A stretch of 64,000 bases of DNA from Candidatus Acidiferrales bacterium (GCA_963701055.1 OY969563.1:4980481-5044480); one strand, 5' to 3'. Positions 1-64,000 are shown, numbered from the stretch's first letter. Notes: a model not told the origin generated them from the sequence alone. Program-made: numbers and translations.

Positions 1-106
1 ATCTAGTTCTGGTATGACGTAATTGCCGAAGTGGGCACTAGGACGGACTCGGGCGCATTCGGTGGATGCGGGGGAGCACGACGTATCAGGAGTGAAAACC
101 GTAGCG

Positions 107-1285
107 CTATTGTGATGGAGGTCGAGGCGGCAGCGGGGGAGGACCCATATTCTTCGGCGGAGGAGCTGATGGTGGCGTTGACGGTGGAGTTGGCGGCGGT
201 GGCGGCGCGGCTTTCGGTCGGGAGAATTGTGGAGTTTCGCTGTTTGCGGATTCCAACTGAGCGGCAACATCGGCCGGAAATCCTTCAATCACTAAGCGCC
301 GCTCGATTTCTTTCCCGTAAGGCGTGCCATCGAGTTCAGATCGCGTCATATTGACAGAGGTCAAACTGTCACGAGGCCCTAGATACAGGAGCGCGTCTGC
401 GACTTCTCTTAGCTTCACGGGAGGAGGGGGTGAGGCCGCTGAGTTGGGCGCGGAGCTAATCATCCACTGATACCCCTCCGCCCCTCCTCCAGAGAGAATC
501 GACATCGCGGGCAGTTCGCCGACCCAGTTGCCTGCTAGCGAAACAATGACTGGCACAGGCCAGGAATCGAAGCGGTGATCGAGGTCGTCATAGCCACCGG
601 GAGTATTTGTGCCGACGATAATCAAATAGGTTTTTGCGCCAGCCGCCTGTAACTCCTGCTCGATAGAAAACCTTCGGGGGAAAGGAAGAACACGCGCAAA
701 ATGGCCCCACCCCATGATGAGTAAGGCGCGATGGTGCTTGGCCAGCACCTCATCCTTTACCACCTGTGTGAACCACTGGTCCCTATTGGCCAAATATGGT
801 CCAATATCTCCCTTTTCTTTGACTTTCTCCCAGTCAATATAAGGATCGCCACAGAGGATACGTATCTGGTGCTTGCCTCTGCGTTTCAGGTTCTCTTCGC
901 GGACAGCCTCATACAGCGACGCAGTTACTGGCGAGGGCGGCCCAACTACGCCGACTGTGTTGAGCCATGCTTTCTGCACCTGCTCCAGCGGAACATCTTC
1001 GCCGCTTACATAGCGGTCGACCGATTTTTGGTATAGCGAGTTGCCCATTTCCATAACGATGTCGTCCACGAGGTCAGCAAACTCAGGAGTGGCCACAAGA
1101 GAGCGCAACCATGCATATTCCTGTTTATTCCCGTGGAACTCTCCGAACATCACGATGTCGTGAGTCTCAAAAGCACCCACCACTGCGGCGTTCGCGTTTT
1201 CCAGCTTAAGGTCACCTTGAGCATCGGAGGAAGAGCCAAAAGCAAGGAAGCTGGTCCCAAGAAGCAGGACGTGGCTGAGTTTCAT
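107..1285 (-). CDS. Secreted hypothetical protein, possibly ChaN/erythromycin-esterase (Tiki) superfamily, with a proline-rich C-terminal tail
   Basis: Track ORF 107..1375. I prefer the internal ATG at 1285 (MKLSHVLLLGTSFLAFGSSSDAQG), which gives a Sec-type signal peptide. FGEFHG and MGWGHF resemble the GExH / GxxH motifs of the ChaN/EreA/Tiki fold. The C-terminus is PKAAPPPPPTPPSTPPSAPPPKNMGPPPLPPRPPSQ. Confidence 0.5.
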   Translation of the reverse strand: MKLSHVLLLGTSFLAFGSSSDAQGDLKLENANAAVVGAFETHDIVMFGEFHGNKQEYAWLRSLVATPEFADLVDDIVMEMGNSLYQKSVDRYVSGEDVPLEQVQKAWLNTVGVVGPPSPVTASLYEAVREENLKRRGKHQIRILCGDPYIDWEKVKEKGDIGPYLANRDQWFTQVVKDEVLAKHHRALLIMGWGHFARVLPFPRRFSIEQELQAAGAKTYLIIVGTNTPGGYDDLDHRFDSWPVPVIVSLAGNWVGELPAMSILSGGGAEGYQWMISSAPNSAASPPPPVKLREVADALLYLGPRDSLTSVNMTRSELDGTPYGKEIERRLVIEGFPADVAAQLESANSETPQFSRPKAAPPPPPTPPSTPPSAPPPKNMGPPPLPPRPPSQ

Positions 1286-1432
1286 AGCAATCTCCAAAGT
1301 CCACAGAAGCCAAGTCTCGAAAGACGTTTTCTCAACAATCGATTCGGAGGTGCTGCTCGGCGAATACCAGGACACTTAGTTTTTGAAACACGGCTCGCTC
1401 ATAATAAACAGATGGAATAAACTTACGCTAAG

Positions 1433-1478
1433 CCTTCTAAGCAGAGGGTCGGGAGTTCGAATCTCCCCGGGCGCGCCA
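1433..1478 (+). pseudogene. Orphan 3' half of a tRNA-Arg(UCU) gene (anticodon loop to CCA); no 5' half present
   Basis: Sequence is CCTTCTAAGCAGAGGGTCGGGAGTTCGAATCTCCCCGGGCGCGCCA. It contains the anticodon loop C-T-TCT-A-A, a perfect T arm GGGAG/TTCGAAT/CTCCC, the acceptor 3' strand CGGGCGC, discriminator G and CCA. The complementary 5' acceptor strand GCGCCCG and a D arm are absent from the 100 nt upstream. Confidence 0.6.
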
Positions 1479-1497
1479 CTTTATTTGGATTCATCTG

Positions 1498-3135
1498 TCA
1501 GTGGACCGGTTGCAGATCAAACTTAAAACAGTAGGCATATTTTCCTGGCGGCTGAGCGGGCAGGTGAATGTGTATGCCATCGGACTTTTGCTCGTAGGAG
1601 AGCTTGCCGTCGTAGCCAAGTAAGGAAACAGACTCGATTTTAGAAGTTCCAAGCCCAGCTTGATCAAGAGAGTGGATCACCGCTTCTCGCGAATCAGGCC
1701 ATGCCAGCTCAATGGCGTAAAGCGAATTTCCTTTGGTGGCGAAGCGAAAATCCTGCGGAGTGAAAGGCTTCACGTCTGTGTCGTGGAAAGGACCTTGCAC
1801 GATTTCGGTGGGTCCTTCCCCGAACTTGATCCAAGGACGCGTGCCGTAGATTGCTTCTCCGTTCACTCTCAGCCAGGAACCAATGTCTCGCAGTGTGGTT
1901 TGCACCTGCTCGGGGATCGTGCCGTCGGAGCGCGGCCCAATGTTCACCAGCAAATTTCCATTCTTGCTCACAATGTCAATGAGCTGATGAATGATCGTCT
2001 CCGCTGGCTTATAAGTGTCGTTTACGATGTAGCCCCATGATTTGATGCTGATGGACGTGTCCGTCTGCCAGTAGAGAGAGCGGATGCCGGCAAGCTGGCC
2101 GCGTTCAATATCCAGTACGGCGGAATGCTCCTCCATTGCGCTGAGTTTGTAATTGATGACTGGCACTTTGCTCTGGCTCGCGGCGCGGTTGTAATAAAAC
2201 GCAGCGAATTTCGCGACGTACTTACGGGCGTTCGGTTGTCCAATCCACCAATCGAAATACATAATGTCCGGATTGTACTTCTCCACAATTTCCGCATCGC
2301 GCGCCAGCCAATCGTCCAGATATTCGTTGCTCAGGTAAGTCCAATCCTCTAGCAGGCTCGTCTTGCTTTCCAACCACGCATGGGCAGGTCCGTAAAATGC
2401 CGCATACCGCGGATCGTTGACGTCCGAATCAAACTTGCGGCCTCCGTCCATGAAAAAGTCATGCTCGACCCGATGCGACGAAGCACCCAGACGCAGACCT
2501 TTCGCTCGCAGCGCTTTGGCTAGCTGCCCATAAACGTCCCGGTGCGGGCCCATTTTCACCGCGGTCCAATCGGAGAGTCCGCTATCGTACATGGCGAACC
2601 CGTCGTGGTGTTCGAAGACGGGCACCACATATTTTGCGCCGGACTCCTCGAATAGAGTGGCCCACTGTTCAGCGTCAAAATGTTCGGCAGTAAATTGCAG
2701 GATAAAATCCTTGTAGCCAAACTGCGAGAGCGGGCCATGCGTCGCAATCTCATGTTTGTACTCTTCCGACCCTTCCTGATACATCAGGCGCGGATACCAT
2801 TCGCTTCCGAATGCCGGGACGGAATAGACTCCCCAGTGGATAAAGATTCCAAACTTGGCGTCTTTGAACCAATCGGGAGTCTCATAGTTGCGCAGCGATT
2901 CCCAGTCGGCGCGGTAAGGTCCTCCATTCGCGATCCGGTCCACTTCGGCCAACAAAGCATTACGTTCAGGATCAAACTTTGCATTTGCTTTCCGCCAGAC
3001 TTGGTCGATTTCCTCGGCGGTTTGAGACGCGGTTGGCTCCGTGTTGGATGACGGAACTTGGGCAAACGTGGAAAGCGACAGAAAAAGGCTGAGGCCCGCA
3101 AGAAATAGCGAGGTCCGCGGCGGGCGTTCCTTCAT
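1498..3135 (-). CDS. Alpha-L-fucosidase, glycoside hydrolase family 29, secreted
   Basis: Track ORF 1498..3183. FGIFIHWGVYSVPAFGSEWYPRLMY and VFEHHDGFAMYDS are typical GH29 blocks. I prefer the ATG at 3135 (MKERPPRTSLFLAGLSLFLSLSTFAQ, signal peptide), which is preceded by AAGGAG 8 nt upstream. Confidence 0.9.
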   Translation of the reverse strand: MKERPPRTSLFLAGLSLFLSLSTFAQVPSSNTEPTASQTAEEIDQVWRKANAKFDPERNALLAEVDRIANGGPYRADWESLRNYETPDWFKDAKFGIFIHWGVYSVPAFGSEWYPRLMYQEGSEEYKHEIATHGPLSQFGYKDFILQFTAEHFDAEQWATLFEESGAKYVVPVFEHHDGFAMYDSGLSDWTAVKMGPHRDVYGQLAKALRAKGLRLGASSHRVEHDFFMDGGRKFDSDVNDPRYAAFYGPAHAWLESKTSLLEDWTYLSNEYLDDWLARDAEIVEKYNPDIMYFDWWIGQPNARKYVAKFAAFYYNRAASQSKVPVINYKLSAMEEHSAVLDIERGQLAGIRSLYWQTDTSISIKSWGYIVNDTYKPAETIIHQLIDIVSKNGNLLVNIGPRSDGTIPEQVQTTLRDIGSWLRVNGEAIYGTRPWIKFGEGPTEIVQGPFHDTDVKPFTPQDFRFATKGNSLYAIELAWPDSREAVIHSLDQAGLGTSKIESVSLLGYDGKLSYEQKSDGIHIHLPAQPPGKYAYCFKFDLQPVH

Positions 3136-3198
3136 TGGCGTTTCTCCTTTTGCGGCTCGCAAAAATCGAGTTCTATTGCGCATAGATAGTCAGGCCCA

Positions 3199-4554
3199 TT
3201 ATGAAGATATCGATCCCGCATCCTCGGCAAGAGCCGGTACGAACGCTTCGCGGTGGGCACCCAAAAATGAATATGCACAGATATAGGCGTACGCGATCAA
3301 AGGAATTGAGTACGCCCAAGCCAGGCTATGCAACTTTTCCGAGATCAGCCCCATGATCGGGGTGAGGACTGCGCCCCCGACGATGGCCATCACCAAAAAC
3401 GAACCGCCAATCTTCGTGTTCGGGCCGAGGCCTTTCAGCCCGAGAGCAAATATCGTTGGGAACATAAGCGACATAAAGAAGCTGGTGAGAAAAATACACC
3501 ATACGCCCATCCAGCCGGGACTGAACACGCCGATGGACACCAGGACAATATTGGCAATGGCATAGGCGCCCATCAAACGGCTGGGGGAAAGAAAACGCAT
3601 CAGATAGGCGGAAACAAAACGGCCCACGCCAAATGCAGCCAGCGTGCCGGTAAGAAAATAGCCAGCGATCTTTTCCGGTTGGTGGGCATACTCCTGAACA
3701 TAAGAAATGAAGTAGCTCCAGGTGCCGACCTGCGCTCCGACGTAGAAGAACTGCGCAACTACGGCGAAAATAAAATGCCTTTCCTTGAAGAGCTGAAGAA
3801 AACTGCCGTCTTCGCTGGAGTCTGAGTCCGATTCACTTTCGCTTGCAATCGCCGGGAACTTTGTTCGAAGGATAAGAAGAGCCCAGATCACGGCTACAAC
3901 ACCGATCACCAGATAGGGGCGCACCACACGCAAAGTCTCAAATCGCAGATAGGCGTTGTAGGTGTGCAGCGCCTGGCGTTCTGCAATTTGTTGCGGGGTC
4001 AGCTCGACGCCGGAAAAGATAAATACCGTCCCGATCAGTGCGCCGGTAACGGCCCCGAGCGGATTAAATGCTTGCGAGAAATTCAGCCGGCGCTCCGAAC
4101 TGTCTGGATCCCCGAGCTGCGCGATAAACGGATTGGAGGCGGTCTCAAGAAATGACAGTCCGCTGGCAATCACAAAAAGGGCAAACAGGAAGAAAGCATA
4201 GCTGCCGCCCAAAGCAGCGGGCCAAAACAAAAACGCACCCGCCGCAAAAAGAAGCAAGCCCATCACAATTCCGCCCTTGTACCCCACGCGCTTCATCATC
4301 AGCGCGGCGGGAATGGCCAAAAGGAAATAACCCAGATAGAAAGCAGATTGCACCAATCCGGCCTGAAAGCGGGAGATCGCGAAGGACTTCATGAAGTGCC
4401 GAATGAGCACATCGTTTAAGTTGTTGGGCACACCCCAGAGGAAAAAAAGCGCAGTGACCAAGAGGAAAGGAATAATGTGGCCGGCGGGGAACAACCCATG
4501 CTCCGCCGACAATCCATTTCCTGTTAGCGTGCTTCCCTTTCGGCCCGTTGTCAT
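3199..4554 (-). CDS. fucP: L-fucose:H+ symporter (MFS)
   Basis: LFFLWGVPNNLNDVLIRHFMKSFAISRFQAGLVQSAFYLGYF and LETASNPFIAQLG closely follow the E. coli FucP sequence as I recall it. The protein is 12-TM-like and hydrophobic. Confidence 0.85.
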   Translation of the reverse strand: MTTGRKGSTLTGNGLSAEHGLFPAGHIIPFLLVTALFFLWGVPNNLNDVLIRHFMKSFAISRFQAGLVQSAFYLGYFLLAIPAALMMKRVGYKGGIVMGLLLFAAGAFLFWPAALGGSYAFFLFALFVIASGLSFLETASNPFIAQLGDPDSSERRLNFSQAFNPLGAVTGALIGTVFIFSGVELTPQQIAERQALHTYNAYLRFETLRVVRPYLVIGVVAVIWALLILRTKFPAIASESESDSDSSEDGSFLQLFKERHFIFAVVAQFFYVGAQVGTWSYFISYVQEYAHQPEKIAGYFLTGTLAAFGVGRFVSAYLMRFLSPSRLMGAYAIANIVLVSIGVFSPGWMGVWCIFLTSFFMSLMFPTIFALGLKGLGPNTKIGGSFLVMAIVGGAVLTPIMGLISEKLHSLAWAYSIPLIAYAYICAYSFLGAHREAFVPALAEDAGSISS

Positions 4555-4602
4555 CGTCGAATCCTCTTTCGAAGGTGGAACTGCTGTGCGTGAAGATTGC
4601 GA

Positions 4603-5616
4603 TTAGTCAACTTGCACCATGATTTTGGTAAACTTCGACGGATTCTTGCTCCACATCTCCAGGATACCTGGCGCTTCTTCGAGGGACACGATCGAGCCGA
4701 CCGCATCTTCGACAGGAAATTGTTTTTCCTCGAGCATCTTGATCACCTTTCGAAAATCCGCGGGCAGAGCATTCCGCGAACCAAGAATATCGAGTTCTTT
4801 CTGGACGAAGAGCCTGGTCTCATAAGCCACTGGTTCCTTGGCGTAGCCAATGTAAACGACGCGCCCGGTAAAGGCCACTTCCTCGACCGCCGCGCGGAAA
4901 GTTTGGGGATGGCCGACTGCTTCGATGATCACATCGGGGCCTCTGCCGTCGGTAAACTCCAGCAATCGCCGGTGAAGTGAGTCTTTGCTTGAATTCAAAA
5001 TGTGGGCCGCGCCCACTTTTCTGGCGATCTCAAGCTTTTGATCATCCACATCGATCGCAATCGTTCTCGCTCCCGCATATCGCGAAGCCGCAATCGCTCC
5101 CAGACCCACGCCCCCGCAACCAATAACGCCAACGGTGTCGGTCGAATCAACGCGCCCCCTTGAAACCGCGTGAAAGCCAACCGTCAGGGGCTCGACCAGA
5201 CAAAGTTCCTTGATCGTGAGCGCCGCCGCATAAAGTTTGTCGGGCGGCATGGCGATGTATTCCGTAAGCGCGCCGTCGCGCTGCACGCCCAGGGTTTCGT
5301 TACACGCGCACGCGTTGGGCCGTCCCCGCAGGCAAGAAGCGCATTTCCCGCAGTTCGTGTAGGGAGACATGGTGACGGCCGTGCCCGGAGCAAGTCCGGA
5401 CGACGAACAATTCCCTGCTACAATCGTGGCGGCAATTTCGTGGCCCGGGATTCGTGGAAAACGCACGATGGGATTACGGCCGCGGTAGGAATTCAAATCG
5501 CTTCCGCACAACCCCACCATCCGCACATGTAGCAAAACATCCTTTGGATCCAGCTTCGGCTCTGCAACCTCTTCAATTGCTGCCTCTCCCGGCTTTCTGA
5601 TGATCAGAGCTTTCAT
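4603..5616 (-). CDS. Zinc-dependent alcohol/sugar dehydrogenase (MDR family)
   Basis: Track ORF 4603..5775. I prefer the ATG at 5616 (MKALIIRKPGEA), 5 nt after the stop of the upstream gene. Motifs seen: GLCGSDL, GHE, a structural-zinc Cys cluster (CGKCASCLRGRPNAC) and a Rossmann motif GVIGCGGVG. Confidence 0.8.
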   Translation of the reverse strand: MKALIIRKPGEAAIEEVAEPKLDPKDVLLHVRMVGLCGSDLNSYRGRNPIVRFPRIPGHEIAATIVAGNCSSSGLAPGTAVTMSPYTNCGKCASCLRGRPNACACNETLGVQRDGALTEYIAMPPDKLYAAALTIKELCLVEPLTVGFHAVSRGRVDSTDTVGVIGCGGVGLGAIAASRYAGARTIAIDVDDQKLEIARKVGAAHILNSSKDSLHRRLLEFTDGRGPDVIIEAVGHPQTFRAAVEEVAFTGRVVYIGYAKEPVAYETRLFVQKELDILGSRNALPADFRKVIKMLEEKQFPVEDAVGSIVSLEEAPGILEMWSKNPSKFTKIMVQVD

Positions 5617-5621
5617 GTTTT

Positions 5622-7016
5622 TTACTGGCGTGATTTTCCAGACGGCGTGAGCTTGTATAAAACGCATGAATGGGGAGCAAGAACAATCGCGAACGTTGGG
5701 CTGGTGTTCAAATCCTTTCGTTCCCACAAATCCCGTTGCGAATATTCCTTGGCAGGCAAGCCGAGATCGGCCCAAGAGTAGTGCAGCGTCTGAGACGATT
5801 CACTCCGGTTAAACGCAGCAACATAGAACGCTTCGTTCGATGGCGACTTCGCAGTCCAGACAACAATTGAATCGTTCGCGATCGCAGGATGATTTTCCGT
5901 GGACTGCTGATCCACCAGCAGCACTTCCGGATTCGTCAACAAAGATTTCGTCCACGCATCCGCAGAAGGAAGTTCGCCACCGATCATCAGAGGCGAAGGA
6001 AAAATCGACCATAAAGTTACGAGAGTGCGTTGCTCATCGTGAGACAGCCGCGTCTGCCTGGCCTTGCCCCAACCGGGAGCGGGCCCCAAATACCCAAGCG
6101 GCAACATATCTGCATCGGGCCAGTGGCCACGCTGCGACTTACCCGCCCATTTCAACACATTCGCGAACTGATCTCCGAGACCTTGCGGATACGCCACATC
6201 GCTGTGCCACAAATCCCAAATATCATCGGATATCCGCCACATCTGCGCATACTTCCGCATCTCCTCGGTTTTTTCGATCGGGGCCGGGCCCGGCGAAAGG
6301 CTCAGGACGATGGGGTGGCCGGTCTTCGCAAGCGCCGTACTCAACGTTCGAATTTCTTCACCGCGATAGGGATGGCTGCTGATGCAATCCACCTTGATCA
6401 GATCCACTCCCCAACTTGCATAGAGCGCCGCGATGGAGTCGTAATACGCTTGCGCTCCGGGTTTCGCGGCGTCAATTCCATAGTTGTCTGGATTCCACGG
6501 ACAAGTTTCCGTCACATCCGCGGCATCGCTTGCCTTATACGAAGAACCGGCGATTGGCAGATTTGCTTCGACAGCTTTCTTAGGAATCCCTCTCAGAATA
6601 TGTATGCCGAATTTCAGTCCCAAGGAATGGACATAATCACCCAGGGGTTTGAATCCTGCGCCGCCTTCCGACGATGGGAATCGATTTACGGCTGGGACAT
6701 AGCGGCCGTTGGAATCCATGCTGTATAACGAAGACTTTGAATTTCCTTCGGGAGTCGGATTCGTGACGAACCATTCCATATCAACGACAATATATTGCCA
6801 ACCGTACGGCTTCAGATTGCTGGAGAACCATTCGGCATTGGATTTTACCTGCGCTTCATTGATCGTTGTTCCGTAGCCATCCCAGCTATTCCATCCCAGG
6901 GGAGGATTGAGGGCGAGTGCGGGCGCGCCAACCTGTTGGGCGCATAGTGAGGAAAGAATTGCAAAAGTCAGGACGCTAAAAAGGCAGATGCTCAGAAGTT
7001 GACGCAAGGGATGCAA
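5622..7016 (-). CDS. Glycoside hydrolase family 27 (alpha-galactosidase-like), secreted
   Basis: PPLGWNSWDGYG near the N-terminus and the DLIKVDC nucleophile block fit GH27/clan GH-D. Signal peptide is LLSICLFSVLTFAILSSLCAQQ. The start is TTG at 7016. Confidence 0.75.
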   Translation of the reverse strand: MHPLRQLLSICLFSVLTFAILSSLCAQQVGAPALALNPPLGWNSWDGYGTTINEAQVKSNAEWFSSNLKPYGWQYIVVDMEWFVTNPTPEGNSKSSLYSMDSNGRYVPAVNRFPSSEGGAGFKPLGDYVHSLGLKFGIHILRGIPKKAVEANLPIAGSSYKASDAADVTETCPWNPDNYGIDAAKPGAQAYYDSIAALYASWGVDLIKVDCISSHPYRGEEIRTLSTALAKTGHPIVLSLSPGPAPIEKTEEMRKYAQMWRISDDIWDLWHSDVAYPQGLGDQFANVLKWAGKSQRGHWPDADMLPLGYLGPAPGWGKARQTRLSHDEQRTLVTLWSIFPSPLMIGGELPSADAWTKSLLTNPEVLLVDQQSTENHPAIANDSIVVWTAKSPSNEAFYVAAFNRSESSQTLHYSWADLGLPAKEYSQRDLWERKDLNTSPTFAIVLAPHSCVLYKLTPSGKSRQ

Positions 7017-7219
7017 GGGAACCTCGCTTTCTGCAGAGCGTCCAATTACAACAAAGAAGCCTGCCGCGCTATGGAAAATGTCACGTAACTCTTTTTATTG
7101 CAACGCCCCACGAAGGCTAGAGTATTTCTGTTCTCCCGTCAATTAACGCTCTCCCTAGCAAGAACCCATGTCTCCCTCAGGCCGAAACTGCTCTAGCAGG
7201 GCGCACAAAGAGCGATACC

Positions 7220-7256
7220 TTGACGATCGACAATAAATATTGTAGATAATCATAGT
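7220..7256 (+). promoter_or_regulatory. Candidate sigma-70 promoter with an embedded palindrome upstream of padR, possibly giving a leaderless mRNA
   Basis: TTGACG (7220-7225), a 17-nt spacer, then TAGATA (7243-7248), with the ATG at 7257. The 14-bp palindrome ACAATA-AA-TATTGT lies in the spacer. There is no SD before the ATG. Confidence 0.35.
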
Positions 7257-7586
7257 ATGGGAAAACCAAACGATTTAGTGCAGGGAACGCTGGATTTATT
7301 GATCCTGAAGACGATTGCGCTGGAGCCAAAACACGGGTGGGCAATCGCGAAAAGGATTCAGCAAATATCGCGAGAGGTATTGCAAGTGCAGCAAGGATCG
7401 CTCTATCCAGCTTTACACCGGCTGGAACAGAAGGGGTGGATCAAGGGCAAACGCGGCGAAACTGAAACGGGGCGGGAAGCGAAGTTTTATTCGTTGACCG
7501 CGGCCGGACGGGTGCAATTGGAGAGGGAGACTGCAAATTGGGACCGGTTGTCCGCGGCAATTAATCTTGTGGTGCAAAGGTCGTAG
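7257..7586 (+). CDS. PadR family transcriptional regulator
   Basis: GTLDLLILKTIALEPKHGWAIAKRIQQISREVLQVQQGSLYPALHRLEQKGWIKG is the canonical PadR winged-helix core. Confidence 0.9.
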   Translation: MGKPNDLVQGTLDLLILKTIALEPKHGWAIAKRIQQISREVLQVQQGSLYPALHRLEQKGWIKGKRGETETGREAKFYSLTAAGRVQLERETANWDRLSAAINLVVQRS

Positions 7587-7597
7587 GAGAGCGAGCC

Positions 7598-10363
7598 ATG
7601 GTGTGGATGCGACGAGTATGGATGCGCTTGCAGACGTTGTTCAAACGTCACCGTTTTGTGAAGGAACTGGATGACGAGATCCAGTTTCATTTGGACCAGC
7701 AATTTGCAGAAAACGTGGCGGCGGGAATGGACCCACTGGAGGCTCGGAGGGCTGCGATGAGAATGTTTGGAAACGGGACACAGGCGAGAGAACACGCCTG
7801 GGACGCGTGGGGCTGGGTCCGGCTGGAAGAGATGGTACAGGACATGCGTTATGCGTTGCGTCAATTGCGGAAGACGCCAGGATTCACGGCGATAGCTGTG
7901 CTGACGCTCGCGCTGGGGATTGGTGCGAACGCGGCGATCTTCACGCTGGTGAATGCCGTGATGCTGAAGAATCTGCCGGTGACCGATCCCAAGACGCTCG
8001 TGCGAATTGGAGACAACAATGATTGCTGCGTGAATGCGGGCGCGCGCGACGACGGCAACTATGCGTTATTTTCCACCGAGACATACGAACACTTACGAAA
8101 GAACGCGCCGGAGGTCGAAGATCTGGCGGCGATGCAGGCAGGCTTTGGATTCCGTCCGGTGATTGCGCGGCGGGACAGGACGCCGGAGAACCCGCGATCG
8201 GTAATGAGCGAATTCGTGTCTGGGAATTATTTCCGTACGTTTGGACTGCGGCCGGAGGCGGGACGCCTGCTCACCGACGAAGACGACCTAAAGAGTGCGC
8301 CGATAGTTGCAGTGATGAGTTACGAGATGTGGAAGCGGAACTATCGCGTTGATTTCTCGGTGATAGGGAGCACATTCTGGATTAATACGAAAGCGGTGAC
8401 AATTGCGGGAATCGCGCCAGCGGGATTTTACGGCGACCGGCTAGCCAGCACTCCTCCGGACTTTTATTTGCCGATTGAGTCGATGGCAACGCTGGCGAAC
8501 GCGCCTTACGTTCACGATTCGAATGTGGACTGGTTGTACATGATTGGCCGTGTGAAGCCTGGCGTAAACGTAGCCACGCTGCAGGCAGAAATAAGCGCAA
8601 TGGTGAAGCAGTTGTTGGCTCAGACGAAGTCCTTCTCCGATGAAACAAGCAAGAAACTGTTGGACCGGGTGCATGTCACGTTGACGCCAGGCGGCGCGGG
8701 GATTCAGGACTTGCGAGAGCAGTACGCGTCAAATCTGAAACTTTTAATGTGCGCTTCCGGACTGGTGCTGCTGATTGCGTGCGCAAATATTGCGAATCTG
8801 CTGCTGGTACGGGGGATGCGAAGGAAAGTGGAAATGTCCGTGCGAACAGCGCTAGGAGCGGCGCGAGGCAGGATCGTTCGTCAATTGCTGACGGAAAGCG
8901 TTGTTTTGGCGGGACTGGGCGGAATTGTGGGATTGGCGGTGGCGTATGGGGGAACGCAGCTACTGCTGGGACTGGTTTTTCCCGGAGCTAAGGGAGTTCC
9001 AATAGACGCGCGGCCATCTCTTGCAGTGCTTGGATTTGCTTTCAGCCTTTCTCTGCTGACGGGAGTTTTATTTGGTGTGGCGCCGGCTTGGATCGCGGCG
9101 AAGACGGATCCGGCCGATGCGTTGCGCAGCGGCTCGCGCGGAACGACGATGGGAGCTCCGCTGCTGCAGCGCGGATTGGTGGTGCTGCAGGCGGCGCTGT
9201 CACTGGTATTGCTGGTGGCCGCAGGATTATTTTCGCAGAGCCTGAGCAAACTTGAGGGCTCGGATCTGAAACTGGATTCAAAGAACCGGTACATCATACA
9301 CATTAATCCACAAGCGGCAGGCTACACGCAGCCGCAACTTGAGGCGCTGTACCGAATGATGGAGCAGCGATTTCACACGCTACCCGGTGTGAAGAGTGTT
9401 GGCATCAGCTCGTACACACCGATGGAGGACAACAACTGGGGCACCGCGGTGCAGGTGCAAGGAGAAGCTCATACGGATCAAGCTTCGATCGTGAGAGCAA
9501 ATGCGGATTATTTTGGTTCGGTCGGAACACGCGTTGTGATGGGACGTGGAATCAGCGTGCAGGACACAACTACGGCGCCGACCGTGGAAGTGGTGAACGA
9601 GACGTTCGTGAAAGGCATGTTCCCGAAGGGTGACAATCCGATCGGGAAGAGGTTCGGCAATCCAGGACCGGAGTCGAACGGGGATTACGAAATCGTCGGA
9701 GTTGTTCAGGATACGACTTATACGACGGTCCGCTGGAAGGACCACAAAATGTATTTCTTGCCGATGCTGCAACGGCTGGCGCGCGATAGCAGGCCGATCG
9801 AGGAAGATACTTCGCTGTATGCTGGCGCGATAGTGGTGGAAACAGAGGCGCCAGTGAACAACATCGAAGAACTGGCACGCAGCACACTGGCGGAGATTAA
9901 TCCGAACCTGGCGGTGGTGAAATTCCAGACGTTCGACCAGCAGATTGCAGACAGCTTTAACGATGACCGCATGGTGGCGCGATTGACGACGCTGTTTGGC
10001 GGACTGGCGCTGGTGCTCGCAACGATTGGACTGTATGGCGTGACCGCATACACGGTGGCCCGGCGGACTTCAGAGATCGGCATACGCATGGCGCTGGGGG
10101 CGCAACCCGGCAGCGTGATTACGATGGTGATGCGCGACGCAATGAGCCAGACAGCGATTGGGTTGGCGATTGGCGTTCCAGTGGCTCTGCTGTGTGTGAA
10201 GTTTGTGGAGTCGCAGCTTTATGAGATCAAGAGTGTGAATGCCGCAGTGATGGTGATGGTGATGGCGATTTTGTCGCTGGGGATGGCATCGTCGCTGGCG
10301 GGGATAATTCCGGCACGGAAGGCGGCGGCGACAGATCCGGCGCAAACTTTGCGAGCGGAGTAG
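7598..10363 (+). CDS. ADOP-family duplicated FtsX/MacB-type permease (no cognate ATPase nearby)
   Basis: The N-terminal permease-prefix motif (RLQTLFKRHRFVKELDDEIQFHL) is followed by two repeats of TM + large periplasmic domain + 3-TM FtsX-like block. AGGAG lies 8 nt before the ATG and overlaps the padR stop. Confidence 0.85.
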   Translation: MVWMRRVWMRLQTLFKRHRFVKELDDEIQFHLDQQFAENVAAGMDPLEARRAAMRMFGNGTQAREHAWDAWGWVRLEEMVQDMRYALRQLRKTPGFTAIAVLTLALGIGANAAIFTLVNAVMLKNLPVTDPKTLVRIGDNNDCCVNAGARDDGNYALFSTETYEHLRKNAPEVEDLAAMQAGFGFRPVIARRDRTPENPRSVMSEFVSGNYFRTFGLRPEAGRLLTDEDDLKSAPIVAVMSYEMWKRNYRVDFSVIGSTFWINTKAVTIAGIAPAGFYGDRLASTPPDFYLPIESMATLANAPYVHDSNVDWLYMIGRVKPGVNVATLQAEISAMVKQLLAQTKSFSDETSKKLLDRVHVTLTPGGAGIQDLREQYASNLKLLMCASGLVLLIACANIANLLLVRGMRRKVEMSVRTALGAARGRIVRQLLTESVVLAGLGGIVGLAVAYGGTQLLLGLVFPGAKGVPIDARPSLAVLGFAFSLSLLTGVLFGVAPAWIAAKTDPADALRSGSRGTTMGAPLLQRGLVVLQAALSLVLLVAAGLFSQSLSKLEGSDLKLDSKNRYIIHINPQAAGYTQPQLEALYRMMEQRFHTLPGVKSVGISSYTPMEDNNWGTAVQVQGEAHTDQASIVRANADYFGSVGTRVVMGRGISVQDTTTAPTVEVVNETFVKGMFPKGDNPIGKRFGNPGPESNGDYEIVGVVQDTTYTTVRWKDHKMYFLPMLQRLARDSRPIEEDTSLYAGAIVVETEAPVNNIEELARSTLAEINPNLAVVKFQTFDQQIADSFNDDRMVARLTTLFGGLALVLATIGLYGVTAYTVARRTSEIGIRMALGAQPGSVITMVMRDAMSQTAIGLAIGVPVALLCVKFVESQLYEIKSVNAAVMVMVMAILSLGMASSLAGIIPARKAAATDPAQTLRAE

Positions 10364-10557
10364 GCTGATTCAAAACACCGTTTTCCCGCCGTGATTACGA
10401 TTCGCTCTATCCTTTATGGAGCTGCTTGGCAACGCAAGTCCGCAGACTAAACAATCAAGCAGCGGTCACATCCCGAACGTGCAAACAGCGCATAAACCTT
10501 ATATAATCAATAGGTTGACTCGTCCGCGATCGTCCTGAAATCGCCCCGGAGACAATC

Positions 10558-12249
10558 ATGCTGCGGTTATTTTGTAAGCGACTGGCCGCATTCTTTTTCT
10601 GCGCCGCGGCAGTGTGCTTGTCGCCGCGTGTTAGCGCGGGCCAAGCTGCTCCCGCCGCCGCTCAACCGCCAATCACCGATTACATCGCCAAGGGCTGGGA
10701 CAGCTTGACGCGGTCGATGACCGACTGCGCCACCGTGGTCGATCCAAAAGTTACTTCCAAGTCAGTCCTTTATATTCCCGCAGATTTTGCCGTGACCGCG
10801 GACATGCGTGAACTTGAAAAGCGCTGTGGTGTGGAAATTCGCGCGTTGCCCAAAGTGATCACGAAGGCGGGAGACATCGATACAAATTCCTTCCATCCCC
10901 AGGGTTTGTTGTATGTGCCGGAACGCTATGTTGTGCCTGGGGGCCGCTTCAATGAAATGTATGGATGGGACAGCTACTTCATCATTCGTGGCTTGCTGAG
11001 AGACGGCCGGCTCGATCTTGCACGCGACATCGTCGAAAATTTCTTTTTCGAAATTGAGCATTACGGCAGCGTGCTGAACGCCAACCGCACCTATTATCTG
11101 AGCCGGTCCCAGCAGCCGTTCTTGAGCTCCATGATTTTCGCGGTTTATAACGCAGAGAAAGAAAAAGGCCACGAGGATCGCGCGTGGCTCGAGCGAGCTT
11201 ATGGGTATGCCACGCGCGATCACCAGATGTGGCTGCGGCCGGAGTTGCTTGCCGGTGACACGGGGCTATCACGCTATTTCGATTTTGGGGAAGGGCCTGC
11301 TCCGGAGAGCCTGAAAGACGAAGTAGATCATTACCGGCAGGTGGTGGAATATTTCTTGAATCATGCGGACCAGATTGCGGGGCGGGTGGACGAGCGGCTA
11401 CCCGGCCAGACCAAAGAACTGGGCCCCGGGATGACTTACACGTTGCGACTGTGCGATGAGCCGCAGGGTATGGGGCATGCGGAGTGCGATCAGATACGCG
11501 AACTGTCGCTGAGCCGCGATTTTTATAAAGGGGATCGGGCGATGCGCGAGTCCGGGTTTGATATTTCCTTCCGCTTCGGACCGTTTGGTGCCGATACACA
11601 TCATTACGCCGCGGTTTGCTTGAACAGCCTGCTATACAAAACGGAACTGGACCTGGCGAAAATGAGCGACGTTCTGGGACGCAAGGCCGACGCCGAATCA
11701 TGGCGGCAACAGGCCAACGCGCGGCGGACGGCCATTAACAAATATCTCTGGGACGAAGCAAAAGGCGAATTCTTCGATTATGATTTCATGCGCCACAAGC
11801 GCTCCACTTACGAATATCTGACTACTTTTTATCCGCTTTGGGTTGGGCTGGCCACGCCGCAGCAAGCCAGCGCGGTGGAGGCGAACCTGAAAGTCTTCGA
11901 ACGGCCCGGTGGCGCGGCCATGAGTCCTTACGATACCGGGGCGCAATGGGATTTTCCGTATGCCTGGGCGCCGACGCAAATGATTCTGGTGGACGGGCTG
12001 CGCGAATATGGCTTCACGGAAGATGCGAATCGTGTTTCATTCGAATTCGCCGGTACGGTTGCGCAAAATTATGAGAAGCAAGGTTACATCGTGGAAAAGT
12101 ACAATGCCGTAACGCGCTCGACCGATGCCGCCGTTACGATTGGCTACCAGATCAATGTTGTCGGCTTTGGTTGGACTAACGCAGCTTACCTGGATTTTCT
12201 TGCCGAACTTCCCCCGGCAAAGCGCAGCGAACTCGAGCGCATCCACTGA
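10558..12249 (+). CDS. treA: Periplasmic alpha,alpha-trehalase (GH37)
   Basis: Both trehalase signatures are present: PGGRFNEMYGWDSYF and QWDFPYAWAPTQ. There is an N-terminal signal peptide. Confidence 0.9.
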   Translation: MLRLFCKRLAAFFFCAAAVCLSPRVSAGQAAPAAAQPPITDYIAKGWDSLTRSMTDCATVVDPKVTSKSVLYIPADFAVTADMRELEKRCGVEIRALPKVITKAGDIDTNSFHPQGLLYVPERYVVPGGRFNEMYGWDSYFIIRGLLRDGRLDLARDIVENFFFEIEHYGSVLNANRTYYLSRSQQPFLSSMIFAVYNAEKEKGHEDRAWLERAYGYATRDHQMWLRPELLAGDTGLSRYFDFGEGPAPESLKDEVDHYRQVVEYFLNHADQIAGRVDERLPGQTKELGPGMTYTLRLCDEPQGMGHAECDQIRELSLSRDFYKGDRAMRESGFDISFRFGPFGADTHHYAAVCLNSLLYKTELDLAKMSDVLGRKADAESWRQQANARRTAINKYLWDEAKGEFFDYDFMRHKRSTYEYLTTFYPLWVGLATPQQASAVEANLKVFERPGGAAMSPYDTGAQWDFPYAWAPTQMILVDGLREYGFTEDANRVSFEFAGTVAQNYEKQGYIVEKYNAVTRSTDAAVTIGYQINVVGFGWTNAAYLDFLAELPPAKRSELERIH

Positions 12250-12269
12250 ATTCCCCCAAGAACAGGAGC

Positions 12270-13367
12270 TCAAGGCTTGGTTGGGTTGCGAGTCAATTCG
12301 TCCGCCTCTTTTAGCTGTCGCTCCGCGTCGGCTGTCTGTCCGAGCGTGCGATACGCCTGCCCCAGCAGTTGGTGCGCCATGGCGTTGCCGGGATCCATAC
12401 TGATGGCGCGTTGAAGAGCGCGGACTGCCAGTTCGGTCTCACCTTTTTTCTCCAGCACTTTGCCCATCAGGATGTAGGGGCCGGTGGAGTTTGCGTCCAG
12501 CCAGATGGAACGCTCCAGCAATCGCTCCGCTTCGTCAAATTTCTGTAGTCGCATGTTGGCGTCCGCAAGTTTGAAGTAAGCATTCGCGTATCCCGGATTG
12601 ATGGCAATCTCCTGTTGGAGCTGGCTGATGGCCTGATCTATTTTCGATTGATAGAGGTAGAGTTCACCAAGAAGGTAGTGCGCAAGCGGCAGCTTGGGAT
12701 CCAGTGCGGTGGCTTTCAATGCGTACTCTTCCGCGACTGGTCCGAAATCCAGCCGAAACAACACGCGCGCGCAAAACAAGTACGCGGCTGCGGAATCGGG
12801 CGCGACTCCATACATTTTCGCGAAGGCCGCACGGGCGTGGTCATATTGTTTGGACTGGATGTAGGCGACGCCCAGAATATACGAGGCGTCGACGTTCGCG
12901 CGCGAATACCAGGTTTGCACTTTTTCAAGGTACGGGATGGCTTCGCCAGGCTTTCCGGCAAGGTACAAAGAGAGTCCCATCAACTGGATCGCCTCTGAAT
13001 CTTGCGGGTTCTCGTTCAGGGCCTTTTGCAGGTTCAGAATGGCGTTCAGATAGTCGCTTTTCTTGTAATAGGCGATTCCCAATTCGCGGGCCAGCCCCTT
13101 GGGCGGCGGCGTTTGATTTTGCATGGCCTCAAGTTGAGCGATGGCTTCAGTAAATTTTCCGAGTTGCAACAGGTGATCGGCTTCCACAAATGGCGAGGCG
13201 GAAGACGCGGAATCTTGTGACGGCGATTGTGGGAATCCGGCTGAGTCTCGCGCGAGAACCACTGCCAAAACAGGAATGACTAAGATACCGAATGCCATTT
13301 TACTCAGAAAGCGTGTAACGATCACGATTCTCCGTACGGCTTCGACAAGATGAAAAGCTTCCGTCAT
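12270..13367 (-). CDS. Membrane-anchored TPR repeat protein
   Basis: Track ORF 12270..13376. I prefer the ATG at 13367 because it forms an ATGA overlap with the stop of the upstream heptaheme gene (13364-13367). A TM segment (AFGILVIPVLAVVLA) is followed by about 8 TPR-like repeats. Confidence 0.8.
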   Translation of the reverse strand: MTEAFHLVEAVRRIVIVTRFLSKMAFGILVIPVLAVVLARDSAGFPQSPSQDSASSASPFVEADHLLQLGKFTEAIAQLEAMQNQTPPPKGLARELGIAYYKKSDYLNAILNLQKALNENPQDSEAIQLMGLSLYLAGKPGEAIPYLEKVQTWYSRANVDASYILGVAYIQSKQYDHARAAFAKMYGVAPDSAAAYLFCARVLFRLDFGPVAEEYALKATALDPKLPLAHYLLGELYLYQSKIDQAISQLQQEIAINPGYANAYFKLADANMRLQKFDEAERLLERSIWLDANSTGPYILMGKVLEKKGETELAVRALQRAISMDPGNAMAHQLLGQAYRTLGQTADAERQLKEADELTRNPTKP

Positions 13368-15058
13368 GGAGCACACCGCGGAGGGTTCGCGCTTAGCTCG
13401 ACAAGTAATTTCTTGGCCGGGCCAAGATCCGGATTGAAACGGAGCACGCGCCGCACGGAGTTACGCGCGGTTTCAAATTGTTGTGTCTGGCAGAATATGC
13501 GAGCCAAATTCATCCCGATTTCACTCCTTGCTGGAGCGCGCTCGAACGCATCCTGCAACAGCTTGACAGCTTCGGCAGTGCGGCCGTGATTCGCCTCGAG
13601 CACGCCCAGATTCGTTGCGGCATCGATGAGCGTGGCATCTTGCTGCAAGGCTCTGTTGTACAGTGCGCGCGCCTGATTGTCATCTCCGCGTTTTTGCGCC
13701 GAATAGGCAATAGCAGACAAGAGCGCCGGATCGTCAGGGAATTGCCGCAAAGCCGCTTGCAAGAAACCATCCGCTTCAGGCTGTGCCATGGTCATTCCAG
13801 AGTCGACCATGGATTGCCACGCTAGCGCCAGTTCTCTCCCTTCTTGCGCTGCCTCCTCTGTGCGCGGAAACGGAACCAATTCTGGCAGCGCGGCGGTAGG
13901 CGACTGCGTGGCATTTTCCCTCGCCGGGCGCCGGAGGATGCGATGGTCTGTTACTTCCGTGTGGGCCACGTCGGTGCTAGGAGACGGGGGCATGTGGCAA
14001 GAGGTGCAGTCCTGTTGCTTGCGATGATGCTTCGCACCGAATGTTTCGCCATGACAGGCGATACACTTCGCCCTGTAGAAAGCCACTCGCTTTTCGCGAG
14101 GCACGGTCTGGTGCGGGTCGTGACAACTCATGCAGTTCATGGCATCGCCCGACTTTTGTTTGCACACGCTTCGGGCCAGCGCTTCGAACTGGCTGGTGGC
14201 CCGGAGGCCCTGCGGCACATTTCCAGCGAGCACGAAATAGCGCACATAGTCGGCCAGATCCGCACCTGGTTTGTACTCATAAAGATGTTTGCCGGCGCGT
14301 TCGATGGCAGCGTTTCCCTCAAGATGGCACTGCATGCAATCCTGATCGCGCAGTTTCGGGGAAAGCTTGCTGGGATTCACAATCGCTCCGCCAAGGACGT
14401 GGGCAGCGCCCGGCCCGTGACACCGTTCGCATGTCACGCCCGAAAAAAGAAAAATCGGTGTGGCGTACTTGTTTTCCGTGCCGTCGATGGGCGCTCGCAC
14501 GCCGCTGACATGACAGTTCAGGCAACTGGTCAGAGCCGGCAGGTTCAGCGGAATCTCGCGTACGTTCCCATAAGCGGGGGCCATGTCCCACATGTGACGG
14601 TCGGCGTACCAATTGACGGGTGACTCGAAGACGAAGCCGTCGTCGGAAAAAAGGTAGGTGCGTCCACGCCGGCCTTCTCCGATGTAATACAGCAATTCTC
14701 GCTTGCCCTTCACCAGCGGATCGTCAGGACGATCGAAGCTCAGCCAAACCTTTCCGCCATCGCTAAAAATCACGTAATACACTCCGGATTGTTTGTGAGT
14801 GAACTCGCCGGCGATCAGGTTTTCCTCCGCAGGTCCGCTGGCATGAGCCATTGCCGATCTCATGTAGGATTCGTAGATCGTGGCGTGGCATTTCGCACAA
14901 GCTTGATTGCCGACATATCCATCGGCATTCGCGCCTGATGCGGCGGTGGACGTAGTTTTCGGGACGTCTTGCGAAGCGGCCGCAATTGAAAAGCCAAGGA
15001 AATAAAGAAGCGCAATTCCGAACAGCCATTCGCGGCGGTTCTGGTGGCGTGCAATCAC
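13364..15058 (-). CDS. Heptaheme c-type cytochrome with C-terminal TPR domain
   Basis: Seven CxxCH motifs: CAKCH, CLNCH, CERCH, CMQCH, CMSCH, CIACH, CTSCH. N-terminal anchor is WLFGIALLYFLGFSIAAASQ. TPR repeats occupy the last ~150 aa. The start is GTG. Confidence 0.85.
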   Translation of the reverse strand: MIARHQNRREWLFGIALLYFLGFSIAAASQDVPKTTSTAASGANADGYVGNQACAKCHATIYESYMRSAMAHASGPAEENLIAGEFTHKQSGVYYVIFSDGGKVWLSFDRPDDPLVKGKRELLYYIGEGRRGRTYLFSDDGFVFESPVNWYADRHMWDMAPAYGNVREIPLNLPALTSCLNCHVSGVRAPIDGTENKYATPIFLFSGVTCERCHGPGAAHVLGGAIVNPSKLSPKLRDQDCMQCHLEGNAAIERAGKHLYEYKPGADLADYVRYFVLAGNVPQGLRATSQFEALARSVCKQKSGDAMNCMSCHDPHQTVPREKRVAFYRAKCIACHGETFGAKHHRKQQDCTSCHMPPSPSTDVAHTEVTDHRILRRPARENATQSPTAALPELVPFPRTEEAAQEGRELALAWQSMVDSGMTMAQPEADGFLQAALRQFPDDPALLSAIAYSAQKRGDDNQARALYNRALQQDATLIDAATNLGVLEANHGRTAEAVKLLQDAFERAPARSEIGMNLARIFCQTQQFETARNSVRRVLRFNPDLGPAKKLLVELSANPPRCAP

Positions 15059-15073
15059 TCGAACATTCCCGCG

Positions 15074-16882
15074 CTATGGTTGCACATTGGGAACAACACC
15101 GATTTGTTGCAGGTTTTCGCGCGCGAGCTTGTTGCTGGGATCGATCTTCAGAGCACGCTCGAAATGCAGTCTCGCTTCCGGTAGATCGCCGGTCACAGCG
15201 AAAGCGCTGCCGAGATTGGCTTCCGCGTTGGCATCGTCCGGATGGAGGCGCGTGGCCGCGCGAAACTGTTCAATCGCTTCGGAAAATCGGCTTTGCGACA
15301 CAAAAGCACTCGCCAGATTGTAGTGCGCGTCAAAGTTATCGGGCTGAGCCTGGAGCGCGGCCTGAAGGTGACGGATGGCATCATCGACGCGCCCGGCAGC
15401 GAGCAACGATGCGCCGAGAGCGTTGTTCGCCGTGGCATCCTGGGGACGAAGACGCACCGCGAGTTGGAACTGCTGGATCGCCTCTGTCTGCGCTCCCTGT
15501 GCCTGAAGGATGGCAGCCAGATTGTAATGAGATTCAAAGTCCGAAGGATTTTTTTCTATATTGTGGCGCGCCATCGCTTCTTGCACCAGCATCCGCGGAT
15601 CGACGTTAGGATCTGAAGAAGGATGCGGCAGTACTTGCAGCCAGAGATGCGCCATTTCGTCGGTGGAGCGGTTGCCCGCCACAACACGCCGCGGAGGGTG
15701 ATTGGGATTTGTGATGTTTTCGGCTGAATTGTTGTAGATGAAGCGCATGGTGATCGTCGTGCCTTTGGGCAAAGACACTGGCTGCGCATAGCGATAAACG
15801 GCTTGCCAGTTCAAATCCCATTGCGGAATGTGAATCAATGTTTCAGTGGAACCATCAGGCAGCGCGGCAATCGCCTGCAAATCCTTGCCTAGATAATGCG
15901 CGTGCGGGTAAATTGCCAGCAAATCCACGTCGACGGGAAGCGTGAATTCATCCGTAACCAGAAACTGTTTTGCGCCTGCGGGAATGTCGAGTTGGCCATC
16001 GTTTTCCATCTGCAGCAATAAGGGGAAAAGCGTGGCAGGCTCATCGGTGAAGTACAGCCCCAGGCTTGGCTGAATCTTCTCCGGCTTGCCGGAAGGCTGC
16101 AGATGAACATTCAGGACGAGATCGGTGTCTTTATCCAAACGCAAAGCCATGCCCTTTGGCTCAGGCTGAATCACTGTGCCGGGTTTCCAAAACAGAAAGT
16201 GGCTGTCAGGATCGAAAGCCTCCGATTCGATCTTTAGTTCCATGCCAGGGAAGCCCGCGCCGGACTCCTGTTCCTGAGCGCGCGCCGATTGATTGCGATC
16301 CACGAGGATGTTGGCATGGTGAACGACGCGCTTGTCGCCGGGGCGGATTTCGATGGCCTTCAACCAACGCGTGCGGTCGACGGGCGTGCGAAAAATAAAA
16401 TTCCAATACATGTCGTAGCCGCTTGCAGGCAGGACATAAGACTTTGCCGCCTGAACGATTTCGTCGGGTTGCCCCAGTTGCCAGCCGGGCACGAATTCTG
16501 GCGCCCGGGGCAAATCGGCGGCCACGCCTTCCGATTCACCCTGCTCCACCCATTTTTCAATCAGGCTAATTTGTTCGTCGGACAATCGAAGTTCGTCGGC
16601 AAATCGCAGCGGCTGAGGCGCGGGCAACCACGGCGGCATAATGCGCTGCGCGGTGATCGCAGCGATCTGGCGCGCGTGAGACTTGGCGTCCACATAGGTG
16701 AGAAGTGGAAACGGCCCGGCTTCTCCGGGGCGATGGCAAGGGGCGCAATAGTGAAAAAGGATTGGGGCAATATCGCGATTAAAGGTGACGCGTTCTTCGC
16801 CCGATCGTGTTGCGAACGCCACCATCGTCAGGCACCCGGTTCCGAGCAAGAACGCCGAAATTGTTCCCCAAGACAAGGTCAT
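15074..16882 (-). CDS. Fusion protein: PSCyt1-type monoheme cytochrome c + PHM/DBH-like copper monooxygenase core + 4 TPR repeats
   Basis: Track ORF 15074..16903. I prefer the ATG at 16882, which forms an ATGA overlap with the upstream stop. The heme domain reads DIAPILFHYCAPCHRPGEAGPFPLLTY...RIMPPW. His/Met motifs follow the order of the PHM CuH/CuM ligands: VVHHANIL, DSHFLFW, YPHAHYLG, TDEMAHLW. The C-terminus carries TPRs. Confidence 0.75.
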   Translation of the reverse strand: MTLSWGTISAFLLGTGCLTMVAFATRSGEERVTFNRDIAPILFHYCAPCHRPGEAGPFPLLTYVDAKSHARQIAAITAQRIMPPWLPAPQPLRFADELRLSDEQISLIEKWVEQGESEGVAADLPRAPEFVPGWQLGQPDEIVQAAKSYVLPASGYDMYWNFIFRTPVDRTRWLKAIEIRPGDKRVVHHANILVDRNQSARAQEQESGAGFPGMELKIESEAFDPDSHFLFWKPGTVIQPEPKGMALRLDKDTDLVLNVHLQPSGKPEKIQPSLGLYFTDEPATLFPLLLQMENDGQLDIPAGAKQFLVTDEFTLPVDVDLLAIYPHAHYLGKDLQAIAALPDGSTETLIHIPQWDLNWQAVYRYAQPVSLPKGTTITMRFIYNNSAENITNPNHPPRRVVAGNRSTDEMAHLWLQVLPHPSSDPNVDPRMLVQEAMARHNIEKNPSDFESHYNLAAILQAQGAQTEAIQQFQLAVRLRPQDATANNALGASLLAAGRVDDAIRHLQAALQAQPDNFDAHYNLASAFVSQSRFSEAIEQFRAATRLHPDDANAEANLGSAFAVTGDLPEARLHFERALKIDPSNKLARENLQQIGVVPNVQP

Positions 16883-17463
16883 TCGAGGTCCGCGATAAAG
16901 CAACCTACCGCCGGCGCGGTGGCAGGTGGTTTCTTGCCAGTTAGAGCCGCCTGAATGGCATCATCGAGTTCGTGCGTGGTGGCGGCTGGGCGAGCGCGGC
17001 CAAAATCCTGGTACAAATCGTCAATGCGGCCGTGATACAGCAAGCGGTGATTAGCATCAAAGACCGCCGCTTCCGGAGTGATCTGCACTTGAGCTTCGGC
17101 GGCGAGAGTATGGTACGGATCGCGAAGCGCGGGCAACTGGTAGCCGTAGTCTCGTTCATGTTGCCGAATTTTTTTTGCTGTCGCGCTGCGCTCCGGGTAA
17201 ATCAGCCAAAACGCGACTTTCGCTGCATACTCTGAGCTGATGCGATTGATCAGGGGCGCGTACCGGTTGGAAATCGGGCAATCCACGCGCACAAAAAGAA
17301 GCACCACCGGTTTTCCCAGAGCCGAGGAGAACGGATCGGCAGGAGTGCCATCCAGATGCTCTGCCGTTTTTTGTGCAGCCGAAAATGGCAGGGAGAAAAG
17401 GAGAATTGCCAGTGCTGCCGACAGCACGGAGAACCACGGTAATGCAATCCGCGGGAAAGACAT
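16879..17463 (-). CDS. Periplasmic thioredoxin-fold (redoxin-like) protein with CxxS motif
   Basis: Track ORF 16879..17511. I prefer the ATG at 17463 (MSFPRIALPWFSVLSAALAILLFSLPFSAAQ, signal peptide). KPVVLLFVRVDCPISNRYAP occupies the position of a Trx/redoxin active site but has a single Cys (CPIS). Confidence 0.7.
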   Translation of the reverse strand: MSFPRIALPWFSVLSAALAILLFSLPFSAAQKTAEHLDGTPADPFSSALGKPVVLLFVRVDCPISNRYAPLINRISSEYAAKVAFWLIYPERSATAKKIRQHERDYGYQLPALRDPYHTLAAEAQVQITPEAAVFDANHRLLYHGRIDDLYQDFGRARPAATTHELDDAIQAALTGKKPPATAPAVGCFIADLE

Positions 17464-17545
17464 GACGCCCGAAATGTTACTGCGCTGCCGAGCCAACTGT
17501 CCATGCGCCATTTGCCACGCTCTACCGAATTCACCCCTCCTATAC

Positions 17546-17579
17546 GCAAAAACGGGGAACCCGCGCAGGGCTCCCCGTC
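17546..17579 (-). terminator. Rho-independent terminator after the TonB-dependent receptor gene
   Basis: Minus strand reads ACGGGGAGCCC-tgcgc-GGGTTCCCCGT followed by TTTTTG. The stem is 11 bp (one G-U) with a 5-nt loop, starting ~18 nt after the stop codon. Confidence 0.65.
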
Positions 17580-17596
17580 TCGGTTAGGGGTTTTGA

Positions 17597-20500
17597 TCAG
17601 AAAACTACGCGGAGGCCGAATTGCAACTGGCGCATGCCGTTGGGCGTGCCGGGAGAGGCATCGCCTTCGATATCAGTGATTTGTCCGGCGCTCGGGTTGG
17701 TGGCGCAATCGACGCAATTGTTTCCTTGATTGGAATTGAATCCGAGGACGGGGTGATTGAAGACGTTGTAAGCGTCAAATCGGAATATGGCGTTGACTCG
17801 CTCCGTGATCCTGAAATTCTTCGAGAGCGAGAGATCCGAAAAGAACGCGCGCGGTCCGGTGAAGGTGTCAAACCCTGCATTGCCAACCTGGCCACAAGCT
17901 GGGAGTGAGAACGCCCCAGAGACGGGCCTGGCTAGCGTGCAGGAATCGGTGCCATTTGCCACGCCGGTAAGGTTGTAAGCCAGCGGAGCAACAGGGGTGA
18001 ACCAATATAGCCCGCACTCGCCGCCTGTTCCGCAACCTGATTTAATTGTCCGGGGCCCCGTGCTGAACGATTTGCCGTTCACCAGGTCCGGGCGGCATGG
18101 CCCTGTATCCGTGATCTCACCACATTCACCGATGCTGGCCGTCCATGGCAACCCGCTAGCCCAAGTCAGAGTATTGGACATCTGCCAGCCTCCAATGACG
18201 TAATCCATGGCTTTGCTGACACCGCTGAAAAATCGCTTTCCGCGGCCAAAGGGAAATTGGTAAACGCTGGTGAGCAGGAAAACGTTGTCGCGGTTGTACT
18301 GGTCGGGTCCATATTCCAGTTTCGGGGCTATCGCATAGTAACCCTGAGTCGTGTCGTAGGCGTTGGAGTGCGAGTAGGTGTAATGAGCTGTGAACTGCCA
18401 CCCGTTGGTGAAACGTTTCTCGACCTTTGTTTGCAGCGAATTGTAGTTGGTACTCGCGTTGTTGCCGAAATAATTCGAAACATCTACAGCGCAACAAGTA
18501 AGCGGCACTTGTGTCGGCACACCGCTGATAACTTGGGTCACGGTGTAACCTGGGTAGGTAAACGAGGGTACTCCGTTTTCGTTGTAAGGTCGCCGGTTGG
18601 CTTGCGGCACGAAGGGCACGAACGAAGTCAGCGCGCAAGTGGTTGGTGTTGGGCAAGAGACAAAGTTAGTCCCGTTCCCTACCGCGGGAGCGTTGACGTT
18701 GTAGGCGGGCCCGTTAGGGAAGAGCACGTGGGTGCCCTTGTTTCCGACATAAGCGATCTCGACCGCGATCGAGGGAGTGACTTGCCGTTGAACGGTCGCG
18801 TTCCAAGCATCCACAGTGGGCAAAACCTGCACGGTAGGCCGAATGTGCGTCGCGGCAGTGCCGTCAGGACCCAAGAGCGGCAAAGTGCCCTGCGGCGAAA
18901 TCTCGGACAGGATATTTTGGAAATAGGTCGTGGGATTCAAGTTGGCGGGAGGCCCACTCGCCAGCGTGAATACCGGGCTGATATTGTTCGTTGCGAGCGG
19001 ATTGAGGTTGCTGTCTTCGAGCGATTGCGCGGCTAACACCGGTAAGTTCTGGGTCACCGCATGGCCGAAATTGGATCCGAAAACGCCGAGGTCAAAGCTG
19101 CGGCCATACCCGAGACGGATCACGGTCTTCGGATCGTATTGATAAGCAATGGCCAACCTTGGCCCAAACGCCTTCCAAGTATTCGAGATGTTCCCATTGG
19201 TGCCGTAGGGCCCATATCCCGCCACGCGAATTACGCCTTGCGTCAGATTCGCGAAGCCGCCATTGCCCTTACCATTGACCGTTTCCGGGAAGTATATTTC
19301 CCAACGCAACCCGTAGGTGAAGGTGAGTTTTGGCGTGATGCGCCAGGTATCCTCTCCATAGAAGAACCACCGCTTCTGGCGTTCCGCTGCGTCAATCACA
19401 GGGCTCGCATAGCGTTGGAATGACGACACGTCGCCAAGAAGAAAAGTGGCGAGCGTTAGGCCTCCCGCTCCGGCCAGCGAAGTCGTGTCGGAATCGAAGT
19501 TGAGAACACCGGTGCGATTGGAGTCGCTGGGAACGCGCAAGTTCATGGCATAGCGAATATCGGCGCCAAACTTAATCTGATGATTCCCCTTGATCTTGGT
19601 CCAGTTGTTTACAAACTGGAACTGCTGCTCACTTTCGATGAGGGGGCAGTTGCAGCGGCCAACGTTCAAACCGTCTCCGAAGTTCGGCATGCCTTGAGAT
19701 TGCGACGCAGTGTTGTTATTTCCACCGCTCGTGGGAAAGAAGGAAGAGAGGCCGCCGGTCTCCGAAGTGCCCAAGTTCAAGCCGGGAATGCCGAACCCGG
19801 TCATGGGATTCGTGTTGGCATCAGAGTAGGCAGTTACCGGGTTGTACTTGAAGTAGCCAAAACGGAAATCGGTCAGCAGGTTGCTGCCAATAGCCTTGTC
19901 AAAACCCGTCGCCAAACTGTAATTGTGGACATTCGATTCGCCGTTAAGACCGCCCGGTCCAAAACCCACGCCGCCAAGTGCGCCGAGAGTGCCTTTTCCT
20001 GATAGGTTGAAATAATCCAAACTGAAGCGACCAAAAACTTGGTAGCCATGAGGCGCGTTGTAATCGATGCGAATATCGAATGCGTTCTGATCGTACGGTC
20101 CTGAACCGGAGCCAATAAAATTGTTCGTTATGCCTGGCCCATTATTCGGAGCCGGAAATTCAGCCAGAACTGCGGAAGCTTGTGGCGAAAGCATCCCAAT
20201 CGGAATCCAGTTTGGCTGGGTCGCGCAACCTGCGGGCCCGCAAAAGGGCGTTCGACCAGCTCCAGTTAACGAGCTCCCGGTCGCGGGGTTGTAGATCAGA
20301 CCGCCGCCAGAAGAGATTGCCGCGGCATACTGACTTAGATTGCAATAGCCCGGGCTGCTGCTCGCAGCGTTTGTCGCGGGATTGCACGACTGGAGCGCCT
20401 CCGTAGTCGGTGTGGTCAAGAGATTCGTTATGCCGTTTAGCTGACGAACGCCTTGGTAATCGCCGAAGAAGAACAATTTGTCCTTGATGATCGGACCGCC

Positions 20501-21382
20501 GACCTGCGCACCGAAAGCTTTGTAGGTCGCATTAGGAACTCCAGAGCTAGCTGGTTGCGTGAACGGATCGCGGGCCTCCTGCGCACTGTTCCGGTAATCG
20601 TAAAATCCCCCGCCGTGGACTTCGTTGCTGCCGGACTTTGTCTGGACGGTGACCAAGCCCGCGACCGCCTTGCCGAACTCAGCATCGTAATCTTGCAGCG
20701 TAATCTTGGTCTCCTGAATGGCATCAATGTTGGGGTTGACGACAATGATTCCCAAGATCGCGTCTTGATTGTCGGTGCCATCCAACATGAAGGACGTTCC
20801 GCTAAAGTGTTGTCCATCGACGAAAATCTGCTGCCCAGCCTGGGGATTTTCTGTGGCCGCGTGACTCCAGCCCACGAGCTTCTGCGTACCGGGCGTGAGC
20901 AATTCCAAGCTCGTGAAATTGCGATTGAGAATAGGCAAATCCGAAACGTACATCTGGTTAAATTCGTTCGACACATCCGCACGATCCGTCTGGAGAAGTG
21001 GGAGTTCCGTAGTCACTTCAACGGACTGGGTGACATCGCCAACTTGCAACTGCACGTCGATATGAGCGGAAGAATCGGCGCTAACCGGCACCGAGTCCAC
21101 GTCGTAAGACTTGAATCCCTTTGCTTCCACCTTGAGCTTGTAGGTGTCCGGGATTAAGTGCGTAACGTTATAGAAACCGCTCTCGTTAGTGGTCGTTTGA
21201 TCTGAAGTACCCTTGCTTACGGACGTCACAGTGACTTGCGCACCCACAACCGCCGCGCCTTGGGGATCGGTGACCGTGCCGATCATGCTGCCGTAAACGG
21301 CTTGACCTCGAGCTGAATTCGCGGACAGGACCCATAGAATCGACAGCAAAAAAATCCCTGCGAAAGTAGACGGCCGCTTCAT
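17597..21382 (-). CDS. TonB-dependent outer-membrane receptor with N-terminal CarboxypepD_reg-like domain
   Basis: 1261 aa. A signal peptide is followed by GSMIGTVTDPQGAAVVGAQVTVTSVSKGTSDQTTTNESGFYNVTHLIPDTYKLKVEAKGFKS (carboxypeptidase-regulatory-like Ig fold), then plug and beta-barrel-like sequence. The C-terminus LQFGLRVVF ends in Phe. Confidence 0.9.
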   Translation of the reverse strand: MKRPSTFAGIFLLSILWVLSANSARGQAVYGSMIGTVTDPQGAAVVGAQVTVTSVSKGTSDQTTTNESGFYNVTHLIPDTYKLKVEAKGFKSYDVDSVPVSADSSAHIDVQLQVGDVTQSVEVTTELPLLQTDRADVSNEFNQMYVSDLPILNRNFTSLELLTPGTQKLVGWSHAATENPQAGQQIFVDGQHFSGTSFMLDGTDNQDAILGIIVVNPNIDAIQETKITLQDYDAEFGKAVAGLVTVQTKSGSNEVHGGGFYDYRNSAQEARDPFTQPASSGVPNATYKAFGAQVGGPIIKDKLFFFGDYQGVRQLNGITNLLTTPTTEALQSCNPATNAASSSPGYCNLSQYAAAISSGGGLIYNPATGSSLTGAGRTPFCGPAGCATQPNWIPIGMLSPQASAVLAEFPAPNNGPGITNNFIGSGSGPYDQNAFDIRIDYNAPHGYQVFGRFSLDYFNLSGKGTLGALGGVGFGPGGLNGESNVHNYSLATGFDKAIGSNLLTDFRFGYFKYNPVTAYSDANTNPMTGFGIPGLNLGTSETGGLSSFFPTSGGNNNTASQSQGMPNFGDGLNVGRCNCPLIESEQQFQFVNNWTKIKGNHQIKFGADIRYAMNLRVPSDSNRTGVLNFDSDTTSLAGAGGLTLATFLLGDVSSFQRYASPVIDAAERQKRWFFYGEDTWRITPKLTFTYGLRWEIYFPETVNGKGNGGFANLTQGVIRVAGYGPYGTNGNISNTWKAFGPRLAIAYQYDPKTVIRLGYGRSFDLGVFGSNFGHAVTQNLPVLAAQSLEDSNLNPLATNNISPVFTLASGPPANLNPTTYFQNILSEISPQGTLPLLGPDGTAATHIRPTVQVLPTVDAWNATVQRQVTPSIAVEIAYVGNKGTHVLFPNGPAYNVNAPAVGNGTNFVSCPTPTTCALTSFVPFVPQANRRPYNENGVPSFTYPGYTVTQVISGVPTQVPLTCCAVDVSNYFGNNASTNYNSLQTKVEKRFTNGWQFTAHYTYSHSNAYDTTQGYYAIAPKLEYGPDQYNRDNVFLLTSVYQFPFGRGKRFFSGVSKAMDYVIGGWQMSNTLTWASGLPWTASIGECGEITDTGPCRPDLVNGKSFSTGPRTIKSGCGTGGECGLYWFTPVAPLAYNLTGVANGTDSCTLARPVSGAFSLPACGQVGNAGFDTFTGPRAFFSDLSLSKNFRITERVNAIFRFDAYNVFNHPVLGFNSNQGNNCVDCATNPSAGQITDIEGDASPGTPNGMRQLQFGLRVVF

Positions 21383-21829
21383 TTACCCTCCCCATACAGC
21401 CGCTTCTTTGGGCCAGCGGCCGCCAACACGTGACTGCCATGCAGAGGCTAGCTGGGTGGGGCTTGGTAGCAAGTCCATTTCGCGCGGACAGATACCTACA
21501 GCGACAAAACGGCGCGCGTTTATATCTTCAGAATGGACCGGAAAATCCCCCATCGAACCACGTCCAACCCAGCGAAAGCCCCCAACTCCTCGGCCAAGCG
21601 CAGCGCTCCACAGCACCGGTGGAATGTGGCATCTCTTTTTGGCACGGTTCGGAGCGACCCTCGAATGAACACCGAAACGGCCGGGACCAAATACTGCGCT
21701 TCAAATATTGCGATGGCTTGTAGCAGTTTTTTGATAGCGCTGGAAAGTATCTTTGGGTCTTGAAACCGTTACAGCCGTTAACCAACGAATTTTCAAGCAC
21801 CTGATCCATGGGTTAACTTTGGTGTTACA

Positions 21830-23104
21830 ATGCCCCCACTACGTGTCCCCATGATTGGCAGCCAGGAAACTCAGGCGCAGGTTGGCAGACTTCTAGTGAG
21901 TCATGCCTTGCATGGGTCCGAGTCTCTCTGCAAACTCCTGCGCTACCTGGCGCACTACGCCCTGGAACACCCCGGCACCTCTCCCAAGGAATATCAAATT
22001 GCGACGGAAGTATTCGGCCGGCCTGGGGATTTTGACCCGCACCAGGACTCCATGGTTCGAGTGCAAGTGGCGCGGCTTCGATCGAAGCTCGCCGAGTACT
22101 ATGCCTCGGAAGGGGCACGCGACACCCTTATTGTTGACGTGCCCAAAGGCAGCTACGCCCTTAATTTTCTGGAGCGCACGTCTCTGCCACCTCTGAATGG
22201 GCACGAACCGGCACCCAAGGACCCCACTCCGGTTCCCGCCGCGCAAGCTGTCTCGCCTTCTCGTTGGATCGCCGCGCTCGTTGTGCTGTCGATGATTTTG
22301 ACCGCCGCCCTAGCCATCGCCATTGACCGGCTGCTCCTTCGTCGCGTGGCGCAGGCTCATTCCGCGGAGGACATTTCGGTGGCTCCGGCGTCCGTGCGCA
22401 CTTTCTGGAATGGATTTCTCGGTGCCAACGAGCCTCCCTGGGTCGTGTTCAGCAACGCTTCCTTTGTTGGCCGCCCGGACACCGGCATGCGCTACTACGA
22501 TTCCAAGCGCGACGACAAGGCGCCCATATTCGACCACTACACAGGCGTCGGCGAGGTGCTCGCGGTGCATGCGTTGGACACAGTTTTTCGGCAGTTGCAG
22601 CGGGAACTGCGCGTCAAAAGGGGTAGTTTGTTCACGCTGGATGACGCTAAAAGCAACTACCTCATCTTTCTCGGCTCGCCCTCGGAGAATCTTACCTTGC
22701 TGGAAATCCCGACGACCCGGGATTTTTCCTTTCAGACGATTCATTGCTGCTCGCGAGAGGGAAACATTGAGATCGTCAATAACCATCCCGCAGCCGGCGA
22801 GGATAAGGAATACGTGGCCACCCCTTCGGATAAGCCACTCACCGAAGACTACGCAGTGATTGCCTTGGTTCGTGGGTTGAAATCCAGCCACTCCGTGTTG
22901 ATTCTTGCGGGAACCACGACTATCGGCACGCAAGCGGCCGCCGAATTCGTGTGTGACCAAACCTCTCTCAATGAGCTGCTGCGTCAGTTGGGAGTTTCCT
23001 CGGCCGCCGATCTCAAACCGTTTGAAGCCGTAATCCGCACGAAAGTAGTGCGCGGCGTGCCCGTAAACTCGGAGTTGGTTGCTTTGCACAAGCTCTCAAG
23101 CTGA
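21830..23104 (+). CDS. ToxR/CadC-like membrane-bound transcriptional regulator (N-terminal OmpR-type winged helix, one TM, periplasmic domain of unknown family)
   Basis: YQIATEVFGRPGDFDPHQDSMVRVQVARLRSKLAEYY matches the trans_reg_C recognition helix/wing. The TM is WIAALVVLSMILTAALAIAI, followed by ~250 aa of extracytoplasmic sequence. The start could also be the ATG at 21851. Confidence 0.7.
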   Translation: MPPLRVPMIGSQETQAQVGRLLVSHALHGSESLCKLLRYLAHYALEHPGTSPKEYQIATEVFGRPGDFDPHQDSMVRVQVARLRSKLAEYYASEGARDTLIVDVPKGSYALNFLERTSLPPLNGHEPAPKDPTPVPAAQAVSPSRWIAALVVLSMILTAALAIAIDRLLLRRVAQAHSAEDISVAPASVRTFWNGFLGANEPPWVVFSNASFVGRPDTGMRYYDSKRDDKAPIFDHYTGVGEVLAVHALDTVFRQLQRELRVKRGSLFTLDDAKSNYLIFLGSPSENLTLLEIPTTRDFSFQTIHCCSREGNIEIVNNHPAAGEDKEYVATPSDKPLTEDYAVIALVRGLKSSHSVLILAGTTTIGTQAAAEFVCDQTSLNELLRQLGVSSAADLKPFEAVIRTKVVRGVPVNSELVALHKLSS

Positions 23105-23117
23105 TGAAGACTTGCGC

Positions 23118-24926
23118 TCAATTGGCGGCTGGCATCGCCAGTCGAGGGTCGAGAGATGCGGCCTTCTGGTACTCTTCTTGCGCTTCTGCTTTATCTCCTT
23201 TTTGACTCAGAGCCTGTCCTAATTCAAAGTGCGCTAACGCAAATCCCGGCGAGGCCGCGACCGCCGAGCGAAATTGTGAAATGGCGCCGTCCACATCCCC
23301 CGCCTTCAAGAGCCGCTTGCCTGAGTTTGTGGCGAAGAGCGCGGCCTGCTCACTGTTCACTTTCTTGACGATTTCGGCGCCGAGTTTGCTTTCAGCCGCG
23401 GCGCCCTCTTTGTCGCCAAGCTGCCGCAGCACCGCGGCGAGTGTGGTGTGAGCACCGGCGAATTGCGGCTGTAATCGAATCGCCTCTTCCAACGCAGTGA
23501 CTGCTCCTTGCAGGTCGCCCTTTTGCTTCAAGACCGTTCCCAGTGTGTAGAAAGCTTCCGCATAATCCCGCTTGACGGCAGTTGCCGCGCGAAGCTCGGT
23601 CGCAGCTGCATCAAGATCGCCCTGTTGCCATAAAGTGACGCCCAGTGTGTAGTGTGCGTCCGCTTGCGCCGGATCCAGTTCGGACGCTTTCCGCAATTCC
23701 GCTTCTGCTTCGCCGAGCTTGTCCTGGAGCTTCAGTGTTAGGCCCAGGTTGTAATGCAAGGTTGCATCGCTCGGCGCCAACTTTAATGCCGCCTGGAATT
23801 CCTGGAGGGCCAAAGCAAACTCTGACATTTGCAGATAAGCAGCGCCGAGGTTGCCCAAATAGCTTGCAGCGTTTGGTTGCAGCCGGATGGCCGCCTGAAA
23901 TTCCGCGATCGCTCCCCTGGCGTCCCCGGTTTGCAGCAGCGCCAGGCCAAGATTGTTGCGCCGGTCCGCGCTGTCCGGCTGGAATTTCACGGCCTCACGA
24001 AATGCGTCCGTCGCTTTTTCCAGCTCCCCGCGCCCCTGAAGCAAAAGACCCAGGGCATTCTGCGCATCGGGATAGTCAGGCTTCAGACGCACACAGATTT
24101 GCAGTTCGCTGATCGCGCCATCTTGATCGCCGCGATTTTTTAGCACTAGCGCCCAATAGTAATGCGCGCCGGCCTCCAGGGAATTCTCCTGCACGGCCAT
24201 TTGCAGGTGGTAGGCCGCTTCGTCGAATGCCTTCTCGTTATAGCGCAGCACGCCCAGATGAAAATGCGCACTCGCAAAATCTGGCGCGACCTTCAAAGCC
24301 TCCTGGAACTGCTCCTCAGCCTCAGCCATTTGCGACTGTCGGACCAGCAGTGATCCGAGATCATCGTGTAATTCAGGCCGTGTTGGATCCAGCTCCACGG
24401 CACGGCGCATTTCCGCAGTGGCGTCGGCGGTCTTCCCCGAGGCATCCAGCGCGTGACCCAGGATGCGATGCGATTCCGCGTCGTTTGGTGAAATCGCTAT
24501 CGTGGATCGGGCCATGCGGATGGCCCCTGCGAAATCTCCTTTGGCCAGCAGTGTATTCGCCAGATTGCTGCGGGCTTGCACAAATTTCGGCTGGTATTTC
24601 AGTGCTTCATGAAACTGCTCGATGGCTGCGTCGTATTTTCCGCCGGTGAGCAGTACGAAACCCAATGCATTGTGGGCTTCGGGATTGTTTGGGAGGATCT
24701 TAATCACCTCTTCGAAGGACAACCGCGCGGCTGCGAGATCGTCGTTTTTCAGTGCTTCCATTCCCTTCGCGTAAATGGTCTCTGCCTGATGTGCGGCGTT
24801 CTCGCTAGACGCTGCCGCCTCTTGCCCAACCAGCGCTTGTGGCGAACCTGCGAACACCACCAGCGGGACGCCCAACATGCACAAGCGCCAGAACCTACCG
24901 ATGCATCTCTCGAAGCGTCCTCGCAA
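23118..24926 (-). CDS. Large secreted TPR repeat protein (~15 TPRs)
   Basis: 34-aa repeats with the A..Y..A......P pattern run throughout. The N-terminus is hydrophobic (MLGVPLVVFAGSPQALVGQ). Confidence 0.85.
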   Translation of the reverse strand: MRGRFERCIGRFWRLCMLGVPLVVFAGSPQALVGQEAAASSENAAHQAETIYAKGMEALKNDDLAAARLSFEEVIKILPNNPEAHNALGFVLLTGGKYDAAIEQFHEALKYQPKFVQARSNLANTLLAKGDFAGAIRMARSTIAISPNDAESHRILGHALDASGKTADATAEMRRAVELDPTRPELHDDLGSLLVRQSQMAEAEEQFQEALKVAPDFASAHFHLGVLRYNEKAFDEAAYHLQMAVQENSLEAGAHYYWALVLKNRGDQDGAISELQICVRLKPDYPDAQNALGLLLQGRGELEKATDAFREAVKFQPDSADRRNNLGLALLQTGDARGAIAEFQAAIRLQPNAASYLGNLGAAYLQMSEFALALQEFQAALKLAPSDATLHYNLGLTLKLQDKLGEAEAELRKASELDPAQADAHYTLGVTLWQQGDLDAAATELRAATAVKRDYAEAFYTLGTVLKQKGDLQGAVTALEEAIRLQPQFAGAHTTLAAVLRQLGDKEGAAAESKLGAEIVKKVNSEQAALFATNSGKRLLKAGDVDGAISQFRSAVAASPGFALAHFELGQALSQKGDKAEAQEEYQKAASLDPRLAMPAAN

Positions 24927-25033
24927 ACATTTGCTCCAGACACGTTCGATACTAGCATCACTTCACCAAGCTTCGGTCGAACGCAACCGCGCTACTTGAC
25001 CGCTTCACTGACGCCACATACGATGAGTTCCTT

Positions 25034-26782
25034 GTGAGTTCCCAAGTGAGGTTTTTCTCTTACAGTTCTCTCGCCTTCGGTCTGCTTGCTTTTCTAGCCG
25101 CTCCGCTCCTCTACTCGCCAACACGTTCGCAACAAACACCGAAAGCTGGGAAACGCATAGCCTACTTCACTGACGAAGCCGCAAAAGCAGGGCTTACCGC
25201 GAAGGATGTTTTCGGCGGCGTGGACACGAAGAAATACATAATCGAAACCACGGGCACAGGCGTGGCAATCTTCGACTATGACAACGATGGCTGGCCCGAT
25301 ATTTTCCTGGTGAACGGCACCACGCTGGACCAGGCCCATTCCTCTGCTCCCACCAATCATCTCTATCGCAATAATCACGATGGCACGTTCACGGATGTTA
25401 CGGAGAAAGCGGGTTTGCTGCACAGCGGCTGGGGACAGGGCGTGTGCGTCGGAGACTACGACAATGATGGCTTCGAGGATTTGTACGTCACGTACTACGG
25501 CAAGAATGTTTTGTATCACAACAATGGCGACGGCACTTTCACGGATGTGAGCGAAAAGGCTGGCGTGGCCGGTACTGGCAAAACATGGGGCTCCGGTTGC
25601 GCGTTCGTGGATTACGATCGCGATGGAAAACTCGATCTGCTCGTAGCCACGTATGTTGATTTCGACGTCGCCACCGCGCCGAAACCGGGCGAGCGGATCG
25701 ACTGTCTTTGGAAGGGCGTTCCGGTAATGTGCGGACCACGAGGGCTGCCGTGGAAATCGAACATGCTTTATCACAATCGAGGCGACGGGACATTTGAGGA
25801 CGTCACGAAAAAGGCGCACATCGACAAAACAAACGGCCATTACGGACTCAGCGTCTCAACGCTGGATTTCGACGATGACGGTTGGCCGGACATCTACGTT
25901 GCGTGCGACAGCACGTCCAGCATTCTTTATCGCAACAATCACGATGGCACGTTCACTGACGTCGCTGTGCTTGCGGGCGCCGCGTTCAATGAAGATGGTA
26001 TGGAACAGGCAGGTATGGGCACGACGGTCGGCGACTTCGACGGGGACGGCCGGCCGGACATTTTCAAAACAAATTTTTCAGACGACACGTCCACGCTGTA
26101 TCGGAACAACGGTGACGGCACTTTCAACGATGCGACGTTCGCGGCAGGTCTAGGGCTACACACGCAGTATTTGGGCTGGGGCACGATGTTTTTTGATTTC
26201 GATAATGATGGCTGGCCGGATCTGTTAGTGGTGAATGGTCACGTTTACCCGGAAGTGGATCCTGCACACCTTGGCAGCGATTATCAGGAGCCGCGCATCC
26301 TCTACCACAACAAAGGCAATGCCACGTTCGAAGATATTTCCGCGACGTCCGGCCCGGGAATTACCACGGCGAGTTCCTCGCGGGGCTTGGCGGTCGGCGA
26401 TCTTTGGAATGACGGCAGAATCTCGGCAGTGGTCAGCAACATGAACGCGCCCGCAAGCCTGCTCGTGAACCAAGCGCACTATGACAATCATTGGATTGCG
26501 GTACAGACAAGAGGGGTCAAGTCCAATCGTGATGGCATCGGTGCGAAGATTCGCGTGAAGGCCGGCAACAGAATACTCGTGGATGAAGTGCGAAGCGGTT
26601 CCAGCTACCTATCCAATAGCGATCGCCGAGTGCATTTCGGGTTGGGCCCGGTTGCAAGGATCGATTGGGTCGAGATTCGATGGCCGAGCGGCCTGAAGGA
26701 AGTTTTCGAGAATCAAACCGTCAACAAGATTTTGACGCTGACTGAGGGCCAAGGTAAACCTGCGCCGGGCCATATTCCATAG
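25034..26782 (+). CDS. CRTAC1-family protein (FG-GAP/VCBS beta-propeller + ASPIC/UnbV C-terminal domain), Sec signal
   Basis: Repeated D.DNDGW.D / NNGDGTFTDV calcium-loop motifs. The C-terminal SNRDGIGAKIRV...VRSGSSYLSNSD block is typical of UnbV/ASPIC. Confidence 0.85.
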   Translation: MSSQVRFFSYSSLAFGLLAFLAAPLLYSPTRSQQTPKAGKRIAYFTDEAAKAGLTAKDVFGGVDTKKYIIETTGTGVAIFDYDNDGWPDIFLVNGTTLDQAHSSAPTNHLYRNNHDGTFTDVTEKAGLLHSGWGQGVCVGDYDNDGFEDLYVTYYGKNVLYHNNGDGTFTDVSEKAGVAGTGKTWGSGCAFVDYDRDGKLDLLVATYVDFDVATAPKPGERIDCLWKGVPVMCGPRGLPWKSNMLYHNRGDGTFEDVTKKAHIDKTNGHYGLSVSTLDFDDDGWPDIYVACDSTSSILYRNNHDGTFTDVAVLAGAAFNEDGMEQAGMGTTVGDFDGDGRPDIFKTNFSDDTSTLYRNNGDGTFNDATFAAGLGLHTQYLGWGTMFFDFDNDGWPDLLVVNGHVYPEVDPAHLGSDYQEPRILYHNKGNATFEDISATSGPGITTASSSRGLAVGDLWNDGRISAVVSNMNAPASLLVNQAHYDNHWIAVQTRGVKSNRDGIGAKIRVKAGNRILVDEVRSGSSYLSNSDRRVHFGLGPVARIDWVEIRWPSGLKEVFENQTVNKILTLTEGQGKPAPGHIP

Positions 26783-26791
26783 AACGAACTG

Positions 26792-28648
26792 CTACGCTTT
26801 TCCGGTGCTCTTTTTTAGCGCACTGAGAGACACATTGCGCACGATGCCTTCCCCCTCTTTCACATAAATCAACTGGTTGGGCTGGATGTCCTTCAGAGTC
26901 TCCACCAAGCCGCTCGGCCAATGTAATTCCAGGACATCGATCTTTTGTGCTTTGCCAATCCCGAAATGCACACGCAGATCGTTCTGCGAAAAATATCCCC
27001 CGCCGCTGCGAACTTCGTCGATTTGTTGGTGCGGCTTCGTCCCTCCTGGCATCTGCACCACGCAGCGCAAGCGTGTACCAATTCCGCTGCGGTTGGACTT
27101 GGTGCCAATCGCGCGAACCTTGATCCAGTTGTCTTGCAGCGAAGAGTCGCATCGCACCAGTTGCGGGAAATCGTTGACGCAATTCACCACAAAGTCGATG
27201 TCGCCATCATTGTCGAAGTCGCCGAACGCACAGCCGCGCGAAGCACTGGGTTCAGAAATGCCAGGTCCGACGTTGAGCGATATATCCTCAAACTTGCGAT
27301 TTCGAAGATTGCGATATAGCAGTTTGCGTTGCGGATACCCCGCTTCCGTGCGCAACTGCTCCACTTCCGGGTAAACGTGGCCGTTGCAGATTAGAATGTC
27401 CGGCCAGCCATCGTTGTCGAAGTCAAAAAAACCGCATCCCCATCCGAGATATTGTGTGTGCATGCCGAGGCCGGCCTGGAAGGTCGTGTCTTCGAACGCG
27501 CCGGCTCCAAGATTGTGGTAGAGCGTCGGAGTATCGCCCGCAAAATTGGTTTTCACGATATCCAGATTCCCATCGAGATCGTAATCGCCCGCCGAAACCC
27601 CCATGCCTGCTTGTGGCTTTCCGTCGGCACTCAAAGCGCAACCCGCATCCAGGGCAACGTCCACAAATTTCCCGTTTTTCTGATTCTGATACAAAGCGCT
27701 AGCCGTGGAATCATCGGCGACAAAAATATCGGGCCACCCATCATTGTCGAAGTCCGCCGTTAAGACTCCCAGGCCGTACGTTCCATTTGCCTGCCAGAGT
27801 CCGGCCCCCTCGGACACGTCCACAAAAGTGCCGTCGCCATTGTTGTGGTACAGAATATTTTTGCCGCCATTCAAGCCGGGAGGACCGCAGGCCACCTTGA
27901 TGCCTTTGTACAGGCACGGGCCGGATTCCGGGACCGGTGCGGTGGCCAGATCCATATCGATGTAATTGGCCACAAAAAGATCCAGCTTGCCGTCGCGATC
28001 GTAATCGACGAAAGCGCAGCCCGTGTTCCAACGCTTGCCGTTGCCGGCGACACCGGATTTTTCACTGACATCCGTGAACGTGCCGTCGCCATTGTTGTGG
28101 TACAGCGCGTTCTTCCCGAAATACGCGACGAACAGGTCTTCATAGCCGTCATTGTCGTAATCGCCGATGCAAACACCTTGTCCCCAACCGGTGCGAGCCA
28201 AGCCCGCTTTCAAAGTGACATCTGTAAAGGTGCCATCGCGATTGTTCTTGAAAAGATGGTTGGTAGGTTCCTGGCCGGCCGGAAACCCCTCTAAACGTGT
28301 TCCATTTACGAGGAAGATGTCGAGCCAGCCGTCGTTGTCGTAATCGTAGAAGGCCACGCCGCAGCCCGTGGTTTCCAGAAGGTATTTGTTCTTGTGTTCG
28401 CCGCCAAAAATGGTTTTAGCATTCAGGCCAGCGGCCTTTGCGGTGTTGACGAAATTTACTCCGGGCGAGGTTCCTTCGATCCCGAGAGGGCTATCGTTTG
28501 CTTTTTGGCTGCGGATTCCCAGTCCGGTAATCGCTTGGGAAAGAATGGTTTCCAGGGACAACACAAGCGAGGTACGGCAGAGCGATTTCACAAAACTGCG
28601 GCGTGTTGATGGCAAGCCCGTACCCTTCCCCGGATGCGTTTTAGCCAA
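26792..28648 (-). CDS. CRTAC1-family protein (FG-GAP/VCBS + ASPIC/UnbV), twin-arginine signal
   Basis: Same repeat architecture as the 25034..26782 paralog. The N-terminus STRRSFVKSLCRTSLVLSL fits the Tat consensus. Confidence 0.85.
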   Translation of the reverse strand: MAKTHPGKGTGLPSTRRSFVKSLCRTSLVLSLETILSQAITGLGIRSQKANDSPLGIEGTSPGVNFVNTAKAAGLNAKTIFGGEHKNKYLLETTGCGVAFYDYDNDGWLDIFLVNGTRLEGFPAGQEPTNHLFKNNRDGTFTDVTLKAGLARTGWGQGVCIGDYDNDGYEDLFVAYFGKNALYHNNGDGTFTDVSEKSGVAGNGKRWNTGCAFVDYDRDGKLDLFVANYIDMDLATAPVPESGPCLYKGIKVACGPPGLNGGKNILYHNNGDGTFVDVSEGAGLWQANGTYGLGVLTADFDNDGWPDIFVADDSTASALYQNQKNGKFVDVALDAGCALSADGKPQAGMGVSAGDYDLDGNLDIVKTNFAGDTPTLYHNLGAGAFEDTTFQAGLGMHTQYLGWGCGFFDFDNDGWPDILICNGHVYPEVEQLRTEAGYPQRKLLYRNLRNRKFEDISLNVGPGISEPSASRGCAFGDFDNDGDIDFVVNCVNDFPQLVRCDSSLQDNWIKVRAIGTKSNRSGIGTRLRCVVQMPGGTKPHQQIDEVRSGGGYFSQNDLRVHFGIGKAQKIDVLELHWPSGLVETLKDIQPNQLIYVKEGEGIVRNVSLSALKKSTGKA

Positions 28649-28854
28649 GATCGGCGAGAGTCATTTCATATTGTCGGACATGCCAGCCACATTGCAAGTG
28701 AGTCGGCACGATGGGGATTTTTTTCGAACTGGTGGGTTATCCAGGCGCGAATAGAGTTTCCGTTGAGCACGCACGTATGTTACGTTTTGCTCGGCGGTGG
28801 GCTCAGGGGAACCCATTCGGGCGAATGCGGCATTTTCTGGTCAGGAGTGCCACC

Positions 28855-30555
28855 ATGAAAATTCGAGCGAATTTCTGGATGCTAGCGATTGCTTGTGCCC
28901 TGGCGTTCGCTGGACTTGCATCCGCGCAACCTCTCAAGGATGCCAGCGGACACGCTTGGTGGCAGCACGCTGTCTTTTACGAAGTGTATCCGCGTAGCTT
29001 CGCCGATTCGAACGGCGACGGAATTGGGGATCTGAATGGAATAACTTCCAAGCTGGACTATCTCAAAAAGCTCGGCGTGGACGCTATCTGGATCACCCCG
29101 TGCTTTCCGTCTCCCCAGATTGATTTTGGTTATGACGTTTCGGATTACGTCAATATCGACCCAATGTATGGCACGATTGCGGATTTTGATCACCTGGTCA
29201 GCGAGGCAAAGAAGCGCGATATTCGCGTGATTCTGGATTTTGTCGTCAACCACACATCGGATCAACACCCGTGGTTTATCGATTCGAAATCTTCGCGGAG
29301 CTCCGCGCACCGCGATTGGTATATCTGGCGCAACGGCAAGGGTCCCGGTCAACCTCCTAACAATTGGCTATCGACCTTTGGGCTGTCAGCGTGGAAATAC
29401 GATCCCGCCACGCAGCAGTATTACTATCACTATTTTTATCCCGAACAGCCGGATCTGAATTGGCGAAATCCCGCGGTGGAAAAGGCGATGTTTGACGTAA
29501 CGCGATTCTGGTACAAGCGCGGGGTTGCGGGCTTTCGACTCGATGCCGTGGATTCCCTGTTCGAAGACCCAAACCTTACCGATAATCCTGTGTTGCCCGG
29601 CACGGACAAATTTGGCCGCCCAAACATGCAGGAGAAATACAACAAGAAGCTGCCTGAAATGCACTTTGTTCTGCAGCGGCTAAGAAAAGTGGCTGACGAA
29701 TACGGAGCAGTGCTGATCGGAGAGACCTGGACCTCCCAGGTAAGAGAGTTGGAAGAGTATTACGGCGAAAACGGGAATGAGCTGCAACTGCCGATGGATT
29801 TGATGCTGACAAATCTGCCGCTATCTGCCCAGGCTTTCCGTGAGCATATTAACGCCGTGGACGCGGCCCGCGGCTGGCCGACGTATGTCATCACTAATCA
29901 CGACATCCGCCGCTCCTATTCCCGCTATGGCGACGGCATACATAACGACGACATCGCGAAGATGATGGCCGGCCTTTATCTCACGCTGCGCGGCACTCCG
30001 ATCATGTACTACGGCGAAGAAATCGGCATGGAGAATAATGATCCCACGAGGAAAGAAGATGTAAAGGATCCCATCGGCATTCTCGGCTGGCCACGCGAAA
30101 AGGGCCGCGATGGCGAGCGCACGCCGATGCAATGGAACGACGGACGAAACGCGGGGTTCACTACCGGAAAACCGTGGCTGCCGATTCCGCCGTCCGCAAA
30201 AACGCACAACGTTGAGACAGAAAGCAAGGATCCGCATTCTGTGCTCTTCTTCTACACACAAGTTCTCAATCTGCGGAAAATGGAACCGGCCTTGCTCGAG
30301 GGCGTCTATGTTGCGCTGAATCAATCCGATCAGAACGTGATCTCTTACCTGCGCAAGAGCAGCGCCGGGACAATTTTGGTGGTTCTGAATTTCTCCGCCA
30401 CAGAGCAGAATCCGACTTTTGATCTGAAGCAGCAAGGATTTGCCTCCGCGAAGGTGACAGGCATGTTGGAAAATGCAGCTGCGGTTCCGGACGGAGCGCT
30501 CAAAAGCATAAAACTCCAGCCCTATGGCGTTTTTATCGGCCGCATCACGGATTGA
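28855..30555 (+). CDS. Secreted GH13 alpha-glucosidase / oligo-1,6-glucosidase-type enzyme
   Basis: Track ORF 28711..30555. I prefer the ATG at 28855 (AGGAG 7 nt upstream; MKIRANFWMLAIACALAFAGLASA). GH13 blocks seen: YEVYPRSFADSNGDGIGDLNGI, DFVVNHTS, GFRLDAV, GETW, TNHD. Confidence 0.9.
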   Translation: MKIRANFWMLAIACALAFAGLASAQPLKDASGHAWWQHAVFYEVYPRSFADSNGDGIGDLNGITSKLDYLKKLGVDAIWITPCFPSPQIDFGYDVSDYVNIDPMYGTIADFDHLVSEAKKRDIRVILDFVVNHTSDQHPWFIDSKSSRSSAHRDWYIWRNGKGPGQPPNNWLSTFGLSAWKYDPATQQYYYHYFYPEQPDLNWRNPAVEKAMFDVTRFWYKRGVAGFRLDAVDSLFEDPNLTDNPVLPGTDKFGRPNMQEKYNKKLPEMHFVLQRLRKVADEYGAVLIGETWTSQVRELEEYYGENGNELQLPMDLMLTNLPLSAQAFREHINAVDAARGWPTYVITNHDIRRSYSRYGDGIHNDDIAKMMAGLYLTLRGTPIMYYGEEIGMENNDPTRKEDVKDPIGILGWPREKGRDGERTPMQWNDGRNAGFTTGKPWLPIPPSAKTHNVETESKDPHSVLFFYTQVLNLRKMEPALLEGVYVALNQSDQNVISYLRKSSAGTILVVLNFSATEQNPTFDLKQQGFASAKVTGMLENAAAVPDGALKSIKLQPYGVFIGRITD

Positions 30556-32405
30556 AGGCGCGTTACGGAAGGGAGACGAGCTTGGCGAACAAAGTACACT
30601 GCGCCGCCCGGCTCAGCGCCTACTTCCAGTTAATTTTACTGCTAAGTTTGGCGGTCGGGCCCCGTTGTATGGCACAGATGTCGTCCGCAACCCCCGGATC
30701 GCCAGCCGAAATTAACAAACAGGTCCAGGAAGCCTATCGAGCGGCACAAGCAGCGGCCATGAAGAATGATTTGGCGACCGCAGAGTCCCAACTCGAAAGG
30801 GTCGTTCACATGGCGCCTCAGCTCGAAGAAGGCCACAGCGCGTTGGGCGCCATTCTTCTTCAACTCGGCAAATTTCCGGAAGCGATCAAGGAATTGGAAC
30901 AGGCACTCGCGCTGAAGCCAAGCGACGTGTCCGCACAAACCAGTCTGGCTTGGGCGTATGAACAAACAGGCGCCTATCAAAAAGCGATTGTTTTGTTCCA
31001 GAAAGTGGAAAACGAAGCACGGGCAAAACCCGCGTCCGATCCAGGCCACAAGTTATCTCCGCCTTTTCTGGCTGCGTACGCACGCGCGCTTGCTGCCACA
31101 GGCCAGGTTCCAGCGGCGATTACCAAAATGAAGGCAGCCGTCGCCGAATCGCCTCAGAGCGCCGATCTCCATGATGCCTTGGGCTCGCTGCACGCGCAGG
31201 ACTTGGACTGGCCCTTGGCGGTCGCCGAATTCCAAAAAGCGATCGAACTGAATCGCCAGTTTGCCGCGGCACACCTGCATCTGGGCGCGGCACTGCTCGC
31301 GCAACAACACGTGGAGCCGGCTATTCAGGAGCTCACTCTGGCGTGCCAGTTGGCACCGGATAGCGCCGCTGCCGCCACGGAACTGGGCAAAGCGTATGCG
31401 GCGAACAAGGAAGACGCCAAAGCCATGGCGGAATTCCAGCGCGCGATCAAACTCGATCCCAATTCCATGAACGCAAAATATCAATTGGCCTTGGTGTTGG
31501 AAAGCAACGGCAATGAGGCGGACGCGCTTCCTTTACTGCGCCAGGTGGTTCAAGCACAACCGAAGAACCCGGAGGCGACAGCGAGCCTCGGATTGGCATT
31601 GCTCGTCGTAGGAAATGCAAAGGATGCAATTCCGTTTCTTGAACACGCGCTCAAGCAAAAGGCTGGCGATCCCGCGGCGTATGAGAATCTGGCCGCTGCG
31701 TACTTGCAAATGAACGAAGTCGATGAGGCCATCGGTGTACTGCGGTCCGGCCTTACCCACAATCCCGAGAACTACGAGCTTCATTACAATCTGGGACTCG
31801 CGCTCAAGTTGAAAGACGATAATGCTGCGGCCATCCCCGAACTGGAAACCGCGTCCAAGCTAAACCCTTCCGCTCATGAACCGCATTACACGCTCGGCAT
31901 CCTTTATATGCAGGACGGGCGCTATGACGACTCGGCACGCGAACTGACGGCGGCGATGAAACTGCATCCGGATAATGCGGATGGTTGGGCGACGCTTGGA
32001 AGCCTTTATGTAAAGATGAACAAACTTCCGGAAGCCGCCGACGCATTGAGGGAAGCGATCCGCAGAATGCCCGATCAGCCTGACCCGCACTTGTTACTCG
32101 CCTCGGTGCTTTCGCAGCAGGGCGACGCGACGGAGGCGGCCGCGGAACGCAAAAAAGGCGCCGATCTCGAGCGAGTGGCCATGCATCGTCAGCGCGCGAC
32201 CGTGTCTACAAATTCCGGGAACGCGCTGCTGCAAAAGGGCCAGGTGGCCGACGCCATCGAGCGCTTTCAGCAGGCTCTGAGCGAAGATCCCGACTACACC
32301 GAGGCTCATCGCGGCTTGGCAAAGGCGCTGGAACGCCAGGGAAAGATGACGGAGGCCGCGGCTGAAAGAGAAAAGGCGGAGCAACTGGAAAAGCCTCGAC
32401 CGTAA
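30552..32405 (+). CDS. Large secreted TPR repeat protein
   Basis: ~14 TPR-like repeats with a hydrophobic N-region (AYFQLILLLSLAVGPRCMAQ). The TTG start overlaps the GH13 stop, so the start is uncertain. Confidence 0.8.
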   Translation: MKARYGRETSLANKVHCAARLSAYFQLILLLSLAVGPRCMAQMSSATPGSPAEINKQVQEAYRAAQAAAMKNDLATAESQLERVVHMAPQLEEGHSALGAILLQLGKFPEAIKELEQALALKPSDVSAQTSLAWAYEQTGAYQKAIVLFQKVENEARAKPASDPGHKLSPPFLAAYARALAATGQVPAAITKMKAAVAESPQSADLHDALGSLHAQDLDWPLAVAEFQKAIELNRQFAAAHLHLGAALLAQQHVEPAIQELTLACQLAPDSAAAATELGKAYAANKEDAKAMAEFQRAIKLDPNSMNAKYQLALVLESNGNEADALPLLRQVVQAQPKNPEATASLGLALLVVGNAKDAIPFLEHALKQKAGDPAAYENLAAAYLQMNEVDEAIGVLRSGLTHNPENYELHYNLGLALKLKDDNAAAIPELETASKLNPSAHEPHYTLGILYMQDGRYDDSARELTAAMKLHPDNADGWATLGSLYVKMNKLPEAADALREAIRRMPDQPDPHLLLASVLSQQGDATEAAAERKKGADLERVAMHRQRATVSTNSGNALLQKGQVADAIERFQQALSEDPDYTEAHRGLAKALERQGKMTEAAAEREKAEQLEKPRP

Positions 32406-32533
32406 GTTTGGTTCCTTCGCTTGAGGATTCCCCACGAGGGCGCCATTTACAGGGCACTCGCGATGCGATATACAAGGTGCCTGGCACATCCCGCGCGAAG
32501 AGCTGTAATTAGTTTCGCTTGAGGTAGGGATTG

Positions 32534-34765
32534 ATGAAGCCTCGAACGGTCCGCATCCTCATGGTTGCCGCAAGTTTCGTGGCGAGCGTTGCATTGCTCA
32601 CCAGAAGTGTCCCCTCCACCACACACGCACAGTCCCCGCAAAACTCAAGCGACAAGGACTACTCGGCCGAAACAAGCAAGTCCTACAATTTTCTTTTCGG
32701 CAAGGACAACATTTCTCTGCCAGGGAATGCGTCCACCGTGGACAACCAGTTTATCCAGCCCGGCGCTTTTCCCCCGGCCGAATACTGTGGACATTGCCAC
32801 GAAGAGGCTTACCGGCAGTGGCGCCAGGCATTGCATTCCAACTCCTTCCGTACGCCGTTTTACCGGGCCAGCGTCAACATCCTGATTCGCACGAAGGGTA
32901 TCGAATTTTCGCGCCATTGCGATAGCTGCCACAATCCAATCGCGGTGGTCTCTGGAGCGCTGACGAAGGATGCGCGCGTGGACCGTTCGTTTGACGGAGA
33001 CGGACTTACTTGCACCGTCTGTCATTCGATCCAGAACTTAAAGTCGACTTCCGGCAATGGCGGCTACGTGCTGGGCGTTCCCGCCGTGATGGTGGATGAG
33101 AACGGCAAGCGCATTCCTGGCGAGGTTCCATTCGGGGACATCTTCGAACATCCCGAGCGCCACTCAAAGGCGGTGATGCAGTCGTTTTACCGCACACCGG
33201 AATTCTGCGCGGCCTGCCACAAGGCCAACTTGCCGAATCCCTTGAACGATTACAAATTCATCCGCGCTTTCACCGTTTACGACGAGTGGCAGAACTCCAA
33301 GTTCTCCCAGCGGAACCCGCTGACTTTTTACAAATCCGATTTCGTTAAATGCCAGAACTGTCACATGCCACGCGCTGCCACTACGCTCCATGACTATGGC
33401 GCGAAAAACGGCATGTTGGCATCGCACCGATGGCTCGCCGGTAATGCAGCTGTGCCTTTTTATTATGGATTCGAGGAGCAACTTCAGAAGACGATCGAGT
33501 TCTTGCAGTCCGGCAAGTTCCTTAACGTGGACATTTTCGCGCTGAAACGGAATGGTGAGGATCACCTGATCGCTCCATTGGGGTCAGTCCCCTTTCAGCT
33601 TGCGTCGAATGATGTTGTGGACGCGTACGTCGTGGTACAGAACAAAAACATCGGCCACTCACTGATTCCCGAAGTTCGCGACCTTTACGAAGCGTGGGTT
33701 GAGGTCACAGTCAAGGACGCCGCCGGACACGACATCTATCATAGCGGCTTCCTGGAGCCGGATGGCCTGCTGGACAAGCGTGCGCACAGTTTCACCAACC
33801 GTCCCGTAAATCTGTCCGGCGAGTTTGTGGATAATCACAAGGTTTGGACCATTCATTCCATGGCCTACGACAACTCGATTCAATCCGGGCGCTCAGCGCT
33901 AGTGCGCTATGAATTTCGTATTCCGCCGGACGCCAAGGGGCCTCTCAACATCACTGCGCAGGTCAACTATCGTCATCTCCGCCAGAGTTATCTGAATAAC
34001 GTCTTCGGCGGTGACCATCCACTGTATCCGGTCATCGAGATCGCTTCCCGCACACGCGAGTTGAATCTGGGCGTGAATCAGCCTTCGGCAGCCGCTGCCA
34101 ACGACAATGAAGACTGGATGCGATGGAACGATCTCGGCATCGGATTCCTCGATCAACTGCAATACTCCGACGCCGTTGACGCGTTCGAGCACGTCCTGAA
34201 GCTACGGCCCGATTACGACGACGGTTACGTAAACGTGGGCCTAACCTATATCGAATGGGAAAAATATTCCTTGGCGCGGCCCGCCTTGGAAAAAGCGCTG
34301 CAGTTGCATCCGGATTACGCTCGCGCGCTCTATTATCTCGCGCTTGTCGAACGCCGCGAGGCGCACCCCGAAGCGGAAGTTGCCGACCTGCAGAAGGTCG
34401 CGGAACAGTATCCACAATCGCGCGATGCCCGCCGCGAACTCGGCATTGCCTACTATCAACAGCACCGCACCGACGACGCCATGGCGCAATTTGAAGCATT
34501 GCAAGCCATCGATCCCGACGATCTTGCCGCGCATTACAATCTGGCTATCTTATATCGGCGCAAGGGTAGAAAGCCGGAGGCTGCGACGCAGGCCGCGTTA
34601 TACGCCACGAAGAGTGTCGACCCGGGCGCCCCGACATATTCGCTGGATTATTTGCGCAAGCATCCTGAAATCTCCACCGAGAGCGTGCCCTGGCACATGC
34701 ATACGGACTTGCAGTCTGGCGTCGCCGACGTCACCGCCCGGAACAACGGGGTTTGCCAGCATTAA
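32534..34765 (+). CDS. Pentaheme c-type cytochrome with central beta-rich region and C-terminal TPR domain
   Basis: Five CxxCH motifs: CGHCH, CDSCH, CTVCH, CAACH, CQNCH. The ATG is at 32534 (MKPRTVRILMVAASFVASVALL). TPRs occupy the last ~200 aa. Confidence 0.85.
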   Translation: MKPRTVRILMVAASFVASVALLTRSVPSTTHAQSPQNSSDKDYSAETSKSYNFLFGKDNISLPGNASTVDNQFIQPGAFPPAEYCGHCHEEAYRQWRQALHSNSFRTPFYRASVNILIRTKGIEFSRHCDSCHNPIAVVSGALTKDARVDRSFDGDGLTCTVCHSIQNLKSTSGNGGYVLGVPAVMVDENGKRIPGEVPFGDIFEHPERHSKAVMQSFYRTPEFCAACHKANLPNPLNDYKFIRAFTVYDEWQNSKFSQRNPLTFYKSDFVKCQNCHMPRAATTLHDYGAKNGMLASHRWLAGNAAVPFYYGFEEQLQKTIEFLQSGKFLNVDIFALKRNGEDHLIAPLGSVPFQLASNDVVDAYVVVQNKNIGHSLIPEVRDLYEAWVEVTVKDAAGHDIYHSGFLEPDGLLDKRAHSFTNRPVNLSGEFVDNHKVWTIHSMAYDNSIQSGRSALVRYEFRIPPDAKGPLNITAQVNYRHLRQSYLNNVFGGDHPLYPVIEIASRTRELNLGVNQPSAAAANDNEDWMRWNDLGIGFLDQLQYSDAVDAFEHVLKLRPDYDDGYVNVGLTYIEWEKYSLARPALEKALQLHPDYARALYYLALVERREAHPEAEVADLQKVAEQYPQSRDARRELGIAYYQQHRTDDAMAQFEALQAIDPDDLAAHYNLAILYRRKGRKPEAATQAALYATKSVDPGAPTYSLDYLRKHPEISTESVPWHMHTDLQSGVADVTARNNGVCQH

Positions 34766-34778
34766 CTGAGGAGGATTT

Positions 34779-36656
34779 TTGTCTCATTCAGATCGCCGCA
34801 AGTTTCTCCGCTCGCTGAGCCGCACGGCACTCGTTCTACCGTTCACGGATATTCTTTCCCTCGCCCTTCAGCAGCAAGAACCAACACCTCCCAAACCGAA
34901 GATTGGCCCCATCGAGCGGAATTACGACGCCAAGCCCGCTCCGCCTCCTCCGGGCCCCAAATCTCCGATAGAGGGCACGCCACTGGGCGTCAGCTTTGTG
35001 GATGTGGTGAAGGGATCGGGCCTCGACGTGGAAACCATCTACGGCGGCGTGGGCAAGAACAAATATTTATTAGAAACCACCGGCTGCGGCCTCGCTTTCT
35101 ACGATTATGACAACGACGGCTGGCTGGACGTATTTCTCGTCAATGGCTGGCGTTTGGAAGGGTTCGCGAAAGGCCGCGAACCGCATTGCCGATTATTCAA
35201 AAATAATCGCGACGGCACGTTCACCGATGTCAGTAAAGGTTCCGGGTTGGAGATTCGTAGTGGCTGGGGACAAGCCTGCTGCGTCGGTGACTACGATAAC
35301 GATGGCTATGACGATCTGTTCGTCACCTATTACGGCCAGAACGCTCTTTATCACAACAATGGCAATGGAACGTTCACCGACGTGACGGAACGTGCTGGAC
35401 TGATTCAGCCTGGGCCGAAAACGCGTTGGAATACGGGATGCACCTGGGTGGATTATGACCGTGACGGTCACCTCGATTTGTTTGTCGCAAATTATGTGGA
35501 CTTTGACATCAAGACTGCTCCTTTGCCCGAAGAGGGGCCATGCACGTACAAAGGAATCGTCGTCGCCTGCGGCCCTCCTGGGCTCTCCGGTACAAAAAAT
35601 ATTCTCTATCACAACGAAGGGAACGGAACTTTTGTGGATGTAAGCCAAAAAGCAGGGATATGGAATGCGATCGGCACGTACGGCCTCAGCGTTGCTGCGT
35701 CTGATCTGGACAACGATGGTTGGCCGGATATTTATGTGGCCAACGATTCCGCGCCCGCCACGCTTTATCTAAATCAGAAAGACGGCACCTTCAAGGATGT
35801 TGCCATTGAAAACGGAGCGGCGCTTTCTCCCGAAGCGAAGCCGCAGGCAGGGATGGGCGTTTCCATCGGCGACTACAACCGCGACGGGAATCTCGATATC
35901 GTCAAGACCAATTTCGCGGGCGATACGGATTCGCTGTACACAAATCTCGGTGATGCTGTCTTCGAAGACCACACTTATCCCAGTGGCCTCGGCGTGAACA
36001 CGCGGCTCCTCGGATGGGGTGTGGGTTTCTTCGATATGGACAATGACGGCTGGCTCGACATTCTTATGTCCAACGGCCATGTTTATCCGGAAGTCGACAA
36101 ATCTAAAGCCGATCTGAAATACGCCGAGCATAAATATCTCTATCGCAATCTGCGCAACGGCCGGTTTGAAGAAGTCACCAACCAGGGCGGGCCCGGAATC
36201 GTGGAAAGCGCGCCGGCTCGTGGTTGCGCCTTCGGCGACTACGACAACGATGGCGATCTGGACATCGCAGTGAATTGCATCAACTCTATTCCGCAGCTTT
36301 TGCGTTGCGATACAACGCTCGATCGCCATTGGATCAAGATCAAACTTGTCGGGATGAAATCGAATCGCACCGGAATTGGAAGCCGCGTCATCATTACGGC
36401 GACGACTCAGCCGGACGCCAAGAAGCCCTTGGTCCAAATGGATGAACTTCGCAGTGGTGGTAGCTACTTTTCGCAGAATGACATGCGCATGCACTTTGGG
36501 TTGGAGAAAGCCGCCAAGGTTGACATGGTGGAGATTCGCTGGCTCAGCGGTCAAATTGATCAACTGAAGGATCTCGACGTGAACCGCCTCTACGTCATTC
36601 AAGAGGGCGGCAAGATTCTTAAGGCAGAAACGCTGAAACCTGCGACGAAATCATAG
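34779..36656 (+). CDS. CRTAC1-family protein (FG-GAP/VCBS + ASPIC/UnbV), twin-arginine signal
   Basis: TTG start preceded by GAGGAGGA. SDRRKFLRSLSRTALVLPF fits the Tat consensus. Long identical runs with the 26792..28648 paralog (KNKYLLETTGCG.AFYDYDNDGWLD, LFKNNRDGTFTDV). Confidence 0.85.
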   Translation: MSHSDRRKFLRSLSRTALVLPFTDILSLALQQQEPTPPKPKIGPIERNYDAKPAPPPPGPKSPIEGTPLGVSFVDVVKGSGLDVETIYGGVGKNKYLLETTGCGLAFYDYDNDGWLDVFLVNGWRLEGFAKGREPHCRLFKNNRDGTFTDVSKGSGLEIRSGWGQACCVGDYDNDGYDDLFVTYYGQNALYHNNGNGTFTDVTERAGLIQPGPKTRWNTGCTWVDYDRDGHLDLFVANYVDFDIKTAPLPEEGPCTYKGIVVACGPPGLSGTKNILYHNEGNGTFVDVSQKAGIWNAIGTYGLSVAASDLDNDGWPDIYVANDSAPATLYLNQKDGTFKDVAIENGAALSPEAKPQAGMGVSIGDYNRDGNLDIVKTNFAGDTDSLYTNLGDAVFEDHTYPSGLGVNTRLLGWGVGFFDMDNDGWLDILMSNGHVYPEVDKSKADLKYAEHKYLYRNLRNGRFEEVTNQGGPGIVESAPARGCAFGDYDNDGDLDIAVNCINSIPQLLRCDTTLDRHWIKIKLVGMKSNRTGIGSRVIITATTQPDAKKPLVQMDELRSGGSYFSQNDMRMHFGLEKAAKVDMVEIRWLSGQIDQLKDLDVNRLYVIQEGGKILKAETLKPATKS

Positions 36657-36693
36657 CGGGTTGCGCTGGGACGAAGGAACGGCAAGAAAACAG

Positions 36694-37182
36694 ATGCGAA
36701 GCTCTCATGCACTGCTGCTCGGCCTGACGATGCTGGTCTCCACTCGCTGCCATGGACAAGCGAAGTGCCCATGGATCAATGAAACAACGGCGCACGGAAT
36801 TCTAGGCGGCGACGTTAGTATGGCTGTCAAATTGACGGAGCGGGGCGGGGGCGTCTGCGAATTTTCGAGATCAGTGGGGAAGACGAATCTCCAGTTGAGC
36901 ATTTCCGTGTACATCATGACCGACACTTTGGCGCAATTTTCGAAGTATTTGGAGCAATGTCCACCCAAAAGTGCTCTCCTTCGGGCCATCGGAAATGAGG
37001 CAGTGAGTTGCAGTTTGAGCAAGAGAGGCCAATATATCGAGAGAGTTGTGAGCAGAGTGCGCGATCAAGCCTTTATTGTCAGCGTAAGCTCGAGCGCGGC
37101 GGATGATCCGTCTATGACGGAGGAAATGCGCCGCAAGAAGGCCAATCTCGTCGCCGAGCAGGTCGCAGGAATTCTTTTCTAG
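36694..37182 (+). CDS. Small secreted hypothetical protein, last gene of the TPR/cytochrome/CRTAC1 operon
   Basis: Signal peptide MRSSHALLLGLTMLVSTRCHGQA. It starts 38 nt after the CRTAC1 stop. No motif recognised. Confidence 0.5.
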   Translation: MRSSHALLLGLTMLVSTRCHGQAKCPWINETTAHGILGGDVSMAVKLTERGGGVCEFSRSVGKTNLQLSISVYIMTDTLAQFSKYLEQCPPKSALLRAIGNEAVSCSLSKRGQYIERVVSRVRDQAFIVSVSSSAADDPSMTEEMRRKKANLVAEQVAGILF

Positions 37183-37375
37183 CCTCAATTCAGAACGAAT
37201 AAATATCCGCAAGATAATCTGGACGACCAATTTGACCGTTGGTTCCGATCGCGGTCGTTACATTGCCAATATCTAATAATTTCCTACGTTTCATGTCGAA
37301 AACTGAAGAGTTACCCGGCATCTGAATTGCTCTTAACCGCGTGCAAGTTGCGGTGAGCGGCACAAACGAACGAAG

Positions 37376-37567
37376 ATGCCTCAATCCATAGCAAACAAAA
37401 CCGAGAACCCGGTCCTGTGTCCTTCTGAATGTCTGCCGGCATCCCTGGATCCCACGGATTGGGACAGCTTTCGCACGCAAGCCCACACCATGCTCGATGA
37501 CATTCTGGATTACATCAAAGATATTCGTGATCGCCCCGTTTGGCAGACGATCCCGGACGATGTGCGC
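37376..37567 (+). pseudogene. N-terminal stub (~64 aa) of a group II PLP-dependent decarboxylase
   Basis: LDPTDWDSFRTQAHTMLDDILDYIKDIRDRPVWQTIPDDVR is the typical N-terminus of ~480-aa aromatic-amino-acid/glutamate decarboxylase-family proteins. Similarity ends there and the frame stops at 37642. Confidence 0.5.
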
Positions 37568-37698
37568 GTTCGCCCTGGAATCACGTGCCTGTGGCAAATC
37601 ATCCTGAACAAATTTCGCCCCGCCCTCCTTCGCCCGCTTTAGCGTTTACAATTCTTGCGTTTTCATAAAATTGCTGTACGCCACGTCTGGAGAAGACC

Positions 37699-38615
37699 AT
37701 GCATTTTCCCTCAGTCGCCCGCACCTTGATGGGCAACGCAGGCTTTGAAGTTCACATCAGTGGTAAGCGCAAGGAGCTTTTGCTCTCAACGTGCGATCGC
37801 CTATTCACGGACGCGCGCGACCACGGTGAAGTTTCTGTTCGGATTGGCGCCGCCACGCTGCATCTGGATTTAGCTAATCCGTCCGAGCGCCTTCTCTACT
37901 ACGCCCCGCACAACTTGTTGCTCAGCTACCGCAACTCGCCGCTGTTTACGATCTTGTCTCGCGTCGCCGTTTCACCTGGCCTGTTTGTCGATATTGGCGC
38001 AAACCTTGGTATGTACAGTCTTCTGGCGCGAACGGTGGGGCTGGATGCATTGTTGTTCGAGCCAGAGCCCGTCCATTTTGCGTTCCTCAGCCGTAACGCA
38101 GATTCGATCGGCAGAGCTGTAGCGTGTGCCCTCAGCGATCGATCCGGCATGACGGACTTTTTCGTGTCCGGTCCAACAAATCCCGGAAGCAGTTCCCTTG
38201 TAATGCCGGAAGGAGGTTGGAGCCATTCGGAATACCAGCAAGGGTCTCCGTGCGTTCGTGCACCTTTGATTCCGCACTTGTGGAACTTCATGCAGATCCA
38301 GCTACCATTCGCCTGATCAAGATCGATGTTGAGGGCAATGAAGAACTCACCGTCCAGGGCATGCGCCGGTATCTCTCCGGACCAGCCCCGGCTCCACTCT
38401 GGCGCGAGGTTCGCGGCCCTTCCTCAGGCCGCGGTCGCAATAGCGTTCATTCCGTCTCAAACTTCCTGGCGCAGTTTGGGTACAAACCCTTTCACCACGA
38501 AGATGGACAATTGCTTCCGTTCCGGCTCGGTCTTGATCCGGAACCACAGGTGTTCGATCTTCTATTCGCCGTTCCCGGGCTCCACGGAAACGTTCTTCCG
38601 CTGCAAACTCTTTGA
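37699..38615 (+). pseudogene. FkbM-family methyltransferase, disrupted by a frameshift near 38240
   Basis: Frame 1 carries LFVDIGANLGMYS (SAM-binding motif) ...SDRSGMTDFFVSG...SSLV. Frame 0 continues with IRLIKIDVEGNEELTVQGM (the FkbM signature). The total span of 917 nt is not a multiple of 3. Confidence 0.65.
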
Positions 38616-38792
38616 ATTAATGCGATTGCGCCACGCAGCTCGCGATTTCTCATACAGGGAGGTCACTTTTGGGGTAAGGCATTCTCCCGATGGTTCCTGA
38701 GCTTCTGAACATTGAAAATTGCTGAGAAGCCAACCTATTCTCATGTCGCGCTTGGGACCGTTTTTGCTGGCCATGGGAGGAGAAAGAACGAG

Positions 38793-38978
38793 ATGCTTCG
38801 CTGGGCACCCACCTCCACCACCGCGGCTTTGACCGCCGTTCTGCTGGCTCTTTTTGAGCCAGCCCTCGCGCTCTCGGATGCCCGAAGGCTGGTTTCTCTC
38901 GCTTTTCTCGTCGTCTTGGTCCGCTCTCCTTTTTGGCTCGCCAGTTTTTTCAGTTACGGAAAGACGGCAAGGGCATGA
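38793..38978 (+). CDS. Possible small two-TM membrane protein, translationally coupled to the ECF sigma gene
   Basis: 61 codons with two hydrophobic stretches (TAALTAVLLALFEPALAL, LVSLAFLVVLV). The stop TGA overlaps the sigma-factor ATG (ATGA at 38975-38978). GGAGGAG lies ~10 nt upstream. No homology recognised. Confidence 0.25.
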   Translation: MLRWAPTSTTAALTAVLLALFEPALALSDARRLVSLAFLVVLVRSPFWLASFFSYGKTARA

Positions 38979-39556
38979 GCGTCGACTATGCATGCAGTCC
39001 TGAAAAAGAATTGGTGGCGCTCGCTCGGAATGGGAATGAGGCGGCTTTTACGGAGCTGGTCCAACGCAACTGGCACATGATTTACAGAATCTCGCGCCGG
39101 GTTGTGAAAAATCATGAGGACGCCGAAGACACTCTCCAGAACGTGCTCGTCAAGGTGTATCAGCGACTCGATGGTTTCGAAGAGTCCGCGCGTTTCTCCT
39201 CTTGGCTGTTTCGTGTCACGTTTAATGAAGCGCTCATGACCTTGCGTCGGAACCGGTCGCGCCGTCAGGACAGTTTCGTGAATCTGGACTATTCGGATGG
39301 CAGTGGCCACGGCATCGCCGATCTCCAGGACACGCGTGTGAACAACGAACGGCAGCACATGCATCGCGAACTCGCCTCCAAAGCGATGCACCGCCTGAGC
39401 CCGGCGCTGCGGCGGGCCTTCCTTCTACATAAGCACGAAGGCTGGACGCACCGGGAAATGGCGGAAGAACTAGGAATCACGCAAGCCACCGCGAAGATGC
39501 GCGTCTTTCGCGCACGCAAGCAACTTCGCGCAGAACTTGCGGTTCTCACGCAATAA
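38975..39556 (+). CDS. ECF (sigma-70 family group IV) RNA polymerase sigma factor
   Basis: Region 2 (EDAEDTLQNVLVKVYQRLDGFEESARFSSWLFRVTFNEAL) and region 4 HTH (WTHREMAEELGITQATAKMRVFRARKQLR) are both present. Confidence 0.85.
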   Translation: MSVDYACSPEKELVALARNGNEAAFTELVQRNWHMIYRISRRVVKNHEDAEDTLQNVLVKVYQRLDGFEESARFSSWLFRVTFNEALMTLRRNRSRRQDSFVNLDYSDGSGHGIADLQDTRVNNERQHMHRELASKAMHRLSPALRRAFLLHKHEGWTHREMAEELGITQATAKMRVFRARKQLRAELAVLTQ

Positions 39557-39596
39557 TTTTCAACCCTCATTTAGTTAGTTTTTCTGACGATTCGCT

Positions 39597-40646
39597 CTAC
39601 AAAGCGTCCAGATAATGCACGTCTGGCAGTTCCTGCAATTGTTTCGCAGCGGACTCCGCGGTGATGTCTCGCTGGGGCATTGCTAATAATTCATAACCAA
39701 CCATGAATTTCTTGATGGTCGCTGAGCGCAGCAGCGGCGGATAAAAATGTGCATGAAGGTGAAATGCCGGATACGCCGCATCGTCCGTGGGACGCTGGTG
39801 AAAGCCCATGGTGTACGGAAAAGACGTTTTGAACAGATTGTCGTAACGAATAGTCAGCAGACGAAGAATCTGCGCCAGGCCTTCGCGCTCCGCATCGCTT
39901 AATTCCGGCAAAGAACTTACAGCCCTACGGCTGATCAACAATGTTTCATACGGCCATACCGCCCAGAACGGCACCAGCGCCGCGAAATGCTCGTTGGCGT
40001 AGACGACCCGCTCGTTTTTTCTCAGTTCCAACTCCAAATAGTCAGCCAGAAGCGTAGCATTGTGCCCCTGCAGATATTCCTGCTGCGTGGCTACTTCTCG
40101 AGCCAACTCGTCCGGCACAGTTTCATTCGCCCATATCTGGCCATGTGGATGTGGATTGCTGCAACCCATCATCGCCCCGCGATTCTCAAAAATCTGCACG
40201 GAGCGAACACCTCCCAAGCTGCCCAATCTTGCAAATTCTTCACACCAGGTATCCACCACAACCTTGATTTCATTGACACTCATCCGCGCGAGTGTCAAAT
40301 CGTGTCGCGGAGAATAACAAATCACCCGGCATTGCCCTGCTTCGCTCTGCGCCTTTAGCAAATCTTCTTCCTGAAATCCACCGGCCGGCGTGTCCGGGCG
40401 AAGGGCCGCAAAATCATTGTCGAATAAGAAAGTATTCTTATATTCGGGATTCTTCGCGCCGCCCGCCCGCGCGTTTCCCGGGCAGAGATAACACTGCGGA
40501 TCATAAGCAACGGAAGCTTCCGACGGCGTCGGCTCAATTTGCCCTTGCCACGGTCGTTGTGTGCGGTGTGGCGAAACCAGCACCCATTCCCGCGCGAGCG
40601 GATTCAATCTACGGTGCGGATGCGCTCCCAGTTCGAACTGCCCCAT
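39597..40646 (-). CDS. galT: Galactose-1-phosphate uridylyltransferase
   Basis: CYLCPGN zinc motif, SNPHPHGQIWA active-site HPH, and the N-terminal RRLNPLAREWVLVSPHRTQRPWQG block. I prefer the ATG at 40646 (GAGGAAGGGGA upstream) over the track start at 40727. Confidence 0.9.
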   Translation of the reverse strand: MGQFELGAHPHRRLNPLAREWVLVSPHRTQRPWQGQIEPTPSEASVAYDPQCYLCPGNARAGGAKNPEYKNTFLFDNDFAALRPDTPAGGFQEEDLLKAQSEAGQCRVICYSPRHDLTLARMSVNEIKVVVDTWCEEFARLGSLGGVRSVQIFENRGAMMGCSNPHPHGQIWANETVPDELAREVATQQEYLQGHNATLLADYLELELRKNERVVYANEHFAALVPFWAVWPYETLLISRRAVSSLPELSDAEREGLAQILRLLTIRYDNLFKTSFPYTMGFHQRPTDDAAYPAFHLHAHFYPPLLRSATIKKFMVGYELLAMPQRDITAESAAKQLQELPDVHYLDAL

Positions 40647-40707
40647 GCGATCCCCTTCCTCGTGCCCTGCTGCGCGCAAACCGTTCTCGCCAGTGCAGCC
40701 GATTTCT

Positions 40708-41694
40708 CTAGCCCCCCACATACCCATTGGGGAAATTCTTGTGCCAGGTCCATGCGCTGCTTAATATCGCGTCCAGTTCATGAAATTTCGGCTTCCAGTT
40801 CAACTCCCTCTGGATTTTTTCCGAGCTGGCGATCAGCACCGCCGGATCACCTTCGCGCCGCGGCGATTCCACAACCGGAATCGTCCGCCCAGTCACGCGC
40901 CGCACCCCATCAATCACTTCCTTCACGCTGAACCCCTGGCCGTTCCCAAGGTTATAAATCAGGTGGCCGGTGCGATCCAAGGCATCAAGGGCCAACAAAT
41001 GCGCCGCGGCCAGATCGCTCACATGAACGTAGTCGCGCACACACGTGCCATCCGGCGTAGGATAATCCGCACCAAAAATCTCGATGTTTTTCTGCCGCCC
41101 CAGGGCCACATTCATCAGCCGCGGCACAAGATGCGACTCCGGCTGATGCGCTTCTCCGCGATCGGGTGCGGCGGCGCCGGCGGCATTGAAATACCGCAAG
41201 CTTGCATATTTCAGCCCATGAATCCGGTGGAACCACTCCAGCATTCGCTCCACCAGCAGCTTGGACTCTCCATATGCATTGGTCGGCTGCAGCGCGTCGT
41301 CTTCCTGAATCGGCGTCCTGGCGGGATTGCCATAGAGAGCCGCCGTCGATGAAAAGACAAAGCGGTTTACACCCGCCGCAATCATCGCCTCCAGAACAGC
41401 CAATGCATTCGCTGTATTGTTCCGAAAAAACCGTTCCGGAAATTTCATGGACTCGCCGGCCTCAATAAATGCCGCGAAGTGCAACACGGCATCGAAGCGA
41501 TGGGCGCGAAATAGAGCGGCAAGAATTTCTTTTTCGCTCAGATCGCCAACAACAAGTTCCGCACCTTTCGGCACCGCTTGACGATGCCCTCGGCTCAAAT
41601 CATCGATCACAATTACTTCGTGGCCCGCTCCCAAGAGCTGTTTGGCGGCTACGCTTCCGATATACCCCGCGCCGCCCGTGACTAGCAGTTTCAT
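40708..41694 (-). CDS. galE: UDP-glucose 4-epimerase
   Basis: MKLLVTGGAGYIGS Rossmann motif, YGESK catalytic block, and typical length of 328 aa. Confidence 0.9.
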   Translation of the reverse strand: MKLLVTGGAGYIGSVAAKQLLGAGHEVIVIDDLSRGHRQAVPKGAELVVGDLSEKEILAALFRAHRFDAVLHFAAFIEAGESMKFPERFFRNNTANALAVLEAMIAAGVNRFVFSSTAALYGNPARTPIQEDDALQPTNAYGESKLLVERMLEWFHRIHGLKYASLRYFNAAGAAAPDRGEAHQPESHLVPRLMNVALGRQKNIEIFGADYPTPDGTCVRDYVHVSDLAAAHLLALDALDRTGHLIYNLGNGQGFSVKEVIDGVRRVTGRTIPVVESPRREGDPAVLIASSEKIQRELNWKPKFHELDAILSSAWTWHKNFPNGYVGG

Positions 41695-42327
41695 GGCCGG
41701 AAACCCTCACGCATTCTTCCACTCGTTGATACTGTCCTCACGCCAAACACCTCACACCATCGGCCGCCCTGTATGACCGTAAACCTCCGGCCGGATCCCC
41801 TCCCGCCACGCTATGCCGCACCATTGTATTGCACATCACCAACTGCTGGACGAATTGCGCTTCGGTTCCGTAAAGGTTCACGAATTTTTCGGAGAGGTCG
41901 TTCGCGGGGTTTGTACTTTTCTGTACTGGCACCGGATTGGGTCAGCTCCTATGGGCCAAGTATAACTGCGAAGCGAAGCGCGGCAAAAATTGGTGGCTGG
42001 TATGGTGGTCAGACAGGCATTTCCGCGTGGTCTATTGACGATCAGGATGGGATTTCTCCAATTAAACTCCCAAAGTGCTTGCCACATCGAAGGGTCAATA
42101 GAATATTGTTATTTTGTCGGCGGAAGCGGCTTTACACAGCCATACTCCACTCTCCTTACATCGAAGCTAAATTCTCTTCAATTTTTCATAACGAAAATGA
42201 GCCTCGTTGGAGGCTAAAGAACTGTAATTATTGACAGTTCCCATACTGTTCCTTTTGCATCATCCTCGTCCCTCGAAACGTGGTCGCGCGGAAGTTTCTC
42301 TATTTATCCGTTTGCGCAGTGCCTTCT

Positions 42328-42453
42328 GTGCCAACTATCGAGCAGCCCGAACGGTTAGCAAGATCGTTTCGTTATTTTAACGGGGCGGAGTGCATCTAGA
42401 AACTCTTGGGCGGAGATTTTCTAGGCCGAGTTGGGTTGCTCGATAGTTGGCAC
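42328..42453 (+). repeat. 126-bp element: 23-nt inverted repeat arms enclosing an 80-nt segment with an inner 7-bp hairpin (structured RNA or MITE-like)
   Basis: Arm 1 (42328-42350) is GTGCCAACTATCGAGCAGCCCGA. Arm 2 (42431-42453) is TTGGGTTGCTCGATAGTTGGCAC. 21/23 positions are complementary, and the two exceptions are G-T, i.e. G-U pairs only if transcribed from the + strand. The inner hairpin is CTAGAAA (42396-42402) / TTTCTAG (42418-42424). Confidence 0.5.
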
Positions 42454-42595
42454 CGCGTTTTGTCTTTCCATTCAGTATGTCGGGCGTAAAACGGGCATAT
42501 TCCTGTCTGCGCCCCGGAATCCCTCCCTTTCGCTTTCCATTTGCGCCAAATTCCAATACGATTCAAGCAATCAGAGACTTGGGGTGGAGGCCGAA

Positions 42596-43234
42596 TTGGC
42601 CAAGGCACGAATCCTTCTTGCGGATGATCACACGCTTGTCGCCGAAGCGTTCAAGCGTCTTTTGGAGCCCGAATGCGAGGTGGTTGGCACGGTCGGCGAT
42701 GGCCGCGCCCTGTTGCGTCTGGCTCCGCAGTTAAAGCCGGATCTGGTGCTCGTGGATCTGAATATGCCGCTGCTTAATGGCCTGGACGCCAGCGAGCAGC
42801 TAAAACAGATCCTGCCCAAGATCAAAATTATCGTTCTCACCATGAACGAAGATCCCGAGATCGCCGCCGAAACCATGGACAAGTGGGCGTCGGGCTATCT
42901 GCTGAAGAAATCCGCCGGCAGCGAACTCTTGAAAGCGGTTCGCGATGTCCTGCGTGGCGGGAAGTACATCACCCCCGCCCTTCAGGATGCTATTGCGGAC
43001 ATCGAAGCCCGCGATGCTCGATCCGAAACAGCTCGCACCCTCACCCCGCGCCAACGCGAGGTGCTGCAACTCCTTGCCGAAGGCCATACCATGAAGGAAG
43101 CCGCGGCTATCTTAAATGTGGCTACGCGCACCGTTGCCTTCCACAAATATCGCATCATGCAGGATTTTGGCTTGGAGAATAATTCCGAACTTCTGCGCTT
43201 TGCCATGAAGCAGAAGTTAGTCAATCAGGCCTAA
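42596..43234 (+). CDS. NarL/LuxR-family response regulator (REC + HTH), orphan
   Basis: ARILLADDHTLV...DLVLVDLNMPLLNG...K receiver motifs and a C-terminal LuxR HTH (LTPRQREVLQLLAEGHTMKEAAAILNVATRTVAFHKYRIM). I prefer the TTG at 42596 (GGAGG 5 nt upstream); the GTG at 42584 is also possible. Confidence 0.85.
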   Translation: MAKARILLADDHTLVAEAFKRLLEPECEVVGTVGDGRALLRLAPQLKPDLVLVDLNMPLLNGLDASEQLKQILPKIKIIVLTMNEDPEIAAETMDKWASGYLLKKSAGSELLKAVRDVLRGGKYITPALQDAIADIEARDARSETARTLTPRQREVLQLLAEGHTMKEAAAILNVATRTVAFHKYRIMQDFGLENNSELLRFAMKQKLVNQA

Positions 43235-43257
43235 CGGCGGCCTTCGCCCCGCCGTTA
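43232..43257. terminator. 9-bp GC-rich hairpin spanning both stop codons of the convergent genes (possible bidirectional terminator, no U-tract)
   Basis: TAACGGCGG-ccttcgcc-CCGCCGTTA. The left arm contains the regulator's TAA and the right arm contains the complement of the kamA-like stop. Confidence 0.35.
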
Positions 43258-44673
43258 CTTCGAGAGCGTCTGTTGCACCGTCTTGTCTCGCCAGAAATCC
43301 TGGCCGAGCTGCGGCAAAGTGTAAATCGGATCGAAGTATTCGTAGCGCCGGCTCAATGCTTCGGCATCGTCTGCTTCAATCCCCGTGCGATAGTTCTTAG
43401 TCCAGTAGGAAATGCCCAGTTGCCGGTCATATTCCTTCACCTGATGGACCCAGCGCTTGCCCACGAACGGCACGTCGCAGATCATGCGCGGCGTGGCGAA
43501 CCCCGGCAGATACCCCATGATGTCGTGCTGCAGCTTCTGTACTTCATGAATCGCCAGGCGCCAATGCTCGGCGTTAGGAATCATGTCGCACTGGTAGAAG
43601 TAATACGGCATGATCTTGCCGTGATCGAGCAGCGTAAAGCACAGCTCCAGGAGTTCGTTGGCGCTGGCGTTAACACCGCGTAGCAGCACGCCCTGATTAC
43701 GCACATCGCGATAACCCATGTCCAGCAATGCCTGCACTGCTTTGCGCACCAGCGGGGTTACCTGTCGCGCGTTGTTCACGTGTGTGTGTACCGCAATATC
43801 CACGCCGCGTTCCCGCGCCTTCTTCGCCAGCCGTTCCAGCCCTGCCAGGACTTCGCTCTGCAAGAAGTGCTGCGGGATGGCGATCAGCCCCTTTGTCGCC
43901 AGCCGAATATCTTTAATGTTAGGAATGTCCATCAGCTTCGAACAAAAATCTTCCAATGTGCCGATGGGGGTGTTCGCGATGTCCCCGCCGCTCACCACCA
44001 CGTCGCGCACCGAGGGCGTCACGCGCAGATATTCCAGCATCTGCTGGTAACGATCCTTCTGCGGTATCTGGAATTTCAGCTTCACCACCTGCGGCACGTC
44101 ATTCCCCACCAGATCCATCCGCGTGCAATGTCCGCAGTACTGCGGACAAGTCGACAGCAGCTCCGCCAGCACCTTTGTTGGATAGCGGTGCGTCAGCCCT
44201 TCCACGGCCCACATATCCGCTTCATGCAAAGAATCGCGGCTGGCCTTTGGGTGACTGGGCCATTCGGGATGGCGATCGTCGAACGCCGGCAACATGTACC
44301 GTCGAACCGGATCGTTCCACAGATCCTTGTCATCCATGGTGTTCAGCATGTGAGGCGGAACGAGAATCGACATGGTTGCGCGCTCTTTGATGTCGCGCTC
44401 CAGGCTGGCCAGCAGCGTTTCCGGCATCAACTGGCCAAATACCTCTTTCAACTCGCCGAGGTTCTTGACCGTGTGGCGCCTCTGCCATAGCGCGGTCTCC
44501 CACTCTTCCTTGCTGACATCCTTGTAGCCAGGCAAACGCCGCCAATCCGGCTCGATAAACTCCCGCTTCAGCGGGTACTGGAAAGGCTGTTCCGCCGCAT
44601 GCACTTTTCCCGCCGGCTTCCAGGTAGGCCGCACGGGCTTGCTTCCGGGCGTAATGGTTTTCGTTTCACTCAT
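43255..44673 (-). CDS. kamA: KamA-family radical SAM enzyme (lysine 2,3-aminomutase-like)
   Basis: CPQYCGHCTRM is the CxxxCxxC cluster in the KamA context. SGGD is followed by IRLATKG blocks. 472 aa (long-form KamA family). Confidence 0.8.
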   Translation of the reverse strand: MSETKTITPGSKPVRPTWKPAGKVHAAEQPFQYPLKREFIEPDWRRLPGYKDVSKEEWETALWQRRHTVKNLGELKEVFGQLMPETLLASLERDIKERATMSILVPPHMLNTMDDKDLWNDPVRRYMLPAFDDRHPEWPSHPKASRDSLHEADMWAVEGLTHRYPTKVLAELLSTCPQYCGHCTRMDLVGNDVPQVVKLKFQIPQKDRYQQMLEYLRVTPSVRDVVVSGGDIANTPIGTLEDFCSKLMDIPNIKDIRLATKGLIAIPQHFLQSEVLAGLERLAKKARERGVDIAVHTHVNNARQVTPLVRKAVQALLDMGYRDVRNQGVLLRGVNASANELLELCFTLLDHGKIMPYYFYQCDMIPNAEHWRLAIHEVQKLQHDIMGYLPGFATPRMICDVPFVGKRWVHQVKEYDRQLGISYWTKNYRTGIEADDAEALSRRYEYFDPIYTLPQLGQDFWRDKTVQQTLSK

Positions 44674-45039
44674 ATCGTGTTCCTGTGGTTTGGGGACATC
44701 CCGCGGGAAGTCTTAACAACTTCTTTACGTCTCAGGATAACGTACACCTGCTTATTCCGCCACCCCCTCGCAGGTAGCAATGCAATTCGGTCGCGCGTTT
44801 TCTCTCTCGCCTGTGGCATAAAATGGCTCTCAAATTCGGCGCTCGCGACCAGCTCAACCCGCTGCCCACCAGGATCGCTACCTGTTCCTCCAAAAGACCT
44901 GGAACAAATTGCGCTTCCTCCCTGTCCGAACGTCCGGGTACTTTTTGGCGCAGGCCCTCCTCACGACCCGCTGCTTTGCGCGAACCCGGCATCTATGATG
45001 GGTTGCGTCAGCCATCCAAAATCTTTCGTGAGGAGCAAA

Positions 45040-45513
45040 ATGAAACTATCCATTGCCATCCTCTCTGCTTCCCTGTTGGCATTGCCTGCTATGTGCGCCG
45101 CCCAGACCGCACAACCAAAAACCAAGAAAACCACGACAAAATCGACTACAGCCGCGGCCAAACCCGTGGAGCAACCTCCCAAAAATCTATATGCGGAATT
45201 GACCATCGGCGAGTTGGTGGCCGAAGACGCCAACCGCTGGTCCGACAAAATGTCCACCCGCGCCGCCATCGGTGGCTTTGTCACTCAGATCGCCAAAGCA
45301 GACGACGGAGATACGGACATTCGCATTTGCGAAAACCCCAAAATCGAAGGCATGGATCGCGCCCGCTGCATCGTTGCGAAGTGCATACCCAAGCTTCCCT
45401 GCGATTTGCCGCAAATCGGCCACCCCGTCACCGTAAAGGGCATCACCCGCTATGACGCCAAGGTCGGCACGCACTGGTGGGAAATTCATCCAATCGAGGA
45501 AGTGGAAAAGTAG
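45040..45513 (+). CDS. Secreted hypothetical protein
   Basis: Track ORF 44599..45513. I prefer the ATG at 45040 (AGGAG 5 nt upstream; MKLSIAILSASLLALPAMCAAQ). A Lys/Thr-rich linker is followed by a ~110-aa domain with 4 Cys. Confidence 0.55.
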   Translation: MKLSIAILSASLLALPAMCAAQTAQPKTKKTTTKSTTAAAKPVEQPPKNLYAELTIGELVAEDANRWSDKMSTRAAIGGFVTQIAKADDGDTDIRICENPKIEGMDRARCIVAKCIPKLPCDLPQIGHPVTVKGITRYDAKVGTHWWEIHPIEEVEK

Positions 45514-45554
45514 CTCCCGCCAGGCCGCTGCCGGAATTACATTCGCAACACTGA

Positions 45555-47204
45555 TCAGTCGCCGCTGACCTCCAGCTGCAGGAGGCCAAAGACCATCACG
45601 CCCGTTAACGTGCCCACAAAAACTCTTCCATTCGCAATCATCGGCGTAATGAACTTATTGTCGGCGAACGCGTCGCGGCCGTGCGCATGGGTGCTGTTGT
45701 ACAGCTCGGTCCCTAGATTCTTTGCGTCGTACGCATGCAGCACAGCCGCTTCCGAACCTCGCGCCTCCACTGCCCACACAATGCCATTGGAAGTGCCATT
45801 CGCCGAAACGCTCGGCGTCGCACCGGGATACGCAAAGTGCGCGGCTGTTTTCGACGATGGTTCCGGAACAAGTTTCGCGTTCGAGATCGAAAACGCTTTG
45901 AGCGTGTCGTTGACGGCTCCGAAATACACTGCGTTATTGAAATACGCGGGCATCGAGTAAACAGGCCCGCTCAAGGCGTGATCGATTTCCTGATAAATGG
46001 CGCTGTTTTTCCTGGGAGTGTACTTGCCCATGGAGTTTCGGTTCACCACGTAGATCCGCCGGTCTTTTCCCGCTCCAACCGCCAGTTGCCAACTGTGGCC
46101 GGAGGCATCCACGCAATCCGGCAGGAGCAGCGCGCCACCTGAACCAAGGTCCTCGTCGTGGCCCGATTCTGCCAGTGTGTTGTGCATGTTGAAGTAATCG
46201 GCCACGGCCAGTTTTCCGTTCTTCGCTGAGAGTTTCAGAAACGCATTACCGAAATCTCCGTGAATCGGGAAGCCCGAAGAGTTCAGCGTCGTATCAAAGG
46301 TGCCGTTGCCATCGAGCAGATAAATATTACCCTGTGCATCAGCGGCTGGTCCGGCGCCAGACATCCAGATCGCGCCATCGTTGCCGTTGGGAGTCAGATT
46401 GAGCACGTTCACTCGCTTCAGCGTAGCGGCACTGTAGCCGATGACCCAACCGGTATACTCGCCCTCGTCACAGTGAGAGGCCCAACTGGTGTAGAGGATG
46501 TCATCCAGGAGCAGCAAAGAAGCGCGTTCCTTGTACTGTTTAGGATCAAAAGTAGTCACACCGTGGAGATTGGGAAAGCTTGCTTCGATAGTCGTAGGGC
46601 TGCCGGAGATTTCAGCGCCGGAAGCAATGTCAAGCGCATGGAGGCGCTGGAAATAATTGCCGTTTTTGTCCTTGGACATGGCCACCAAGTACATCGTCCC
46701 GCGCTCGTCGTTGAAGGCAATCACCGGCGTTGCGGTGATTCCTATTTCAGGGGTGACCTGGCCGCACTGGCGGTCATCGCTGGGAGTTTCATTCGGTCCA
46801 AGCACGGTCACGTGCCAAAGCTGCGCCAGCGAGTCTGCGTCAAAAGCGTAGACCGAATCATGTTCCGTGGCCACGAACACAACGTTGTGCGCGCCGGTGC
46901 CAATGGTCAAATTGGAGACATATAGCGGTTCGGCATCCACCAACCCGTCCGTGTTTAGAAACCCAACCTTGCCGAACTGCTCCGCATTCACGTTGCTCAG
47001 CGTCAGAATATTCTCTTCCAGGTTCTGGCCCGTGCGCGCCACGTCGTTATGATAAGCGAGCACCCTGGCCGTACCCGGTCTTTGCGTTTGCGAGTCCCCT
47101 GGGGTCGTTTGCAGCCCCAACACCACAAATACCGCAAAGACTGTAGCTACAATCGACGCCACAGCCACAACCGCTCGCTTCGCCAATGCAATCCTCCGGC
47201 ACAA
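45555..47204 (-). CDS. Membrane-anchored beta-propeller protein (PQQ-like/BamB-like repeats)
   Basis: N-terminal TM (AVVAVASIVATVFAVFVVLGL). Repetitive beta-strand-rich sequence beginning YHNDVARTGQN. Function not assignable from sequence alone. Confidence 0.55.
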   Translation of the reverse strand: MCRRIALAKRAVVAVASIVATVFAVFVVLGLQTTPGDSQTQRPGTARVLAYHNDVARTGQNLEENILTLSNVNAEQFGKVGFLNTDGLVDAEPLYVSNLTIGTGAHNVVFVATEHDSVYAFDADSLAQLWHVTVLGPNETPSDDRQCGQVTPEIGITATPVIAFNDERGTMYLVAMSKDKNGNYFQRLHALDIASGAEISGSPTTIEASFPNLHGVTTFDPKQYKERASLLLLDDILYTSWASHCDEGEYTGWVIGYSAATLKRVNVLNLTPNGNDGAIWMSGAGPAADAQGNIYLLDGNGTFDTTLNSSGFPIHGDFGNAFLKLSAKNGKLAVADYFNMHNTLAESGHDEDLGSGGALLLPDCVDASGHSWQLAVGAGKDRRIYVVNRNSMGKYTPRKNSAIYQEIDHALSGPVYSMPAYFNNAVYFGAVNDTLKAFSISNAKLVPEPSSKTAAHFAYPGATPSVSANGTSNGIVWAVEARGSEAAVLHAYDAKNLGTELYNSTHAHGRDAFADNKFITPMIANGRVFVGTLTGVMVFGLLQLEVSGD

Positions 47205-47314
47205 AAGCCCTTTTAGTTGACGCGGCGCGCTGGGCCACGGTTACGGGGAAGGAATTGTAAATACTCTTCGGGCGGATACTAGACGAACACGGACGGCTGC
47301 AACCTGGAACCTGT

Positions 47315-48316
47315 TTACGCCCAGAACAAATGCGGTTTCAGTGTCGGTCCGTCATGGTGGCCGGTGAGATTTTTCTCCAACTGCTGGCGTGAAGGCTGCA
47401 AGGACTTGCGCATTCGGTCCATATCGGATTCCGGAAATGCTGTAAACGTCCGTGCGATCTCAATGTTATGGTCCAGCATATCTTTGCGCGGCATCCCCAC
47501 AACAGCTGTCGTGACCGGCAGGCTCATCGAATATCGTAGCAGCGAATCAATGTCGCTCTTGCCGTCTGCATTCTTTAGCAAAAACTCCTGGCCTGTAATC
47601 TTCATCGCGATCACACCCAGGTTTTTCGCGCGCGCGGCGGAAAGAGCCAGTTCCTCGAATTTCCCGTTTTGTGAAGCGTTCAGTGCCATTTGCACGCAGT
47701 CCAAATCGTTCCTCCTGATCGCCTCTGCCATCACTTGTCCATTGGTATGGCTGGTCATGCCGATGGCCCGAGTCATCTTCTGTTCGCGCGCTTCCAGCAA
47801 GCCTTTCATAGCGCCGTCGGGAGCCTCGATTTTAGCCAGGTCGTCGGCCTGGCCCAGACTATGGATGTGCAGCAAGTCCACATGGTCCGTTTGCAAACGC
47901 TTCAGACTGCCTTCCAGCCGCCGCATGAATTCATCCCGCGTGCGGTCTGGAATCTTCGTGGCCAGCCAAACGTCCTTGCGTCGCGTCGCCATCACCTTGC
48001 CTACCCGTGTCTCGCTTTTCCCGTCGCCATAGGCGTAAGCCGTGTCCAGATAGGTGATGCCCTGGTCGATCGCGTGATTCAAAATGTTTAGCGCTTCCGT
48101 TTCGTCCTCATACATCAGGAAGCGGCTGCCACACCCAAACGCCAGAATAGAAACCTTCGCACCTGTCCGCCCGAGCGTTCGCGTCGGCAACTCATTTGGG
48201 TTCGTCGGGCGTCCCTCGGCCCATTCGCCCAGAAGTGAGTAACCCATGCCGGCCGCGGTGCCAACGCCAACTTGTTCCAGGAACTTCCTGCGCGAGAGGT
48301 CTTTCACCATGATCAA
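47315..48316 (-). CDS. Aldo/keto reductase with twin-arginine signal
   Basis: LSRRKFLEQVGVGTAAG fits a Tat signal. AKR blocks seen: LDTAYAYGDGKSE, DHVDLLHIH, GMTSH. Confidence 0.85.
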   Translation of the reverse strand: MIMVKDLSRRKFLEQVGVGTAAGMGYSLLGEWAEGRPTNPNELPTRTLGRTGAKVSILAFGCGSRFLMYEDETEALNILNHAIDQGITYLDTAYAYGDGKSETRVGKVMATRRKDVWLATKIPDRTRDEFMRRLEGSLKRLQTDHVDLLHIHSLGQADDLAKIEAPDGAMKGLLEAREQKMTRAIGMTSHTNGQVMAEAIRRNDLDCVQMALNASQNGKFEELALSAARAKNLGVIAMKITGQEFLLKNADGKSDIDSLLRYSMSLPVTTAVVGMPRKDMLDHNIEIARTFTAFPESDMDRMRKSLQPSRQQLEKNLTGHHDGPTLKPHLFWA

Positions 48317-48501
48317 CTCCTTACCGAGGGTATCTTGCCTTTCTATGCCGTTCGTGGCTCCATGTCAAAGGGAAATACGCGCTCTTCTGCCCAGCTTCGA
48401 GTCGCACTGTTCGAACCATCCAAACTGAATTCCCGGCAATCCTGGGGATTCGGGATATACTTTTTCCACCCGGCCGTTGCATGTTTTCGTGGAGGCGTGT
48501 C

Positions 48502-50085
48502 ATGGCAAAGCGACAGGATCGGGTGGAACTCAAGGGCAGCGCGCGAGCGCCAATTCCCGGCGGTCAAGACGTGGGCCCGGCTGACCCAAGTCAACAGATC
48601 GAAGTCAGCGTTTTTCTGCGCCGCGGCTCGTTACCCGGAAAGTTTCCCGCATCCGCGGAACTGGGCGCTCTCCCTCCTCGCCAAAGAAAATATCTCAGCC
48701 GTGAAGAATTCGCCCGTCTGCATGGGGCCTCGCCGTCCGATCTGGAAAAGGTGCGCGCTTTCGCCGGGCAATATGGGCTGAAAGTGGTCAGTGAAGATCG
48801 CGCCAGCAGGATGGTAAAACTCAGCGGCACCGTGCAAGCTTTCAACTCCGCCTTTGGCGCGGACCTGCGCCGCTATCAGCATTCGTCCGGCACGTTTCGC
48901 GGCCGCACTGGCACTCTGACGATCCCCGCGGAATTGGAGCCCATCGTCGAAGGTGTTTTTGGGCTCGACGATCGTCAGCAAGCGAAAGCGCATTTTCGTT
49001 TGCTGAACAAAAAACCAAACGACGCCTCCCAAGCAGCCGCCACTTCCTATTCGCCCGTTCAGGTGGCCGAAGCCTACAATTTCCCCGCGGGCGTGACCGG
49101 CACAGGCCAGTGCATCGCCGTGATCGAATTGGGGGGAGGCTACAACACCAGCGATCTCGATTCCTTCTTTAGCAATCTGGGCATTTCTCCCCCGCAGGTC
49201 ACCGCAGTCTCCGTGGATGGAGCTACCAATTCCCCCACCGGCGATCCGAGCAGCGCCGACGGCGAAGTGGAGTTGGACTTGGAGGTCGCGGGATCAATCG
49301 CGCCAGGAGCACAGCTCGCCGCCTACTTCGCGCCTAATACCGATCAAGGATTCATCGATGCGGTGACCACCGCCGTTCACGACGTAACCCTCAAGCCCTC
49401 GATTATTTCCATCAGCTGGGGCGGCCCGGAAAGCTCCTGGACTCAGCAATCTCGCGATGCGCTCAATTCCGCCTGTCAAGACGCCTCGACCATGGGTGTC
49501 ACAGTTCTGGTTGCGTGTGGCGATGATGGCGCCACAGATGGTACTTCGTCGCCTACCGTGGACTTCCCCGCGTCCAGTCCCTTCGTTGTCGCCTGCGGAG
49601 GCACCCGCCTGACGCTCTCCGGCACCACAATCAAAAGCGAGCAAGTCTGGAATGAACTTTCTTCCAACGAAGGAGCCACCGGCGGCGGTGTTAGCGAACT
49701 CTTCGCTCTTCCCACATTTCAGCAAAGCGCCAACGTCCCTAAAGCTCCTAATGGATTCGTGGGCCGCGGTGTACCCGATGTAGCGGGCGATGCCGATCCG
49801 GAGACCGGCTACAACGTGGTCGTCGACGGCCAACAAACGGTGATTGGCGGCACAAGTGCGGTGGCCCCGTTGTGGGCAGGTTTATTCGCGCTGATCAACC
49901 AGTCGCTGGGCACAAATGTCGGCTATGTGAATCCCCTTTTATACGCTGCGAAGCCCGAAGCCACCTTTCACGACATCACTTCGGGCAATAATGGAGATTA
50001 TTCTGCCGGACCCGGTTGGGATGCATGCACGGGTCTGGGCACTCCCAACGGCGCGGAGCTATTGACGGCCCTGCAGGGCAAATGA
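48502..50085 (+). CDS. S53 (sedolisin/kumamolisin-type) serine peptidase with pro-domain
   Basis: I prefer the ATG at 48502 (GGAGG 6 nt upstream). There is a pro-kumamolisin-like N-domain. Catalytic blocks seen: ELDLEVA, GDDG and GGTSAVAPLWAG. Confidence 0.85.
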   Translation: MAKRQDRVELKGSARAPIPGGQDVGPADPSQQIEVSVFLRRGSLPGKFPASAELGALPPRQRKYLSREEFARLHGASPSDLEKVRAFAGQYGLKVVSEDRASRMVKLSGTVQAFNSAFGADLRRYQHSSGTFRGRTGTLTIPAELEPIVEGVFGLDDRQQAKAHFRLLNKKPNDASQAAATSYSPVQVAEAYNFPAGVTGTGQCIAVIELGGGYNTSDLDSFFSNLGISPPQVTAVSVDGATNSPTGDPSSADGEVELDLEVAGSIAPGAQLAAYFAPNTDQGFIDAVTTAVHDVTLKPSIISISWGGPESSWTQQSRDALNSACQDASTMGVTVLVACGDDGATDGTSSPTVDFPASSPFVVACGGTRLTLSGTTIKSEQVWNELSSNEGATGGGVSELFALPTFQQSANVPKAPNGFVGRGVPDVAGDADPETGYNVVVDGQQTVIGGTSAVAPLWAGLFALINQSLGTNVGYVNPLLYAAKPEATFHDITSGNNGDYSAGPGWDACTGLGTPNGAELLTALQGK

Positions 50086-50095
50086 ATGCGTGGCG

Positions 50096-52789
50096 CTAGC
50101 GCGAACGAGCCACAACCAGAGTCAGATCGTCGAACTGTTCGCCCGCGCTGAATCCTTGCACCGCTCCTTCAATCGCTTTCAGGAGCTCGTCCGGTGTGGC
50201 CGTAAGATGCTCCCGCACAACTTTCTTTAGTCGATCCTCGCCAAATTCGTTTCCATTTTCATCGTTCGCTTCGGTTACTCCATCTGTATAAATAACCAAA
50301 ACGTCGTCCGGCCGTAGAGTAACGATTTCGGTCTTGCATTCCCAGCGCGGAAAAAGTCCGATTACCGATGCCGTCGGCTCCAATCGTTCCACTCCACCTC
50401 CGGCCCGAAACAGCAGCGGTGGATTGTGTCCGCAATTCGCATACTCCAATTGCCGCGAGGCGTCGTCGTACACCGCCAGGAACAACGTAGCGTAGCGGTC
50501 ATCTGGCGTGTTCTCGTAGAACAGCTGATTCACTGATTCCAGCAGCCCCGGCAGCCATTTCCCCTCGCGCTTGATATTCAGCAAATCCTGCCGCGCAACC
50601 GCGGACCTGCTGCGCAGATTGGCCTGCAAGTTGGCCATCAGCAGCGCGCCCGCTATTCCCTTCCCGGAAATGTCCGCCAGCACCAGCGCCAGATGTCTTG
50701 AACCAAGATCCCAGAAATCGTAATAATCCCCGCCAACCTGTCGCGCTTGAATGCAGCTGCCGTCATAGTCGAGCGTGGCCAGCGGCGGTTTCACTTGCGG
50801 GAACAAACGCGATTGCACATCGCGCGCAATCTGCATTTCACGATCCGCACGGCGGTCCAGCTCCATTCGGTCGGCCATTTGTTCGGCAAGCCGCATGTTC
50901 TCCAGGGAAACCGCCGCTTGTCCGGCCACGGAATCCAGCAGGCGTTTATCCTCGCTGGAGTACGGCTCCTCGGAGAGTGGTTGGCCCAGAACCAACAAGC
51001 CCACCAATCGCGCGTCATGCCCCAGCAGCGGCACCAGGCATTCCGGTAAGAGTGGCGCGAGCGCAAAATCCCGCGGCGCCTCCGGATCGCCAATCGGCGG
51101 AATGTCCCAAGTGCGCCCGCGAAGCGTCAACTCCCGGAGAAACGGCAGATCGGCAGAAAGTGTCGCGAGACCATTTGGAACCGGCGGGCCGATTGCCGCC
51201 AGTTCGCCGTTTGTTCCGCCAAAGTAAATGGCCATCGATCGCGGATGGAATGCTTGCTTCAGATGCCGTTCCAACAGCCCTGCAAATTCGCGCCGGTCAG
51301 ACACAACGCGAATTTTCTCGCCCAATTCCTGCAGGATCATGCGGGCGTCATAGGAACTTCGAAAAAAGGCTCGATCGATGCGGTCCGTGCCACGCTTCAC
51401 GATTGGCCCGGAAACCCACACAAGGGCCACGCCAAACGTCGCGCTGAGGGCCATGCCAAACTGAGAATTCTCGGCAAAGAACCCGGAGAAAAATCGCGCG
51501 AACAGAAAAATAGCCAGCAACGCCCCGCTGAAAAGCAAAACAAAGTAGGCGCGCTGGACAAGCACGTAGCGCGCACTGCGCCTCAACAGCGCCGGGATTT
51601 CCAGCACGCGGTGCTTGATGATGGCGTACGCAAACGACAAGGGATACAGCAGCACAAGAAAGTTGAGGCTTACGTCGACCCAAAATGTCGGCCTGTAGTT
51701 TGTAAAGTCGATCAGAATGTGCCCGATGACGTAAGGGATTACGCCGAATACCGTCCCCGCCAGCAGCACGCGCGACTTGCGCCGGGCTTCGGGTGAAGTT
51801 TCGGCGCTATTGCAATTCCAAATCAAGGAAATAAGACCGAGAACGAGAAATCCATAGGTCAACGCGTGCCGCAGGGATTCCGCTCCTCCCCCGCCTATCG
51901 CTCTCGTTACAAATTCAGGCAAGTGCGGTTCGCCATACCGCAATCCAGGAATAATCTGCGATCCGGCAAGCACCATACAGACCAACTTCAGCCAAGGAGC
52001 GCGCCGTTCCAGCGGGGATTTTTCAGGGAACAGCGCGAAAAAAAGGTAGAACAATGCCGTGATCAGGGAAGAAAAGATCCCCCGATAGAGTGAAACGATT
52101 GTCTGTATCGCGCCGGGCAGCGCAGGCAGGTTGTTAAAGCTAGGCACCGCCACGAACCCGGCGAACAGCAACGCCAGCAGCCATGCGTTCATGTCGTCCA
52201 GGCGAAGAAAAAGAACCGCAAAGCCCACGAGCAAAAAGAAGATCGGATAAAAACCGAGAATCTCCTCGGCCGACTCACGGGCGAATCCTTCGGCAGCCTT
52301 GCCGGCTTCCACGGAGCGAAATATCGCTTGGAAGGTCAGTGGTTGAGGCTCACCAGCGCGTCGTACAGTGACATCCACTTTGTCGCCGGGTTGCGCATGA
52401 CTCCAGACCTTATTGAAGATCGAATAGGAAGTCAGCGGCTCGCCGTTGAGGGCCGTGATCTGATCACCCGCTTGCAGCCCGGCTCGCTCTGCTGGGCTCC
52501 CGGCCTGAACATTGAAGACCGGGATCGACGATGTCGCCGGATCGAAGTACGTATTCCGCGAAGAATTGAAACCGATTTCGACGAGATGCGACGCAGGGTG
52601 TCGCACGTCGTGCATCCACGCCAGCGCATAAAGCGTCGTGAACGCGCACAAGAGCACCGCAAGCGCCAGGAGCACTGGACGCGGAAGCGCACACCACCCG
52701 CGCCGGGGAATGTTCGTTGTCGAAGTGGCCATGCCGTGTACAGAGTATGATTCGATGGCACTGCGGTCAATCGCCGCAAATGCCTTCAC
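50096..52789 (-). CDS. Polytopic membrane PP2C/SpoIIE-family serine phosphatase with N-terminal PDZ and cytoplasmic GAF domain
   Basis: PDZ (VQAGSPAERAGLQAGDQITALNGEPL), ~9 hydrophobic segments, a GAF-like region, and PP2C motifs (GGDYYDF, DISGKG, YTDGVTEA, DDLTLVV). The start is uncertain (GTG 52789 or ATG 52732). Confidence 0.85.
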   Translation of the reverse strand: MKAFAAIDRSAIESYSVHGMATSTTNIPRRGWCALPRPVLLALAVLLCAFTTLYALAWMHDVRHPASHLVEIGFNSSRNTYFDPATSSIPVFNVQAGSPAERAGLQAGDQITALNGEPLTSYSIFNKVWSHAQPGDKVDVTVRRAGEPQPLTFQAIFRSVEAGKAAEGFARESAEEILGFYPIFFLLVGFAVLFLRLDDMNAWLLALLFAGFVAVPSFNNLPALPGAIQTIVSLYRGIFSSLITALFYLFFALFPEKSPLERRAPWLKLVCMVLAGSQIIPGLRYGEPHLPEFVTRAIGGGGAESLRHALTYGFLVLGLISLIWNCNSAETSPEARRKSRVLLAGTVFGVIPYVIGHILIDFTNYRPTFWVDVSLNFLVLLYPLSFAYAIIKHRVLEIPALLRRSARYVLVQRAYFVLLFSGALLAIFLFARFFSGFFAENSQFGMALSATFGVALVWVSGPIVKRGTDRIDRAFFRSSYDARMILQELGEKIRVVSDRREFAGLLERHLKQAFHPRSMAIYFGGTNGELAAIGPPVPNGLATLSADLPFLRELTLRGRTWDIPPIGDPEAPRDFALAPLLPECLVPLLGHDARLVGLLVLGQPLSEEPYSSEDKRLLDSVAGQAAVSLENMRLAEQMADRMELDRRADREMQIARDVQSRLFPQVKPPLATLDYDGSCIQARQVGGDYYDFWDLGSRHLALVLADISGKGIAGALLMANLQANLRSRSAVARQDLLNIKREGKWLPGLLESVNQLFYENTPDDRYATLFLAVYDDASRQLEYANCGHNPPLLFRAGGGVERLEPTASVIGLFPRWECKTEIVTLRPDDVLVIYTDGVTEANDENGNEFGEDRLKKVVREHLTATPDELLKAIEGAVQGFSAGEQFDDLTLVVARSR

Positions 52790-52864
52790 ACGATTTCAGG
52801 AGGCGCCTCCCAAGGATAGAGACGCCCCCTGACACTACACCCTCGGAGGAAACTTCTCCCAAAA

Positions 52865-53395
52865 CTACAGCGATTTCGCCTCAATTTTCACTTTCCTGAT
52901 GACTTCGGCTTTGGGCAAAGTAACTTCCAGGATGCCGTTCTTAAGGGTAGCCTTCACGTTCTCTGGCCTCACTTCGACCGGAAACTTGACGGTTCTGTAG
53001 ATGTTCAGCTTCTCCATGTGCTGTGGCTGCGCCATTTCCTCTTTCTTCTCGGTCCTGGCTTCTTCCCTGTATTCCTTTTTGGCGGTGATCACCAATCGCC
53101 AGGGCTCGCAGGCAATGTTCAGTTCCTTCTCGGTGAAGCCGGGCACTTCGGCGCGTACCACCAGGTTCTCTTCCGTCTCATACAGTTTCAACAAGATGGG
53201 CCGCAGCAGCTCGGGTTCGGTCTTCCATAGGTGTTCGAACTCGCGGCCGAAGAAGAACGGTGTCTTCTGCAACAGTTCGTACGGGCGGCGGGCGATGAGG
53301 TCAAAGAACTCCTCGACATGCTTTGGGAAGCTCTCAAATTCCTCATATGGTACCGGTATTGGCTTCATGGCCTTTTCAAGTTTGTTTTCGATCAT
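52865..53395 (-). CDS. Hsp20/alpha-crystallin family small heat-shock protein
   Basis: LVVRAEVPGFTEKEL...FPVEVRPENVKATLKNGILEVTLPK is the alpha-crystallin domain. I prefer the ATG at 53395 with GGAGG 5 nt upstream. Confidence 0.9.
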   Translation of the reverse strand: MIENKLEKAMKPIPVPYEEFESFPKHVEEFFDLIARRPYELLQKTPFFFGREFEHLWKTEPELLRPILLKLYETEENLVVRAEVPGFTEKELNIACEPWRLVITAKKEYREEARTEKKEEMAQPQHMEKLNIYRTVKFPVEVRPENVKATLKNGILEVTLPKAEVIRKVKIEAKSL

Positions 53396-53790
53396 GCGAT
53401 CCTCCGTCACCAAAATTAGGATCTGGCGAGAGGAGCAACTGAGATGAGTCAAAACTCGCGGAAGTTGGGCCTGAGGCAGGTGCGTCCAAGGGATTTGACC
53501 ATCCCGGAAACACTTCGCTCCTCAGTTCTGGATCCAGCGTGGAATGAGTGCAAATCGTGCGCCGTGAAAACAAATCTGAGGATAATTTCGCAAGTCATTT
53601 CGCGAGCGCGGCCTGCGTGCATAGTAAAAAAATTCAGTGGGGATTTTTGCGCCGTATTTGTGAGAGAATTTGCGCAGAGGCTGCGCCGTTGGCCGCATTT
53701 GCCGGCTTCCTCCGCTCACTGTTACACGAAGGCTTCCACTTTTTCGCCTTGCGCAGAAGTGGCAGATTCTTTAGGCTCTCTCGGGAATCC

Positions 53791-54612
53791 ATGAAACTCC
53801 GCAGAATTACACTGGCGTGGTGCGTCGCCGGGCTCGTACTAGCCGTGAGCGCGGTCACACGCGCTGACGATTTCAAGAATTTCAAGCCCACTGGCTACGT
53901 CACCGACCGCGCCGGAATCATCAATGCCCAGACCAAAACGCAGCTCGAAGCACTCATCACGGAACTCCAGCAAAAGACCGACGCGCAGATGGCCATCGTC
54001 ACGGTCAAATCTCTGGATGGCAATGACATCGACTCTTATGCCGCGGATCTCTATAAGCAGCTAGGCGTCGGGCCAAAGAAAGACGATCGGGGAGTTCTGT
54101 TGCTTGTGGCGCCTAACGACCGTCGCTATCGCGTCGAAGTCGGTTATGGCCTGGAGCCGGTGATCAATGACGCGCGAGCCGGTGACGCCGGCCGGCTGAT
54201 GGCTCCTTACTTTCGCCAGGGCGATTACAGCAGTGGCATTACCGCAGGCGCATGGCAGTTGGCGAAATATGTGGCCGACGACAAGGGAGTCACGCTTACC
54301 GGCGCGCCCCAGTTACGCCCGGTCCGGCAAGAAAAAGATACTGGCAGCCTGGGCATTTGGATTTTTCTGGGTATCATCCTGCTCGTTTTTCTTCTGTCTC
54401 GTTCCGGCGGTTCTGGCAGTAATATCAATCGGCGCGGTGGTGGTATGGGCAGCGGCTGGTGGATTGGCCCCATGATGGGCGGAGGGTGGGGCGGAAGCCG
54501 CGGCGGTTGGGGTGGCGGCGGGGGAGGAGGAGGTTGGGGCGGCGGAGGGGGCGGCTTCGGCGGATTTGGTGGCGGATCGAGCGGCGGAGGCGGGGCAAGC
54601 GGAGGCTGGTAA
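53791..54612 (+). CDS. TPM-domain (YgcG-like) membrane protein with Gly/Trp-rich C-terminal tail
   Basis: A signal peptide is followed by GYVTDRAGIINAQTKTQLEALITELQQKTDAQMAIVTV (TPM fold), a TM, and a tail GGGWGGSRGGWGGGGGGGGWGGGGGGFGGFGGG. Confidence 0.85.
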   Translation: MKLRRITLAWCVAGLVLAVSAVTRADDFKNFKPTGYVTDRAGIINAQTKTQLEALITELQQKTDAQMAIVTVKSLDGNDIDSYAADLYKQLGVGPKKDDRGVLLLVAPNDRRYRVEVGYGLEPVINDARAGDAGRLMAPYFRQGDYSSGITAGAWQLAKYVADDKGVTLTGAPQLRPVRQEKDTGSLGIWIFLGIILLVFLLSRSGGSGSNINRRGGGMGSGWWIGPMMGGGWGGSRGGWGGGGGGGGWGGGGGGFGGFGGGSSGGGGASGGW

Positions 54613-54643
54613 GAGAAATTCACGGAGTAGTGTGGGTGCGATT

Positions 54644-55378
54644 ATGGAAACGAAGCTCGAAGAACTGGTTAGTCGACTAAAGGAAGCGGCCGGCAAGAAT
54701 CTGGAGTCAGTGGTCCTCTATGGATCCGCCGCAAGTGGCACGTACCGGCCAGGAACATCCGATTTGAATGTGCTTTGCACGCTAGTCACGATCGACGTCC
54801 ACGAGTTGCAGTTGCTGGCGCCGGTGGTTCTGTGGTGGACTCGCGAAGAAAAAGAACCAACCCCACTTTTTTTTCTCACCGAAGAATTGCAGCGTTCTAC
54901 CGACGTTTTTCCCATTGAGAGCCTGGATGTCAAACGCGCGCATCGCGTCCTGTTCGGAAGCGATCCTGTCGCCGATCTGGACATTCCCATGAACCTGCAT
55001 CGCGTACAGGTCGAACGTGATCTTCGTTTGCTGCTTTTGCGTTTGCGCCAGCATGTGCTGCACGCCGGAAATAATGAACTGGAATACACCGCTATTCTGA
55101 AGAAAACCGCATCCGCCGCGCTGACTTTGTTGCGACACACCTTGCTGGCCTTTGGCGAAGAACCTCCCGCGGAGCCTTTCGTATTGTTCGAGCGCATTGC
55201 CGCCCTCACGGGGGCCGAGGCCGCGGCGTTTCAGGCCGCATACGACTTTCATGAAGGTGAAGCGTTAACGGACGATTCTTTCGTGCTCTACGATCACTAC
55301 ATCCACGCCCTGGAAAAAGTAGTCATTGCGATGGATCGCCTGGTACCGAAGAAGGAATGGAAGCGGGTTACGCAGTAG
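54644..55378 (+). CDS. Nucleotidyltransferase-domain protein with helical (KNTase-C/HEPN-like) C-terminal half
   Basis: VVLYGSAASGTYRPGTSDLNVLC fits the GS-x9-12-(D/E)x(D/E) minimal NTase motif, except that Asn replaces the second acidic residue. The ATG at 54644 is preferred over the track start. Confidence 0.65.
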   Translation: METKLEELVSRLKEAAGKNLESVVLYGSAASGTYRPGTSDLNVLCTLVTIDVHELQLLAPVVLWWTREEKEPTPLFFLTEELQRSTDVFPIESLDVKRAHRVLFGSDPVADLDIPMNLHRVQVERDLRLLLLRLRQHVLHAGNNELEYTAILKKTASAALTLLRHTLLAFGEEPPAEPFVLFERIAALTGAEAAAFQAAYDFHEGEALTDDSFVLYDHYIHALEKVVIAMDRLVPKKEWKRVTQ

Positions 55379-55408
55379 AAGCCTGAAACTCAATCGATCG
55401 AGGTGGAT

Positions 55409-56029
55409 ATGAAAGCGGGAATCGTAATTCTGGTTGTTCTCTTGATCCTGGCATTTGTCTTAGGCTCAGCCTACGTCAGCCGGCGAAATCAAATGGCCAT
55501 CAAGCGAGAGGCTGTGAACGCCGCCTGGGCTCAGGTGGACGTGGTTCTGCAACGCCGCGCGGACCTCATCCCTAACCTGGTGCAAACCGTCAAAGGCTAT
55601 GCCGTTCAGGAGCAGACTGTCTTCGGCGACATCGCCGCGGCGCGCGCAGCCCTCGTGGGCGCAAAGACTCCCTCCGATAAAATCGCGGCGAACGGACAGT
55701 TGGACTCCGCTCTCAGCCGCTTGCTCGTCATCGTCGAAAATTATCCGCAACTGAAATCCAACGAAAATTTCATGCGCCTCCAGGACGAACTGGCAGGTAC
55801 CGAGAATCGCATCGCGGTCGAGCGCAAACGCTATAACGATACAGTGCAGGACTACAACACATACATTTCATTGTTCCCGAACAGCCTGGTCGCCGGCTTC
55901 GGCGGCTTTACACGCAACGACGCCTACTTCAAGACCGATGAGGGCGCACGCCAGGCCCCCAAGGTCAATTTTGATTTCAACAAGCCGGCCGCAACACCAG
56001 CACCGACTCCAGCTCCCGCGCATCCCTAG
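55409..56029 (+). CDS. lemA: LemA family protein
   Basis: An N-terminal TM is followed by AWAQVDVVLQRRADLIPNLVQTVKGYAVQEQTVF and ENYPQLKSNENF, which are characteristic LemA blocks. Confidence 0.9.
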   Translation: MKAGIVILVVLLILAFVLGSAYVSRRNQMAIKREAVNAAWAQVDVVLQRRADLIPNLVQTVKGYAVQEQTVFGDIAAARAALVGAKTPSDKIAANGQLDSALSRLLVIVENYPQLKSNENFMRLQDELAGTENRIAVERKRYNDTVQDYNTYISLFPNSLVAGFGGFTRNDAYFKTDEGARQAPKVNFDFNKPAATPAPTPAPAHP

Positions 56030-56047
56030 AACGAAACGTGTGCCAAT

Positions 56048-56076
56048 GGCCGGGAGCCGATGCAGCGGCCTTTTTT
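56048..56076 (+). terminator. Candidate rho-independent terminator after lemA
   Basis: GGCCG-(13 nt)-CGGCC followed by TTTTTT. The stem is short, hence moderate confidence. Confidence 0.45.
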
Positions 56077-56088
56077 GTTTGCTTGACG

Positions 56089-57219
56089 TTAGCTCAAGAA
56101 CTCACTGAGCAGCGTGTGGAAATGGTGCACGCCGTTTTCGCGCTTTACCGAATAGCGGCCACGGTCGTACGTGGCGGACTGCAACCCCCGCTGCACTGCT
56201 TCGCAAATGTGAATGTCTTCCTTCTGCACGACATCGCTGAAGGCAACGGCTTTCGCCACCCGCTCGCAAGCCCGCGGCGAATCCTCATCATTGAAGTACC
56301 ATTCGAAAATTGTCAGCGTTTTGTCGTGTGACAAAGGCACAATCACATTCGTCGATAAATTGTCTGGATAAAAATTTAACATCAGGTTCGGGAACACCCA
56401 AAAATACAGCGCTGCTTTTAACCCTGCCGCGGCAGGCGCATAAACGCGTTCCTTTCCCTCACCCGGCTTCACTTCCTTTACCGGCCCAAGCTGCTGCGAA
56501 TGGTAGCGAAAGGTTTCGCAGCGATAGTGCGGGTAATCGATCTCCCTCATCAACCCGGGATGGACAATCGGGATGTGATAGCCCTCAAGATAGTTGTCGA
56601 CATACACTTTCCAGTTGCAATTCACGATGTAGTCGCGCCGCTCCGTAAGCTTCAACCCGGAAAAGGAAAACTCGCGCGCCAACTCCGGAATGTTTCCCAG
56701 ATATTCCGACAGCGACGGCCCCACGGCTGCAAAATTAACGAAGATGAACTGCTGCCACGTTTCGCAGCGGACTGGCACCATTCCCATAGTCGAGCGATCA
56801 AAAAACTCCATGCCTTCCACTTCGGGCGTGCCGATCAACCTGCCGTCCAGGGTGTACGTCCAGCCGTGATACGCGCAATTAAAAACCTTGCGGCAGCCGG
56901 CTCCCTCTGCAATTGGTCCCGCTCGATGACGGCAAACGTTGCTGAATGCGCGCAGCTTGCCCGCCACGTCCCGCACCACCACGACAGGCTCACCCGCCAC
57001 GTCAGCCGTGAAATAGGATTCCGGATCGGCAATCGTTCGCAGCTTGCCATTCACTTCGCCGCAAGGCTGGCTCAGCGTTCCCACCAGTTGCCAGGTCCGA
57101 CGAAAAATTCTCGCCTTCTCCAACACCAGCACTCCCGGCTCCGTATAAAACCGTGAAACCAGTGTTTCCGCACATTCCAATTGTGGATTTACATCGACCC
57201 GAATGGGTTGCGTCTTCAT
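56089..57219 (-). CDS. Rieske [2Fe-2S] non-heme iron oxygenase, alpha-subunit type
   Basis: Rieske motif CRHRAGPI...CAYHGWTY, and a C-terminal catalytic domain with NYLEGYHIPIVHP (His ligands). Confidence 0.85.
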   Translation of the reverse strand: MKTQPIRVDVNPQLECAETLVSRFYTEPGVLVLEKARIFRRTWQLVGTLSQPCGEVNGKLRTIADPESYFTADVAGEPVVVVRDVAGKLRAFSNVCRHRAGPIAEGAGCRKVFNCAYHGWTYTLDGRLIGTPEVEGMEFFDRSTMGMVPVRCETWQQFIFVNFAAVGPSLSEYLGNIPELAREFSFSGLKLTERRDYIVNCNWKVYVDNYLEGYHIPIVHPGLMREIDYPHYRCETFRYHSQQLGPVKEVKPGEGKERVYAPAAAGLKAALYFWVFPNLMLNFYPDNLSTNVIVPLSHDKTLTIFEWYFNDEDSPRACERVAKAVAFSDVVQKEDIHICEAVQRGLQSATYDRGRYSVKRENGVHHFHTLLSEFLS

Positions 57220-57370
57220 GGAAAGAAGCTACCAGAATCGACAGCGGCCAGCCAACTGCCCGGTGTCCCAATTCGCCCAGCTATATATGTTGTCATCCGG
57301 AGCAGCGCCTTCTGCGACGAAGGATCTCAACGGTTCCATACCGCCGGTGCAAAAATCTAAGCGCTCTGCT

Positions 57371-58864
57371 TCAGAACTTGCGTGTTTCCTGCCGCGACCA
57401 TCGCTCCACCACAATCTTCGATTCCGTATAGAACTCGACTGCGTCCTTGCCTTGCGCGTGGAGAATCCCGAAAAAGCTTTCTTTCCACCCGCTGAAAGGG
57501 AAATATGCCATCGGCGCAGCCACGCCGATATTGATGCCGATGTTTCCTGCCGGCGCTTCGTAACGAAACTTCCGCGCCGCCGCTCCGCTGGTGGTGAACA
57601 GCGAAGCCTGGTTGCCATACGGGCTCTTGCGCACAAATTCGATAGCTTCATCAATGCTGTCGGCGTGGATCAAGCTTAGCACTGGACCAAAAATCTCCGT
57701 ATTTGCCAACGAACTCGAAGCCTGCACACCATCCAGAATCGTCGGCTTCAGGAAATTGCCGTTTTCGTGCCCGGCAACTTTTGTATTTCGGCCGTCGATG
57801 ATCGCTTTCGCGCCGTCCTTCACGCCCGTTCCTATTAACGATTCGATGCGCGACTTACTGTCCTTCGAAATCACAGGCCCCATCTGGACGCCTGCGTCCA
57901 AGCCGAACCCAACCTTAATGGACGAAGCGGCGTCTGCGATCGCATCTCGGAACGTCTTCTGCGCTTCGCCAATCGTCACGGCAACGGATACCGCCAGGCA
58001 CCGCTGGCCCGCGCATCCAAATGCGGAATCACTGATGATCTGCTTGGCCAGATCCATATCCGCATCTGGCAGCACGATGACGTGATTCTTCGCGCCTCCT
58101 TGGCATTGCATGCGCTTCCCAGCCGCCGCCGAACGCTGATAAACGTGCTTCGCCACCGGCGTCGAGCCCACAAAACTCACCGCTCGCACCGCGGGATGAT
58201 CGCACAGCGCATCGACCACTTCCCGGCCGCCATTGACCACGTTGACCACGCCCTTGGGAATCCCCGTCTTTTCAACAAGCTCAATGATGCGACGCACCGT
58301 AATCGGCACGCGCTCGCTCGGCTTCAACACAAACGTATTTCCGCACGCCACAGCGTACGGCAAAAACCAGAACGGAATCATCGCCGGAAAATTGAAGGGC
58401 ACAATCGCCGCAACCACTCCCAGCGGCTGGCGGATCAACGTTTCGTCCACGCCCGGAGTAATATCTTCCAGGTTGTAGCCCTGCATCATCATCGGAATGC
58501 CGCAAGCCACTTCCACGTTTTCGATTCCGCGCCGCAGTTCCGCCTTCGCCTCGCCGAACGTCTTGCCATTTTCCAGCGTGATCAACCGCGACAATTCGTC
58601 GATATGTTCTTCCAGAAGAACCTTTAGCTTGAACAAATACTGAATGCGCTCACCCGCAGGTGTACGGCGCCATGCCGGGAATGCCGTGGCCGCGGCTTGC
58701 ACCACCGTGTCCACATCGGCCTTGGAAGAAAGCGGTGTGTGCGCGATCACATCGCCGCTCGCGGGATTTATGACGTCCGTAAATTTCGTTGCGGACGATT
58801 TGTGCCACGCGCCGCCAAAATAATTCAGAATTTCCGTTACCGGGGTGGTTGCTGTACTGCTCAT
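57371..58864 (-). CDS. mmsA: CoA-acylating methylmalonate-semialdehyde dehydrogenase
   Basis: ALDH fold with catalytic GQRCLA and the MMSDH-typical C-terminus [12 protein letters not shown] prefer the ATG at 58864 (497 aa). Confidence 0.85.
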
Positions 58865-58992
58865 GCGAGAGCTCCGTGCCTCCACCCGCTTCGCGGCGAG
58901 TGGCAGGGCTTGCTATATGAAGAATAGCGGTCCATCGGACCGAAAATCAGCACCGCCAGTTTATCAAAAATGCCGGCCTTCCGGGCCCCACC

Positions 58993-59418
58993 TCACGCCT
59001 CCCAGGGATTCAACAGCTGCACGCTCGCGTCCGCAAAATCGCTCATGTTGCGAGAAACGATCGTAAGATTGTGCTGAATCGCTGTCGCTGCCAGGAGTCC
59101 GTCGATGATCGAAGGAGCTTTCCCATTCTTCTTTGCACCGGCAGAAAGCAATCCCCAGCGGTCCGCGACCTCTTCGTCGATCGCTAACACTCTGCCGCGG
59201 AAACGCTCCCGGAGTTCTGTCTCAAGCCAGGTTTCCAGGCGCGTTCTGCGCCTGCTCTGCGGCATGCTTGCCAACCCTTTCCGTATCTCGCCGAAAGTTA
59301 GCACGCTTAGGTACAGCACACTTTCGTCCGCTGCTTCCATCCAGGCTAACACTCTTGCGTGCGGGGAAGGACGGACAAGCTCGGAGATACAATTTGTATC
59401 GAGAAGAAACCCGTTCAT
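58993..59418 (-). CDS. vapC: PIN-domain toxin VapC (type II TA)
   Basis: MNGFLLDTNCISE...LTFGEIRKG...IIDGLLAATA...NMSDF. All four conserved acidic positions of the PIN fold are present. The start overlaps the stop of the upstream antitoxin fragment (59415-59418). Confidence 0.85.
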   Translation of the reverse strand: MNGFLLDTNCISELVRPSPHARVLAWMEAADESVLYLSVLTFGEIRKGLASMPQSRRRTRLETWLETELRERFRGRVLAIDEEVADRWGLLSAGAKKNGKAPSIIDGLLAATAIQHNLTIVSRNMSDFADASVQLLNPWEA

Positions 59419-59531
59419 AGCTCGAGATCGCGCCCTTTGTCTTTGTCCCTTTCCAGATCGAGTTCAACTCCCACAAGAGGAGACTCGCGGAAAAATTGCA
59501 CAAGGCTTATTGGTTGATGAGACTTGCCAAC
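59415..59531 (-). pseudogene. C-terminal fragment of a Phd/YefM-type antitoxin (split by an IS)
   Basis: Encodes VGKSHQPISLVQFFRESPLVGVELDLERDKDKGRDLEL. It joins in frame to the N-terminal fragment at 60691..60873 once the IS is removed. Confidence 0.75.
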
Positions 59532-59533
59532 TA

Positions 59534-59553
59534 GTGTTCTGTCCCATAAATAA
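59534..59553 (+). repeat. Left terminal inverted repeat of the IS630-family element
   Basis: GTGTTCTGTCCCATAAATAA, immediately after the TA. Confidence 0.8.
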
Positions 59554-59608
59554 CTGGTCTTAGTATTGCTGGGAATATAGGTATCTCCCGTGCACAATGG
59601 AGGTGCCT

Positions 59609-60693
59609 ATGGCGATGGGACGACCGAAATCGACGGTGGTGTTGGATTTGGAACTGCGTGAACAGTTGGACAGCTTGGCCAAGTCACGTTCTCTTCCCGC
59701 TGGCTTAGTGCGTCGAGCCAAGATTATCTTGTTGAGCGCTTCTGGGAAGAACGACCGAGAGATTGCCGCACAACTGGAGACGAGCAGGATCACGGTCGGC
59801 CTGTGGCGGCGACGGTTCCTGGCACAGGGGGTGTCAGGACTCTACGACGAGTTACGCCCAGGTCGCCCCCGCCCGATTAGCGACGAGCGAGTTGCCCAAT
59901 TAGTCCGCAAGACGCTGAAGTCGAAACCCAAAGCCGCAACGCACTGGAGTATCCGTCAGATTGCCGACGAGACGGGAGTTTCGAAATCGACAGTGCACCG
60001 CATCTGGCAGGCGTTTGGCTTGCAACCGCATCGACAAAAGCATTTCAAGCTCTCGAACGATCCATTTTTTGTAGAAAAAGTACGGGATATTGTAGGGCTG
60101 TATCTGAATCCCCCGGAAAATGCAGTGGTTTTGTGCGTGGATGAGAAGAGCGGAATTCAAGCATTGGAACGCACCCAACCGATGTTGCCACTCGGATTGG
60201 GTTATGTCGAAGGAGTGACTCACGATTATCGACGCCACGGAACCACCACGCTGTTTGCCGCACTGGACACGGCAAACGGCAAAGTGCTCACGAAATGTCG
60301 ACCGCGTCACCGGCATCAGGAATATCTGAGTTTTCTTCGGGAGATTGAAAAGAACGTCCCGAAGAACTTAGAAGTGCACATCATCGTGGATAATTACGCC
60401 ACGCACAAACATCGGAGAGTTAGACGCTGGTTCGCCACACGGCCACGGTTCCACGTACACTTCACTCTAACCTATGCCTCCTGGCTCAAGTCGAAATCTG
60501 GTTCAATCGCATCACGCAACAGGCTCTTCGCCGGGGAACGTTTAGCAGCGTGAAGGAACTGGTCACAAAAATCGATCACTCCGTCAAGAATTCCAACCGC
60601 AATGCACAGCCTTTCGTCTGGACCGCCACAGCGGATTCGATATTCGCCAAAGTCGAACGACTATGCGAACGTATTTACGGGACAACACACTAA
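59609..60693 (+). pseudogene. IS630-family DDE transposase, frameshifted just before the catalytic Glu
   Basis: N-terminal HTH (LPAGLVRRAKIILLSASGKNDREIAAQLETSRITVGLWRRRF). DDE core: VLCVDEKS, IIVDNYATHK. After ASWL the frame breaks near 60488. The -1 frame continues QVEIWFNRITQQALRRGTFSSVKELVTKIDH...FVWTATADSIFAKVERLCERIYGTTH. The 1085-nt span needs +4 nt to become a multiple of 3. Confidence 0.8.
60671..60690 (-). repeat. Right terminal inverted repeat of the IS630-family element
   Basis: The reverse complement reads GTGTGTTGTCCCGTAAATAC, immediately before the TA. Confidence 0.8.
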
Positions 60694-60873
60694 CTGGTCA
60701 TATCGTTCGTGGGAAATCATCACCACCGCTTCCGTGCCTTGCCGAGTGATAACCTGCGGCCCCTCGGTTCTGGCTCGCCGGAAAACCTCGCTAAATCGTG
60801 CCTTGGCGGTCTGCACCTGCCAGGACGGTCCGGTGATTTTCGACTTCAGTGTCTTTCGGGGATTGCCAGCCAT
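60691..60873 (-). pseudogene. N-terminal fragment of a Phd/YefM-type antitoxin (split by an IS)
   Basis: WQVQTAKARFSEVFRRARTEGPQVITRQGTEAVVMISHERYDQL is the typical Phd/YefM N-domain. The reading frame then runs into the IS right end. Confidence 0.75.
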
Positions 60874-60894
60874 TGACCATCCTGACTAGTCTAA

Positions 60895-60988
60895 CTAGAA
60901 CTTATCTCATAAATGCTTTGGGGTCGCCAAAGTCCTTGAAAAAGCGGCCGTTTAGATCGGGCCCAACCATTTATGAGATGGCTTCTAG
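60895..60988. promoter_or_regulatory. Imperfect 21-nt inverted repeat pair with inner hairpin upstream of the split antitoxin gene (candidate TA operator/promoter region or MITE remnant)
   Basis: CTAGAACTTATCTCATAAATG (60895-60915) and CATTTATGAGATGGCTTCTAG (60968-60988) are complementary at 18/21 positions. The inner hairpin is CTTTGG-ggtcg-CCAAAG. Confidence 0.35.
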
Positions 60989-61058
60989 TCATAGTATCTG
61001 CGCCCAGACCTAGCTCGTCAAGCGCGAACCCGATCCAGGTGTATATGCTTGGGAACTC

Positions 61059-62039
61059 CTACTTGATCGAGGCGTATGCCTCATAGGCGGCGCCAATCAG
61101 CGGCGCGGACTCGTTCAGCACGATCGAAACCGGCACGTCCGCAAGCATCTTTTCAAAGTGCCACTTGTCTTGAAACGATTTAAAGAACGTTCCATCCTTC
61201 ATCTTCGGCAGAATTTTTACCGCGATGCCGCCCGCGACGTAAACTCCGCCAAGCGCCAGCACCTTCAACGCGAGATTGCCGGCTTCGGCCCCATAAATAT
61301 TCGTCCAAAGATCCAACGCTTCCACGCACACAGGGCACGAGCGGTCCAGCCCACTCTTGGTGATAAACGGAGCGGGATCCGCATCGGGATCTTCAAAAAT
61401 AGGGTGTTTCACGCTTGGCGCGATGAATTCATGCAGCGTGCGAAAGCCGCGTCCGGAAAGAATCAATTCCCAACTCACTTGCGGATAGCGATGCCTCATG
61501 AATTTCAACAACTCGATCTGCTGATCCGACCGTGGCGAATAATCGGAATGTCCGCCCTCGCTGGGCACCACCTTATAGCGGTTGCCATCCCAAAATAAAA
61601 TTCCTTCGCCCAAGCCCGTACCCGCCGCCAGCAAAGCCCGCGACGCCCCCGGAACGGGTGTTCCCTGGTTTAATACGCAAAAATCTCCGGGAGGAAGATG
61701 CTCAAGACTGTGGCCAGTGGCGCCAAGGTCGTTTACCAACACGATGGATTTGACGCCCACTTCGTGCGCCAATATTTCGGCGTCCACAATCCATGGCAAA
61801 TTGGTCGCATGAATGCGGTTATCAATGACCGGGCCAGCCACTCCGAATCCCGCGGCACGAATTTTCTCTTGGCCCAGGTAGGGCGCGGCTCGCCGCGAAA
61901 ATTCCCTGATAATCAGATCAAACTGCGCAAATTCCTTGCTGGCAAAGCGCTCGCGAAATACGAATTCCAGCTTTCCGTTTTTTTCCGCAAATAGTGCCAG
62001 ATTGCATTTTGTGCCACCGACGTCGCCTGCGAGGATCAC
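61059..62039 (-). CDS. glk: Glucokinase
   Basis: MILAGDVGGTKCNLALF is the Glk N-terminal ATP-binding motif. Length of 326 aa and the remaining blocks (GTGLGEG, GGGIA) fit Glk. Confidence 0.9.
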   Translation of the reverse strand: MILAGDVGGTKCNLALFAEKNGKLEFVFRERFASKEFAQFDLIIREFSRRAAPYLGQEKIRAAGFGVAGPVIDNRIHATNLPWIVDAEILAHEVGVKSIVLVNDLGATGHSLEHLPPGDFCVLNQGTPVPGASRALLAAGTGLGEGILFWDGNRYKVVPSEGGHSDYSPRSDQQIELLKFMRHRYPQVSWELILSGRGFRTLHEFIAPSVKHPIFEDPDADPAPFITKSGLDRSCPVCVEALDLWTNIYGAEAGNLALKVLALGGVYVAGGIAVKILPKMKDGTFFKSFQDKWHFEKMLADVPVSIVLNESAPLIGAAYEAYASIK

Positions 62040-62074
62040 CTTGCCTCCGAACCAATTCCTTATATTAAACCGTT

Positions 62075-63598
62075 TTAAGGGTTATACCATTGTCTGCCGT
62101 CTCTTTCGAGTAGTTGGTCCGACTCCTTCGGCCCCCAGCTACCAGAAGGGTACTCCGGCACGGTCGCGGTCTTCGCGGCGCTCCACACATCCAGGATCGG
62201 GTCCACCAGCGACCATGCCGCTTCCACCGAATCCCCCCGGTCAAACAACGTCGCGTCTCCTCGCAAACAATCGCTCAAGAGCGTCGCGTACGCGCTTCGC
62301 GATCCATTTCCAAACGCCTTGATATAGCTGAAATCCATCGCCACATTTCCGATGTTCATCTCCGTTCCGGGCTTCTTGGCGCCAAACGAAATGCAAATTC
62401 CTTCGTCTGGCTGAATATTCAACACCAGCCGGTTCGGTTTCACGTCCTTTTCCCGGAAAACGATATGAGGCGCGCGCTTGAATTGAATCATGATTTCTGT
62501 GGTGCGTTTGGCTAGCCGTTTTCCCGTTCGCAAATAAAAGGGCACGCCAGCCCAGCGCCAGTTGTCGATCAGCAAGCGCATGGAGACGAACGTTTCCGTG
62601 CGCGAGGTTGGACTCACCTGATGCTCTTCCCGATAACCCGGCAGCGCCTTATCCGCCAGCTTCCCCGGTGAATATTGCCCGCGCACAACCCATTGCGCCA
62701 CCATCTCCAGGTTGAATGGCCGGATTGATTGCAGTACTTTCAGTTTTTCGTTGCGCACGGAATTTGCATCAAACGAAGCCGGCGGCTCCACTGCCACCAA
62801 CGACGTGAGCTGCAGCACGTGACTCTGGATCATGTCCCGCAAAGCTCCTGCTGTTTCATAGAATCCACCACGGCGCTCCACTCCCAGCGTTTCCGAAGCG
62901 GTAATCTGCACGTGATCCACATAGTTGCGATTCCACAGCGGCTCAAAAATGCCATTCCCGAAGCGCAGCACCAGCAGGTTCTGCACCGTGTCCTTGCCCA
63001 AATAATGATCGATGCGGTACACCTGCTTTTCTTCGAAAACATTCAGCACAATCTTGTTCAGTTCCTTCGCTGACGCCAAATCGCGCCCAAAGGGCTTTTC
63101 AATAATGATTCTCACCCACGATCCGGGTTTGCACGGGCGCGCCAATCCAGCGCTTCCGAGATGCTCGACAATGTCCTGGTAAACTTCCGGCGGCGTCGAT
63201 AGATAAAACAATCGGTTCCCGCACAAATTATGTTGCGCGTCTAACTCGTCCAGCCGTTTCGCGAGTTTCGCGTACGATTCCGGGTCCTTGTAATCGCCGG
63301 GGGAATAATAGAGGTTGGAAGCAAACTCATTCCATTTGGCGGGTTCGATCGGGCCCACCTCGGAAATCGTCATTGCCGCTTCACCCAACGTGCTCCGGAA
63401 GGAATCATCCGTCATGGGTGTACGCGCAAATCCAAGGATGGTGTATCGCTCTCCCAGGGAACCGTTTTGCGCCAGGTCGTACATGGCCGGGATCACCTTG
63501 CGCTTCGCCAGGTCTCCCGAAGCTCCAAACAGGACGATGGAGCACGGTTCTGCCGAGCCCCCGTAGATCGATCCGCGTCGCGCTGTCTCTTCAGCCAT
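62075..63598 (-). CDS. zwf: Glucose-6-phosphate 1-dehydrogenase
   Basis: LFGASGDLAKRK, EKPFGRDL and RIDHYLGKD are the three canonical Zwf motifs. Confidence 0.95.
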   Translation of the reverse strand: MAEETARRGSIYGGSAEPCSIVLFGASGDLAKRKVIPAMYDLAQNGSLGERYTILGFARTPMTDDSFRSTLGEAAMTISEVGPIEPAKWNEFASNLYYSPGDYKDPESYAKLAKRLDELDAQHNLCGNRLFYLSTPPEVYQDIVEHLGSAGLARPCKPGSWVRIIIEKPFGRDLASAKELNKIVLNVFEEKQVYRIDHYLGKDTVQNLLVLRFGNGIFEPLWNRNYVDHVQITASETLGVERRGGFYETAGALRDMIQSHVLQLTSLVAVEPPASFDANSVRNEKLKVLQSIRPFNLEMVAQWVVRGQYSPGKLADKALPGYREEHQVSPTSRTETFVSMRLLIDNWRWAGVPFYLRTGKRLAKRTTEIMIQFKRAPHIVFREKDVKPNRLVLNIQPDEGICISFGAKKPGTEMNIGNVAMDFSYIKAFGNGSRSAYATLLSDCLRGDATLFDRGDSVEAAWSLVDPILDVWSAAKTATVPEYPSGSWGPKESDQLLERDGRQWYNP

Positions 63599-63652
63599 AG
63601 ATTCCCTCCGGAAGATCGCAAAACAAGGACTGGATGCTACTCGGCTTCAGAA

Positions 63653-64000
63653 CTATACCTCAATCCCAAGAGCCTTTAGGTCGGCCCGTAACTGTTTGGC
63701 ATTCTGATGGTGCACCACGTGCATCCCCAAGCGTCGCGGGTTCTCCAGGTTCAAACTGCGATCGTCAATGAACACGGAAACCTCTGCGGGACGTTGCGAC
63801 ACCTCGAGCGCGATTCTGTAAATTGTTTCCTCCGGCTTGCGCGCGTTCAAGAAACAGGAGCTGAAAAACGCCTGGAATTCCTTGCGCAGACCGAACGCCT
63901 CAATCCGGTATTGGTTCAGCTCCCGTGGCTCGTTATTGATCGATGCCACGTAATATTTCCCGCTTCGCGCCACGTCCGTCAGCACCGCCCGCGTCTCCGG
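63653..64000 (-). CDS. HAD-superfamily hydrolase, C-terminal part (N-terminus lies beyond the window end)
   Basis: KPEETIY and VFIDD are HAD motifs III/IV. The reading frame stays open from 63985 to the window edge. Confidence 0.6.
   Translation of the reverse strand, partial: PETRAVLTDVARSGKYYVASINNEPRELNQYRIEAFGLRKEFQAFFSSCFLNARKPEETIYRIALEVSQRPAEVSVFIDDRSLNLENPRRLGMHVVHHQNAKQLRADLKALGIEV

Follow-up and report, generated by a model that had tools for sequence, protein, structure and literature searches.

A pentahaem c-type cytochrome with a TPR tail, a CRTAC1-family propeller protein and a small secreted protein are encoded by three tightly spaced genes in a 64,000-nucleotide stretch of DNA from a soil acidobacterium, a Candidatus Acidiferrales bacterium (the window). 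With an all-TPR gene nearby, these genes constitute a conserved functional module, probably organized as an operon, as judged from their arrangement in related loci, and we consider it rather probable that the cytochrome, CRTAC1 and the small protein act together as a periplasmic redox complex. In the literature, the cytochrome-CRTAC1 pairing has gone unreported but for one passing mention. Its occurrence in hundreds of genomes provides a first testable link to redox chemistry for the CRTAC1 family, which has lacked a function.

The inventory given by a sequence-only reading for positions 23118 to 37182, i.e., three CRTAC1-family proteins, two TPR proteins of ~600 residues, the pentahaem-TPR cytochrome and the small secreted protein, was confirmed by Pfam searches and by counting CXXCH motifs (Table 1). 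FG-GAP_3 was identified in all three CRTAC1 paralogs (E values of 1e-54 to 1e-61), as was UnbV_ASPIC (PF07593; 65.7 to 73.7 bits for a cut-off of 23.4, E values of 1e-18 to 1e-20). Full-length alignment of the two all-TPR proteins gives 35% identity, and no Pfam family matched the small-protein ORF. The gaps are 125 nt between the TPR and cytochrome genes, 13 nt between the cytochrome and CRTAC1 genes, and 4 to 37 nt before the small-protein gene; across relatives, the medians of the last two are 25 and 45 nt. The cytochrome, CRTAC1 and small-protein genes are thus co-directional with short, conserved gaps, as expected for an operon.

The same reading had the operon possibly begin at the GH13 gene, with a stop codon overlapping the start of the TPR gene. 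Only a few of the related loci, whose flanks are wholly different, contain a GH13 gene, and it was rejected as a module member and regarded as a neighbor only. An AAGGGAG Shine-Dalgarno-like site precedes TTG 30582, and the 607-residue call in a 95%-identical relative agrees with this position, which is more likely to be the start of the TPR gene than TTG 30552; there is then no overlap with the GH13 stop. All-TPR genes lie upstream of the cytochrome gene in about half of the type A loci described below, and in other loci of type A a gene for a relative of the 23118-24926 TPR protein often converges on that of the small protein. The TPR-cytochrome intergenic regions of relatives have a median length of ~200 nt, and the alignment of 22 of them revealed a conserved TATA-containing stretch, possibly a -10 box, which hints that the cytochrome gene may have its own promoter. 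A generic promoter scan gave matches at chance level only.

Table 1. Features of the module, its surroundings and the neighbouring cluster
Feature	Position (nt)	Strand	Basis or remark
TPR protein	23118-24926	(-)	Pfam; probable start ATG 24878
CRTAC1 paralog, 582 aa, Sec-type signal	25034-26782	(+)	FG-GAP_3 + UnbV_ASPIC (Pfam)
CRTAC1 paralog CRT_26792, 618 aa, Tat-like RRSFVKS	26792-28648	(-)	FG-GAP_3 + UnbV_ASPIC (Pfam)
GH13 alpha-amylase-family gene	28711-30555	(+)	Pfam
All-TPR secreted protein, 607 aa	30582-32405	(+)	Pfam; ORF opens at TTG 30552
TPR-cytochrome intergenic region	32406-32533	(+)	22 intergenic regions aligned
Pentahaem c-type cytochrome, 743 aa	32534-34765 (from ATG)	(+)	Cytochrome_C554-like + TPR (Pfam); ORF opens at TTG 32531
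Cytochrome, CXXCH motifs	32786-32800, 32918-32932, 33011-33025, 33206-33220, 33350-33364	(+)	
Cytochrome, Ig-like beta-sandwich	~33521-34090	(+)	AF2, confident
Cytochrome, TPR domain	~34112-34615	(+)	AF2, confident
Cytochrome, conserved C-terminal His-containing tail YLRKHPEISTESVPWHMH	~34646-34702	(+)	Tail motif conservation
CRTAC1 CRT_34779, type A ortholog, 625 aa	34779-36656	(+)	FG-GAP_3 + UnbV_ASPIC (Pfam)
CRT_34779, twin-arginine signal RRKFLRSLSRTALVLPF	~34794-34868	(+)	Motif RRKFLRS; export predicted
CRT_34779, C-terminal UnbV_ASPIC	~36372-36593	(+)	
Small secreted protein, 162 aa	36694-37182	(+)	ORF 36661-37182
TonB-dependent-type outer-membrane barrel	17597-21382	(-)	First in transcription order
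Redoxin-like	16879-17511	(-)	Second in transcription order
One-haem + weak Cu2_monoox_C-like + TPR	15074-16903	(-)	Third in transcription order
Heptahaem + TPR	13364-15058	(-)	Fourth in transcription order
TPR protein	12270-13376	(-)	Last in transcription order

A same-strand CRTAC1 gene adjoins the cytochrome gene in 69 of 80 genome loci, all from the class Terriglobia, and in 62 of the 64 loci with room on both sides. The density of CRTAC1 genes more than 5 kb away from the cytochrome is 3 genes per 528 kb, so that adjacency by chance amounts to about 1%; the observed adjacency is far beyond it. In metagenome loci whose cytochrome is 28 to 32% identical to that of the window, CRTAC1 is adjacent in 39 of the 41 informative cases, often as two to five tandem genes. 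These raw counts, like those above, overstate independence because of the shared ancestry of the loci. Many of the distant loci are in one cluster at 60% identity. Grouped at that identity, the distant loci form 14 clusters, 10 with adjacency and 12 with CRTAC1 within 2.5 kb. The recurrence of CRTAC1 beside multihaem-TPR genes that had been proposed from the window is therefore upheld, and an absence of enrichment is decisively excluded.

Two gene orders were found, cytochrome-CRTAC1-small protein (type A, 43 loci) and CRTAC1-cytochrome-small protein (type B, 26 loci), with unrelated flanks; type A cytochromes form one clade in the tree (41/42). Tunturiibacter lichenicola MP8S11 and T. gelidiferens X5P2 are among the cultured carriers. 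In a neighbourhood census, the only families that recur across loci are those of the module. Median identity among orthologs is highest for CRTAC1 (83%), followed by the cytochrome (71%), the TPR protein (52%) and the small protein (39%). The latter has five invariant Cys residues, of which the first is placed as in a lipobox, and its C terminus, AEQVAGILF, does not vary either; its confident alpha/beta model gave no significant match in the PDB. In one lineage (P0122/P0325) it is fused to the C terminus of the cytochrome (BLASTP E value of 2e-14), and the fused gene lies directly downstream of a gene for a 702-residue CRTAC1. The confinement of all 80 genome loci to Terriglobia and the crowding of distant loci in one cluster would also fit synteny inherited without functional coupling. 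This is very improbable, however, as the trio stays together amid wholly different flanking genes, exists in two orders and as a fusion protein, and retains its linkage at ~30% identity.

The pairing is clade-dependent rather than universal, since five cytochrome relatives with 46 to 57% identity have no CRTAC1 neighbour, two of them being followed by DsbA-like proteins instead. The idea that TPR-tailed redox proteins have interchangeable partners finds some support in a mid-distance cytochrome clade in which DsbA-like proteins follow the cytochrome instead, and in two loci: in L026 the one-haem/Cu-like TPR protein has a homolog that is directly followed by a CRT_26792 ortholog, and in L093 CRTAC1 genes stand in one row with both the pentahaem cytochrome and a Cu-TPR homolog.

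The cytochrome carries a Sec-type signal peptide and exactly five CXXCH motifs, at residues 86, 130, 161, 226 and 274. All five haem motifs are conserved in its large family, the first being CX4CH in some members. The AF2 model shows the beta-sandwich (residues ~331 to 520) at high pLDDT; the haem part has low confidence, and neither an active site nor the placement of the sandwich relative to the haems is therefore visible. In profile searches, the best solved relative was Thermochromatium tepidum c552 (PDB 5ZE8), with an E value of 1.6e-14 over haems 1 to 3; haem 5 and the beta-sandwich also match collinearly, though less strongly. It has 435 residues and no TPR tail. To our knowledge, no physiological role has been established for c552, and we know of no CRTAC1 context for it. 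The second relative was MccSep (E value of 7.5e-5), whose match is also collinear and includes the GHSxP loop of the Ig-like domain. These matches place the cytochrome as a distant relative of the pentahaem plus Ig-like class, and as this class includes an enzyme, MccSep, the cytochrome is possibly catalytic. An identity as NrfA nitrite reductase was rejected, as all five motifs are CXXCH with no CXXCK, and PF02335 was not matched.

MccSep of Geobacter sulfurreducens (GSU2937-2936; PDB 9wt8/9wt9) is a multihaem cytochrome c selenoprotein with polysulfide reductase function, in which the active site is made up of one haem and a loop of the Ig-like domain (bioRxiv 10.1101/2025.11.18.688581). Its periplasmic location and its architecture, five CXXCH haems with an Ig-like domain C-terminal to them, are matched by those predicted for the module cytochrome. 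It differs in its catalytic residues: the position of its U325 has neither Sec nor Cys but Thr in the distant clade (GHxFPGGT) and Gln, Leu or Val in the clade of the window, and in our alignment (A1) no Cys is invariant except those of the haem motifs, which leaves no distal haem 2 ligand of the C239 type. The TPR domain and His tail are absent from MccSep, which is a homotetramer with no reported CRTAC1 partner.

CRT_34779 is a seven-bladed FG-GAP propeller; of the 43 type A CRTAC1 orthologs, 41 carry a Tat motif. CRT_26792, which is not adjacent to the cytochrome in the window, had been estimated by eye to be roughly two-thirds identical to CRT_34779, a similarity taken to point to local duplication. 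Their proteins are in fact 59.8% (local) or 61.8% (global) identical, with longest identical runs of 15, 13, 12 and 12 residues, and their DNA 68.5% identical; the third paralog (25034-26782) shares 51 to 55% identity with the other two. In the CRTAC1 tree the three paralogs fall into three ortholog clades, that of CRT_26792 being sister to type A, which points to ancient duplications, not recent local ones.

Seven Dx[DN]xDG-type calcium loops are conserved in an alignment of 114 CRTAC1 sequences. In addition, blades 1, 2, 3 and 7 of type A and its sister clade each have a Cys at an equivalent inner-strand position of the repeat, and blade 5 has a Met that does not vary; Cys167 and Cys168 form a vicinal pair, and His451 is clade-specific. 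Such a set of residues would be consistent with cofactor insertion in the cytoplasm, and if the TPR-tailed cytochrome were a mere electron carrier, the CRTAC1 propeller, seen as a terminal partner by the sequence-only reading, could be the terminal catalytic redox enzyme, much as in other periplasmic enzymes that pair a propeller with a cytochrome. The conserved Tat signal of the cytochrome-linked type A clade, the stronger conservation of CRTAC1 than of any other module gene and the presence of a CRTAC1 gene inside hydrazine-synthase-like haem clusters (PMC12758564) also fit this division of labor. However, type B and distant CRTAC1 proteins, exported by Sec or lipobox signals, are equally cytochrome-linked and yet have Ala, Ser or Pro at the blade Cys positions. 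Apart from the seven loops, only one disulfide-like Cys pair and a single His are conserved across all cytochrome-linked clades, and the alignment revealed no redox-cofactor signature common to them. Human CRTAC1 and integrin alpha chains are the only sequence relatives in the PDB, and it is the cytochrome that has an enzyme-class architecture. A catalytic CRTAC1 fed by a carrier cytochrome is thus a possibility that we hold to be doubtful.

Bacterial CRTAC1 shares the FG-GAP propeller, DxDxDG loops and UnbV_ASPIC with vertebrate CRTAC1/ASPIC, a cartilage protein in humans (PDB 9etn; E values of 2.7e-14 with a single sequence and 3.9e-37 with a profile). It differs by its Sec, lipoprotein or Tat signals, its link to cytochrome genes and the extra conserved Cys in the Tat clades, and no EGF family was among the Pfam matches of the bacterial paralogs, whereas the vertebrate protein features an EGF-like domain. 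Periplasmic enzymes such as cd1 nitrite reductase, quinohaemoprotein dehydrogenases and NosZ with its cytochrome donor also combine a propeller with c-type haem, and clade I NosZ is Tat-exported. The likeness is one of design principle, with no sequence relationship; the propellers of these enzymes contain d1 haem, PQQ or copper centres, none of which has a binding signature in CRTAC1. Independent published support for a link between CRTAC1 and haem proteins comes from the hydrazine-synthase-like clusters of non-anammox bacteria, in which a CRTAC1-family gene, mentioned in passing only, lies between haem-protein genes, some of whose products have cytochrome c554 domains, and the acidobacterium Paludibaculum fermentans is one carrier of such a cluster (PMC12758564). 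Those haem proteins, however, are homologs of HZS alpha and beta-gamma with propellers of their own, and the pentahaem-Ig-TPR cytochrome and the small protein are absent.

From the gene content, domain architectures, conserved adjacency, fusion and signal types, we infer complex formation, electron flow and a catalytic subunit along the following lines. The Sec-exported cytochrome, the Tat-signal CRTAC1 and the small protein, possibly lipid-anchored, would meet in the periplasm, where the cytochrome would be the redox-active and possibly catalytic subunit. Its TPR domain may be a docking device, for which the small protein offers a plausible ligand in its invariant C-terminal peptide. The C termini of CRTAC1 are not conserved between clades, so that docking of CRTAC1 to the TPR by a C-terminal peptide is unlikely; CRTAC1 would be an obligate partner with a part in substrate binding or presentation, or the source of a second site. 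Distant cytochromes have a four-helix membrane domain of their own, through which the module would be linked to the membrane and perhaps to quinol.

The propellers of vertebrate CRTAC1 and of integrins serve in binding, not in catalysis, and all TPR parts match CcmH/CycH-type TPR models generically. TPR and CRTAC1 proteins might accordingly serve envelope organization, adhesion, matrix formation, or cytochrome maturation or placement instead of forming a redox enzyme, for instance as an NrfG-like TPR chaperone or in surface display for extracellular electron transfer. Outer-membrane barrel genes occur near the module in 15 of the 80 loci, and the small protein bears a weak, non-significant resemblance to envelope lipoproteins. 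Nevertheless, the highest conservation in the module is not what one would expect of a protein concerned with maturation alone, and neither are two to five tandem copies per cytochrome; Ccm or secretion genes did not recur in the loci of the census. We regard such roles as unlikely and retain the periplasmic redox complex as the preferred reading.

In the neighbouring cluster (12270-21382), the part at 12.3 to 17.5 kb had been described as a copper operon of the same logic, with a PHM-like enzyme in place of CRTAC1. The operon is present and its domain architecture is alike, but the haem domains are unrelated, making this an analogy only: no homology between the heptahaem and pentahaem proteins was detectable outside the TPR tails. 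The PHM-like label stems from a sub-threshold match of the 15074-16903 protein, to Cu2_monoox_C only (20.2 bits for a cut-off of 23), and no PDB sequence relative was found for its N-terminal 440 residues. Some other genomes also have components of this cluster next to the module (L010, L026, L082 and L093).

Six-frame translation combined with Pfam searches bore out the gene inventory that the sequence-only reading had listed for positions 23118 to 37182 of the window. Neither the CRTAC1 genes nor the small protein matched an NCBIfam model, and the only matches elsewhere were generic TPR ones. Base composition is even over the region, and tRNA and Rfam scans found no such elements in the window.

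Genes of the module region and of the neighbouring cluster, in window coordinates
Feature	Position	Strand	Basis
TonB-dependent-type barrel, redoxin-like, one-haem + weak Cu2_monoox_C + TPR, heptahaem + TPR, TPR	12270-21382	-	side cluster
TPR protein	23118-24926	-	six-frame ORFs + Pfam
CRT_25034, FG-GAP_3 + UnbV_ASPIC	25034-26782	+	ORFs + Pfam
CRT_26792, FG-GAP_3 + UnbV_ASPIC	26792-28648	-	ORFs + Pfam
GH13	28711-30555	+	ORFs + Pfam
TPR protein	30552-32405	+	ORFs + Pfam
Cytochrome, Cytochrome_C554-like matches + TPR tail	32531-34765	+	ORFs + Pfam
CRT_34779, FG-GAP_3 + UnbV_ASPIC	34779-36656	+	ORFs + Pfam
173-aa ORF (small protein), without any family	36661-37182	+	ORFs + Pfam

Pairwise alignments confirmed that CRT_26792 and CRT_34779 are similar, but not the two-thirds identity estimated by eye (59.8% in local and 61.8% in global alignment; 68.5% for the DNA). 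CRT_25034 is 51-55% identical to either of them. Identity between the two long TPR proteins is 35% over their length, and the match between the pentahaem cytochrome and the neighbouring heptahaem protein is confined to their TPR tails. The same gene order was found on a 1.9-Mb contig of a relative with 95% identity. According to the gene calls there, the TPR gene starts 28 nt past the GH13 stop, which argues against the overlap of the two genes proposed earlier, and the small protein has 162 aa. The equivalent starts in the window are a TTG at 30582, preceded by AAGGGAG, and an ATG at 36694.

Cytochrome relatives at 79-80% identity have wholly different surroundings, one lying by Fur and KatG genes and the other by genes for a GGDEF protein and an RND pump. 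Both loci retain the order TPR, cytochrome, CRTAC1, small protein and lack GH13, and on this synteny we rejected the idea that the operon begins at the GH13 gene. A scan for close relatives, limited to one genome per species, returned 80 loci, all from Terriglobia and including the isolates Tunturiibacter lichenicola MP8S11 and T. gelidiferens X5P2. Their gene content, read by tblastn of the window proteins, followed the order cytochrome-CRTAC1-small protein (type A) in 43 of the 80 loci and CRTAC1-cytochrome-small protein (type B) in 26, the type B CRTAC1 being only about 45% identical to any window paralog; the two Tunturiibacter isolates are of type B. The type A cytochromes form one clade (41/42). 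The enrichment of CRTAC1 genes beside the cytochrome held in these other genomes: a CRTAC1 gene was the same-strand neighbour in 62 of the 64 Terriglobia loci that extend 2.5 kb or more to each side, with the proviso that this and the other adjacency counts include related loci and are not phylogenetically independent. As only 3 CRTAC1 genes were present in 528 kb beyond 5 kb from the cytochrome, chance adjacency is about 1%.

When all ORFs of the loci were clustered, no families recurred other than those of the cytochrome, CRTAC1, the small protein and the TPR proteins. The median spacing is 25 nt from cytochrome to CRTAC1, 45 nt from CRTAC1 to small protein and 200 nt from TPR gene to cytochrome. 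The latter gap (window 32406-32533 and homologous intergenic regions) contains a short conserved TATA-containing stretch that may be the -10 box of a promoter internal to the cluster. The gap lengths and this stretch thus indicate that the tight core is made up of the last three genes and that the TPR gene may be transcribed separately. A promoter and terminator scan of 22.5-38.5 kb gave counts at the level of shuffled sequence. Some genomes have further module genes beside a type B module: in L080 (1462-13282) these make up a complete type A set of TPR, cytochrome and CRTAC1 genes on the opposite strand, and in L060 (3753-12611) they are a TPR gene and a CRTAC1 resembling type A, no second cytochrome being seen in this locus.

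Searches with the haem and Ig part of the cytochrome showed that it belongs to a large family, with 3,243 clusters at E <= 0.001 and 505 at E <= 1e-30 (clustering at 50% identity) and full-length matches down to 28% identity. Variants include TPR-less forms, forms with CX4CH as the first motif and forms with an extra N-terminal four-helix membrane domain. A metagenome scan seeded with a membrane-anchored, TPR-bearing clade, 28-32% identical to the window cytochrome, yielded a further 80 loci. CRTAC1 was adjacent in 48 of the 51 having downstream room and in 39 of the 41 that were fully informative, often as 2-5 genes in a row; in one locus, a homolog of the one-haem/Cu-like TPR protein stands in the same row. 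These distant cytochromes fall into 14 clusters at 60% identity, with direct CRTAC1 adjacency in 10 and CRTAC1 within 2.5 kb in 12, and one representative comes from a Xanthomonadales MAG. The pairing is not universal. CRTAC1 is missing next to five cytochrome relatives of 46-57% identity; behind two of these comes a multi-domain DsbA-like protein, behind another a 124-aa ORF. In the contexts of the relatives P0285 and P0302 (L171 8298-10055), where the cytochromes have 51-54% identity, the place of CRTAC1 behind the cytochrome is taken by proteins containing two or three DsbA/Thioredoxin_4 domains. Several cytochrome relatives in contexts of this type are divergent from genes for giant Big_1/CarboxypepD_reg proteins.

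The window cytochrome has five CXXCH motifs and a Sec-type signal. A profile search with its haem and Ig part retrieved the pentahaem c552 of T. tepidum (5ZE8; E 1.6e-14), followed by MccSep (E 7.5e-5), a periplasmic polysulfide reductase (bioRxiv 10.1101/2025.11.18.688581). The alignments run collinearly through haem motifs 1, 3 and 5 and the beta-sandwich with its GH(S)xP loop. The window cytochrome has the architecture of MccSep in common with it, but not the catalytic residues: the Sec position of MccSep is occupied by Thr or variable residues in the family, and the haem and Ig alignment contains no invariant extra Cys. AlphaFold2 modelled the beta-sandwich (aa ~331-520) and the TPR domain (528-695) with confidence, but not the haem part, which accounts for a fold search with the full model returning only TPR structures. 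Only four non-motif His are invariant in the haem and Ig part, for five haems. The tail behind the TPR domain (aa 706-724, window 34646-34702; loci L007-L167) is conserved and holds a further conserved His, with the motif [FY]LR.HP..S.ES.PWH.H in Terriglobia and ..DN.E.Q.IH.H in the distant clade (IH.H in most). The tail His could be a fifth haem ligand or belong to a partner or metal site. At the N-terminus, the distant relatives P0155, P0160, P0175 and P0156 (L160 3945-7022) carry a domain made up of roughly four membrane helices and containing conserved His, and in one TPR-less membrane-anchored member this domain gave a sub-threshold match to prokaryotic cytochrome b561 (24.4 bits; cut-off 30.1).

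The 227 homologs of the small protein are all annotated as hypothetical, without a Pfam family. They share five invariant Cys, the first of them lipobox-like after a hydrophobic signal, and an invariant C-terminus, AEQVAGILF. AlphaFold2 predicted a confident alpha/beta fold (pLDDT 81), for which a fold search gave no PDB match reaching E 0.001; LpqN, TiME and lipocalins were discarded as relatives because their matches were weak (E above 0.001), as was Pfam DUF6599 (E 0.18). The C-terminal AG[ILS]LF motif was present in none of the distant loci, and the protein may be confined to Terriglobia-like clades or have diverged past recognition elsewhere. In the cytochrome relatives P0122/P0325 (903 aa), the TPR domain is followed within the same protein by the small protein (BLASTP E 2e-14), and the fusion gene (L168 8001-10712) directly follows a 702-aa CRTAC1 gene.

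By their database matches, the three window paralogs are true CRTAC1 homologs: PDB entry 9etn was matched at E 2.7e-14 by a single sequence and at E 3.9e-37 by the profile, and the only further PDB relatives are integrin alpha chains. The type A orthologs have the highest median identity of any gene of the module (83%, against 71% for the cytochrome, 52% for the TPR protein and 39% for the small protein). Over 114 cytochrome-linked and window sequences, seven DxDxDG loops, the pair C255/C264, H434, R481, M359, W588 and E609 are conserved, and no common His/Cys cluster was found. In a neighbour-joining tree, the window paralogs fell into three separate ortholog clades, the 26792 clade being sister to the slowly evolving 34779 clade. 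The duplications are therefore older than the sampled Terriglobia lineages, and a recent local duplication of the CRTAC1 genes was rejected on this tree.

CRT_34779 (RRKFLRS) and CRT_26792 (RRSFVKS) start with twin-arginine motifs, and CRT_25034 has a Sec-type signal. The motif RRxF[LI]RSLSRTALVLPF was found in 41 of the 43 type A orthologs, while type B and distant-clade CRTAC1 proteins have Sec or lipobox signals. Both Tat clades carry a Cys at the same repeat position of the four adjacent blades 1, 2, 3 and 7 (C103, C168, C221 and C483 in CRT_34779). The first Asp of the calcium loop comes four residues later, and Sec-clade proteins have Ala, Ser or Pro in place of the Cys. This position presumably lies on the innermost propeller strand, by analogy with integrin propellers. 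The 34779 clade has in addition C137, the vicinal pair C167-C168, C510 and H451. The Tat-clade Cys might be buried thiols tolerated through cytoplasmic folding, or they might form a metal site around the propeller axis. The sequence-only reading had proposed CRTAC1 propellers as terminal partners of the multihaem electron carriers, and in the Tat clade CRTAC1 may be a terminal redox enzyme. As a general rule this role is disfavoured, because clades without these cysteines are equally linked to the cytochrome.

These observations establish a selected linkage of three secreted proteins and the fusion of two of them, from which we infer that the three form a periplasmic complex. In such a complex, the cytochrome would be the source of redox chemistry and, by analogy with its class, maybe catalytic, with its TPR domain serving as docking site for the partners. 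Recognition of peptides by TPR domains is known from NrfG, PEX5 and Hop, and the invariant C-terminal peptide of the small protein would be the best candidate ligand. CRTAC1 would be an obligate partner that binds substrate or provides a second site, and the membrane domain of distant relatives suggests a connection to the membrane electron pool. The DsbA-like and redoxin neighbours and the relationship to MccSep weakly hint at sulfur or thiol chemistry. According to the most far-reaching proposal, which we regard as rather unlikely, periplasmic multihaem oxidoreductases of a new class, widespread in soil bacteria, would have CRTAC1 propellers as genuine subunits; in the Tat clade, a metal or cluster bound by the four Cys and a Met of the innermost strands around the axis would exchange electrons with the pentahaem-Ig-TPR cytochrome.

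If CRTAC1 were such a subunit, the CRTAC1/ASPIC-UnbV superfamily would gain its first biochemical function. Bacterial members are very numerous and there is a human homolog, but what the family does in bacteria is not established. An oxidoreductase complex would also represent an unrecognised periplasmic redox activity in dominant heterotrophs of acidic soils and peat. The cytochrome family, for its part, is large and annotated merely as ‘tetratricopeptide repeat protein’. The deep linkage, which survives rearrangement, the fusion and the cultured Tunturiibacter carriers make both families experimentally approachable together. The module appears to be unreported in the full-text literature searched on ASPIC/UnbV, the CRTAC1 family, FG-GAP/multihaem and multihaem-TPR proteins in Acidobacteria. 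The one relevant paper found mentions in passing a CRTAC1-family gene between genes for hydrazine-synthase-like haem proteins in Planctomycetota, Syntrophobacter and the acidobacterium Paludibaculum (PMC12758564).

Homologs of parts of the neighbouring cluster adjoin the pentahaem module in four loci (L010, L026, L082 and L093), and in L026 a gap of 15 nt separates a homolog of the Cu-like TPR protein from the CRT_26792 ortholog behind it. When the PDB was searched by sequence, the Cu-like protein had TPR matches only and its N-terminal 440 aa had none, leaving the protein's earlier designation as PHM-like unconfirmed.

The nearest proteins carry the names Candidatus Acidiferrum, Sulfotelmatobacter, Korobacteraceae and Terriglobales, and the DNA runs containing the window sequence come from soil metagenomes; a search for RNA runs with this sequence or two isolate loci returned none. 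The fucosidase, alpha-galactosidase, trehalase, GH13, GalT and epimerase genes in the remainder of the window fit a saccharolytic heterotroph of the Terriglobia. Sugar genes are dense at 1498-12249 and 39597-41694 (GH29 fucosidase, MFS transporter, GH27 alpha-galactosidase, trehalase, GalT and epimerase), and two large ORFs, at 43255-44673 and 45555-47204, have no Pfam family. Adjoining the cluster, a 424-aa protein encoded at 21830-23104(+), with a weak winged-helix Trans_reg_C match at its N-terminus only, is a possible regulator.
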